A stretch of DNA of 64,000 bases from Ramazzottius varieornatus (Eukaryota > Animalia > Tardigrada), in contig BDGG01000007.1 in NCBI GenBank assembly GCA_001949185.1, positions 1,384,730-1,448,729 of the forward strand, written 5' to 3'. Every line of letters starts with the position of its first letter. Positions within the stretch are counted from its first letter, which is position 1. The notes under the pieces are model-generated. The model worked only from the letters and a program-made list of their open reading frames with translations. It had not been told where the DNA came from and searched no databases. The translations under genes were made by a program, and so were the position numbers. Shown one piece after another: positions 1-64,000 of the stretch.

Positions 1-3000
1 GAGAGAATCCGCCACCCATTCTCCGGAATGGAACCCGAGAGTTTTTCAACACTCGTCTGCAGAACTATGGAAATAATAACAACTTGCGTATCAATACCAG
101 TGGGTACAACAGCCAGAACGGTTACAGCAACTACAGCGGAGATCGATACAACAGCAACGGCCAACGGACTTACAACAACAACAGCAACTCCATCAACGGC
201 GGGGGATTTCGTCGGTTTGATCGGAACATGGAAGATGGAAACACCTTTGAGCGAAACAACGGCAGAGGTACTCTTCCATATCCGACAAAAACGTTTCCCT
301 GAAGTTTTCAGTAATTATCTTCTCATTTTCAGGCGAGAGAAACTACGACGATCCTCGTGGTGGCGCTTTCGATGATGAGCCACTGCCCGAATGGGCGGAA
401 GATGGACCTAGCAGCCAGAACGACTACATCGAGCTGCGCGGCTTCGATGATGATCCAGCTGACGACGCCAGTTCGAAGGACTCCGAGTCGGTGGATAAGA
501 AGAGTGACAGCAGCACGAAAGACTCTTCATCTGTCCAGAGTGAAGCTGCCGAAAAACCGGGTATGGAAAACATAAATTTTATAATGGGAACTCGGTTAAC
601 AATCTTTGCGAGACCGTTTCCCAAGTGGCGCATATGTTCGGCAAACGCATCGAGGACTTGCGCCACTTTCGAATACAATCTTGTCGAGTTGTGCAAGTGG
701 CGCACGCTCGTGGCCAGCAATACTGATAATGTGCGCCACTAGGGAAGACAATCTCGATTAATTTACTTGCCGAGCTTCCGAATGTACCGAAATTGTCATT
801 CAAAGCTTTGTTGAATTCCAAAATATAGAGTTCTCGGTTTGGGAATCAACCCGAATTGTTTTACTTTAGATGTTCCGACCGCAGAGAAGAAGGACAGTCT
901 GACCGGCCTCGATCGTCCCGACATTGTCATCCCACTAACGGCAGCCGCTGAAGCCTCCAAGCCTCCAGAGACTGACAAGAACACTGTTCCAGGGAAGAGA
1001 AGTCGCTTTGCTGAAATTTTCAGCTGCGATGGAGCACCACAGCCGGCTCAAGCACCGAGAGAAGCTGCCAAAGTCGCTTCCGCGTCGCCACCAACACCTA
1101 GCACCGATGTTCATCAGCCTGCGGAGAAGTCGTCTGTCCCACCCGCTCTCGCTTCCATCCTGGCTACAAAACCGACGCAAGTGTCACCTGCTGAACAGCA
1201 TGCTGGAAGAACGTTGCTGTCTTTCATCCGCAAAGACGACGCTGCTACATCAGGTAAATTTTTAAACTGCTTGCTCTCCCCGCTTGAAAATTACTCCAAT
1301 TTTCAACGCTTTGTCTCGTATTTGCGCCATGCAAAAGTATTCGTACTCGGCTCGTAAATAACGTGGCTTGTCACCTGTTCTTCATGTTAGTTCACGATGG
1401 CAAAGCATGGTTTTCGGTACCAACATTTGCGCCACATGTGAAATTCATCGGTGGATCCGTTCAGATTTTTCCTCTCTTGCAGTGTCGCAAGCAGGACAGC
1501 CAACAGGCGGGAAAAAGCCCGTCGCTCGGCAAATGCGCACGCTGGAAGACATCGAGAAGGAACACCAACGTCCGGCACCAGCTGCCGAGACAATCCCTCC
1601 AGACGTCCCGCAGCAGCAAGTGAAGCTTCCGGCGACCAACTACCCAACTAACGTCTCCACAGCTGCTTCCGCTGGTGGTCAGAGCCGCTTCTTCGAGGCT
1701 TTCGGTAGCGAGGCTTCCCACGCTGCACAGGCTACACCGAGTACACAGAGCACAGCGCTGAATGGACCCACACCACTGCACCGTGGTGTATCCTTCCATG
1801 GCAGCTTGCCCCATCTGGGCGGCGTCCTGGATCCTTCGGCTGTCGTTCGTGCTGCAGATTCACAGGTACATGATGTTCTTGGCTTTCAGAGTGAAGAGTT
1901 TTTAGCGCGATATGCGGTCCTTTGGTTCCAAGGAATGACTTTGCCTAGATCGCTATGTCAAGCGGCGCATGCTCTGATCGTTATTGGCTGAGAGTGTGCG
2001 CCACTTGCAAAGACTGTCTGGGTGAATTCACTTTCCGGCGCCCCAAATGCGTGAGTGTCTTTACTGAAATCTCAATGTATGATCAAAACATTTCTGTGAA
2101 AATGTTACTGTCCCGAACTAAAATTTTACCGGTAGAGTTTAACACCAGATATTCGGAAAAGCTCGAACATAAGTCAGTTGGAATTTTCATTTGAGGGAAT
2201 ATTCAGTATTTTTCCATCATTTCCAGGTTCGTAACCGCGTTATGGATCCTCGCAGTGTCGATCCGCGCACTCTGGATCCGTCCATCGTTGGTGCAGCTGC
2301 ATCGTCGGTTCCTTCGGCGGTGCCCGTGCCCATTCCCGGCATTCCCAACGACCCGCACCTTCACGAACTACTGAAGAAGTCGGAGGCCGAGCTGGTTCAG
2401 TGGAAGGAGGCTGGCTACTTCGAGCATTCGGTCCTGCTGGAGCTGCTGCAGCTGAAGCAACAGCGAGCTAACTTTTTGGCGGCCAGGATGGCTCCCCACA
2501 GCGGCCAAGCTTCCCCTCTCCACTTTGGCAATACTCTCCCCGGTCAAGCCGCGCAGATCTCAGGCGCTCCCTCGTCAGCTGGCCTGATGAGGTCTCATAA
2601 CTTTGTACAGGCTGGACTACAAGGTAGAAACAATCTTTGAGCTGATTGTCTTTGACGGGTTATGCAGTGTTTTCCCCAGTGGCGCAACATTCCATCCAAT
2701 AACTATGATAACCTGCACTGGTTGAGAACTTGACGATATCGTTTTTTCAAATGGCGCAGTCATCCAGCTAACAGCACTGCAAACGTGCGCCATTGGGGAA
2801 AACGATCTTGTAGTTGTCGAGTTTCTTGTTCCACTTTCCATTTATCATTTGTTTCTTGGTTCAGGTTTACAGCAGCAACAGATGCAAATGGCTCAACATA
2901 ATCGTCTTCCAAATATGGCACCCGTTTACGGTTCGTTTTTGTACTATTTTTACTTCAGACGTTTGTTTCAGGAAGTCGAAAGATGGAATTGCTGGAGGAA

Positions 3001-3886
3001 GTTCTGGAATTCATTCTGAGTGGTGTGACTTTTAGGTTCCCGTTATCCTGGTGATGTTCCCTCGCACGCACAAAACGGTTTGTTTGGCCAAGGTGTGGAT
3101 CCGCGCCAGTTGCAGCAGCTGCGAAGTAACCAGCAGATCAACGAAGGCTTGGCCCTGCTCCGTATGGCCAACGCCCAGCAGCAGCTGTCGGACCCCAATG
3201 TCCTGCTGGCTCGCCAACAAGAACAAATGCGCATGGCGGTCTTGCAGCAACAACAGCAACAACGCCAGTTGGCCCAGGCTAGTCAGGTATGTCGCAACTT
3301 CAATGTCACTTCCGGTTGGGAAGGGGAGTAGGATCTCGGAACACTGTTTTATCCACCTGCATACACCAGACAGCGTGATTCTGCTCCTGGGCAGTATGTT
3401 GCTGCATGTCGCGCGGTCAGCACAGGTTTGCGACATGCAACTGCGTACGCAATCTTAGTGTTTATCCGTCTGGATTAGTGTATGCAGGTTGATGAGTTAC
3501 TCTGCTGCCGCTTTGCTCATGTTTGGACCGTTCTTTGTGCTTGACAGGCATCGGCTAACGTCTCACGACCTTCGCCGCTGATGCCCACCTCGGTGTTGCG
3601 TCGCCAGACTGTGCAACGAGGCGAGTTCAACCAGACGCCGGCCTCGGTGCAGTCCTCCATGCACCATTCGGCCAGTTCCCCGCAGTTTGGACTGGATCAA
3701 CGCCATAGCCTGATGGCCTCCGACGACCAACAACGCCTCTTCCTGGCTGCCCAACAGCAACAACAGCAACAAGCTGCTTTCGCCGCTCGCTCCAACCAGG
3801 CCAACCCTGCTGACCACTACAACCTCAGTAACTTCGCACGTTACGGCTTTCCTGCATACCCACAAAATGCTCAAGCTGAATCATAA
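1..3886 (+). CDS. EIF4ENIF1: eIF4E nuclear import factor / 4E-T-like protein, multi-exon, 5' end outside window
   Basis: Exon from 333 reads EPLPEWAEDGPSSQNDYIELRGFDD, matching the Cup-homology domain (PEW..GP.SQ...IEL.GFDD). Downstream exons are low-complexity and Q-rich. GT-AG introns at 268-332, 561-869 and further on; stop at 3884-3886. Confidence 0.7.
585..780. repeat. Intronic palindromic repeat copy (two hairpin modules)
   Basis: GGGAACTCGG...AAGTGGCGCA-N26-TGCGCCACTT...AAGTGGCGCA-N27-TGCGCCACT...CCGAGCTTCC within intron 561-869. Confidence 0.85.
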
Positions 3887-3939
3887 AAGGTAACATTTAA
3901 AACTTCAAAATGATAACGAGACGTCTGCGAATAGATTGA

Positions 3940-4120
3940 TCGTGATCGTTGCCTCAAGTGGCGCACGTTTACGGTGTCACAGTATAAGCAGAAGCGTGCG
4001 CCACTTGGTAAACCCATCTGGTTGAGTTTGTTTTCCCAAGTGGCGCACATTTTTATGGTAATTGCCTGAAAGTGTGCGCCACCTGATAAAGAAGTCTTCG
4101 GCAGCTCATTTGCCGACCTC
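3940..4120. repeat. Palindromic repeat copy (two modules) in a 3'UTR intron of the 4E-T-like gene
   Basis: Cores at ~3956 and ~4038; a GTAACA donor lies a few nt after the stop codon and a TTTTCAG acceptor at ~4168. Confidence 0.8.
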
Positions 4121-4881
4121 CTAAGTGCTTAACGGTGGAATAACTGATGTTGTTTTTCTTATTTTCAGGTGGATGTATATTTCTGTACATAGTGGAAAAG
4201 ATGAGGTTCCCGGAATAATCTTTCTTTCTTTCTATAAAAAGACTTTTTAGAGGCGCTGTGATGCCCTACGGAAACGCTTTTTTACCTGCTTTACTCCTTC
4301 TTTCGCCGTCTCTAACGTGTGTAATCTTCGTTCGTCCTTTCTTTCTTTTAGTTTGCCTTTCACATCGTTACGAATATTTGAACATACATTTTGTACTAAT
4401 CTTTGGTCTAATCAAAGGCTGGTTGACCAAGGAAACATTTTCGTTTTTTTCCTTGTACGTTGAAGTACGATGTTCATAGTAGTCTAACCTTCGCCCTGAA
4501 TTTTGCTTTAGTTCTTATGCAAGCTGGATTCTCAGTTTTCGACTTTGCTTCTGACGTAGTACGTCCATGAGAGAATTTTACTAACAGAAAGCTTTACACG
4601 AATCGATTAATAAAGCATTGAATCAACCCCCGAAGGACCCGTGTACAGCTGCTGCTTATATGTCGACAGAATATCCTAGTATATTCAAGGGCACAAAAAA
4701 ATATCACAAAGGCCTAAGGCAGCGTCTGTGAATTCAACAAGGAAGAACAACGCTAAGAAATTTTTACGAGTGAACCAAATTGGGCGGCGACCTCAAGTGG
4801 CGCACGCTTCCAGCCAGCGACAATAAAAAAGTGCGCCACTTGAGGTAGAAATCTTCGACGATTCGTTTGCCGGCCTCCCAA

Positions 4882-5517
4882 TCAGTGGCTGACATCTTCA
4901 GATGAGGAGGGAGTTGTCGGGGACTCTGTCCTACTGACTGCTTCTGCCTGGCTCACATACAGTGTTTCAGGAGTAGAAGAGGTTGCGCTCAAAGCTGGAT
5001 AGTTCAGCAAGGTATGCAATAAACGCGGGTTCCGTTTTTCCAGTAGAGATCGCAAGTAAGGATTATTATTGACATAGACAATTAGATCGTCGATTTCCTG
5101 TGAGGACAACTGGAAACTCCGCACATAATCCAGCGTACCGAGCTCCCTTTGTGCGGTCCGAATCCTTCGGTCCAAGAAAGGTTTCTTGGTTTCGTGTTGT
5201 AGAGAGACATTCCCTTGTAGCTGGGATATGCGGCTCCTCAGTCCATCCAGATCCGTCCGTAGTTTCTGCTGTAAATTCCTCAAATGCTCTTTGCGATCTC
5301 GCAAGGTCGATAACAACTCCGTGTTTGTCGGCTCAACTTCCGGGTAGGCATTGATAGGTTCGGGTACCCTGGGTCCGTCGGCATTGGTTGCTTGTGGGTT
5401 CTCCGAAGGTTCGTCCATCCTGGTAGAATGCAGAGACGTTTCTCCAGAGGTTGGTTCGGTTGTGCGTATACACTGCGCGTAAAGATGTTCGGGGTGATAT
5501 CTGATGGTGAATGTCAT
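4882..5517 (-). CDS. Hypothetical 211-aa protein with a coiled-coil-like segment
   Basis: Single ATG-initiated ORF with heptad-like LRDRKEHLRNLQQKLRTDLDGLRSRISQL; no recognisable family. Confidence 0.4.
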   Translation of the reverse strand: MTFTIRYHPEHLYAQCIRTTEPTSGETSLHSTRMDEPSENPQATNADGPRVPEPINAYPEVEPTNTELLSTLRDRKEHLRNLQQKLRTDLDGLRSRISQLQGNVSLQHETKKPFLDRRIRTAQRELGTLDYVRSFQLSSQEIDDLIVYVNNNPYLRSLLEKRNPRLLHTLLNYPALSATSSTPETLYVSQAEAVSRTESPTTPSSSEDVSH

Positions 5518-8040
5518 GCTTGCTTTTACATTGGCATGGCTGGGTTATGATAACGATGGGATGTGTATTTCGGTCAAAGCTATCATCTGTCGCGTACTTC
5601 AACATACTGTAGCAGCTTCCTCTGTAATGTGTTTACTCATGCTTGTCTCTCTCATTCAATCGTCTTTCTATTGCTTCTTGAATCACTTCTGAAAGACTGT
5701 AAACATGGCCTCTAAAATTGAACTGTACACGAATGTGCATGGTGCACGACAACGTACTTAAAAGTTGGAACATTACGAAGCTGTACCACCGAGGTTTTAA
5801 CGTGTACACTGTATGTACAGTAGACTTGAATCAAGTAGATCAAATCAAATCAACGCTAAACCATCCCTAAAAATGTTTTCTAAGAAACAAAGATCAGTGA
5901 CCTCGAAAAATCTGGTGTCAAAAGGAGGAAATTTTGGGAGGGTCGTCCAAAGAACACCGCAGATCTAAACCTCTTGCGCAAATCTTTTTAGGCCGAAATT
6001 TGGGGTGATACTTCACTGAATTTTGTGAACGAGCCACATCGTGGTAGTTCTCGGCGCTTCAATTTCCGATTTCCCTCATCACAAACCTATTAAAGGTGTT
6101 CATGCGCGTCAACCAAAGCCAGTTCGTAAGTCATTTCAAAAAGTAGAGTCTTTCCATTCAAGACAATCGGGTTTCCGGGACGGCCATTCCTTTCAAATAT
6201 TGCTCCAGGTAAGCGAGATCTGGAAGGAGACGATCGACCAAAAGTAATACGGGGCAACGGCCTTCCTCGACTTCCCTAGAGTACCACTGGAGCGGCCACC
6301 TGCAGCAAGGCTTCCTATCATTACACCATGCTGAAACACCTAGAGCCGGTAAACGAAGGCGAGGCAAACATCCTTGCTTATGGGAGATGGTCAGCAGCTC
6401 CACAGAGAAGGTTTTAGAAGCCACAACGAACTTGAACACCACATTGGAGCACCTTGTTCAATGGATGAGCCAGTCGAACACGGTAGCGCGTCAGCTGAGA
6501 AATGTGTCTACATGGTCCTTATGACACCACGAAACAAAAAAGCACGTCGAGTCCTCCACCGACAACCCGATACGGTAGTCGTTTTACCGACTCTTCGCCA
6601 ATCATGAGGAAGCCCAGTGGCTCGTCAAGATCCGGCAAAGAGAGAGGTATGGCACAGTCCAGCATACATGGTCGACCTCGTGCCGGGAAGGGAGTCCACA
6701 GACCGGACTGAGAGAACAGCAAATGGACTGACACCAATGCCAAGTTCAGCTGCGCCATCGGAAAAAAGGAATTTTGTAATTAGGCTGATGAATCTGGACT
6801 CTTCTACCCCCGAAACCGATCTGGGACTCAGTATCGATCACTTCCGAAGTGATTTCCATCTCGCCTACGATGCAAGGCATGATCTTCTGGCCCAAAAGGC
6901 GTTTTCTTCCAGCCCAGTCAATTTCTTGATTGCTGCTTCAAAGTTTTCCGCTCACAAATCCCACGCACAAAATCTGATCTAACAGAGCTTGGAATCAGCT
7001 TTTTATCTGATTTTGGCAGGTTGTTGATTAAAAACGGCAAGGAGATCTGCCTGGGCTGGTTCTCGTGTTTAAACACACTGCTAAAAAGTCACTTCGGGGT
7101 TCAAAACTGAAACCGTACGGATCCGCCCGTCCAACATGAGCTCACAGGAAGATTTCTCAAATGCTACTATGTCGCCTACTTACGCGAACTATATACTGCA
7201 ACAAAAATGTAGCATCGACATTCTGGGCCCTCAGAAATATGAGCAACAGATATTTCCCAGGTAGCGCGGCCTAATTGTCGTTGACATGTGGTCTCGTTGA
7301 GGTACGTGCGTTGGTTTTAATTCGACAAATTCAAATTCCATTGATGCCGACTGATGAGACATGGACATTACATTGAGAGAATAAAGCTTGAATAACTCCA
7401 AAAACGCGATCCCAGTGTATTTGGCATGTGTCGTTAGGGGGGGGGGGGGGTGTCAAACTGGCAGCTGCTGGTACATGGTATTACGTACGATACCCTCAAA
7501 ACTGCACTGTTTTGGTGCTACGTGTTGGCAACAAGCGCGTCGTACTAGCTGCTTGCTGACTTTCACAGACCAGTACCGAGAACAGCGCAGTTTTGAGGGT
7601 TCGTATTGATATGTTCCGCCAGTTGGTATTTTGACCAGGGCGGATGACAGTCACGTGATAGTAAAGACAACACATTGAGCTCTATACACACTGTTGAATC
7701 ACATAGATCGAATCACTGCGAAGGAAGTAATGAGTTGTTGAATAACGATAGCGTGGCCGAATACTTATGGGAAAGTGTGGCTCAGTCGTTCGGACTAGAT
7801 TACTGTTCTCTCGGCAGGTATAGCGGCCAACCAAAAGAGCGTACCATACTGTGCTGAAGTGGCGACTCGCACGGTCTATATCGAATTGCTGCGTATCGTT
7901 GCTGCGTAATCGTCCCTCACTGGCCACTTAAGCGAGGTGATTATACGTGAGTGTACCAGACTGCGTTTCAGTTTTATTTCTTCCAGTGTGTTCAAAAATC
8001 TAGTAACGTAATAATAAACGTGTTACGAGTTCCAAGTAAA

Positions 8041-8892
8041 CTAGAGAGGATTCGCAATAAACCCACAGGTCGCGGCGGGGCCTGACTCGCCTCCACCAGA
8101 AAAGGCGCCCGATATGGGAGGTCCCAAAGCAATACACTGTCCAATTTTACTGCCTGCGGGAAAGCTGCAACAATCCGTGCAGGATTCTCTGACAGGTACC
8201 GGGCCTGAACCAAAATTACAGCATTGCTTGGAGCAGTCATCGTCAATTGCCGTGAACGTGCATGCGGGGTTACGGGGAGTTCTTCTGTCAACGCAGGTCG
8301 AAACTTGGGAAAACTGCTGGGCGGCGCTGAGTGTCGTTCTGGCCGGTGCGAGGGTGGTTGTGGTTACTGTGGGAGCTGCTGATGTCGATGTATCTGTCAC
8401 AGGTGCCGCTGTGCTGGTCGATGGTGTGAAGACAAAGTATGAGTCGCCACTAGAGACGTCCAGTTTGCTCTGGTCAGACACGGTGAACTGGCCAGTAGAC
8501 AAATAGTCTAGGTTCGCGGCTACGAAAGGTTGTGCCGCGCCCCCTATTGTTTGCAGTGCAAGTTGATCCACTCCAGGCGGACATAGCAACCGGCAGCTGA
8601 CAATGCGGTTCGTCGTTGGCTCTATTAAGCTTGGCACGAAAACACAACCATTAATCGGTGATGACTGTTGAGTGAGAGGTTGGCAAACTGCGTTGATCGA
8701 ATTTCCCAGAGAAGTGGGAAGTTGGTCGATCAACTGTAGCAGGTTGACATTGCCAGGAACCAGTTGGCTTCCGAAAGCAAATCCAGTTTGTCGAACTTTC
8801 CTTTGCAGTAACGGATCACTTGTACAATGGCCAACAAGTACGAGGTAAACCGCAACAACCGCTGAACCAACTGAAGGCGCTGAACGTGTCAT
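8041..8892 (-). CDS. Secreted protein: signal peptide, Thr-rich linker, Cys-rich C-terminal domain
   Basis: 283-aa single-exon ORF with hydrophobic N-terminus (AVVAVYLVLVGHCTS), a TTTT-rich mucin-like stretch and a C-terminal cluster of about 10 Cys including two CC pairs. Confidence 0.6.
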   Translation of the reverse strand: MTRSAPSVGSAVVAVYLVLVGHCTSDPLLQRKVRQTGFAFGSQLVPGNVNLLQLIDQLPTSLGNSINAVCQPLTQQSSPINGCVFVPSLIEPTTNRIVSCRLLCPPGVDQLALQTIGGAAQPFVAANLDYLSTGQFTVSDQSKLDVSSGDSYFVFTPSTSTAAPVTDTSTSAAPTVTTTTLAPARTTLSAAQQFSQVSTCVDRRTPRNPACTFTAIDDDCSKQCCNFGSGPVPVRESCTDCCSFPAGSKIGQCIALGPPISGAFSGGGESGPAATCGFIANPL

Positions 8893-11367
8893 TTTGGTGT
8901 CGTTCTTTGCCCAGGAATATTAAACAGCAATGTGTAAAAAAACTGATTATGATTGTTGGTGAAGGTTAACGCCAGTGTTTTTTGACGCTTTTATTTGGGT
9001 TGTTGTTCATTCTTTATGTATTAACGGACCATATTTGCGAACTTAATGGCGAACCTTGAAGAAACAAGGGTGAACGATCATGTTAGGTTGACAACGATGT
9101 TAATAAGGCAAATCAAACTGTTAAGTGGGGTAACATCGGACTGATGTTCAGAACGATTAACATTCCTGTCCGCGTTGTGAAAGAACGGTAATCCTTGAAC
9201 GAAGCTTGTCTCATGCTGGTCGACAGTAGCGTGAACTAGGCGACACCGTACATGTGCAAAGATACTCGAACCGATCTTGCAACAGAGTTAACGACCAAAT
9301 TGACGGACGAAGAGGTGTCATGAAAATATCATACGTCCGTTCTAACCATATTGCAGCCGTCTATAATGTCACGCTACAGTCACTCTTCCGGGTCATGGGC
9401 ACCCATGGCCTTATTTTGCTTCCTTGTATCTTTTGAACCCGTAGTCCAGTTTCCGTGATTCAAACAGCATACTCTGAAAAAAAGTCAGCTAGAGCTTCTC
9501 GACCACGTGACAGTCCAGTCGAAAATTCAAACAATCAACCAGTAAGCACCGGTGGGCGGACAAGGAAACAAGGGCCATGTTTGACTGCTTATCTCTGGTC
9601 ACGTGACAGGTTTACAGGAGAGTCTAAACGGCCAAAATTTGGCCTACACATCACTGTCCACACAGTTGCAAAAGAGAAAGCGGAGTTTTGCCGAGTAAGT
9701 AAACTACGGATACTAGTTTCTTCCATGCCGCAAACTCTCATACTTTTTTCCACAGAGTATATTGACGGGCTTGAAGCGCGGTCCGTCAAGGGATACGTAG
9801 ATGGTTTGCGTGGATCTGGAACCGTTACAGTCAGCAAACGGCTGGAAAAGCCTGCCCAGCCGGACAAGCCGTATCCCTTCCGTCAGTACGTAGTCGACGA
9901 TGCTGAATTACGCCAGATCAGCGACGCCATAGTAAGGAGAAAAAGATATGGTGGAACAAGGCAGGGACCAGGAGCGAAGGTTCTTCGACCCGAACAAGAA
10001 TCCAGGAATTCGAGAAGATATGGAGCACGTTTCATGGGCAGATGAACAGTCCGCTGAAAAAACGTGAGTACTCACGTTCCGTGGTAAGCGTTTTTTGTAA
10101 CTAGTCGCGCGTTTTTACGATTCTTTGTGTTCTTTGAACTAAGGCCATCTCTTACAGGTTCGGAAAGGTGCTAAAAGATAAGAAATCCTGTAACACAAGC
10201 GAGGGGATTACTTCAGATTCCTGTCGCAGCAGCTGAAGCTTGGCGAAGAAACCATCAAGAAATTTGCTTTCCCTAAACCTAAGTTAGACCCTAAACTTTC
10301 TGGCTAGGAATTACCACCTGTTTTGCTCAAGTTTCTTCAGACTGGGCCTTTAGTGTGTTGCTTTGGTTGCTTTCTTGAAAACAGTTCGTGAGCGTTCCTT
10401 ACTCCTGGTTATCGTTCTCGGTTCGCTAGCTGTTGTTTTTCTCTTGATAGCCAGTACATGATTTTGATTTTTTTTCCGGAATACGCGAAAGATTTTCCTC
10501 ATAGAGGATAAACTGTAGACGTCAGATCTGGCTCGATCGTTTCCCGTGGCTGAGTAAGGGATCGGCAAATCACCAAAAAGTTTTTCCCAGCACACGAACA
10601 GTACAAATTTTAATTGTCCACCATACACCGGTAATATCTTCCTAGCATTCTCTCCATGTACCACTAAGACACTAGCTGTGGATTGACTCTCCAATAGACT
10701 CAGCAGATCGTGCAGGTACTGACGATGGAAGCTGGACACTGATAGTAAAGGCTAGTCTATAGAGTCCTTTACCAGTGTCTTGGCCAGGTAATTTTTTCAT
10801 ATGGGAGGGTCAGAAGATATGTACTACCAAACAAAACCATGGTCGTGCGATGACCCATGACCGTGATTGTAATGGTAAAATGGCCCATGTTCCAGTCTAG
10901 ATGACCTACTCGGAAAAGACGTCTCGGTCTATCCGTTCTTTTCCCCACCGAAGACCGCGCTACCCCCATCTTAGTTTTTGTCTGTCATTTGCAGGAGAGC
11001 TTACGAAATCCCAAGTTCTCGGTCCACGTTCAAGCTGCTGAAGCGTGCTCTGCTTCATCTGTTTGGAGCTTCTGGTGATGGTCAAGACGTCTCCTTTCTT
11101 ACTGCGAAGTACGAACTTCTTCAATTACAAATAGCGGCTCTCTTTTCGACGATAACTTTCTCCTGGACAACGCTTCCCTCCTCGACGACAGCTTTCGTGA
11201 CGACCAGTCTCCTAGCCGACAGCTCTCCTCCAGGACGGTTTGTTCTCCTTATGTTGCGTAAGCTCTTCAAGATGGACCCCGTGCTCAAGGTGTCGTAACA
11301 GGGTGATTTCAACTACTGCGAACGATTTTGAAAATCTAATACAACTTCGCCGGCAGTGATGTTATTC

Positions 11368-12135
11368 TTAGTAATCTGGGGCTTGAAAGCCCTTGGCCTT
11401 ATGAATCGCTAGAACGTGGGCAGGTCAAGAACCGAGAGACTTCTGGAGCATCTCAAGAGGAATTTTCTTATACTCCTCCTGTGCGCATCTTATCATGCCC
11501 TTCTCGGTGGTGTAGTTCCGTTGCGCGAGTCGCTGTTTCAGGTAGCCGTTCGCAACGAAATCCATCGGCGACACATCCAGGCTGTTTGCCAACCATTCTT
11601 CCTTCGTAATATATTTCCCTCGGGATTTGAGCCATGAGATGACTTTCTTTGCGGTATGAGCTGGAGCACTGTCCATGTGAAGGATCACCTTCCACGCATC
11701 AGCTCCATAAAATTTTGGTACATCAATATCGAACATTGGTTTGAGAATTTTCTTGATGAAAAGATCGGCATTGACTTTGGCTTTCTGGGGTACAGCGTAA
11801 AGTCGAGTTGGACCACGGTAGGAATAGCCAGCAGCGACCATACGTTGGGCCGGAAACGAGGGGGATTTTACTGCAGTCGGGATCACTCGACCATCTTCAA
11901 CACTTTTTTTCGTCACGTACACGAAATCGGTCTTACCGTTCTCGAAGTCCAGCGGTAGCATAGCTTCTTCCATCGTCAGAATGTACCCGAGGTTCCCCGA
12001 AATGGTGTTGTAGAAATTCAGGGCAGGATCTTTTCGTTGTTTGATGGCTTTCTGAGACAGGAAATAAACTTTGGGCTTCTTGCGGATGGTGGCACCTAAA
12101 TCTTCGTGGACGATGCGGTGAATCGTGTGCTGGGA
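11368..12135 (-). mobile_element. Degenerate Tc1/mariner transposase (maT, DD37D-like), 5' truncated
   Basis: QHTIHRIVHEDLG...ILTMEEA...LHMDSAPAH...NSLDVSPMDF. First catalytic D is replaced by E, D-x36-D spacing here, internal stop near 11425. Confidence 0.85.
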
Positions 12136-12643
12136 AGAAGTCCGTTTCCGCTCGAGTGGTATGCTTCTCCCTCTGGCGAGTGACGTGGATCATGTTTCCA
12201 GCAGGCACGGCAGAAGATGACGTCATGGTCATGAAGAAGCCTCTGTACGTAAAGTGAAGAAGTGTCTTGTGCAAAGCTCCGTATCCACCAAGTCTGTAAC
12301 ACTGATTAGCTTCCTTGTTGACATGTGTTTTCGAACCATCAAAATTGACATGTGTTTTCGAACCATCAAAATTGACGTCGGTAGGTGACTGCAATGGATA
12401 GATAGAAATATAGTGAAACGCATAGGAACAGGAATAGGTACAGGAGTACAGTAGATACGACGGTTGTTACCCCATGAGACGGATAGCTAAGATCGGTTTA
12501 ATTTTGAACTTTCGCATGATCAGCAGCCGTTAGTCTGACTTTCGCTTGTTTCAAGCGGCATCATTCCTATACTATTGCCATTCGTCGAACAGTTATTTTC
12601 TCACCCTTCAAATTTTTTTTTCTGCCATCCAAACTCATTCATC

Positions 12644-13285
12644 ATGGAAGCCGCCTACACTGCCGTTGCTGATTCAACTACGACCAGCAAGCCTGAACGC
12701 AAAGACAAGCCCACCGCGCCGATCAAAACCGAGAAGAAGGGGAAGCGAAAGGCCGTCAGCTTTGATGAACCTCCGAACAAGATTCCTAACATTAAGGTGG
12801 AACTGGACACGGTGGCTCAAGAGGAGAACTGGAGTTCCAAGATCGAAAATGAGCGCTTCATCTACATCGCCCGATCGTCAGTGGGAGTTAAGATCTTTAT
12901 GGGTGAGCATCTGGCCAATCCTAGGGTGTCCACGCCATCCAGCAAGACCATCGAGCTGAACGTCGAGCAGTTCCTCACCTTCTACGGTCTCTTCCTCAGC
13001 GGCAAAGCGGAGTGTGCGGAGCGCAAGAACAACACCAAGGAGCCCGGTTCACTGTCTCCACTGTTTGATCTGTCGGGCGATGTCTACTTCACCTGGAGCC
13101 GTTTCCAGTCATCGGATTTGGCTATCGTTCGCACTTTTACCAAGCGTGGAAAGTCCAAGGATATGTACCCCACCAAGAACGGAATTTCCCTCGGCGAGAA
13201 AGTCTTCAACAGCATTATGGATTTCTTCAGAACCATGGCGAGTGGAGAACACTATCATCCATTTGGTTGTGTTTTTACTTTTTGA
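12644..13285 (+). CDS. Tandem PC4-like ssDNA-binding / transcription cofactor protein (Polinton cargo)
   Basis: LSGDVYFTWSRF...AIVRTF...MYPTKNGISLGEKVF resembles PC4 (DIR.....KPG.KGISL...QW). A weaker first repeat is PSSKTIELNVEQF. Confidence 0.65.
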   Translation: MEAAYTAVADSTTTSKPERKDKPTAPIKTEKKGKRKAVSFDEPPNKIPNIKVELDTVAQEENWSSKIENERFIYIARSSVGVKIFMGEHLANPRVSTPSSKTIELNVEQFLTFYGLFLSGKAECAERKNNTKEPGSLSPLFDLSGDVYFTWSRFQSSDLAIVRTFTKRGKSKDMYPTKNGISLGEKVFNSIMDFFRTMASGEHYHPFGCVFTF

Positions 13286-14215
13286 TTCACCTACCTCAAT
13301 TAAATTGTCGTAGACAAGCATGGTCACCATCATGACCATCTCATGCAGAGGGGAAGCGAAGGAGACGGCTACGGACAGTGTTCCCTGTTTGATCAAGGTC
13401 ATGGGTCCTCGACCCGTTCCACCTGGTGTCAAGTCAAAGCCGAAGATAGTAAATCCACGCCAGTAGGCCTCACGATCAAACTGAATTTGGCCGTTAGGTT
13501 CGTGTCGTTGACCCAAAGTGTTCAATAACCCATCGTAGGCTTCCAAACAGTGGTGCCTTCGAAAATCGGACGTAAGGCTTGGTCGGATAGCTGGTGCCAT
13601 CGACCTCCACACTGAGTTGGGAGATTTCATAGTGTTGAAAGTTAAACGGATTTCGACCCAGTTTTCCGCAAAAGTCTTCGCTGGCCACAAAACCAATCAG
13701 GATCACTTTAGGCAATGCCTCGATGTGAATGTAGGAGATGACGGTGCTTTGCACGCCTTTGCTGATATCCGTGGTTTTCATGACGGTGCGCTCGACGGCG
13801 TATTTGACCGACCTACGCTGCAGTTCTTCGGTGCTCTTGATCATGAAATCAGGAGCTGGAATGTATCGCTTGACTGAAACCTCGGGATTACGGATGACCG
13901 CTTTGTACTCTTTGTCAGGTGATGGGTCCCAACTTTGAAGGTAAAACTCTTTCCGGGCCGTTACCAGACGAATCCCGATTGCCACGCCAGTCAGCAGGGC
14001 TTTGTCTTGTTGGAAAAGATCACAAGCCAGCTTGCCCGATAACTGTACAGTCTCCACGCTGGGACAACTTACGACGCCAGACTGCTCCGGGATTCTGATC
14101 CAGCAGGTTCATTGACCCCGGTCCGTCAATTTTATACCCCGCATTGGCTAACACCGATTCCGCATTGTCCCTCGTATGATGTAACAGTGACGCCATGTAG
14201 GCTCGGTACGAGGTA
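13256..14215 (-). pseudogene. Polinton major capsid protein (double jelly-roll), C-terminal part, frameshifted
   Basis: YRAYMASLL, LSGKLACDLFQQDKALL, LPKVILIGFV...NPFNFQHY, GFTIFGFDLTP, VYDNLIEV across three frames. Confidence 0.88.
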
Positions 14216-14259
14216 AAACCAGCGAACTTTTCCATGCAAAATCGCATGGCGAACTTGTC

Positions 14260-16453
14260 TACTTACCGCAACTATTTCGTGGTATCTGTCCCCAAACGTA
14301 CGATAACTATTACGAAGTGCGGTGTGACCTAACTATTTTTCCGCAGAATTTATCCTGCCATTATACAGTACAAATGCTTCCGCGAGCATCTTTTACTCTT
14401 TCTCAACATGGAAGGTAAAAGGTGAACATCATTGAAAGGCCACGATAAATCAAGAAGGATATCACTTCCTGCGTGGCTTCTGTGTTGTAGCTTTCGAGGC
14501 TTTCTTTCCGGGAGGCTCTAACACTGGTTCAGGTTCCGGTGCCTTTCGCTTAGGTGCTCTTGATGATTTGGCGGCTTTAGCAGCAGCTTGGACGGCTTTC
14601 TTTCTGGCGGATTCCGCTTCGATTTCTGCCATCATTTCGTCCGACGTTATCAAAGCACCAGCTTTCAGTCTGAGCATGGTGTTCTTTCCGAGACGTTTCT
14701 TCTTAGGCGCTTCAGCCATCAGTGTCTTCGCCATAGCACCCGCAAGTACCATACCGGTGGTGAGACCCTTGAGAACGTCCTCGACACAGGTTTTTACCTC
14801 TTGCAAGCCATCGGCGTCAGTAATACCGTACTCTGCGCGCAGCACCTCCACCAGCTTGTCGTGGTTTATCTCTGACTGAACCTGGCGGATTCCGCGTTGA
14901 AAGATGGACGGATCGGTGTAAGGCTTGACTGTCTTTCGGATCATGTCGGGGTTGAATGGGAAGAGGCCACATTGTGCAAAGCCCGACTTGAGGTTTGTCC
15001 CGGCGTTGAAAGCGAACTCCTGCGGAAACCCGTCCGTTCGAAACCACAACATAACCAGATGGGAAAGCAAGGTATCCTTCGTTACCTAGAAGACAATCAG
15101 GTCTAATATTTCAACTTTCAACTCGTAAAAAACATACAAACTGATTCCCTTCACATACCGGTCCACCTGTTTTGACGCGCCGATCACGGAGGTACTTGTT
15201 CCATCTGTATTTAATTCCGCCGAATGCTGCCACGTCAAAAGGCTGAAGGCGAGAAGTTTGGCCAGACGGAAAACAGAAGATCACCACACGTCTGCCTGTC
15301 TCCTGGAAAAACTCTCGGCAATATCGAACAAGTAGAAGGTTGTTCACGTGAGAGAAGTGGCCGTCCACGAAGATTACGTTCTAGAAAATAAAAAAATCAA
15401 GAAGGGAATCCCTAATCATAACGGGCATTACGACTGACGTCACAAGCATCCTCATTTTTCAGAACAATTTTCACAATTGCACCTGAAATTCTCCGACGTC
15501 ACACATCAATATAAGCGAAACTTACCAGCACTGCTGTTATCTCGGGAAAAACGACTTCCTTGATGTAGTTGGCGAAGATCAGCTGGTCCATGTATCCGGA
15601 TTCATTTACAGCATGGTAACACATGTTAAAAGTGTCTTCCATACGAGACTTGAGGTGCAACTTGCCCGAGTATAAGGCCAGAAGCTTGAGCTGGAGTCCA
15701 GCAGCATTCCCACATGGTAGCACCGTGACACACTCCTTTGCGGTTCCGTTGTACTCAGACGGAATCTGCTTCATTCCTTTCCTCCCGACCACCCTGTCGA
15801 ACAAGTTGGTAGTATCAAATGCTGTCTCGTCCAAGTTCCAGACTTGCTCCGGTGTATTAAGGAACCCTTCATCGTACAGTTTCTGCAGCTTCGAGATGTA
15901 CTCCTCGCACACTTCCGCTGTCCAATCTCGGTCTTGTTTCCGGTTCGAGGCATGCGTAATGCGAAGAGAAATTTCGTCATGACGATCAAGAAAACTTCGA
16001 AACGACTGAGCGTTACAGGCAGTGTTCGGCAGACCTGTAATCAAAGAAAGGGATATTTAGCTGGCAAGTAATTGTCAGAGGGGATAACAGTAGTTGCCAA
16101 TCTTACCGAGTTCAACCGCTACCTGCGAGAAGAGCTGGTAGCATTGATATCGATTTGTGGTAATCCCTTTCGAAAATAAACGTAGCAAGCTCGAGAAGCT
16201 TGCAAATTTCTTTTATGAAACTGGCAGTGTTGCATTACCGTACCGCATATTGTTAGCGCGACGGAAATATATCCCGCACCTGGTTTCAGCGAAGACATGG
16301 TGGTGTGCAGCTCATTAACGATCCAGTAACGTACCCTCATAGACCAGAAAACGCGACATGCGCGCCTCTGTCGACTGGCTCAAAATTTTTCCCATAGGCT
16401 TTTTAACATAACACCAACCCCTCTTCCTGAAAGACCTCATAGGAGGTCTCCTG
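14260..16453 (-). mobile_element. pogo/Tigger-family DDE transposon with intron-containing transposase, nested in the capsid gene
   Basis: CENP-B-type HTH end (FRSFLDRHDEISLR), WNLDET, DGHFSH, SRLQPFD, SGFAQCGLFPFNPD and a K-rich tail. GT-AG introns separate the ORFs. One end reads TA|CAGGAGACCTCC on the minus strand (TA at 16454-16455); the other TIR was not found. Confidence 0.85.
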
Positions 16454-16455
16454 TA

Positions 16456-16680
16456 CCCGCACCTGAGATGAGACGATTACCCAAATGGAAACAGTGAGTG
16501 TAAAATGTTATCGATGGGACAGACTTGATCCTCTGGTCCCACGAAAGTCCAGTCGAGCCCTTTACTGCGTACTTTAATGGCCAAGTCCAGTTCAAGAGTG
16601 ACAGAGGACAGATCGAGAAGCCCGTTGCTGCTGACCGGAATGTGAAAGTCTTCAATGAGGAAAGCCATCTTCAGATAAAG
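16456..16680 (-). pseudogene. Polinton major capsid protein, N-terminal part
   Basis: FHIPVSSNGLLDLSSVTLEL...VCPIDNILHSLF...GNRLISG, which logically continues into YRAYM at ~14210. Confidence 0.75.
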
Positions 16681-16689
16681 TCGGGTACG

Positions 16690-17010
16690 GCGCAACAATC
16701 GTTTAAGCGGTGGTGCACGGATGGCTTTGCGTTTATGGCGATCTTGTTCTTCTTGAGGAGGAGCTAATCGTTGAACAATGGCGTCACGAGCGCGAGTGGT
16801 AACGTCCTTGGCTGCTGAGTTATGTGCCTCCCTTAAATGGGGCTCTGCTGCGTTAAATGCTTTGCGGGCGTGGGGAGCAGCAGCTGCCAACACTGGTTTG
16901 GCAAACGTGGCAATTTTGGCAAAAAGGGATTTCTAATTCTGTGGAAGTCCGGAGCCGTTTTGATAGACCGATCCTCGATAACGGACCATAGGGTTTCCAC
17001 CTCCTTGGAT
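16690..17010 (-). pseudogene. Polinton small core / membrane-active protein, frameshifted
   Basis: QGGGNPMVRYRGSVYQNGSGL then amphipathic FAKIATFAKPVLAAAAPHARKA, typical of the ORF between minor and major capsid genes. Confidence 0.6.
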
Positions 17011-17063
17011 GACGCCGGAGACTTCCTCATAACGCTTGGGATCAGGCTCGTAAACGCTTGGGA

Positions 17064-17910
17064 TCAGGCTCGGAGGATGAGATGACGTCGGAAATGCAGA
17101 TTTACCGTAGACTTGCCAGCGTGAAACTTCACTAAATCTCCTAGGTCGTTGGCCAAGTTGATGGTGATATTTTCAAAATTGGTGAGAAGAACGGGCACAT
17201 AATGTACCATATCAAAGCGTTCAGTCACAACCTCCATCGCTTCGCCTCTAATAGGCGCAGTTCTAAGATTTTGCGATACAGAATCGCCTAAATAGGAATA
17301 GTCAGCTACGTCACAGTACACAAACATCGATTGGTTGCCAGCTTTTAAGTTAACAAGACTTTGCCGACGTGCTTGATGGGAAACTCAGGATAGTCTTGGC
17401 CAACGTAGATCTTGCTGTCCTCATCCGTCGGTGATAAGATGCCTTGATTCAGGTCAAATCCCAACATCCCAACAAGAATAATGGAGTCAGCGTCAAAATG
17501 GACGGTAGATCGAGGGGTACCCAAGGAAATACACACACGTCGATCGGGTTGAATTTCGATCTTGAACTGTTTAACCGGTTCCGCGTCTGGATACGGCGGT
17601 AGAGTGCCTATCTGTCGACTGATGCAATCAATCAATGGTTGCGCTGAATTGTACATCCCAGCTGGTACAATATGAAATCTCGACCCAGTCCTTTGCTGAT
17701 GGGATAGTGAACAACTATCTTCTGATCCGTAGGAATGGTAAACATGCTTGGCATGTAATGTAGTTCAGGAAGGCACATCTCCCAGTGGCCTTTCAGGCTG
17801 ATGGAGTTCCTTAGCTTGGTGGTCCAGCTGGCTGCGTTGTTGTTCGGGTACTCTTCCATGCAGGCATCACTGGGTAAAGTCAGGTAGAATCCATTGTCGT
17901 CATGCAACAT
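17064..17910 (-). pseudogene. Polinton minor capsid (penton, single jelly-roll), frameshifted
   Basis: FYLTLPSDAC...YPNN.AASWTTKL...L.GHWEMCL.EL at the N-terminus; MFVYCDV...GDS...LR...HYVPV...I.I.L....G..VKF...LHFRR at the C-terminus. Confidence 0.88.
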
Positions 17911-18956
17911 GCTGGTATCCAGGAATCGCTTTCAGGTCCGTATCCCAACAACCTCACTAACTTTTCTCGTCGTCGATTACGAGTATGGCGCTGCAGTACT
18001 TTCTCGATCTGATATGTCCATTTCATATGATCGCGAACAAGTGACAATTCCGGTTCATAAAATTGGCCTTCAATAGCCTTGTTGCTGTTGAGGTTCTTTA
18101 ATTCGTACACCGGAACGGTATGTCTTTTGACTTTGGTGATTTCATAGATGTCAGGCTGAAAGTTATCCTCGTATCTCTTTTCGAATTCTAGTTTGTTCTT
18201 GGATACGCGGACGAAATCGCCAACCTTGTACCGAGGTACCTTTGACTTTTGTTGGAGCATCTTGCCGTATAATGCGTTGAGGACTGAAAGCGAGTTCTCT
18301 TGCTGAACAGTGTCCGGTTTTTTCCCATGGGCACTGTGTACGGAATGGTTGTAGGCGTAAACAAAATCAGGCAGCCGATCAATGTAACGAGTGGCGTAAA
18401 TGGACCGAAAGTATCGAAATATCCGAGTCTTGCGGGTGGGAATCAGCCGTTCGGCCATTCTGCATCTGATATAATTGTTCTCAGTCAAGGAGAGCACGAC
18501 TTCTTTCTCAGCCAGAAAAGTTTTGACCACTTCATCGCGAAATTCTGAGCTTTTATCTACTCGTAACTTTTACGGCACCCCCAGATCTTTGAAGACTTGT
18601 TGGAGAGCCGCTTTGACCCGTATTTCTTCTTCAGTAAGTAGAGGCTGTACTGATGCGCGTTTGCTGAAGCAGTCGACCACCACCAGCAGATGTCGTATAC
18701 CGTCGTTTTGCTCCCCATACTTGCTCATGTCGGCTAAATCAGCCTGGTATTGCTGTTAGAGATTGGTCACAACGATACGGTTCCGCTTGAATTGGCGTCT
18801 TACTGGCTTGCCAATTGTGTACGTATCGACGTGTTGCTGTGCTCGCTGAATCTTCTCCCGGTCTTCGTCGCCGTCGTGTGCACGTCTTAATCGCTCGACG
18901 CCACCAAGTGAGCCGGGATGACGTGGGTCCAGGTACTTCTGCCACAGGGCTTCCAT
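17880..18956 (-). pseudogene. Polinton retroviral-like (rve) integrase with C-terminal chromodomain
   Basis: YLDPRHPGSLGG, YQADLADM...NDG.RHLLVVVDCFSK, AER, YNHSVHS, YKVGDFVRVS, EGQFYEPEL, YQIEKVL...LLGYGPESDSWI; at least two in-frame stops. Confidence 0.93.
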
Positions 18957-19039
18957 TATTACAGCAGTTACCCACACATGATATGTGAAAGTAACGAAAA
19001 AGCCGAAGGACCGAGGGTAAACACCCGGCCATGGTTAAT

Positions 19040-19915
19040 TTAGCGAAGGACGATCCTGCGAGACTTCAATCCTCCCGCTTGCGGTTTCGTTCTTTTTGGT
19101 TTAGGAAGCCTAAACTCCGTACTGCTGCGTTTAAGGGTAGAGGCTCGCTTTTTATTATGATGACGTTTATCGATGGGATAAACTGGCTTTCGTTTTTGCC
19201 CCTGCTGGGGTGTTTCAGCAGGATTGGCCACTGGCTCCGACTCTGTGACGAAAAATCCATCAGCTGTTTCATCTTGCAGTTCCTGATGACGTCGCTTTGC
19301 TTCCTCCACCGCATCTGTCTTTCGTTTAGATCGACGCACCAGAGAAACAGTGGCTACTGAAGTCACGGTGGGAACGCGCTGGGGTGAAACTTCCACGTCT
19401 GGTCCTTGATTCAGCCGCTTGTTGGACGACTCTTCCTCGGCTTTGCGTTCCTGTCGTCTAGCCAGAGGTGCCGTGGCGACGGAAGTAACACTGGGAATCC
19501 GCTGAGCGGTAGGCTCTTCTTCCTGATCATGGTGTTGTCTCTTACTCTCCCCCTCCATTTCACCCTTTCGCTTTTCCCGAAGGAATATTTTTTCGGTAAG
19601 AGCAGTGGATGCAGTGAATTGCGGAGTAGAGTCAACTTCGGGAGTAGATGGTAACGCACAGATAGGGGCTGCTTGTGGAGGAACGCTGATGGCGCGGCCT
19701 GACTCTTGATGTTCGTTGGTCAAAGCCATGTATCTTTCCAGGGTGGCGCTGAGCATATCGTTTCGTTCCCATTCATTGATATCGGGGCGATTACAGATGG
19801 ATCTGATCAAACCTGTCACGGTTTTGACGTCACGAGCTTCGGCTGGATGTGACGCTGGCATCTCTTGTTTCTGAGCATCCAGAATCCTTTTGGGCACTAT
19901 GCAATACTCATCCAT
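19040..19915 (-). CDS. Polinton hypothetical basic protein with internal duplication
   Basis: Open 291-aa ORF upstream of the integrase; repeat QRIPSVTSVATAPLARR / QRVPTVTSVATVSLVRR; K/R-rich tail. Confidence 0.6.
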   Translation of the reverse strand: MDEYCIVPKRILDAQKQEMPASHPAEARDVKTVTGLIRSICNRPDINEWERNDMLSATLERYMALTNEHQESGRAISVPPQAAPICALPSTPEVDSTPQFTASTALTEKIFLREKRKGEMEGESKRQHHDQEEEPTAQRIPSVTSVATAPLARRQERKAEEESSNKRLNQGPDVEVSPQRVPTVTSVATVSLVRRSKRKTDAVEEAKRRHQELQDETADGFFVTESEPVANPAETPQQGQKRKPVYPIDKRHHNKKRASTLKRSSTEFRLPKPKRTKPQAGGLKSRRIVLR

Positions 19916-20270
19916 TACTAATTAGAGTAGATAGAACCGAGGCAACGATGGAAAGTGTGGCTCCGATGAATCCGCCTTGTTGCAGGATTTGCTTCTTCTC
20001 TTTACTAGGGTAACGTTTCAGGGCCAATAGTTTCAAAGGGCGTGTCCAACGACGACAAATGCGAGCATCATCGTCACTTAACGTCACTGTATTTTTGACA
20101 ATATCAACAGCCTCTAATAAAATAACTAATAATAATAACAGCCTCTTCCTCTAATACACGCAGTTGGTCTTTTGTCACAAGATCCAGTAGGACTTTCCGC
20201 TCGCTGGGTTTTAGTCCCTTGAGCGTGATAACGTGGGGCATTAACTTTTCGACCCGTTCGGACGCCTTGA
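19908..20270 (-). pseudogene. Polinton small conserved protein with QxGGF + hydrophobic C-terminus
   Basis: ...RPLKLLALKRYPSKEKKQILQQGGFIGATLSIVASVLSTLISNG*; its stop overlaps the start of the next ORF; frameshift near 20110. Confidence 0.65.
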
Positions 20271-20400
20271 GCAACAAGAAAACTGATGTCATCTTTAAGC
20301 GAAATTCCTCTTCTCAGCCTTAAATAGTCAGGCGTGTCCGCTTTCATGTCAATTAGCAGTGGAGTATATGGCGCATCGGTGACATTGAATATCATCGGGA
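20270..20400 (-). pseudogene. C-terminal remnant of Polinton packaging ATPase
   Basis: VTDAPYTPLLIDMKADTPDYLRLRRGI resembles the AT..PYGYLLID....TP..LRLRTNI tail; the Walker A/B part is absent. Confidence 0.65.
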
Positions 20401-21110
20401 CGTCCAGCAAGTATCGTGATGGGGGAAGTGACCAACGAGATCATCGGACATAGAGACGCGACGACCACAATAAGCGCAAAACACAGTACGTGGAACGTTA
20501 GAGAAAAACATTACCTCATCTTGAGCCAGCTTCAGCGCTGTCGCAGAATCCTTGACTGGACTCATCGGATGTAGCATCGTCCTAAGACGTCTTTCTACGG
20601 TTTCTTAGCCTTTAAACTTGATGTGTTCTTTGACGAGGGCATCTCTTTACTCAGCAGCTCGCCATTTGATCAGGTCGGTTGGCTCGTGTTCGCTAAACTG
20701 TACTCCTTGTCGGGCTATAAAATTGTTCCACAGCAGGTATTGGCTGAACGTCGGTCATCCTTCGATGTTCATGAAATCTTGCTCTTTGGTGAGCTGAGCG
20801 TCGTACTCCGTTCCATAGTAATTCCGAGTTTCCCGGCTGTACTTGCACAGGACGAATCCGCACTCAGGACGATGACGGATGTGTTCAACCATCGAAGAAT
20901 CGGTGTAGCTCCAGTGGTTCAACAGCAATCTGCAGTGGTAACATTCAACCAACGCGGCCACCGTTGGCCAAGTGGTATGGTTGTCCGATATCAAAATTTT
21001 GTCAGTCATGGTAAGAAGTGAAACGAGTTTTGAAGTCGCTCATCAGAGGGCTTTTAACTTCACTGTTCTCGTTGCTCGTACAAGGCACACTGGACCGGAG
21101 TGGAACATCC
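20400..21110 (-). pseudogene. IAP-like gene with two BIR domains, frameshifted
   Basis: VECYHCRLLLNHWSYTDSSMVEHIRHRPECGFV (C-x2-C-x16-H-x6-C) and ERRLRTM...LAQDEVMFF...VFCAYC...HHDTC. Confidence 0.75.
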
Positions 21111-21379
21111 ATGTAGATTCGGGATATCCAGTTTACTTCTGAGCGATGTTCAGGCGAATAAGAAATGCGTGTCTTTCGTGTGCCGGAATAAGTTCCAGTA
21201 TCATCTTGATATCCCTTTATCTATTCCTATCCCTATACGTTTACCTATCCCTTTATGTATCCGTTCACCTATCCCGTCACATATGCACTAGTCTGTCTAT
21301 ACGGGAATTGCTCACTACATTCCCTTATTTCTTCCACACATCTACGCTGAGCAAACTCAGACCGAGTTTGTCTCATTCC

Positions 21380-21873
21380 ATGTCACCTGCCGTCTTCGTT
21401 ATGGGTACCAGAGTCGTACTGGACTGTGACTGCTTTATCATTAACCAGAAGCCTTACATCAAGCAGTTGGCGTTTTGCGTGGTGGACAAAAAGAGCGGCG
21501 GAAAACATGCCAACAGTCACATGTTCGCTTTTGAACTACCCCCCTCTCCCACCGCTGCCGCGGGCTGATTTGGTGGTCGAGAGGACTTTACGCTTCGCAC
21601 GAGGTTCCGGATGCTTTCAGTGCCCTCTTCGATTCTTACCTGACCACAAGACCCGCCGACGTTTATTTTCACGCCAAGGGTCTGCAAAATTGTCGCTTTT
21701 TGGAAAATGGGATACCAAACATCCGAAACCTGGAAGACCTGGGATGCCCACGATTCGACCAGCTAACTGACAAGGAACAGAGTACCCAGGACAAGGTTGA
21801 AATCTTTGCGGCATGGCTACACGACCAGAAATCCGAAACATTGTCGCCACCTGCACCCTCGGATGCAGCCTGA
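21380..21873 (+). pseudogene. DEDD-like exonuclease-fold protein of Polintons, frameshifted
   Basis: VVLDCDCF...PYIKQLA N-terminus and, after a frameshift, AKGLQNCRFL...IRNLEDLGCP. Confidence 0.55.
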
Positions 21874-22379
21874 ATCTGGAACACATCGAAGATAACGTTC
21901 CTCTAACTCTTCACACTCCAAAGCTCTTTTTCGGATTAATTCTCTGTGTCCTGCATCCCTACAAAGCCGACTGTCATCTGTATAGGAATGGTAAGATGAC
22001 GGTTAATGGAGGATGTACCCTGCGGTCGTCCAAGAGCCTCGCACGACGATTTTGCAGCCTGCTACGGGACATTGGATACCAAGACGCACAAGTGACGGAC
22101 TACAAGGTTGTCAACATGGTTGCCTGCTGCAATTACGGTCAGCGCGTACTTCTAGAGCCGCTATCAAAGAAGCTTGGAGTTTTGTATCATCCCGATATTT
22201 TTCCTGGTTTCACTATTCGTTTTCCGGGATATACAGTAGCTTTGTTTCACAGCGGGAAAGCCAACTTCCTAGGAGCGACAAGCACACTGGTTATCGATGC
22301 AGCGTACTCAGAATCAACGATGATCAACGATGACTCTCTTATCATGAGTAAATTGACATCGCTTGTTCTGACGAATTAA
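21813..22379 (+). CDS. TATA-binding protein (TBP) homolog encoded inside the Polinton
   Basis: Both TBP repeats are present: PEIRNIVATCTLGCSLNL...PKLFFGLI...LYRNGKMTVNG and YKVVNMVACC...YHPDIFPG...LFHSGKANFLGA. Intronless, open 188-aa ORF. Confidence 0.9.
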   Translation: MATRPEIRNIVATCTLGCSLNLEHIEDNVPLTLHTPKLFFGLILCVLHPYKADCHLYRNGKMTVNGGCTLRSSKSLARRFCSLLRDIGYQDAQVTDYKVVNMVACCNYGQRVLLEPLSKKLGVLYHPDIFPGFTIRFPGYTVALFHSGKANFLGATSTLVIDAAYSESTMINDDSLIMSKLTSLVLTN

Positions 22380-25300
22380 ATCAAAATACGGAACAATCAC
22401 AATCTCACGCGTTCGCAACATTTTCAGCATAGAAACAAAGGTGATCAAATCTTTGGCTTGTCTCTTCAAGACGAATCCCTTCATCTTGACTACCATCTTC
22501 CCATCGTTGGTGACGTAGGCGTAGGACTTGGGGCCCATTGTGGCGAAACGGGTGATGTGCTGTCCGGGCTTCAGCTCACTGGAGAGGTTGCCAAGGACGT
22601 TGCCCACAGGAGGATCGACGGCACTTTCACGGCTCACGAAGACAACGGAATCAGTATCTGTAATCAAAGCAATGGTCAGTCCGCAATGGTCAGTCAGCGA
22701 GAAAGAAAAACCAAAGCAAAATTTACCGAAATACAAAATCCGTTCTGGGCGAGTACTTTCCACCATGTATCGTAGAAGGTGTAAGCGAGCATAACATGTG
22801 GTGAGGGCTGCGATGACCACGTTGACGGTACCATTCTGGTCCTCGAATCCTTCAGCGGCTTTGTACGGCACCTGTACCGTGTCGTCGTTGATCAAGTCCC
22901 ACGATGACACCTTGCTCTCCCCAGACAGCATCCGTTGCCAGAATTTGCCGGGATCGGTCAAGAACTCCGTATTACCACGGTTCTCTTGCATGCCGAAATG
23001 CCCCAAAAGCTACAAAGAAAATGAAATTTACAGTACTTATCAGAACGATGCATACTTTCAGGGTGCTTACCTGTTCAGGCACAACTTGGCTAAGGCTCGG
23101 AGGCCGGGATTGAGTTTAATGTTGACTCGGTCCAGCTAGATACCTTCGTGCTCCAGAAATTGTCCTACATACGAGTCCTTCTGCAGCGTTTCACAGTCAT
23201 CCGGGTATCCACTGGCTTCCGTCTTGATCTTGTAGAATAGGTCGATGTAGGGTCGGAAGAGCTCGTCTTTGGAATCGGCCCAGTGGTACACCTCGTGGAT
23301 CTTTCGAACGGTGTATCCATGAGCCGTAGCTGCCTCGATCTTAGGGGAACACCATGTCCCGGTTAGCGTTCGCTGACCATCAGAGTGCTGGCACGGACCT
23401 TACTGTTGTGTCTCGGCGCACTTTTCGACACAGGGCGAAGACCAGCTTCGCGCTGAACTTCAAGGGAAGGACAGGAATGTGGAGGTTTCGTGGAGAAAGT
23501 ATATCGCACTTGATCAGACCAAAGCTGAGCTGAGTCTGAGAAGTTGTCAGTGATCCGCTGATGGTGAACGATTGGATACCTGAAGAAAACAACAGTTCAG
23601 TGGAACGTCCAAAAGAACTAGAAAATAGAATACTTCCACATGACTTACCGACAGTTCCTGGACCCAAGGATACTCCGAAATGACGTCATAGTGAAGGATC
23701 TTCGCACCGGGACCAACTTCGTGGTGGAGTTTGAGACCGTTGGTCCGACCTCCGAAGAAAGCATCACGAGGATGGAGGGGCTCCATGGGGACAAATTCTT
23801 TGAGTTCTTCGTCTTCCCGGGCTTCTTGGTTGAATTGGCATTCCCAACAAGTCACTACCTCGTAATGCCGGCCTTCCAAGTATCTCTGCCGAGCCATGGT
23901 GTCATTGTACACTTCCTTCATGGTCTGCTTGCGAAGCGGATGAAGCGTGTCGGGTGGAAAACACGAGGGGCATCCGTGATAGAAACAGCCGTGGAACTCG
24001 AACACCATGGCTTCGCAGTAGCCATCCACGAAGAACTTGCCAATCTGCTTCTCATGGCCGTTTCCTCGATGGTCGATATTGATGTCGAGTCTACGAGCTG
24101 TCCATTCCAACCACTTAACACCCACCACTGACTGGAGACGGTTCTGGCCCTGGCTGGACAGAATAGCAATCTGGCCCTTCTGCAAGAAATTGGTGCGCCA
24201 GAAGACACTGCAGAAACCGGCGACAGTAGCAGCTGAGACGAAGGGACAAAGGCCATTGGTGATGGTCATGTACAGATCCCGGAACTGCTGACAGCAAAGA
24301 CGTAAGACGGTGACGTCCATCCGGCAATAGGTGTACATTTCCTTCTGTACGTCGTATTGGTTGCTCTTTTCCCTCGATGCTTGTGGTACCATTCCAGGAA
24401 GGTCTGCTTCTCGCTATCGGGCATGTTGTTGTAATCAAAGTCCGCCAGGGAGGGATATTCTATCGGTTCGGTCAGGTTCCAGTTATCAGGTCGGTTCAAC
24501 TTGTGGGGGAACGTGTCTTTGCATACCCTACTAGAAGGAGCAGACTTGGAGAATGCCGATTATGCCATCATGTACTCGGATTTGGACATACCAGACGATA
24601 TGCCTGCACTGGAACCATTGCTGATAAGCTCACCTGAGAACGACACCTTGCAGACCAAATGTCACTGTGGGTTATGGCCACTGTGGGTTGTAGCTGGCTA
24701 CTGTCGATTATAGTTCAGCGAGTCCCGAAAGTGAATATGGAACTGCTCCACGTCCAGCTGGATGATCTTGTTTCCGTTCATGAGCTTCGGCATGATGCCA
24801 TTGTTGACCAGCTACTGTAGAATGAAGTATCCATCAAAGGCCTGAAACAGAATATAGTGAAAAAGCTTCGTTCATGAGCTTTACTGATCAACAGTAAAAC
24901 AAATATGATTTACGTACCCGGAAGTTATAAGCAATGACGTGAAAGCCCTTATGTTTCTCTTGAAGGACGAAGCGACACAGATCTTCAGAGATGTCACGTC
25001 CAAACGGCTCATCCTCCGCTGGAGAGACTTCTTCCCCTCCTTGGTCGTCCTGTACCACAGCCATATTGGGGATAAGTCGACCGGTTTCTTCATCGACATA
25101 CGTCTCGAAGTCAAAGAAGAGGGAGCGAGCTTGCTGGTGACGTTGACGATCCGCAGTGGTGAAGGAGAGTCCTTCCATATAGCATTTGTGGCCCTTGAGT
25201 TGGTAGCTGCAACAGATGTGACAGAAGCTGACGTTACAACAATGCATGTTGTTTGGACTACGTATCCGAGTGTTGACGGTCTTTAGGCACTCCATGCAGC

Positions 25301-26775
25301 GGTACTTGTAACTGCAGAGGGCTTCGCGAACTTCACCCCTGACTTGAGCTTCGGACTTGTGGTAGTTGAAACAGTCTACACCGTTAAACTGCAGATCACA
25401 CTCGGGACAGCGGATCTTATTCTGTTCTTCCCGTGGACACTTATGACGAGGACATGCTGGACAGCGATGTTCACAACGATGCTGTCTCCGCTGGTCACAC
25501 TTGTCACACCCTAAATTCATCCAAAAAAGAAAAATCGACAATACGTCACGTAGTCTAGTGAGCCAGGAAAGACAGAACAGCAATTACAGTAGCTTTTCTT
25601 GAAACAGCCGGCCAGTGACGTCAGTAGATCAAAATGATCGTTATGATGCTAGAGGATGACGCTTTTGTCAGCCGGAGGCCCATTATGAACAAAGCTGTTC
25701 AGGTGATTAGCACTGCAGACGCCAAGTTGGAAACCAGGAAGAACCTTCAGAGGAAAAAAGAACGAGATGGGAAAACTATTTTTGTATCTTACGTCACAAA
25801 CCACATCATTTTCGGATCGTGCAAATGTTTTAGTACGACGGACAGAAAATCTTTCACTGTGGTCACTGTGGTCACTTCCGCCTGGAAAGCATCAGCATCA
25901 GCTATACTGTAGGCACGAACCGGAATTCCTGCTTTCCGGATAAGTTCCAACGCTGCATTCTTTTGAAGAGCAAGTCTAGCATCCTGCATCTTCTTGTAGG
26001 TTGCTCGATCGTCGTCCAACCTGGAAATTCCCACAACAATAGCTCGAGCCATGCAAATGTTGTCAACAACAATACTGGTGCTTTTGGACAGTCGATTGAG
26101 GAGGGCGGATGGTACATTGTCGATGGTTTCCCCGCTGGGTGGTGTGGCGTAGCTGACAACGATATTGAACGAGTCGTCGAATTTGAGGGCTTATTGAGAG
26201 TTCAGTACCTTCTGCACTTCAAACATCCATCTATTCAATGTCAGCTGTGACTTGAACATGGGCGGTGTCTAGATGGGAATGTCGAGTGACTCGGTATCGA
26301 TGCGAAGTCGGACGATATCCCGTTCGCCAACGTTAGCCAATACGACATCGATGATGTGATGCAAGACGGACATCATGGTGGGAACAACTTCATCGAAGGG
26401 GACATCTTGCATCTCGTTGATAGTGATCTTGTATCGGTCGAAGGTAAGGCCGTACTCACCGGAGATCATTCGTCCATGAGGCGTCACGTTGAGATGATCG
26501 GCGACCGGAGGAAGATCACGAGGTGCTCCCCCAAACTGACCGTTCTACGCGTCATCCAGTTCCATCATCTCACGAAGAGCGTCCCAGTCCTCCCAATAAT
26601 CGTCTTCGGCACACATGGTCCCGTCGCCCAAGCCACCAATCACCCCGTTCTCCACGTCTTCCACCTTCATCATCTCGAGGAGAGCATCCCAGTCCTCCAA
26701 ATAGTCGTATTCGTCCCTCACCGCTCGGAAAAGCTCATCCCGGTCGAAGGAAACATCCATGTCTTCGTAATCCAT
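22314..26775 (-). pseudogene. Protein-primed DNA polymerase B (Polinton) with spliceosomal introns and frameshifts
   Basis: Exo I FFDFET; Exo II IAYNFR|AFDGYFIL; YCRMDV; endonuclease-like insert FEFHGCFYHGC; AFFGGRT; motif A HYDVISEYP; motif B KLCLNS|FWG; motif C YF|DTDS; GPKSY; N-terminal DNICMARAIV. Confidence 0.93.
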
Positions 26776-27125
26776 GATCAGAAACAACAGAATGTCAAAA
26801 GTGAAGGCGTCGAATCCGCAAAACACCAAACGAACGTCACAAAATACAGTAGGTCAGTCTACGGGAAGAACACTGGATCTGCACAGAGCACGAATGAGGA
26901 AGTCAAAAAACGACAAGTGCAGAAAACTGGAGATCGACAAAATGACACGATACTACGTCAAGTCGCAGCAAAAAAGGATAGATGTGAAGTGCGGATAGAA
27001 TGGTGCAGAGTGCAGCTGTTTATCCGAAACCATGACAGCCTCCCGTCTCTCTCGATTAGTTTCTCATTTCGAAGGCTCGAGCAGCATTTCTAGTCAAACC
27101 TCCACTCTTTCCATATATATCCATC

Positions 27126-27800
27126 ATGCCCGCTTCGAGATGGAACCTTCGAGGGCTGCGAATCTCACAGTTCAACCGACAATATCGCAGTACTCGTAGT
27201 GTGGACAAGATGTATCAGCCTTTCGACCTAATCATCTCCGACCACGACTACCGTCATTATGTGCACCGTCGCATCCTGAACTCTGAACAAGGCAAACACC
27301 AATGGGAACTCACACCGGAGCAAAAGGAGCGACTCCTGGACCCCAACGCGGAAGTCACACCGGCTCTGATGATGGACTGGCTGTTCTACAACCCAATTTC
27401 TCATCGCCGCAACCGGGTGTTTGGACCCTACAATATCTTACCCGAAGTTCCGGAATCCATGCTGTCGGAGTTTCGCCAATGGCAGCGGATCAAGATCACC
27501 GATGAGATCCATTCTGCTTGCTGGGTAAATCTCTACAGATCGTATGAAAATCGAAATCTGTCTTTTAACTTTGGACGCTATTTTGGTTTTTATACTGACT
27601 TCCAGCTGGAAGATTATCGTTTAGCTACCAATGGCTTTTACTTTGATCCACAGCATAACACTGCCCAGTGCAACTATTGTCGAACCAAGATGGTCAACAG
27701 CATCGATGAGGAAATTCCAGCAAAACATAAACAGTCTTGTGATTATCTGTTTGTCTACTGGCTTTGTGAAATCTGGAATATGCTGTATGCAACGAAATAA
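27126..27800 (+). CDS. Polinton-associated protein with C-terminal BIR-like domain
   Basis: Open 224-aa ORF; YRLATNGFYF...AQCNYC...HKQSC. Confidence 0.55.
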   Translation: MPASRWNLRGLRISQFNRQYRSTRSVDKMYQPFDLIISDHDYRHYVHRRILNSEQGKHQWELTPEQKERLLDPNAEVTPALMMDWLFYNPISHRRNRVFGPYNILPEVPESMLSEFRQWQRIKITDEIHSACWVNLYRSYENRNLSFNFGRYFGFYTDFQLEDYRLATNGFYFDPQHNTAQCNYCRTKMVNSIDEEIPAKHKQSCDYLFVYWLCEIWNMLYATK

Positions 27801-28079
27801 ACTTGGAAACCTTCATCAGTCTAGAGTGCCTGGGAATGAGTAACAGAAAAGAAGCGGTGCTGGCCTTGTGCCAAAGGGAATTGCCTCTGACGTTACTGAG
27901 CCAGAAGAGAGACGCTCAAACACCCAACAACCAGTACCTCAGTATGGGCGACTCAGCGTGGACATGCGGCTTTGGCGAACCAACCGAAAGTAAAGTGCGC
28001 CACTCCAGCGGGGCCGTTTCCATGGCTGCCATATGGGCCCCATAGACTTTTGGCGTAGCCCGTAAACTTAACATAGCTC

Positions 28080-28399
28080 TTCGCCAAATGGCATACAGGT
28101 TTCTTCTTCCGTCTTTGTGGGATAGGATTGTCCTTCGAGCAGAGCTCAGCAACTTTCTTGATTTTCGTCGGTGTTCTGATAAGCGGTGGTCCAGGTTTCT
28201 TCTTTTGAATCTTTGCCGGGGAATTTTTGCAGTCTTCACTTCCGACGCTTCTCGATACCTTCGATACCGTAGATTTCACCACAGTATACCCTAGTTACCC
28301 TTCCTTCGCCAGTTTCTTTATATTTATGCTTTTACTGTAATTAGGTCTTGTAAGGGCTAAAATACGGACGCTGAGGTCCTCAGAGATTGGAGGAGGCAT
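28080..28399 (-). mobile_element. N-terminal fragment of a maT/Tc1-like transposase
   Basis: MPPPISEDL.VRILAL...KKLAKEG*...KSTVSKV...RTPTKIKKVAELCSKDNPIPQR; internal stop and apparent deletion. Confidence 0.6.
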
Positions 28400-29588
28400 G
28401 ATCAAGTTTTCGGAAACAGCAAAACGATCAAAAAAAGCCCACAAAATTAGTCCTCCTCACGACGAGCTGTTTGTGTCGCAAACGGTTGATTTAAAATTTG
28501 AGTTTGCTTAATCAACGGAAACTAGTCGTGAGTGAGGCAAAAATGCGTTTTACGAAAGTCTCGGAAACGGGAGCGGGAATGCGCGAGTTTTGCGAGGTAG
28601 GTTTGTAGGCAAACTGCCTCCTGAGTCTTGACTAGGCTGAAATTCATGGTTTTCTCTCTGGCTAGTCTCTGTCTGTCGATATTGCCGACACTAATAGGTA
28701 TCACGAAGCCCATGCGTGAAACGGTATCTCGCAACGTGAAACACTGTGCAGATAGAAATCAGCTGAGAAGGGAAAATTTGAAATTTTGAGTCAAGTGTGC
28801 AGAGAATAATCCGTTTTCGCTTTCAAGATAAGCAGCCCTCGAATAGCTCATCCTGAAAGCAAAACTTCGTAACCCACTTTCAAGATCAACTCAATCAACG
28901 GAGTTTTACGGTCTGTCGTGAGGAGGACTATTGTCTATCAGCTGATTTGCTCGGCAATCAAACTGGTTGATTACCTATTTTTCTGTTCGTGTTCAAAATC
29001 GTTCGCAGCAGTCAGAATCACCCTGTATGAACATCAGTTGATAGTTTGGCCACACGATATTCATGGTCGGCACTATAGTCAACGATATTTGGGCTGTGGG
29101 CAAGGTTCCTCAGAAGTCTGGGGTCATAGCGTAGAGGCACAGCTGATGAAATTTGAGAAGGACAAGGGAAGGCTTCGGGTTTTTCATGAGAATTCTCGGC
29201 CTCCACATGGCAAGCCTCCATTCCTACCCTTAGGCACCCTGCCCCCTAGGCCCCTACCTAAATTTCCTCGACTATGCCTCTACGCCGTGACCCCAGACTT
29301 CTGAGTTCTGCGGAACTCTGCCCAGAGGCCCCAGACTCCATTTGAGTAAGCCTCTACTCTCTTTTGAGTAGGTCTCCACCCTAAGCCTGGGAGCTTAGTT
29401 TCTGTACTCGTACCCAGTATCCAATCTGGTCCATTGTGGGACGTGTGATGCGCCTCGCCTGACCTCATTGTCTTTTTTGCTTTTTCAAATCTCCGCTGGT
29501 TATCGTCAGCCAAGTCAAACAGAGAAATCAACCAGAATAAAAACGGAAAGTCGTACGTTGTACGTGAAAACACAGCAAAGATTGTCTA

Positions 29589-32500
29589 TCAAAACTGTAA
29601 AGGACGGAAAGCGTGGCGACACCAGGTGGCGGCAGTAGCCGGCGGTCGATCATCCGCCTGTAAAATGCCAATCACTTCGCCATCCTTCCGCAGGGTGTTA
29701 AAAGACATTTTGTACACTTTGTCAAAGGCAAACTTGTTGACATTCTCACTGTTCAGGACACTGAGTGACAAAAACAAGAGTTCGCGGTACAAACTACGAT
29801 GGCGTTTGCCATTCGGCTTGTTCTGCATTTCTTGGAGAAACATTTTCATGGGCGTGAGCAGGTCGCTGTGGTCGCGGATGCGTGCCAGCATCTGGCCCAT
29901 CATACTGTGCGAAATGACTGGAGCTTCAAACTCCATTTCGAGATTGGCGGACAACCGATATTCATTTCCTACGAAGAGTTCTAGGTTTTCAGCTCCCACC
30001 CACATGACGATTTTATTGTCTTCGAGCTTACCTCTTTCAAACTGGAGATACAAAGGTAGTGAGTTTCCATAGTCCTTATTGAGAAAAGCGTCGTCCCACT
30101 GACAGCAGATGACCACAAAACGTGTTCTCGAAGCTAGAGACGTTGTGTGGCCCTATAAAGAAAAATAAATTTCAACAAGAAGTCCAAACGAATTCTGCTG
30201 AATATTTGGAACGTGAGCAGATGAACTGAACCGGATTATTATCTCAAGCGGCGCACGTTCTCATTGCTGTTGCTTAGAATTGTGCACCACTTGAAAAACG
30301 ACTTTTCTAGTTGGTTCGCCCTAAGTGGCGCACGTTTTGATTCTTAATAGCTGAAAGAGTGCGCCACTTGCGAAAAAGATCTGGTTCAAATCATCCGCGT
30401 TTCACCTTCTCACCATTTGAGTGAGTATTTTCATTCCATTCTCGTCGATGAGCAAACCAGTGAGATTTTGAGGAAGAGTCAACCGCTCGCAGTACCAAAC
30501 CTGCAAGAGAAGGTCCAGCATAAAAGACAAGAGGGTGGTGAGTTACGAACACGGAAGTGCAATACGAACCAAGTTCCAATAAATAATGGCATGAGCTTTG
30601 TGGAAATTTGCTTGTGTCAAACAGGCAGCTCCCTGGTTGGCTATCAGCGTCTCCAGCTCTTTTCTCAACACCAACGGACTCAGGTACGGCACTTTCAGCC
30701 TGTCTTTCAGCCGACAAGTGTTGATCGGAGAAGTACTCGCCGTGAGACATTCCGACTGCGAGACAGTGTCGCCTGCTTCCACAGCTCGACAACAGTCTAT
30801 GCTTGACTGATGGTCTTCGTTACTTCCTTCTGAAATCTTTCTTTCGTCCTGAGCCTGATTTTCCTCTATCGAGATCGAGGGTACTTCAGCTACACCATCG
30901 ACTTCATCGCCTATCACCACACTGAGACGTTTCGAAGGCGATTGTTCTTCTGCTGCGAGCAAAGACGAGCTACGAGTCGACTGGATTTTCTGAAGGAACG
31001 GACAATCCGACTCTAATTTGGTGGGTGAATGTGGATTGCCCTCCTCTTCCCAGTGCTCGTAAATGGTTATCGAGAGCTCAGGAAGGAAGTTCGTGGCGCA
31101 GTACGGACAGCGGCTGTTCAAGTTCGACTCATCCGGAAACCACCCCGCCATTACTTCCTCATCGTAGATGTTCGTATGGCAAACTTCACATACAACCATA
31201 CTGACCATGTCCACATGGACCAGGACTTGCTGGCCGCCTTTCGAGGCTTTAGGAGGCCAGGAATACGTGGGGAAAGCGAAGCCGTGGAATTTTCCACCAT
31301 CAACTGTCGTTTCACCGGTCTCTTCCATGCCTTCCTCCACCCATTCTCTACCTTGATCGTAATCCAAGTCTAGGTGGTAGTCCCCAAAATTCAGAGCGCC
31401 AGGAATGTCCCGAAGAGAGGACCCAGCTCGAGAGGGAGAGTAGGTTCCGGGGGAAGCCGTCGTTAGCGTTGTGGCCATTTCTTCGAGCTTCCTCGACAAA
31501 GCGGAAGTGACTGACTTCATTCCCGACATCAGCGCTGCTCCACTCTTAGCTAGTGGCGAAGCCTCAGTGGACTGAACCGAGTTGATCGACCGCTGCGAGC
31601 CTTTGACTTCCTCAGGAGTCTCAGCCAATCGACCATCTCCTCTGGCGGAACCGGAAGCCCCTTTACCACCCTGGAAAAACATTCCGTTATCAAGGGCGAA
31701 CCGTTGAAGTCAAGTGGGAACTCGTTTTCTTCAATGGCGCACATCTACAGTGGTATAAGCTAAAAACATGCGCCACTTGTGAACTTGGTTAGGGTTTCGG
31801 ATCATTTGGTTTCCCAAATGACGAACTTTCTCGGTAATATTGGATGAAACAGTGCACCACTTGGAAATCTGGTTTGGGTTTTGAATTACTTTGTTTTCCC
31901 AGTGTTACTGGCTATATAGTGCACCACTGGAAAAAAGATCTTCTCAGATTCGATTGCTTCCCAAAGTGGCGCAGGTTCTCTGTACTACTGACTGGTAGCA
32001 TGCGCCACTCGTACAAACGATCTGGTTAAGTTTGGTTGTCGAACTCTCAAGTTGTACCTTGTCAGCCGACCAGAATTTCTTGATGGACGAATAGGATTTC
32101 GATCCTCGAAGAAAGGCTCCAATCTTCGGTAGAACTGTGGTGAAGTCGCTGGAAGTGGAATGAGGAACACTAATGATTTCTACTCCCTCTTCCCCGTCGG
32201 AAGTCTCACGAGGAACCGACATACTCTTCATCCTTCTCTTTGGCGCCGTATCGACTCTTCTCACTTCTTCCTCTTTGGTTTCTTCTTCGTCCGCTTCGTC
32301 CAGTGGCAGCTCGATCGTCTTCACGTACTCATCGATAACTTCCACCGTTCCATTCACATTCAAGACGACGGGCGTTGAGACTCTCTCTGGCGACATGGCG
32401 GAAGGTAACGTCGAGACGGAAACCGTTGTGACTAACTTCTCGTCCATCTTACTTCTTCTCGAGTTGTCCGAATTCTCCTTCGGTTGTCTTTTCCGAGGAA

Positions 32501-35500
32501 ACGACGAAGACAGCATCGTGTCTCCATGGCTGAAGTGTCTTCTTCGATGCTTTGGGTTTTTTCTTGAACTAAGGCTTTCACCTGTGAGGCTACGATGACG
32601 ACGCTGCGGAGGCAATACCGCCATTCGACCCACTTCCTCTTTCAAGGTTTCGAACACCCCTTCATCGATTTCTCTTCCAGGTGACGCTGACATTACTCTT
32701 CTTCTCGAAATTTTAGAAAAAAGGTTAATTTGAGCTGAAGAAGTCGTCGAAAGCTTCGAGCTTCTTCTGACAATTTCGTCATTCGCCTGAGGCACGGCCT
32801 TGACCAGCTTGGTCGACCCATCAGGGCCGTGCTCAGCTGACGGCGACCATCTTGGAGAGTCGACCACGCCAGGCTTCAGTTCCGCCATCACAGCCAGAAA
32901 TTCCCCGCTCGTCAAACTATTCACACTGTTTCGTTTATCGTCATGATCCAAAGAAAAGAAGCCAGTGTCGGAGGAGCCACCCGTATTCCTCTTACTTTCT
33001 TCGTGTTCCGTCCCAAGCGTCGAATTCTTCTGCCCGTCAGTCTGATCCTTCTCTTCCACGAGTCTGTTCTCTTCTCCACCTCGATCTATTCGTTCTCTTC
33101 TCAACTTCCCAGCTTGCTTGAACAAGTACACTCCCCGTATGACATTCTGGACTTTCACCCAGCGCATGTATGGTGAGTCTGAGACGGAAGGCCAATGGCT
33201 CTCAAAGACTACCTTGTTGTAGTAGCCGTACGTGACAGCGTCAGGCAGAATACTGTGTTGCTTCATCTCAAACAGGACATTGACGGCTAAAGCTGGTTGA
33301 CTGTACTGCCCACACAACTGGATCAGTATCCTGTAACACACTTCATCAGGTGGCTGTAACCGAGCAGCCAGGACGCGCTGTAACGTCTCAAAGGCACTTC
33401 GCAGCGCTCTCGAGGGGGAGTTCGAGGCAGCCACAAAGGAAGGTAACTGCATAAACCACACAGCGTATCCTGTGGAGAGAAGGTACCTGGCCCACTGCTT
33501 AGGCTTCTGGTGGACAATCTGGGCAGCGTTCTGAGTGGTTCGGAGTTCTTGTTTGGTGCGGAGGTTGACCAGGTCTTCGGCGGGAATGGACATTCGGACC
33601 GTGTCTGCGTCGGAAATGTTATCGTTGGACTTGGCGGTGTTACTGTCGAAGAGTTCGAGCTGCAAGGTGGGGAAGACTTTTCCGTAGGTGTACTTCTCGT
33701 TGTTCTTGGAAGGCTCAGGAGGCGGAACTAATACGGTGGGGTCGCCTTGGACGTCGTCAGCTTCGATCAGACGCGTCTGCAAAACCCAGTCAATCAATGG
33801 ATTACCCGTACACCAATCAACTGACAGACTATCAGGCCATCACCAACTACAATACAAAGTTTACTCGATCAAACGCACACACCAGTAGGCAGTTGGATGA
33901 TGGTAACGAAAAAGCCAACGGTCAACTGTTGCTTTGACTTACCTCAGCGTATCCTTCCTTCTCCACCCGGTCCACGCAGTGATCGAAGAAAACCATTCCA
34001 TAGCTGGCTTCTCGATCCGACATGATGCTTCTTTCTTCAATGAAGCGGATGAACTGTTGGGTCCTGGTGAAAGAGTCGAAGAACTTTAGGTAAGATCGAT
34101 CGCGGCTCTTGAGGAACCCATCGAGATCGAAGAGCGCTGCTGGGTCTGTCGCTCCAATCGTCGGCGCTCCCACCATGGGCTTCAGATAGCTTCGGTATCC
34201 TTTCATGATGGATACCATGAAGTGCAGAAAAGCTTCTTGGATTTCCGTATCGAACTGCTTTGTCCTGAACCTGGCGCGGAACTCTCGCTCACCGGAAACT
34301 TCGGGCACAGCCTTGACTTGCTTCTTCTCCATTTGCTGCCGGATGGTGTCTTGCACCATTCTTGTGTTGATCTTGGTGATTCTCTCCATGAGAATCTTAG
34401 TGGCTTTCTTTGGTAAGTTCTTTAGCATCAAGTCTTTTCGATCTGCTGGTATCTCAATGCTCTGTGTGTCGAGGTCGACGTAGATTACATCTGGTGGAGG
34501 CTCGTACAAGTCGAAATACCTGCAAACAAAGCCGTATCAGCCACCTGAATACAAACATACTTTCCCCAAACGTTTAGCGCATTCATGTGCACGCCACAAA
34601 CCCCAAAACCAACTACCAGAGTAATATCTGGGACGAGAGAAGAAATCCAATTTTTGTATGCAGGTGGATTTCGCCAGCTGCGCGCAACCAGTACACAACT
34701 CGTCATGCATCAAGATACACGAACGTTGTAACCTAGCCTACGTCTTCAGTACGCAGGAGCATGTCGCAACGGAAAATGCGATCTTCCGGCTCTTTGTTAT
34801 CAGGGCTTTCAACTTTGAGATAAAAAAGACCTTCTAAACAAACATTCAGGTGTTTACCTTGAGTTGACTCCCACGATGAACGGTACCGGTGCGTTTAGCA
34901 GACCACAAAGACCCAGAGGACACAGCGGAACATACGGGCACTGCCAGACAAACGGAAAAATCATCGAAGTGAGACTCTCCGCTACCGCGGTTAAAACATC
35001 CGGCCTCAGCGAATGAAGACAGATCTTTTGCTCGAGGAGAGCTAACATCAGGACATGGGCGCAGTTCTCCGGGGACAGGTTCCTCAGCATTGCGCTGAAC
35101 GATCCGCCATTCGACGGGATGGGTGAATCGTCCGGGCGCGTTAGAGGAATGCTGAGAGGACTGTTGGGCAACTGGATAAGAACCTACACAAACACAGGAT
35201 AGAACAGGTACTCGGCAAACTAACCGGAAAAGATCGTTTTTTCAAGTGGCGCAGTCTTCGAGCTGATAACACTGGATGCGTGTGCCACTTAGAACACAAA
35301 CTCGACAAGATTGTTTTTTCCAAGCGACGCATTCTTCCAACTAATAATAGTGAGAAAGTGTGCCACTTGGGAAATCAAACTTGACGAGTTTGTTCGCCGG
35401 CCTCCCAGATAATCATGAAGCTCTATGTCGGATGCGAGATTAGAGACGCAATTCTCACTTTGGGTCGGTTGACTGAGGGGAATGGAATGGCATGAAGAAG

Positions 35501-36798
35501 GTGATAGATGACGCGTTCGACAGGGACGGAATGGGGAGTAGAAGCGAAAGCCATTTGCAAAATGTGCTGGAGAAAGCTTTGGAAGGCGTCGAAGAAGGGC
35601 CAGCGGGAAAGCACGCAGATAGACTTGCTGGAGTGGAATGTGTAGTTGGGTATGTCTTCGGCCGGGGTATCTTTGAGGAGATGGGCGACTTGGCCTTCGT
35701 CGAGCGAATCTTGCGGATATGGCTCGTAGAAAGACAAGGCTGCACCGTACAGCTTCTGGACCGACTTGATCTCTGAATTGTACACCTGAAATCCCAAACG
35801 AACAAAATGGGCAACAATCACAGAGAAATTCCGGAAAAGATGTCATACTTGATTATGGTTTCCCGAGACGGTCAGAACGAATTTGGCAAAGACCGGTCGC
35901 GGTGACGCCGTGTTCTTCGGCCAAGCTTCCAGCGAGGCTCCCATAGGCATAGCGAACAAGCTGACATCGAGCGGTAAAGGAATCGAGGAAAGATCTGCGG
36001 TCGGGTACCGAAAGAGTAAGCTGGGCTGGTACATGAGGAAGTTCCGCTTCACCACGGCCTTCTTGTAACAGAGAAAAACATCCGAACCCAGCAGGGCGTT
36101 GTTCAAATTTCTGTCTGCGATCTTCCAGAAAGTGTGGGGAGCTTTCTCGTCTTTGATCACGACACAAACGTCTGTCACGACCAGATCGTTTGGGGATAGG
36201 TATTCAGGGTTCGCTCGCTTGAAGACGATGTAGGTCTGACTGTTAGATCCATTATTCACGTTGGCGTTGTTTCCCGACGGCGTCGCGGTGATCTTCTCGC
36301 AGTTTGCTGTCAGATTATCCCTTCCTGAAAACCAGAAGACATTCAGTATGACGGCCGAGTTCTGGTACCGAGAAGAAAAGTCTAGATCAACGGCGAAAAT
36401 CATTCTTCGTGCGGCCTGTACGAACACCCCATTCGTATCCGTGCCAAAGACCCTGACGGAGACGCAGGGCTGTGCCCAAGATCCTTACCTTCAAAGTGAA
36501 CTCCAATATGGACCAGCGGTGGTTTATCTCTCCCCCGACGATAACACAAGAACAAACTGTGGCATCGAAAGCTTCCGAAATTTAGGTCAGCAACGTAGCC
36601 CGTGGGTGTAGATTCCACACAGGTATATCCGTCGGGAACAGGTTCATCCAGCGTACGATCTATCACAGCTAAGTCAGTAATGGGATCCTTGATGTCCTTA
36701 CGGACGAAGGCCTCGCTTTCGTCGGTGATCTTCAAGGGTGCCGCATTCTTTTCCAAACCGGCAACGATAAAATAATCCGCTCCCCATTGGTCGTCCAT
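29589..36798 (-). CDS. DENND4: DENN domain protein 4 (Crag/DENND4), multi-exon
   Basis: MABP N-terminus ([20 protein letters not shown]), uDENN/DENN ([14 protein letters not shown]), dDENN, PPR-like repeats ([16 protein letters not shown]) and C-terminal [13 protein letters not shown]. Confidence 0.95.
31710..32050. repeat. Palindromic repeat array (about four modules) in a DENND4 intron
   Basis: Successive TGGCGCA/TGC(G/A)CCACT cores ending at ~31775, ~31860, ~31928 and ~32008. Confidence 0.8.
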
Positions 36799-36869
36799 TT
36801 TGTCCTGTGAAAGTACAGTGGGAAATCGTCAGACAAACGTGGAAGATTAAGTTATACTGTTACTTACTT

Positions 36870-37600
36870 CACAGTAAAAGTTGCACTATCAGCATAAACT
36901 TATTGATCGTCTCCCACTTGTCAAAACACTCTTTCCGCTGGTCTCCATTCCGTCATCAACATAAAGACGCGATGAACCATTCATTATTCCCAGCGTAGTC
37001 ACATAATCCGAAGGATGATCACAGTTTAATTAGCCTGGTTTCTGCCAGGGCGCAGAGGCAGCCTCAAACTTCAAAGTAATTCGATATTAAAGTCGATCCC
37101 TTCAAAGTTCAAATCAAGAGTGATCAATCGGCATGACGATAGCGTGAACCCTTGATTGGTGCTTTACAAAATCACACCCTATCCACATCAAATGTGACGT
37201 CAGCGTGCAAAAAGGTGCGCGAAATGCGCCATAGACATGCGTACTTCTGGTACTTTACGGCGAAGCTGCTAAATCCAGCAGTGGACAAAACGTGAGAATG
37301 ATATCTGCAAAATGAACCGGCAGAATTATCTACCTCTGCTAATTAGTAATGAAGTCAAAAAATAGAGAACAGGTTTTGAAGTTTGAACACCTAATCCTAA
37401 TTAGTATTCACTTCCGGCATAAATAAGATAAATCTCAATTGCTCATGAGTGGAAGTGGAATTAGCCGAAGTGGATCTAGAAAGCAGAAACTGGAATCAGC
37501 TGTGGACCGGCTTGCGCCATAAAGCTGCGCAGCAGTCCCGCCAATAAAGCCCTAGAGCGCCAGGCTGTTTCCATTAACAACAGCCGAACTAGTCCAGGGT
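36870..37600. promoter_or_regulatory. Probable divergent promoter region between DENND4 and the vasculin-like gene
   Basis: Head-to-head gene arrangement; canonical CRE TGACGTCA at 37195-37202. Confidence 0.35.
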
Positions 37601-37991
37601 GACTTTGACGGATTGGTGTTTCCTGTCTTGCCATGTGCGATATCGGTGACACTGCGTATGTTGGACTGGAAGGTGCAGAAAGAATTCTGACGAAGGCGAC
37701 CAGCGCAGGTTTTGACGTACGAACCTGAAGAAAATTTCGCTCACTTGAGTTTCTCCTTGAAGAAGTTCTTCCGTGCTTGTAAACACCGTCTTTGTCTTCA
37801 CCTCTAAGTTCTTACTCAAGGTTATTACTCAATCCTCCTCATCCAGCTTTTAAATTGCTCAGCGTTGTCGGTGTGCTCTGGTCCAGGTGTTGAATTTGTG
37901 AGAAATCTACCGTCGCTGAAGACAATGATTTTGTAACAGTCTCTATTTCTCTTACCTCAGCCTTTGTGTCTCCATGTATTAAATCAAGTAA

Positions 37992-40236
37992 ATGACTGAT
38001 TCAAGCACGACCTCAAGGGACTTCGCCCCCTCTTGGCTTCGCTCCTCTAACCACAGTCCGACACCACCGGTAAGTTGATACGATGAAAGCATACGCCGAC
38101 AGGAAGAAATACGATATGGAATATCTCTTGATTACAGTTCAGGGCATTATCCAGTTCCGGTGCAGCGTCGCGCGACGATTGGGAGCGCTCAGGCTGCGAC
38201 AGGAAGCTTCCCGGCTCTGGCCGCTCACAATGGGGATCTGCTGCTAACGGTGATCATCAGTCAGAGAATTATTTCCAGTATAACGGAAGAATCTCGGACT
38301 ATCTGGATTCCCATCACGGTAAGTGCTATTTTAGACCAGTCTAGTTTGAATCTGATTGAGTGCATTGACGAAAGGCTGCCGGGCTTGTTTCTTTCGCTCA
38401 TCATACTAAACCAATCAGGTCAGAACGCTGACGGAAATTTGACCGGTGTAAATGGTTGATTGATTATGCGCTGTAATCTGGTTTTGATTGCCTAAACTTA
38501 GTTGAATTCGTTTCTTTCCTTCCAGGAGACTTCTTCCGGCGCTCGAACAGTATCGGTGTAAACCCTCATGGAAAACACAATACTTTGTTAAACCGGAATC
38601 ATAATAATGCCAACGGATATCACCACCCTCACGATATGTGGAACGATCGACCAAAGCACGACCACAATCACCACCGGAACGGCAACAGCCCTTTCGCCAA
38701 GGTACTGTCTTTCCGCCTCTTATCTTTGAAGCTTGTGGGATCTCATGTGGTTGTATTGCAGGGCTATGCGTCTCGGGACTCACACGCCAATTCTAATGGG
38801 ATCTCGTATAGTTTTGTAACGACGAAGGGCTTGAAGCCAGGCAGCGGAAGGAGCAGCGTCACTGGACCAACCAGTCCTCCTGCTTTGCAGCCTTCCGACT
38901 TCCCTTCGCTTTCCAGTATCAAGTCCGAACCGACCAAAAGCGCACAGAACACTGTCTGGGGTACGAAGAATATTCAGGAAATTATCCAACGTAATTGTAC
39001 CCCCCATATCCCTTATCAGTACTCCCCGAACTCAAAGTGCAGAAACTCATCTTGCTTTGTTTCTCAGGTAATCCGCCGCATTTGGCGAAAGTTATGAAAC
39101 GAAGTTTGTCCAGCCAGAACTATTTGGAAGGAGGAGGTGGCACCATTCTGGGGCCTCATTATGGCAAAGGTTTCTTTCAGGGAGATTTTCGTCGAGATCT
39201 GAAGGTACGGGAATAAATGGGACAGTGACAAATGACTTCATTCTTAGTGATTCTAGTCCTTGTTTGGTTTGCAGGATGAGCTTGACGCTTTAAACTCGGG
39301 ATCTGGAGACGGTATCGGTGTCGATGAATATGTATGTATCCCCTTTCAATGCAGGGCCGTGCTTTGTATGTTATACTTGAGGCAGGGCCGTGCCGTTCCA
39401 CTGTTTAAAGCGTTTTTCTGTTTATAGGCAAAGAGCGAGTTTACGAACGGTTCCACGGAAAGCGAAGATTTCGGGTCGCAGCACGAACATCAGGAGACTC
39501 TGACAGATGCACAGCATGACATGGAGAGCAATTCAATGCAACATGTTGACTGGACCATCAGCGAAGTGCCACGACGAGAACACCAGACGGTCGAGCCGAG
39601 CATGCTATCATCCACGGGCTCCACTGGCAGCGTCGAGTCTATCGATTCGCACCACTCTAACCTGTAAGAAGAGACATCCTTGAGCTTTCGTTCCTCCTTC
39701 GTTATAGGTTTACTCTTGGTCTTACCGGGATTTCGTTTTCAGGTCTGGAGGAGCGATGATGGTGGACGATCTACTGGAAGAAATGATTTCTGAAGAGGAA
39801 AAATCACGAGTCTTCCATGCACTTGAAGAGGTACTAAGCTTCTCGAACCGCTTGAAGATTTGATAGATTATGATTTCTTCAAACTTGAAACGAACGGAGA
39901 GAAAAGGTTTGGATTCGTTACTTTGGAATGCCGGCAAACGAAACGTATAGCATCGTGATTCCGAATGGTGCACGTTTCCTTTATGTTTGGCTGTCGGCGT
40001 GCGCTTCTTGATATGACGATTTTGTGCGTTTCGGCTTCCGACTTCTCGACTTTCATTCAATGCATGATGATTCGATGTTGCAGATTAAAGAACGAACAGG
40101 ATCGGTTTCGTACTACGAACGCGTGGCTCTGCGTCCGGACAGTGATGTCTCCCCGCAGAACCGTTTGAAGGGCTTCCCAGATGTGAAGGTTGAAGACGTG
40201 GATGAAGAAGATCCTGATGATCGTTTGCTGAAATGA
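37992..40236 (+). CDS. Vasculin/GPBP1-like protein, multi-exon
   Basis: First coding exon MTDSSTTSRDFAPSWLR (cf. vasculin HDFAPAWL); later DFPSL and VWG motifs; GT-AG introns; stop at 40236. Confidence 0.5.
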
Positions 40237-42453
40237 GCCAAGAGCACTGTTTTCTTCTCTGAATGTAGTTGATTCCGATAGAACCTAGAATGACTTTTGT
40301 ACTTCTGTTTGTCTTCGAATGAAACGCAAGGTTGGTGGTTGACCAGAAAACAGCTGTACATATTTAATTGGTATTCTGGCGCAGTTCGCTTCCTTCGAAT
40401 TTGATTTTGGCCGGCTGGGATAACAAACGATTGCTGCAAGAGACCTTTCTATATTTTTGTTGCTGACAGTATCTGTGTCGCTTGGATTTCGAGAAACTCC
40501 CAGGGAATGAAACAGTATCCTGAATGTGCTCGGCTGCTATTGTAACTTTGGTCCTCAGCACATGGACCGCTCCCGGTTGACAAAGGAGAGCTGTCAATCG
40601 TTCACTTTCTCGAAAGCGCACAACTTCCGGTGCGCCACTGTCCAAGAGTGCGGTGTTGATTGATGGTTTGTCGCGCTGGAACCCAAGATTACTCACTGCA
40701 CCACCACCTACGAGTTTTGACTTATTAATTCACGGATTTGCGATTTGCAAAATCAATTAGTTGTTCTTCACCAAGCTCGAAAAGGAATCACAGTAATCAT
40801 TCTTCAAGATTTCCTTGTTCGGTGAGACTTTTACTATAGTTACCCAGTACGGGTAGACATCTTTTAGCGTAACTCACTTCTGTAAATACCTGTGCATGCA
40901 CCTGTAGTGCGTAATTAAGAGGCCGGCAAACGAACCGCACCAAGCCGTATCTTTGGTGGCGCATGCTGCCGGCCATTTACAGTGATAACGTGCGCCACGC
41001 TGAATAACGATCTGTACTTTTCCTCTGCCCAAGTGGCGCCCCCTTCCAGTCATTAACAATGATAACGTGCACCACTTGAGACATCAATCCAGTACTTACG
41101 TTTCTTTCGGGCTTTTTTATTAGTAATTGTGATTCTTTCCAAACAGTTCGAACATCGGCACCATGACCGCATTGCCGTGGTTCATCACCTGGTACGGAAG
41201 CAGCATTCCGGAGTACGCTTCTTCTCTGATCGTCCGGCTGTGAGCTCTGTTCATGGCGTCAGTTCCACATTTGCCAGTGTAGGTCGGAGCTTCGGTCAGG
41301 CAAATTTCGAGTATTTTTTTCAGTCAAGCACTGTTGAGATTGGTGGAAAGGTTGCTCTGCAGATTGTTGTCAACGGTCGGAAGAGATTTTCCAGCTGCCT
41401 CCAGATCAGGCTGAAGCCTTCGGTAGCGTTGAGCAGCGACGGGCGGGAACTGCACAGCCAGCACACTCCTGCTTCCATTGCCACCGAAGCCGGCACCTAT
41501 TACTGAGCGAGACTTCATCGTCCGCGAAGTGAAGGTAGTTTGATGCAAGTCAGATCAGCGCGCAGGTCCGCTAGCATGGTTCCGTGGGCGGTTTCAGTTC
41601 TACGGTACTATTAGAGTCAGTTGGTTCTATTTACCTGTGATCCAATATACAGTATTTGAGTTTCAGGCTCTGTGGAGAACTTGCGATTTTGAAGCTTTTG
41701 TGTGATTGGGCTTCACGGGTTCTCAGCGTCGGCCCTTCTTCTGCGAAAGTTTTACGGGAAGCTCGAACAAGGTGGTGTCCAGCACGGCCCTGTTAACCCT
41801 TTTCGTAGAAAAGAGGCACACTGGTTTTCGTAATTTCGTAAAAGTGCTTTTAATGTTAGGTTTTTTTGGAATTCGGCCAGTTTTTCTCTCCCTCTCGATG
41901 TTCGAAATCTTCTGGAATGTTTTTTCGCAAGCCTCTAAGCCGTAAGCTCGTTATAGTCGTCTATGTGGAGGAGTTGTCCACCTTCGCAATCTTGAAATCT
42001 GCTCTTGATTTTGAACGGAGACTGATGCCCGAGGAGATGTTTCCATTATCACGGGCCAATTTTCTTGGTGAATGATTGGACTGTTCTTGTGTTGCGACAT
42101 TCGGAATGTTGGATTTTACTAGGTGAGTGCGAACTGTGCAGGGGTTTGGGGAGATCACGGATTGTGATTCTTGGATAGAGGAACCAAAACGAGAGCCGAT
42201 CATCCGAATCATCCGATCTCCGAGAAAATCCTGCTGACTGGAGCTCAATCGATGATCAACCGATGCGATCAGGCTGTTTGAACGAGCACACCTGTTTGTT
42301 CTTTCGCGTCTCATAGTAAAAGCATTATGGGGAAGATCGGATGATTATCTCGGGTGCCTGAGACTGGTAGTTTGCTTCGCCGAAATTCACGGATGATCTG
42401 CAAGTCAAGAGTTTTCTGGTTGCAGGTGACCTGCGATTTTTTCTGTGTGGAGG

Positions 42454-45400
42454 ATGTCTGTGTTCAAAAGTTTGCTCAACATCAACTTCAAGCTCGGCAA
42501 AGACGTCAAGCAGTCCATCTTGTCCTACGAGGATGCCATCAAGCGATGTAAGATTCTATTAAATTTTCCATTTCTCGATAGATAGTTTCCAGAAACATTG
42601 TGCTGAAAGATCAGTTTCCTGACCGGAAAGAAATGAATACAGATAAAGTTAGTTGTGGTATGTATGTGCATGACGTCTTTTGTGACGCATCTGCTCACTG
42701 ATGGTGCGCGCTGTTCATTATCTATTGGCAGTCCTAATTTGCACACATCGACGTCATTCACCTACACACAGCTGCTCGTGAATAAAATCTGATCGTGCTT
42801 TCTGTATTCTTTCAGTGCCCGACGCGGATGTAACCCGCCTGCGAAAGTCCTTTCGCAAAGATGCCTTGGGAGAGTATCTCGAGAAGCCCAAATTTATTCG
42901 GTACATCATGGGGGAGAACGTACCATCGAAGATCTCCGAAGCGCTGTACTTGGCTTTTGGAGGAACGTCCAAAGGCATAGTCTTCAAGGACTTGGTGGCT
43001 GGCTTGACATTGCTCGCCTGTGGTACACACGAGGAAAAGCTGGACTTTCTCTACCATCTATGCGCTGGAGGGGCTCCGACGATGCCGTTAACTGATCTCT
43101 TAGCCATGATCAAGATTTGGGAAGACGGACGCATTCCCGAGCATGTCCTGCGAGCCTTTGGCACTGCGGAGCTCATCACAGCCGAACAGTTTCGCGGATG
43201 GATCTCTCAGTACTCGAAGAGCATGGCCTTAACCCGTAAGAAAAATTTTCGCCCATTATTCTCTGATCTGTTGTAGAAATTTACCTTTTTCAACCAAAAT
43301 ATAACGACTTCCGTTTCTGGGCACGGCCTTGTTCAGAGGACACAGCTGTTCATTGTTCAGTACTTTATCAAGGTCGTGCTGAGTGCCTGAGCTCGATGGT
43401 CGATTGACGGCAGTCTTGATTTGGTAGGATGGCTGCTGGACAGACCTTCGTCGGAAAGACCTCTTCCTCCTTCTTCTCCTACTTCTCCTCGCTCGTCCAT
43501 ATCCTCTCTTGGACCTGTTCTGGTAGTTGACCCGAACATAGTGGAAGTTCCGACCTTTTACCAGACGTTGTCTGGTGTGACGCATCTGAACGAGGGGGAG
43601 ATCCATCAGTTGCAGCGAATGTACATGACGCTCAAGAACAACGGTCGTTTCGACTTGTCCCTCTTTGCAAGCCTCGTCTGTCCGCCGATACCGTCCGCTG
43701 TTGTCATAAACCTTTTTCAGGTACATACAAGAATCGCTTCGCATCATGGAACAGCAAACTTGGATCTTGGAAGAATGGAAAAAATCTGGACGAGATTTTT
43801 AACAGGTCAAGTCAGGGCCGTGCTGATACACAAAAAGTTTTCCTTTCCAGGTTTTCGACGAGAATGGTGATGGGCACGTCGATCTGAAGGAATTCATCTG
43901 CGCCATTTCAGCCTGCGCTAGAGGGCCGCAACCCGATCGTGAGAAGTTCTGCTTCAAGATTTTCGATGTCAAGCGAAGAAGAGCGTTGAATTTGGAAGAG
44001 CTGTCCAACATGCTAAAAATCCTGCTTTCGATCGACGAGAACGAAGTATGCAAAGGCTGTCAACTTTTTTGGAATTTCTTCATTGTTTTGTTTTTTACTT
44101 CTTCAGGCAAAGTACAGGGAAGCCGATGTAAGGAAGATGGCGCAGGAAGTCATGCAGAAGTATGCGCAAGATGGGCAGAGGGAGTTTCTGACGGATGGCG
44201 ACTACACGCTGTGGTGCCAGGAGGAAACAAGACGAGAGAACACAGAACGAAGGCCGGCCACTGTCACCAAGTTTATGAGGCTCCTCTTCCAGATGTGCCA
44301 CATCGTTTTCGGGCTCAGACCCTACGATCCGAAGAAGCCCAACAGCCACGAAGACGAACTGGTCTGTGTCATCGAATGGCTACAACGAGACAGTCAAAGG
44401 TAATTACATTATCTTCCAATAATTCTCTCTTGCAGTGTTTCGAAAGGGTACTCTTACAGGATGAAAGCTCCTGGAGACGTGTACTATATCGTTAACATGG
44501 ACTGGTGGCGGGTCTGGCGTCGCTACATGGAAGATGGTGTCGCGCCCTCGGAGAGTACCAGCCAGGACTCTCTACCTGCTCCTGACTCCACCCCGACTTC
44601 CTCGCGCAAGCGCTCCACTGGCATCTTCTCGGAGATCGTCAGCCGCCTTCCCTCTACGCATTCCCGACAGAACTCCCGCTCGAGTACCCCACTGTCCCGC
44701 TCCTCTTCCACTATGTCCATTCCACAGGTACTACCAAACTATTTCCAATGGATATACTCGCAGTCAAATCTTAAGCTTTTCCAAGTGGCGCACTCTAGCC
44801 GTCAGTGACACGTCAAACGTGCCGCACTTGGGAAAACATTCTTGCCGAGTTTGTGTACCGATCGTTCAAATGTTTTCAAGGCCGATGGTAACCCACTTTA
44901 TCTTAGCAGGCTGTGAAAGAGCCCGGCCCGATCGACAACCGTCCACTTCTGCAGTCGGACAGTCTTCGTAACCAGACCATTACGGCGGAAGGTGGTGTGC
45001 TGAAGAAAAAGTCCGATGGGTCACAGTTGAAGGAGAATGAGCATTTCATCCTGGTGTGTGAAGCTGTCTGGAGAACTTTGAAGCATTGGTATGGCACGGC
45101 GGAGAAGTCTCCCGACTTGCCGCGACAGTGTGTCATGTTCGACAATGGGCAAGTGGACGTGGACGTCTTCCCCATCAGTGTCCGCCTTCTCAAACACACG
45201 GTTAGAAAGTTACAAAATCGATCTGAAAATAAGTGGAAGCTTGGCGCACAAACTAGATTAGATCGTTTTTGCAAGTGGCGCACATTCTTCATGTTGGTGA
45301 ATGGAAGAGTGCGCGACTCGGGAACTCGTTTTGGGTTTTAAATTATAATATTATTAATATTACAGTAATATGTTTTATGACAATGGTTGTTTCTTCTTTA

Positions 45401-48400
45401 GCAAGTGGAAAATACGCCGAGGACGTACGGCTCACAGTACGCAGCCTACGGTGGAATGGTTCCCGGTGCAGCTTACAGCTACCCGTCCTCCGCGTCAACC
45501 TTCCAGACTGAACGAACCTTTTTCGCCACAGCTTGCTTCAGCGCTCACACCTCCTTCTACGACGTCCACGAGACCATCGCCAGGTACTACAGCAGCCATT
45601 CCAGACAATACTCCTTGGACGACATCCGCTTGTGGATCTACGTCGAAGAAAACAACATGACGCTCATCGACGACGAAAGCTACAAACTGAAACAGCTCAA
45701 CGTCAAAGACAACGACAAGATTCTCGTCGAGGTAAGTGCAGCTTTCCCAAGTGGCGCACATTTCCGCGTTATTGGCTTGAAGCATCCGCCACTCAGAAAT
45801 GTAGCAGGCTATGGCGCACTCTTCCAGCTGATGAAACGGCAGTCGTACGCCACTTGAGTAAACAATCCAGTTGGGCTTGTTTGACAAGCCTTCAAATGGT
45901 AATTTAAGCTGGGTCTTCTTTGCAGTTTCGAAACAAGGATCTGACATGGCCCGAAGAATTGAGCTCGCTGTCGGGCTCTCACGTCAAGAAGACCAGCCTG
46001 AACCGTTCCAACAGCATCAGCCGAGACGACGGAACCTACGAGAAGGGTTGCTGCGGGTTGAACAACCTGGGCAACACCTGCTTCATGAACTCGGCTGTGC
46101 AGTGTGTTAGCTACAGCCGACCGCTCACCCACTACTTCCAGACTCAGAGGTTCATCTCCGAGCTGAACAGGCGGAATCCCATCGGCTATGGCGGGGCCAT
46201 TGCCGAGAGGTACGCCGAGCTGATCAATCAGCTGTGGAGTGGCAAGTACCGAACAGTGGCACCGCTGAAGCTGCGGCAGTTGATCGGTAAGCACCGACCG
46301 GTCTTCACGGGATACCAACAGCATGATTCCCAGGAAGTCCTGGCCTTCCTTCTGGATGGTCTCCATGAAGACCTGAATAGGGTACATGAGAAACCGTATG
46401 TGGAACTCAATGACTCTGAAGGACGAGTTGACGAGGTGAGATTTCTTTCCGTCCTCCACCTGCATACACGGAATCGTAGGGTCTACAGGGGTCGTTGTAC
46501 GCAGATGGTTGATTCGAGAACGTGGGCTGTTGTCTGCCGCCGTTGACGTCGTCTGTTTGCAGGTGGTTGCGCAAGAAGCATGGGATAACCATCTCAGGAG
46601 GAATCAAAGCATCGTGGTGGATCTCTTTCATGGGTTGTTGAGGTCAAGGGTGAAGTGTTTGACGTGCAGCAATGCCAGTGTTCGCTTCGATCCTTTCAGC
46701 GTCTTGTCGCTTCCTTTGCCGCTGGACAACCTCCTGCTGGTCGAACCTCCTCTCATACGGTAAGTTGGGTCGTGTATGTTGATGCCTTGGAGTTGACCGG
46801 CAGTACCGATAAGCCGGCATTACCAATAAGCCCTCTGTTGGAATGGGCGATCTTTCATGAACCTACATACTTCCGGCTGGTACCACTCGTACGGGCTGAT
46901 GTATACAGGTCTGCTAAAAGCTGTTTTCTTCTTGGTTTTCCATTCGAAATGGAACATTCTTGACACTTTTAGGTGCGATGGTCAGACTCCAAGGAAGTTC
47001 GGCCTACGTGTCGATCCCGATTCGACGTACGAGGCCTTGGTGGAGAAGTATGCCCAGATAGCCGGTCTAGCCTCCAGCGACCTCGTTCCCATCGAGATCA
47101 CACCTGGTCGAGGTGTGATCAGGCGTTACGTTGCTCAAGAAGAGAAGGTTCAGAGACCGGACGCCAACGGTATGCTGAGCAGCGACATCGCCCGAATATG
47201 GATGTACCAAGTACCCTTACTCAGCGCGGCTGAACTCGAGGACAGATCGCCGTCGAGCATGGAAGCAGCTGCGAGGAACGATCGCTGGATCATGGCAATC
47301 CACCGACGAATGGTAAACCGATTTCTGTTCTTAGCATAAAGCCCCAATAACAAAAAACGCAAGAATTGTGTTGAAAGTAAGACTTGGGAAAATCTGGGGG
47401 GAATAATAATCATGTTTGAGTTCAACAGGCGAAGTCGGCCAGATCGTTTTCCTAAGTGGCGCACTCGTCTTGCTAGAATTACCGTCAGCGTGCGCCATTA
47501 GACAAATTTAATTTGATCGACTTTGTTTCCCCATATCCCGTTTCTATTATGGGGAAAAAATTCTTAAGCAAGAATCAAAGACGAAAGTAAAGCTGATGAA
47601 AAACATCGTAAAAGTCGATTATGTTTTTTTCTGAGGTGTGGAATGGAGTAGATAAACTGATGAATGGTGGTGAAGGTTTTTGTTCTTGCAGTCGCCCAAA
47701 GAGAATTTCTACCTATCCTGGTCCAAGTCTTTGCCTGTAACCTTTGGTATCCCTGTGATGGTGGCCTGTGATAAGTCGACCAGGTGTCGGCAGTTGTACG
47801 AGAGAGTGTGGATACAGGTGAAGAGGTTTGTCAGAGGACAGGACTTGAAGGATGGGGAGAACGCCAACCATGCTCAAGAAGGGTACGTGCAGAAGACTTT
47901 ACTCTTCAAAGACTTTACTCTTCAAAGACATTCCTGTTGTTTGTTATGCCGTGGTTTATGTAGGGCGATTCCGCAGACGGGATACCCGTTCAAGCTGCTG
48001 CTGGTCAAAGAGGACGGTTTGTGGTGCTCGAAATGTCCATGGACGCAGTTTTGTCGAGGCTGCGAACTGAAGGTTTCCGACGAGCTCTTCGAATATGCCT
48101 CAACGACAATCTGTATTGATTGGGAACCCTCCTTCTACCATCTGCGATACCAAGAGACCAAAGAATTCGTAAGTGAAAACGGATGTCAGATCCACCAAGA
48201 AATTATCAGCTTAACGAACAAACTCGACCAGATCGTTTTTCCAGTGACGCACGTTGCTAGCCCATAACGCTGAAGCCGTGCGCCACTTGGTAAAAATGTC
48301 TGGTCGGATCAGCTTGCCGAGCTCCCAATTAGTTTCCAAGTTGAATTATGTTCTTGTTACAGTCGTACGAGGAAGACACCAGTGTTCGTCGAGCTCACAC

Positions 48401-50108
48401 CGAACACACAGAGCCCATTTCGCTGGAGAGCTGCCTCAAGGCCTTCACCCACGAGGAAGAACTGGGACCCGACGCACTGTACCAGTGCGGCAAGTGCCAG
48501 AAGCAACAGCTGGCTTCAAAAAGAATCCAACTGTGGAAACTTCCACCTGCACTGGTAACTCATTCGACGTAAAAAGTTTTCTTCACCGGAATTTAGCATA
48601 TTTTCAGTCAAATTAGAAAGGACCGTTTCTATTTCAGCTTGTTGATTACGAGCCGTTTTTTCGCCAGTTTCTACGGACAGTTCAGGGAGTTCCCTTACAT
48701 TTTGTGACAAATTCTTCAAAATTTGGGTTTTTTCTTCAGGTTGTCCATTTTAAGCGGTTTCAGAAGGTGCGCGACTACTGGGTAAAGTCGCCCAAGATAG
48801 TCACCTTCCCGCTGTCCAACATGGACCTGTCCTCGTATGTGGCAGCCGCCACCATGATCTCCCCCATGACACCAGCCGAGGAAGCTGCCCTTGCTGTGCC
48901 ACTTCCACTCCCGCTTTCCAGCGAACAGCTGACCAACGGAGGGACTACAGAGTACCCGGACATGAATACATCGGACTACGGAACGGTGGACGAGGAGAGC
49001 GAGTCGCAACGGACGGGGGAAGGGGATGGTCGGGACGCCAAAAGAACCAGCTGTGGTGGCGGCAGTGGCGGCTCGCAGTGGACCTCGACACCCAGTGATG
49101 GCGATGCGTCCTCCGCGTCGCAGTGTGATTCGTTGCCGGATCTCAGTGAATCGTTGGATAGCCAGAAGATGGGAAGGGTGGAGGGCGAGGAGTACAAATA
49201 CGACTTGTACGCCATTTGTGTAAGTGCCAAAAATTATACCAGTAGAAAATTCTAAAAGTAGGGTAATCGAAATCCAGTAAGGGTTCTCGTCCGAGTGGTG
49301 CGCTTTTTCAGTCGATAACAATAGAAACGTGCGCCACTTTGAAAAGTAGTCAAGATGGACAGAATCTTTTTTTCCAAGTGGCGCATGCCGCCAGCCACTA
49401 ACACAGCAAAATTGCACCGCTTTGGCAAAGAATCATACTTGACAGAATTATTTTCCCCATGTGGCGCACGCCTGCAGCCAGTGGTAGTGAAACCGTGCGC
49501 CACTTATGGGATTAATCTTGACGCTTTTGTTTGCCGAGTTTCCAAATCGTACAGTGCTTGAGAATATTATCGAAACTGGAATTTGAAAATTAGCTTTGGT
49601 ATGTTATAAAAAGGTATAACAAGGGGATATGAAGTTGGGAAGGTTATAAATTGACGCAATCCGAATGTTTACGATTGATGCTGAATTTGCTTTCTGGATG
49701 CTTTAGTGTCACAGTGGATCACTGGCGACTGGTCACTACGTGGCCTACTGCAAGAACCCCAACGGGAAATGGTACCTGTTTAACGACAGCAGCTGCAAGG
49801 TAAGTCCTCGATGAAGTTTCACGGTGAAGTGGAACTCGAGTTTTTGAATGTGGTTTTAGGAAGTATTGGAGAAGCACATCGATACCTCAACAGCCTACAT
49901 GCTCTTCTACGAGCGGAAAGGCCTGGACTACAACGCCTTCCTTCCCGACTCGGGCACCACCTCCAGTGCGGAAAGTGCACCGGAGAGTGCCACACGAACG
50001 CCCAACATGGAGGCCCGCATGAACGGCGGAATGGTGACCAACGAGGCGCTGGCCGCCATTGACAAGATGGACCCTGAAGAACGAAGTAAATATTGTAGCA
50101 TACAATGA
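42454..50108 (+). CDS. USP32: Ubiquitin-specific protease 32, multi-exon
   Basis: [10 protein letters not shown]-terminus, EF-hands ([14 protein letters not shown]), DUSP, Cys box [20 protein letters not shown], His box [13 protein letters not shown] and C-terminal CAAX-like YCSIQ*. Confidence 0.95.
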
Positions 50109-50755
50109 GCAAGAGCTTTCCCTTGTGTTTCTGTAATGGTCTGATAAATCGTGGTGAATGAGATTTTACTTTCATGTGGTGATGGAGCGTAGGGACTTTT
50201 TGGAAAGATATTCTGACCGGCACGGCGTTGCCGGCGCTCGTTTGGTTCTATGTGAGTTTTTTTAGATATTTCTTCTTGACACGCTCTGTGATCTGTACCA
50301 AATGTTATTAATTTAATACTGATCTTTTGTGACATCCATCTGTTAATGCTAGCTGATAAACGCCCTGTTCGAAGACTAGGAAGAAAGGCAGGAACCATCA
50401 AACGTTTGCGAACACCGAAAACTATATTGCTGCTGCGATAAGACGTATTCAGTTTGTCAGAAGAAACGTCTACAGTAAAGTATACGGAAGCGAAATCATG
50501 TGTATCGAAGAAATTGTTTTTGATGGTAGGGAAAACGGTGGTCAGAGGCTCTTGACCAGGGACAAACGAAGCCCTTCTCCGGGACGGCAAGCGGGGCCGC
50601 AGGTATCTTTCTCTTGTCCACTGCGCGAAGCAGGTAACAGGCGATGACGGAAATGGACATCTTGTCCAGACTTGCAACGTACTGTACTCCATCCACTTGT
50701 GCACATTAAATTCGGGAAGCTCGTCCAAATAATCAATCCTGTTAAAATAAACAAA

Positions 50756-50911
50756 ACTGTAGTGCTACCAAATTATCGCGCACTCAACGACGTGAACAGT
50801 AAATGATGCCCGGGTGAGAGCCAGCGAGGCTAAACTGACGACATCTGATCACACCGGACAGCGATGACTCATCACGTGGTTTAGTGTGCGATAATTTGGT
50901 GGCACTACAGT
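50756..50911. mobile_element. MITE-like element (~156 bp) with ~33-bp terminal inverted repeats
   Basis: ACTGTAGTGCTACCAAATTATCGCGCACTCAAC ... GTTTAGTGTGCGATAATTTGGTGGCACTACAGT. Confidence 0.75.
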
Positions 50912-50956
50912 GCCATCCTCGGTTAGACCTTTGCTTCCAATACGAAATCTGAACAT

Positions 50957-51148
50957 GAGCTCGGCAAACAGACTCAGCCGGATCGTTTTTTTCAAGGGGT
51001 GCATGCTACCAGCCAGTAACTTCGGAAATGTGCGCCACTTAAATACACAGCCAGATCGTTTTTTCTAGTGGCGCATCCAACAAGCAAACAACACTGAAAA
51101 TGTGCGCCACGCGGGAAAACTATATCGTCAAGTTCGTTTGTCGAGCTC
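50957..51148. repeat. Full-length palindromic repeat copy with outer arms and two internal modules
   Basis: GAGCTCGGCAAAC...two hairpin cores...GTTTGTCGAGCTC. Confidence 0.85.
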
Positions 51149-52799
51149 TTCAATACTAAAAGAGTCCACTAGCGAGATAAATCTTACTTACCTCTGGATC
51201 AAGTACTTGCGAACGTCACGTTGATGGCGTCGACGAAGGAGAAGTGCATTCTGGACGACCCAGTCGAGCTGCGAAGCGTCTTCGAAAGGCTACACAAACT
51301 CTTCTAAGGCATCACTCATGGCCCTATAGTTCCCCTCAAAATCTCCCACAAGTTGCACTGACATTTCGGGTATCATACTTCACGAGAAGCGCCAGTCGAC
51401 TCTGGGAGTCAGTTCGACCAATTCAAACTGACAGTTGATAAGCGTCAAGTTCAAGGGACGATCCCACCGCTCGTAGCGTACAATAAAACCGAAGATATTG
51501 GCCTTGATTATTCGCATTATTCAACAAATATTCGAACTGGGCAATGCTGTTATGGAAGTGGCGCACGCTTCTAGGTAATAACACCAACAACGTCCGCCAC
51601 TTCGGAAGAATGATCAAACTCGACAAGGTTGCTTTTCGCATGTCGCGCACACTCCCAGCCACCAACACCAGCAACGTACGGCACTTGGGAAAATGACTAA
51701 CCTTGACAGATTGTTTCTCCCAAGTGGCGCACGCTCCTAGGTAACAGCACCAATAACGTGCGCCCCTTCGGTAGAACGATCAAATTTGCCACAATTACTC
51801 TTGGGAAAAAAGACTAAGATACCCTTACCTTCGTAAAGTCGGACGCTTCAACGCGCTGACACTTTCGAGAATATCGGCCAGAAGGTAATAAGGAAGCTGC
51901 TGGAATGTTAGAGAGTCTACGGGATTGTGTTTGAACCGCTTTGCCAGAGAATACAGAGGGTTTCCGGTGCTGAGACGGCATCGATGGGGCGCTTTCGTCC
52001 GACGCCGGTATTACATCGCAGCGTCCTCTTGTCAACGGCAGGCCTTTCGAACGAAAACCGGAAACGCGAGTGGACTCTCCCAGTGTCAGACAGCACTTTC
52101 TTGGAAGGAGGAGGGAGATTTGCCGTCCTGCTGATGAGCGATCCATAATCGTCCATCCATTCCGACGATCGCTTCATCCTGACATCGTTACGATGGTCCC
52201 GCGCCTCACGTCGTCGACCGCCACGATCTCCCATCTCCGTATACTGATCCTGCGTATCTACAAAAAAAATATGGGAACTAGCAGCTACCGTAGGAAGAAG
52301 CAGATATGGCTTACCTGAAGGATGAGATTGTTCGCAATCCGAAAATCGAGGGACAAGTCCGAGAAGACGTCGAAAATAAAAGAATGACTTTTTCCATCAG
52401 ATTCAGCTGTATTACTGTAACACCGTTCTGGCAGAGAGCATTCTTTAGCCACCTGGACGGATGATATCATCGTCTGGACAAAAAGGCGCAATTCTCGGCG
52501 AAAGAAGGCGCCACATGGCGATTGGCTGTGCGCACTATGGCTCTTCTGCCTTTCTCTTTGAACTTCAACACGGTGGGCGGAGTCAGCGCGCAAGCAGTGC
52601 ATTGCATGTGCGTGATCGCCTCAGCAGCCCAGTTCAAAACTTGAAGCAAAGAAAGCCAGGAGGATGTTCTTGTCAACTTCGTATTGCTGAGAAAAAGGAC
52701 GAAATACCAGACAAACTTCTGACGGGTCATGCAGCAGCAATGGAAATAAGATTCAGGTTTCAGACGTTCTCAACGTCGGAGATTCATGCAGAAACGTAC

Positions 52800-54300
52800 C
52801 GAGAAACGCACTAAGTTACTGATCATCTCACAGACGTGGGTCGCATCGACAGCTAATGTTCCCAGAAGACATCGCCGAACATGAGGTTGCAGCGAATAAC
52901 CACTGGGTAGATGGCACAATCCAGCTCGAAGATGCCCTTCTTGAACATCGTGACCACCATGCCGTGGATACGAGCACCTGCGAAAATCATATCGCGATCG
53001 TACATCAAACTTCTTCGATGCGGAAGAAGCTAACTTACCTTTGGGGAAGATGAGGATGGTGGGCTTGGTCGGGCCCAAGACATGTTCCTGCATACGCTAC
53101 ATGACGAGAGCGTGGTCCTTCGGCTCGGCAGGATCGAAGCATTTGGAGACGAAAGCCCTGGCGATTTGACGCTGACGGAACCCGAAAGGACCGCCGAGCA
53201 GCCCAACCTGGAAAGGAAAATGTGTTTACTTCGTGCAAAGCAAACCGAAAAAGGACCGCGGGAAACAAACGTGGCAGGATTGCTTTCCCAAGTGGCGCAC
53301 ATTGCCGGTGTTACAGGCCGAAATTGTGGCCGAAAACAATACCGATTTTCTACTGCTTGTTTCCCGAGCTCGCAGAATATTTCGAATTTCTGGGATAGAA
53401 AATAAGTTAAAAATAGGAAATTAGGAAAAAGCCTTACGACAGAGTAAACGTGGTGTGCTGCGTCAAGCAAAATCCGCCCCGCGTTACAGTATTCTGAATG
53501 TCTCTGTGAAAGAAATGCACAACTTCAATAAAGACTGAATATAAAATACCAGAAAGATATCAGGTGACGGCACCTATGGTGGTAACTGGCCTGCAGGCTC
53601 AAGCTGCGAGCAGAAGACGAACGGTTACTGTGTTCGAGTAGCGCGACAGCGAGACCTTGAAGTTTCCTTCAGGAGAACGCGCGATTACCATGGCGGTGAT
53701 CAGTACCATCATGTTGCCAAAGACGGCCACCAAAACGAATGGGGAAAAGAATGAAGTGGCCGCAGAAAGCCTGGAAACCTGCAAAGCGAATTTCCTTTTC
53801 CGGCGGAATCGTAGTCAGCATACTCTCAACATGCTCTTACCAGATAAGGGACAAACTCCGATTCATGTGCTGGTAGCCCTTGTTGTTTCTCGTCAAGATA
53901 TTCCACGCAGCAAGTTCTATGAAAAGCAAACGTACAATTAGACCAGACACAAACTGGATTCTTCTCGCGGCAGTTCCGTGAGGATAGCCGAGGAACCCAG
54001 TTGTGCATTCCTTCCCGAGAATGCAGCAATTACATTACATAACAACATGACACACAGCGTAATCCAACATGCGAACCTGCCCATGACGTCATACCTGTTC
54101 TGCAGGACAACGGTACTCATACAGTCGCACTGCATTACTCAGCCAAGTGAGCGAACCCGATACGTCATACGCGAATAACGCGATGGAATAGTGTTATTCA
54201 ATATTGCTCATGAAATCTTACCTTCCGCATGAGAGGCTTTCGTAGTTTCATCCTCAATAATATCCTTCCGTCCGAACATGACCACGGGACAGACACCACT
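52800..54300 (-). pseudogene. Decayed, intron-retaining duplicate of glycerol-3-phosphate acyltransferase 3/4
   Basis: GRKDIIEDETTKASHAE; GNMMVLITAMVIARSPEGNFK; KDHALVM*RMQEHV...PTILIFPKG|ARIHGMVVTMFKKGIFELDCAIYPVVIR...FGDVFW. Contains stops and frameshifts, and FPEG has become FPKG. Confidence 0.8.
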
Positions 54301-54921
54301 CACCCTGAAATTTCCAGGTGTAACGGACGGACCATCGTTGAAGGGGACATCGAAGGACTGTATTTCTTGGTCCGAGTCCAGCACATGCGTCTTGCTCGTT
54401 GTCATCGTCGTCCTCTCGATCATAGCTCGATTCGATTCGATTCGATTTGTCCACCTCCAAACTAGGATCAGAAAGCCACCTTGCATGAAGTTTCTTACTG
54501 GCAGGCGGTGACCAGTTTAGAGTGCGCCATTTCGATTGCTATGGACTAATCAAGTACCCGCGGGCAGGGTGTCAATCAAGCGATACTATGTGACGGAACC
54601 GAAACGCCCTGTGTGATAGTATGAGTAAGCATGCGTCACCTGGGTTCCACCCGGGCGTGCCTGTGTAAACAAACAAGCTTGTTCCCTGTCGCGCACCAAG
54701 CACGCGCCGACAAAGAATATGTCAGGCAAGTTGGGTCTTTGCACTTCTAGGAGATGGAGACTTTGCCCCAGAGGGTGCGGGGGCTTTTAGTGACCGAGCT
54801 TGATTGCTGAACATATCTTCTTTAGCTTTCAAGCTTCGTCGACGTCTCTAGCGATTTCTTCGGAATCTTCATTCCAAAGCGATCCAACTTGTGTTTTTTC
54901 TTGACGACATAAACTGCAATC

Positions 54922-57900
54922 ATGGCGCAACAATCTGGGTATGGGTAAGTCAGACCTTTCTTCGAATTTCTCTTGAAATACAGGGTATGGGAAAAGCCGA
55001 TCGGGGAGGCTAGTCAAGGAGGCTACGATTGATTGACGCAAAGGTCCTCTGGGTCCCTGTCTACCATTCCCAAGTTGCTACCGGTTTCGCTGGATCATCG
55101 TTTTCACGCGAAAACGACGGGGTGAAAGTTGTGCCTTGGGAAGTTGTGGGTTGAACAAGTGCGAGACGGGGTAAATCGGTGGAGTCTGGATGGCGAAGTG
55201 ACGCATCGAAGGTTGAACATCTGGCCATCTTGTATCAGCTTCCTTCGCAGTAATTCCGCCGATTATAAACCCTCTTTTGTACGTCTCGGTCTGATACTCT
55301 GATAGTCAATTTCACAGTTTGTTTTTAGAGAAATCAGGACTGGAAAACGAGCAGATGGATCCGATTGGACGTTGCGCAATATTCCGCTACGGGAATATTG
55401 CCCATCTTACCTTTTTTATTCTGTTCTGGTGCTGTGGATGGAGATCCATACCTTCAGCTGTTCATCAGAAACTAGCTCATTTTCGCTGAATTTTCTAGTG
55501 GGAAAAATTGGCAGTCTTTTGAATGAAACAGGATCTATGGGGAGGAAATTTATCCCAGTCTAAATAATTCCAGGATGCGCACTGGTGCAGTTTTTCTGAG
55601 TAGGACGTTCATATCCTACGCCAGTCTGGTTCTGGTTAGGGCAGTAGGAGCATTAGCCACGTTGCACTGCCACTGTATGCTGATACATGGTGTGTGCGCC
55701 AACAGGTGTGCACGTAGTGAGGAACGAGTCGCTACGGTTGATTGACATCTCTGATTGGCCTTCCCGTCCTGTAGTGGCTTTTCCCGACCAAAGCCGGTTC
55801 TATTCTTCCCTACTTGTACTTGATCGTGTCTTTTTGTGGTTGCAGTGATGCAAACGGACAGCCAGGTGGTGATGGTCAGGAGAAGAACGCCGCTGGTGAT
55901 TTGATCACTCGCGATGGCGATCAAGTTATCGAGGTAATCGAATTTGCTCCGGTATGCGTTTGATGACACCTGACTGCCAGTCTTCTTTCCTCCACCACAG
56001 TCCAACTGGAACGAAGTCACCGAGACTTTCGATGACATGGGCTTGAAGGAAGAGCTGCTTCGTGGTGTTTACGCCTATGGTTTCGAAAAGCCTTCTGCTA
56101 TCCAGCAACGGGCTATCATGCCATGCATTAAAGGTGTGTTTGTAGTTTGGCTCTTCTCTGACCGTCACTCGGTTTCCTGACTGCGATTTTTTCTGTTCCA
56201 GGTCGCGATGTGATTGCTCAGGCCCAGTCCGGTACGGGCAAAACAGCCACCTTTGCTATTAGTATCCTCCAGAACATTGACATCAACAATCCGGAGTGTC
56301 AGGCCATGGTTCTGGCTCCTACGCGAGAGTTGGCCACTCAGGTAAGAGTTTCAAACTCCAGATTAGCCGTGTAATCCAGACTTATCTCGTGTGGAAGTGT
56401 GGAACGTATTTGCGATGGTCGAGTTGAGTGGGGACAGACTATGAGCCTGTATAACCGGGATTCGATTCCCCGGAAGGGCAACTTTTTGACTTTCGAGTTT
56501 CATTTTTGGATTTCACTTGTTTCTTGGTCTAACTCGTTTGTCTTCTTTGTTGCAGATTCAAAAGGTGGTACTGGCTCTGGGAGACTACATGAAGGTCCAA
56601 TGTCATGCCTGCATTGGTGGAACTTCGATCGCGACCGATCAAGTGAAGCTTGGTGCTGGCCAGCATGTCGTGGTGGGCACACCAGGGCGTGTTCTTGACA
56701 TGATCTCCCGGCGAATTTTCCGTGAGATCTGTTTTATAGAAGGTTAATTTCGTTACAGTATAACGTGGTTTAACGAATGGCTTTCATTACAGGCGTAAAC
56801 TCACTGAAGATGTTTGTTCTGGACGAAGCCGATGAAATGCTGAGCAGAGGTTTCAAGGAACAGATCTACGATGTGTTCAAGAACGTCCCTTCCAATGTCC
56901 AAGTAAGCACTTTTGCGGCTTCCCGTCTCGGATTTTGGTGTGTAAAACGAACCAGGATTACCAGGCCAGCATTTAACTTCTCTTTTTTGATTTTAGGTAG
57001 TGCTTCTTTCAGCCACGATGCCACCGGAAGTACTGCAGGTGACCAAGAGTTTCATGCGAGAACCCATTCGCATCTTGGTCAAGAAGGAAGAGCTAACGTT
57101 GGATGGTATCCGTCAGTTCTACGTCAACGTCGACAAGGAGGTAAATCATTCTTCTAGTTTGACGTTTCGTCTTATTGTCGCCCGATGAAAAATTTCTCAG
57201 TTGGGAACTCGGTTAACAAACTCGACAAGTTTGCCTTTTAAAGTGGTGCACGTTCTCAGTGATAGTGGTTGAAAGTGTGCGCCACTTGGAGGAAGGATCT
57301 TGGTCGGTTTCTTGGCGAGCGTCCGGTCCGTTTGAAAGCTTGCTGAATGTCTCGTTTGATTTGACAGGAGTGGAAAGTTGAAACGCTGAACGACTTGTAT
57401 CAGACAGTTTCCATTGCACAGTCCATTATCTTCTGCAACACGCGGCGAAAGGTAGACATGTTGACGCAGAAGATGTCCGAGAAGGACCACACCGTCAGCA
57501 GTATGGTAAGAAATGGCTTGGTGTCCACCTTTTCTTCCAATTGTGACTTTCAGCAGCGTCTGTCAATAGTCTTTTGTGTTTCCAGCACGCTGATATGACA
57601 CAGGATGAGCGCTCGAATATCATGAGGGAGTTTCGCAGTGGCTCCAGCCGTGTCCTGATCACCACCGACTTGCTGGCTCGTGGCATCGACGTTCAGCAGG
57701 TCAGCTTGGTCATCAACTTTGACCTACCCAACAACCGCGAGAACTACATTCATCGGTAAGACCTGCAAACACTTTCAGTACGATTTTTCGGGGCTACGTT
57801 TTGGGTGGACGATGTCTTGGGTTGGTATTACGATTTGGCAACACGAACCTGGATACATAAGTTGGTTGTCCTCAGGTGGATGATGACTTATATTAGTATT

Positions 57901-58138
57901 CATCCTTGCACGTCACGAACCTGCATACATAATTCTGATGATGTCTTGTTCGAGTGGAAATTATTATTGATGTCAACTTGTGATTATTTGCAGTATTGGT
58001 CGAGGTGGTCGCTTTGGTCGTAAAGGATGTGCCATCAACTTTGTAACGAAGGATGATTTCCGCCTGATGAAGGACATCGAGCAGTACTACAACACAAAGA
58101 TTGACGAAATGCCAACGGATATTGCCAATCTTTTGTAG
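54922..58138 (+). CDS. EIF4A: Eukaryotic initiation factor 4A (DEAD-box helicase), multi-exon
   Basis: [63 protein letters not shown]|[11 protein letters not shown]; stop at 58136-58138. Confidence 0.97.
57875..57942 (+). ncRNA. Candidate intronic box C/D snoRNA in the last eIF4A intron
   Basis: Box C ATGATGA at 57880-57886, box D CTGA at 57935-57938, about 55 nt upstream of the 3' splice site; no clear terminal stem. Confidence 0.3.
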
Positions 58139-58922
58139 ACGTTCGACTATCTTTTTCACAACTGCTTCTTCTTCTGTTCTTCTTTTCTGCTCTTCTTCGT
58201 TGTCGTTAATATCCGCTAGTACTAATATACACTGGGAAAAAATAATATTGGAAAAACATGGGAGATAGTTGTTAACTGATTCCACATAAATTGCGCCGAG
58301 ATTCACTTTCAAGTTTTTCTTCTGTCATGTCGGGTTTTTGGGGCTCGTTGGTCGACATTATGGGGTGAAGCAAACAGGATGATTGACTGTCGATGCTGTC
58401 GCTTTAACTTAGGTACTGTGTATGGCGCGTGGGAAAATGAGCTAAACCAAGTCGTTTTCCCAAGTGGCGCAGACCATCACCCAGTAACAATGGAAACGTG
58501 CGCCACTGGAGACGGAGATCTTCTAGCTCCAATTCATTTTCACGCGCACCGTATTCTGCCGAGGTGGAAGAGCACTTCCTTGCCGGTTCTCCTGCGCTGT
58601 CACAATCTCGGGAGAAGGATGTATGTAGGGAGAATGAGTCGTAGAAGCGGACGGCTTCTCGACCACAAGGGAGTAAGTATTCCGGAGCGCGAGCAAATCT
58701 TCGCTCATCAACGTTGTTCAAGGCTCACAGTGTCAGCTTGAGCGACATGTAGCGACATCGGCACCTTCTTCGAACGTCCGCGTGTCAGCGACCCGAAGCC
58801 ATCCTTGCGGATGGGAGTAAGAATAAGTAGGTACAGGTTGATGCGTAACTTCCAACAACACGAGGACCAAACCTTCTTAAAACTGTTAAACCGTTCCGGA
58901 AGTTACATTTCTGACAAACCCA

Positions 58923-60501
58923 TCACAGTTTAATCGTCCTTAGCTTCGTTGAAAGTTCGGTGGCTGTTATATTCAGAGAATCCGCCGCAATATACCCGGC
59001 GTAGTCACAGCATGCGCTTTTCGAACCAGCAGATAATAGATCGGTACCATTATACGCGCCAAAACAGTGCGGAAGGTGATATGTATGTAAATGTATGGGT
59101 CCGTCCAGTGTACAGTTTGCCGGTAAGGAAATCGGGTTATCGAGATCGAGTTGCGTAAAGGGATATTTGTTGCCCATTTCGAGTACTTCGTTGATGGCGA
59201 TATGCGATGCATACAGTCCTAAAACGCCATAATGCCATTCCGGCCACATGGACGCCGCACCCCAGAAGGCTTGTGAACGCGTCTTTGGCGAGAACTCCCT
59301 CTTGCTCAGATGGACCATCCAATACACGGCTCGTTTGGCAACCTCTGCAACCAAGGATGGAGACCCAATCCAGGTGGAACCAATGTTCCAGACAGTTGAA
59401 TTGAAATAGGTGCCGCTATTATTGGCTACTTGGCCCAGCTTGTGCATGTTGTACTGGTCACCGTAACCACCGGTTCCCGTGACGAGACCACAGTGGGGAG
59501 GTAGCCACTGGCCGAACGCTGGTGTGAACACAACGCCGAGATCGACACGAACGACATAATCATAGTTGACATAGGCTTGTGATTTCTCGGCCAAGGCTAT
59601 CAATGAATCACCGGGAGGATATTCCCTTAATTGTGCCACCAGGTCTTTCTCGTAGTCTAGAAGCAGAAAAAAGAGCAAACTAACGTAGAGAATACATGGC
59701 ACGAGGCCAAAGGGGCAGATCCAGATCGATCTCCCAAGTGGCGCACATCGCCGACCAACAGCATCAAAGACGAACGCCACTTGAAACAACGATTCTGCCC
59801 AGTTTAATCGTTGTCTCAAGTGGCGCATGTTTGTGGTACTACAGTCCGGAAGTGTGCGTCATGTTGGAGAACAGTCTTGGAGGGTGTGTTCTCTCATGTT
59901 TCACATTAGTGAGCGACCATTTTCTACCTGTTGATCCCGCAGTTGGTATGCGGCTTGATATTGGAATGTGTTTCACGAGGATGCATTTGAACGGGTCGGA
60001 AGCCTTTCGTCGCGGAGTTAATTTGCATCCGAGGTCCACCAAGTGAGACAGTGTAACGTTCTCTGTGTAAATTACGATGTCAGTTCTCCACGCTGGCGGT
60101 TCGGTTTTCACGACTTCAAGCAGACTTCTCATGCACCACGTCAGTCGTTCCAAGGACGTGTTCAGTCCTAGAACTGACAAGTATACCACCACAGCTCGAG
60201 TCAACGGTCGTGCACGGGCAGCGTCCGGTTCGGCGTATGGACACTTCTGTCCCATGGGATCTGGAGTAGCAGTTTTCGATGGCGCAACGTATAAATCGGA
60301 TGATTTATCTTTCGCTTCGGTGGCATGTTCTTTCAGTCCCATGTACAAGCCCGCCCCTTTGTGTTTCAGTCCATAGTATGAGTCGGGTATTCCTTGCCGC
60401 ATCGCGTTTCTCCTGTTGTGGGTCATGACAAACAGAGTCGACAGTATCCCGGCCAATAACAGAAGAAATCCTGGGGCGATAAGACGGATCGCTTTCCTCA
60501 T
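58923..60501 (-). CDS. Type II membrane protein of an uncharacterised, GT-A glycosyltransferase-like family (copy 1)
   Basis: N-terminal TM helix; RAVVVYL...WRTDIVIY; one intron (~59658-59927, contains the palindromic repeat); YDYVVRVDLGV, TG.GGY, WPEWHYGV, HLHTY. Confidence 0.65.
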
Positions 60502-61517
60502 TTCTTTTCACTTCCTTGTCGTTACCGGGATAGCCGATCAGCTGACACACTTTAACTGTTCTTTCTTAAGCTAAAAACATGGATACGGTCAGTTCTGCTG
60601 ATGATCATGGTTTTGCACCTTGAAGCATACACTCAAGTGGAGCAACGGAATATTCTTTGAGCTGGAAAGAGCTATGAGCAAAAATCATACTTCGTTCTTT
60701 CCATAGTGCCATCGAACAGCAGTTTGCGCCTAGACAAAGCAATGACTCAGACCTTGCGTACAGTACGGAGATCTAGTGGTCAAACTAAGACCTGTATGCT
60801 ACAGCAAAATTTATCTTGGCTACTGACGCAGATGGCTTCTTGCACAGATCGAAAGCAGCACAACGTACGGATAAATTCGCTGAGTCCGTGTTTGTTCGTT
60901 AGAAACTCTCCTGCATTGATACGCACAGCAGTGACGTTAACACACATTGAGCCGACGAAATGCGCCACCTGTTGATTGAATGGACAGTTCTTAGTAAATG
61001 TCCAAAGACCTCAGAATTCAAGGTCTGAATTCGTTTCCATGCATTCGAGTGAGTGTCCGTGTTGTCCTTGCTGGGGAGCTGTCCGAAAGCAGGTTTCACA
61101 TGGCGGTATAAAATAGTACCGGTTTCTGAAAAGCAATTCAAATTAATTGCGGTATTCCGAAAGCCAGCCGTGATTAAAGTTATACTCTACGAGCAAGCGT
61201 TCGCGACATACTGTCCCGATTTGATAAAGCTGTCTATATATTCTTTATCGGACATCACTGAGATCGAAACTTGATGTACGGCCCAAGGTCAATTTTGATC
61301 TACGCCGGCATGCTAGTGCTCAAATTTCTTGACGTACGAATTTGCTTGCTCAGCCGAGAGTGCTTCGTACGAACCTCACGGATGATCACAACGCGTTGTC
61401 CAACTGAAATGTAAGAAACAGACGTACTTACAGCTTTAAGACATGCAAGCGCCGTTGCAATTCGCCGACGTCGATTCACCGACCGTGAATCTTCAGCTTA
61501 CCGAGGCTCATGTTCAA

Positions 61518-62890
61518 ATGCTATGACGTCACGTGTTCATTTTCAGCGCACTTTTGATGGCCACCGTTTATCTGACTTACATAGGATACAAGTCGTTCAG
61601 TTATGATCCAGAAACTGATGGGTATTGTTTCTCGATGTTTGTGGGAGGTTTCTATGCACCGGGGGAATCTGGCCAAAAAGGAATATGGCGCGCACCTTGC
61701 AACCTCGTGTACCGAGAAAGCCGGAGGTACGTTGCGTCCCCGTTCTTCGTTCTGAGTTCACAGTGAAAGGTAACCGAATTGTGAGGAATTTACAGCGAAT
61801 CAGTCAACTGTTTACTAAGACGAGCAGCCCATCTGAACAAGGAGATCCACATTGTCTTGCTGGGAGACTCGCGAGTTCGCCAAATTCGGGACGGACTGAT
61901 CAACCACCTGTCGGGAGTAGAGCACGATATCTACGTCAACCCAGCGGTGCCATACACCCAACAGTACCGCGAGAGTTTAAATGTAACCATAGCCAGCGCC
62001 AACACGCGCATTGAGTTCTTTTGGGCAGTCGAAGTGGACGAGCATGGCGGAACTTTCGGACAGGCGTTACGCGCGCTGCAAAACAGTTCTGCCAAGCCGG
62101 ATATAATTATTGTCGGAGCCGGAATATGGATGATGAAACAGTGTACCACTCAAAATGTCACGCAGGTGGAATGTGTCAAGAGATTTAAAAGGTAAATGCC
62201 GAACCGGTGTACTCAGTGCGCGTCGCCGAATGTTTCAGTCGGGAAAGGTGCAGCTGAAAGTCAACAAAAGATTTTAGCCGAATTGCTGTCTCATGAGGCG
62301 CACCTTACGTGATGGCCGAGAGGGTGCGCCACGTGGGGAAAACAATATGGGTAAATTCATTGCCGACGTCCCAGATCGATAATACGGTGGTGATATTCGG
62401 GGCTTGACTGAGAATCCTGTTCCAGGAATTTTGTGGAGCCCATGGAGATCCTCAACCGTTTTGCAAGTACCAGCGCTGTTATCTGGACTCCTCAGAATTT
62501 GGTGGATGAACCCCGTCTGGTAAATTTAGAACCAGCCCATAGGTATTAAGACGTTCGAACAGTCTCAACATGCGCATAGAATAATTTGAGGTTGCGGTTT
62601 GATTTCTGTTTTTTTTATTTGTTTTCAGGGAGCTTACAAACAAAAACATGATACTGTACAACAACGCGATGCGAAAGGAATTGATGGATGACCCGCTGAA
62701 TAAAATTATATACTGGGATACATACCTTCAAACCGATTTGCAAATCGACGACACACCGGACGGCCTTCACGTTGGCCCCATGACAAGAAACGTTGACATA
62801 CAAATTCTGTTAAATCTCTTGTGCAATCCGTACGCCGAAAAGCGTCTGCTGAAATTTGGTGCCGATACGTGCTGCTGCTGTAAAAACTGA
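61518..62890 (+). CDS. PC-esterase / CASD1-N-like SGNH O-acyl esterase/transferase, possibly pseudogenised
   Basis: N-terminal TM; VLLGDSRVRQI; KPDIIIVGAGIW; DGLH. Apparent early stop (ATG CTA TGA) and a frame discrepancy near 61815. Confidence 0.65.
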
Positions 62891-63064
62891 ATGTTGAGGA
62901 CGACATTTGCAGCCGATTGTATTTTTCCATTCGTTTCAGTCTTTTGTGTATTGTTGGTGCACATATCTGTGACCGAACTTTCATATGGCTGTTATGAAAC
63001 CGTTGAAACGCACAAATTTGTACAAAGGGAAAAAAAACAGGATATAAATAACAATCAGAAAATC

Positions 63065-63825
63065 TTATGAAAGCTTTGCAGTTCTTAACCTAGTCTTGAG
63101 TTCAGCACAAGTCATATTTAGCGAATCTGCCGCCATATAACCGGCGTAATCACAGCACCTTGTACTATTTAGCACGCTAGGAAGAGAGTAGGTCTCGTTA
63201 TACAGTCTACTTGAAAAAACATATTTGCTGAAATAATCATGATTTTGATATGTGTGGAGATGTATGGGTCCGTTTAGCGTGCAGTTTGCCGTCGAAGTAG
63301 TCGGATGGTCAAGGTCCAGCTTCAAAAAGGGGTGCTGCTTGCCGGACTGAAGTACTTCGTTGACAGCCAAGTGCCCACCGTATAGTAATACAACTCCATA
63401 ATGCCACTCCGGCCACAAAAGCGCCATACTCCACCAAGCCGAAGTTCGTTGTTTGGGGGCGAACTCGTTTTTGCTCAGATGGATCATCCAGTGCACTGTC
63501 CGTGCAGCAACCTTCGCTATCAGGTGAGGCGAACCGATCCATGTAGAACCGATATTCCATATGGTGGTGTTGAAATGGATGCCGCTGTAGTTGGCGACCA
63601 TTGCCAGTTTTTCCATGTTATAGGGGTCGCTATATGCCCCGTTCCCGGTCACAAAGGCGCAGTTGGGCGGAATCCAGTGTGAAAATGCTGGGGGGAAGAA
63701 AACGTCCAGATCGGAGCGAACGACGTAGTCGTAATTGGAATAAGTGGAAGCATGTTCTACCAAAGCGTAGATGGAGTCGATGAACGGGTATTCTTTCATT
63801 TGTTCGTGGAGATTTCGCTCGTACT
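63065..63825 (-). CDS. Paralog (copy 2) of the 58923-60501 gene; last exon only, 5' part outside window
   Basis: YDYVVRSDLDVFF (DxD intact), FVTGNGAY, WNIGSTWIG, WPEWHYGV; same intron position as copy 1. Confidence 0.7.
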
Positions 63826-64000
63826 CTGGAAAGACAGACGTAGGCTCCTGATCATACACATAGCAGAGAACAACATGTATAGAGACATGCACTCAAGTGC
63901 GTTGTCATCATTATGCATGTGATGGATACTAAAACAGAGAGAACCGTCGCCCAGTTCGGTTGAGAGCATAAACTAAGACGTCGGCGAATAAACCGAACGA

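Follow-up and report, generated by a model that had tools for sequence, protein, structure and literature searches.

A TATA-binding protein of a distinct short clade in a Maverick-like fossil of the tardigrade Ramazzottius varieornatus

Vertebrate Mavericks carry polymerase, integrase and capsid-type genes, most of their copies are degraded, and many have no recognisable inverted repeats, at least in the portions of Barreat and Katzourakis 2021 (PMC8097293) that are openly readable; in these respects they resemble the insertion that we describe here from the tardigrade Ramazzottius varieornatus. In contrast, a TATA-binding protein (TBP) gene is not one of their eight core genes, and intact vertebrate Mavericks are intronless, whereas the polymerase gene of our insertion seems to bear introns. 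A TBP-labelled gene in a mid-size Polinton-related DNA element does appear for MELD viruses with adintovirus-like PolB (Starrett et al. 2021, PMC8502044), although in the accessible text it is only a label in the legend of Fig. 5, for non-animal eukaryotes and without analysis; no TBP was found on the animal adintovirus maps (Fig. S2), as far as their labels are readable as text, or in the supplement text of the same paper. This label is a brief precedent for the TBP of a Polinton-like element, which the initial annotation did not regard as a standard Polinton gene.

TBPs are better known from viruses of other kinds. The accessible parts of Ravarani et al. 2020 (PMC7221094) describe TBPs of large DNA viruses in which DNA-binding positions are kept and the signatures of host regulators are lost, as in the proteins studied here, but nearly all of these viruses carry their own TFIIB, and we found none in the element. 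Structural comparison of our protein with viral TBPs gave matches at just 7-17% identity, so it is not closely related to the TBPs of these large viruses. The TBP of beta- and gammaherpesviruses, ORF24, directs host Pol II to late genes (PMC7498053, available text), which would be a likeness if our best explanation holds; unlike the bare core of ~170 aa in the element, it has its own N-terminal Pol II-binding domain and needs five other viral proteins. Sporadic TBP genes have also been reported in mirusvirus-like elements (PMC10675990, available text).

Compared with cellular TBP (PF00352; yeast 1ytb, human 1cdw), the family of short proteins to which our gene belongs shares the two-lobed saddle, three of the four intercalating phenylalanines, both asparagines and most of the phosphate-contact basic residues, but it has no N-terminal extension, is ~30% identical, and carries a tyrosine at the F116 position and a polar inner face. 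We found no analysis of TBP in animal Mavericks in the literature covered, which was mainly openly accessible papers. Mention of TBP was not found in the accessible part of a preprint (10.64898/2026.10.13.758929), and matches to "TATA" in PMC12220804 and PMC13037468 were an author's name.

The insertion and its genes

Within the window, by which we mean the whole 64,000-nt stretch of DNA that was analysed, we identified a Maverick-like insertion of 15,972 bp at 12136..28107 (unstranded; ends uncertain by ~20 nt), a length that includes a 2.1-kb secondary insertion. Contigs of two sequencing runs (X1 and X18) link 12135 directly to 28108, and thus present the empty site of a Tc1/mariner-type element, with 20 other letters at the joint. 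This transposon (11298..29026, minus strand) has inverted ends of 35 nt that are 89% alike, and its transposase (Pfam DDE_3, E 0.07) is split by the insertion into 11298-12135 and 28108-29026. The secondary DDE transposon (14260..16409, minus strand; Pfam DDE_1, E 0.002, and joints) lies within the capsid-type gene, and spliced transcripts exist for other copies of it. The Tc1/mariner-type element is therefore split by the Maverick-like element, which is itself split by the DDE transposon; a high-copy small element with inverted ends is additionally present at 28448-28930. Neither terminal inverted repeats (self-comparison of the window) nor a cysteine protease (Pfam scan of frames) were found for the insertion, which is a Maverick-like fossil and not an intact Maverick.

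In the surrounding DNA, we noted a 50-nt palindromic repeat family with 30 copies, often paired 72-84 nt apart, at 694-4843 and 30245-59862, which is absent from 4.9-30.2 kb. Downstream of the element lies a spliced host gene (29473-36800, minus strand), which we take to be a DENN-domain, DENND4-like gene, and whose splice joints revealed three of the sequencing runs (X11, X18 and X23) to be RNA.

The TBP gene had been assigned to a Polinton/Maverick in the initial annotation, and it indeed lies inside the insertion together with a protein-primed polymerase, an rve integrase and a capsid-type gene. The family B polymerase gene (22314..26775, minus strand) matched Pfam DNA_pol_B_2 (E 2.5e-6 and 1.1e-4) and PHROG 1907 (E 6e-7); an acidic ORF at the 5' end of this region contains two 88-nt direct repeats, 76% alike (26528-26720). 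The retroviral-like integrase (17883..18956, minus strand) is broken, and was read with an X at one stop; its rve match (E 2e-7) scored 31.7 bits against a cut-off of 32.6, and it ends in a C-terminal chromodomain (E 0.07). The capsid-type gene (13292..16668, minus strand) was mapped by tblastn from its homologues in four pieces, interrupted by the transposon and missing its 3' end. It has no Pfam or PDB match, and presumably encodes the major capsid protein, a double jelly-roll in Mavericks/Polintons. Its homologues are 433-451 aa long at 54-81% identity, and intact ones occur in metagenomes and in the tardigrade Paramacrobiotus, in which two are named F54H12.2-like.

A likely minor capsid (penton) gene was read in three frames at 17064..17910 (minus strand), presumptively from a motif, and had no library match, PHROGs included. 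The segment 19040..20400 (minus strand) holds a 291-aa ORF, a small ORF that we call cupiennin/pX-like and what we take to be the remnant of a packaging ATPase, with a C-terminal motif near 20250-20400; these labels were assigned from motifs, and none of the three had a library match. We additionally identified two BIR (inhibitor of apoptosis) genes, one broken (20758..21204, minus strand; Pfam BIR, E 1.2e-8) and one open (27126..27800, plus strand; E 2e-5), and an open PC4-like gene of ssDNA-binding or coactivator fold (12644..13285, plus strand; Pfam PC4, E 2e-4, under the curated cut-off). No TFIIB-like gene was found among the 122 frames scanned.

The TBP gene itself had been described as wedged between a DEDD-like nuclease gene and the 3' end of PolB. 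The first 61 nt of its frame (21813-21873) are shared with the upstream neighbour (21380..21873, plus strand), and the last frame of the polymerase lies tail to tail with the TBP gene, as described; the nuclease label, in contrast, was not backed by Pfam, NCBIfam, PHROGs or the Atlas, and the neighbour is split over two frames.

The TBP gene, its copies and its family

The TBP-like gene (21813..22379, plus strand) is an open ATG-to-stop frame of 188 codons, homologous to TBP up to ~22314, with two Pfam TBP stretches (PF00352, E 6.4e-27). Residues 4-159 of its product align with yeast TBP (E 4e-20) with gaps of just 1-2 residues. Because the two proteins align end to end with only such short gaps, the gene is intronless and lacks an N-terminal extension, as had been proposed, and the same alignment equates F39, Y57, F130 and F145 with yeast F99, F116, F190 and F207, bearing out the F, Y, F and F previously read at the intercalating positions. 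A structure predicted from a 150-row alignment had a mean pLDDT of 91.7, was confident over residues 1-170 and collapsed in confidence beyond residue ~170; an earlier model from a 10-row alignment (pLDDT 51.5) was set aside. The model matched solved TBPs at TM 0.76-0.85 and rmsd 1.4-2.8 with ~30% identity, and in it the two TBP repeats form the predicted saddle, so that profile search and modelling alike returned TBP.

All nine full-length close relatives stop at 171-172 aa (a tenth, P0013, is partial, has a different and longer tail, and was left out of this count). Contigs of other genomic copies diverge from the window at 22314, where the last frame of the polymerase ends on the opposite strand. 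On the strength of these two comparisons and of the collapse in model confidence, the final ~22 of the 188 codons are read-through into the antisense strand of the polymerase. The claim of a 188-aa intronless open ORF with both TBP repeats is thus right as to frame, repeats and lack of introns, but not as to length, and the copy is decayed. A public gene model of 114 aa named for R. varieornatus, RvY_12335, equals the first 108 residues, in keeping with this animal as the host, and then, as judged by eye, enters a predicted intron (22138-22252); we take it to be a prediction artefact, since none of the six listed joints backs that intron.

We investigated the decay of the window copy against 39 family-conserved columns, defined as those at least 85% conserved among 44 relatives. 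The window protein departs from the family at 8 of the 39, while each of three close relatives departs at one. With P0003 as outgroup, the window branch took 14 changes and the P0002 branch 3 (p 0.013), and the phosphate-contact arginine equivalent to yeast R105 is lost. We conclude from these substitutions that the window TBP copy is decayed, a fossil, and the openness of its frame does not imply a functional gene.

Other copies were read from contigs of sequencing runs, and not from the whole genome. In the DNA run X1, we identified at least three versions of the TBP gene: one is the window copy (0 differences), a second has 43 differences in 423 nt, and a third has frameshifting deletions and lies on a contig of 2,291 nt that also covers polymerase sequence, with the BIR promoter region, TBP and polymerase in the order of the window. 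TBP is therefore linked to the polymerase in a further copy of the element as well. By hand count, 11 of the 14 listed base differences between the window copy and the second copy in the first 53 codons change an amino acid, a figure that rests on the 40 differences listed out of 283; the first and second genomic copies look neutrally diverged. RNA run X11 contains a 749-nt contig of the second TBP copy, and X18 contains 283 nt of another copy, whereas X15 and X23 had no contig on the gene and were weighed neither way. These RNA-run contigs come from copies other than that of the window, and do not show a working mRNA, since the polymerase contigs in X11 have DNA-like joints.

Profile searching identified 36 proteins with E values no higher than 1e-10, and a search of cluster representatives added more short relatives. 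The window protein groups with 44 short metagenomic relatives (median length 173 aa), which were chosen by a shared motif, leaving out fragments and near-duplicates absent from the 150-row alignment; they are single intronless ORFs on metagenome contigs. The closest of them are 85% and 72% identical to it, followed by others at ~46-50%. In a tree of 85 rows, all 36 family rows lay on one side of a branch with SH-aLRT 96. Under a mixture model, the family together with a second group of short divergent TBP-like proteins (P0063, P0068, P0127, P0142 and P0183) was supported at 100/98, and the family alone weakly, at 75/78. The animal label was checked for tree row P0141; the rows included neither TBP nor TRF2 of the host itself.

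The initial annotation had named, as the outcome that would speak against it, an ORF that nests within host TBP/TRF paralogues as one retrocopy, with none in any other copy of this Polinton family; neither half of this outcome was borne out. Grouping of the window protein with animal-type TBP was rejected in a 29-row set (p-AU 4e-8), as was grouping of the whole family with animal TBP (p-AU 0.008), and the gene is present in at least three versions in X1. We therefore regard a lone retrocopy of host TBP, landed in one element by chance, as extremely improbable: the gene is intronless, as a retrocopy would be, but its ~30% identity to solved eukaryotic TBPs stands against 85% and 72% to intact relatives, and both the other copies and the p-AU value contradict it.

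TRF2/TLF paralogues have lost most of the intercalating phenylalanines. Grouping of the family, which keeps three of them, with TRF2/TLF-type proteins was compatible with the data (p-AU 0.135), and depends on one long-branch row that we assume to be a TLF. This value might suggest that the element acquired the family from small invertebrates, in which it would be a cellular paralogue, and that one copy has been domesticated by the host as an extra TBP-related factor, as might the RNA-run contigs of X11 and X18 noted above and the fact that the relatives are known from proteins alone. However, most base differences in the second copy alter an amino acid, that copy also spans the upstream gene of the element, each relative is one ORF without introns, and the TLF join is one between long branches, leaving this origin very unlikely.

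We additionally scanned other sequence collections for the family. Viral contigs gave no loci in any of five scans, with TBP, its alignment, capsid-type and polymerase queries, and prokaryote genomes gave none either. A scan of metagenome contigs returned 19 TBP loci at 30-40% identity, none of this family. By eye, the 19 appeared archaeal or archaeal-viral, and in L006-L018, contigs from aquatic metagenomes that may belong to archaeal viruses, a divergent TBP gene sits within a common, virus-like gene order. The closest relatives of the capsid-type gene are at 81, 69, 66 and 58% identity, a ladder that resembles that of TBP (85, 72, then ~46-50%), as co-inheritance would give. From this matching ladder, the single-ORF form and the situation in this genome, we infer that the 44 relatives are Maverick-borne.

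The DNA-contacting face and partner surfaces

Conservation was counted in the 44 relatives in yeast numbering, and compared with 17 canonical TBP rows. The family retains F99, F190, F207, N159 and K211 (each 44/44), R105 (42/44) and N69 (38/44, with 5 gaps). Elsewhere on the DNA-contacting face it has changed almost uniformly: F116 to Tyr (42/44), T112 to His (43/44), L114 to Gln (38/44), V122 to Thr (42/44), T124 to Asn (44/44), V213 to Asn (43/44) and T215 to Leu (42/44), at all of which positions the 17 canonical TBPs have the standard residue without exception. A Phe to Tyr change at the F116 position is reported to influence TATA binding (PMC7221094, accessible text). We also found two of the three changes of TBPm3 (I194F, V203T, L205V), an altered-specificity yeast mutant that binds TGTA as well as TATA (PMC1636458, accessible text): 36 of the 44 relatives have V203T and 42 have L205V, but the family has no Phe at 194 and carries many further changes. 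As this face is both different and near-invariant among proteins of ~40% identity, it would point to a specific, non-standard site.

On the partner surfaces, the N-lobe residues N91, E93 and R107, which have a role for TFIIA, are not those that prevail in the family. TFIIB is bound through two stirrup acids (PMC7221094, accessible text), of which the E188-equivalent is acidic in all 44 relatives, while the E186-equivalent is Glu in 15 of 44 and His in the window copy.

These surfaces bear on two roles other than the starting of transcription at late promoters. The protein could be an element-borne decoy or repressor, which occupies promoters or soaks up TFIIB, NC2 and Mot1, damping host or early transcription. 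N-lobe regulator contacts unlike those of cellular TBP, and a single constant stirrup acid, would suit such a role, as would the failure to find a TFIIB gene or a late box in the element and the presence of other host-modulating genes, the two BIR genes. Against it, the 44 relatives, divergent as they are, have the altered DNA face almost without variation, which argues for a specific site, and viral TBPs are known to act in viral gene transcription (PMC7498053 and PMC7221094, accessible text); we consider a decoy doubtful.

Alternatively, the protein could bend DNA, perhaps at the termini, in the service of replication, integration or packaging and not of transcription, which would suit a TBP gene that adjoins the polymerase in an element with a PC4-like gene whose product probably binds ssDNA. 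We think this unlikely, as the acidic TFIIB stirrup residue is kept in 44 of 44 relatives, and a precedent was not found in the literature covered.

A proposed role in transcription of the element

The polymerase gene contains candidate GT-AG introns of 61-76 nt on the minus strand (22658-22726, 23010-23070, 23580-23648 and 24842-24917), of which the first was read by eye and falls under the scan threshold. They sit inside conserved motifs, and nearby host introns measure 63 and 69 nt. A donor-acceptor scan of the polymerase gave seven matches on the sense strand and none on the antisense strand, and the alignment of the second copy breaks at the edges of two of the candidates. No spliced polymerase RNA contig was seen, and the polymerase contigs in X11 have the same joints as DNA, i.e. 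are unspliced. Candidate spliceosomal introns in the polymerase gene fit the host Pol II context that had been envisaged for the element.

The proposal that host Pol II is redirected to late promoters, such as those of capsid genes, found no such footing in the DNA: there is no shared TATA-like box upstream of the capsid-block genes. The exact motif TATAAAC is absent from the element, and its one-mismatch matches are at chance level (125 seen against 125.6 expected), and no common box was seen by eye upstream of 11 guessed starts, in searches made on an old, partly deleted copy. The sole repeated motif upstream of genes was GGATAG, which lies ahead of the PC4-like and BIR genes and not of the capsid block. 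Seven sense-strand occurrences precede the PC4-like gene and the two BIR genes (12396, 12481, 21227-21269, 26976 and 26993), among them a cluster upstream of BIR gene 1 (21205..21275, minus strand) detected by self-comparison and an upstream-region scan. Only one of 2,000 shuffles matched this count, for regions and strands picked after the motif had been seen; GGATAG is a candidate early-promoter element.

Building on the fold, the position within the element, the further copies, the polymerase linkage, the clade and the decay reported above, we favour as the rather probable function of the TBP of an active element that of a promoter-selection factor for host Pol II. Host Pol II would transcribe the element in the nucleus, as the candidate introns of host size in the polymerase gene suggest, and the compact gene, overlapping its neighbour, would yield a small TBP. 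This protein would bend minor-groove DNA through its retained aromatic and asparagine contacts, and would likely read a box other than the standard TATA, because its inner face carries family-wide polar substitutions. Its partner would be host TFIIB, as no TFIIB gene was found in the element, recruited only partly in the manner of cellular TBP, with the N-lobe regulator residues lost and one stirrup acid kept. The likely purpose would be to switch on the capsid and packaging block.

More tentatively, and with rather less than even confidence, we suggest a widespread clade of animal Maverick-type viruses with a minimal, altered-specificity TBP, a natural counterpart of TBPm3, that with host TFIIB and Pol II reads a virus-specific box, giving elements of 15-20 kb a late-gene switch like that of herpesviruses. 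If true, such a switch would be evidence for an autonomous nuclear viral cycle of these elements.

The TBP at this locus is genuine, borne by the element and part of a distinct clade of short proteins, and its copy here is dead. The value of this fossil is as a second line of evidence in a tardigrade lineage, and as a way into a clade that numbers at least 44 proteins, whose intact natural members of ~170 aa are suited to a site assay. The family could supply an orthogonal TBP-promoter pair, and with it the range of viral TBPs would reach beyond large DNA viruses to animal elements of middle size. For the expression of Maverick capsid genes, and for the question whether Mavericks are autonomous viruses, an element TBP with a conserved, rewired face offers a direct test.
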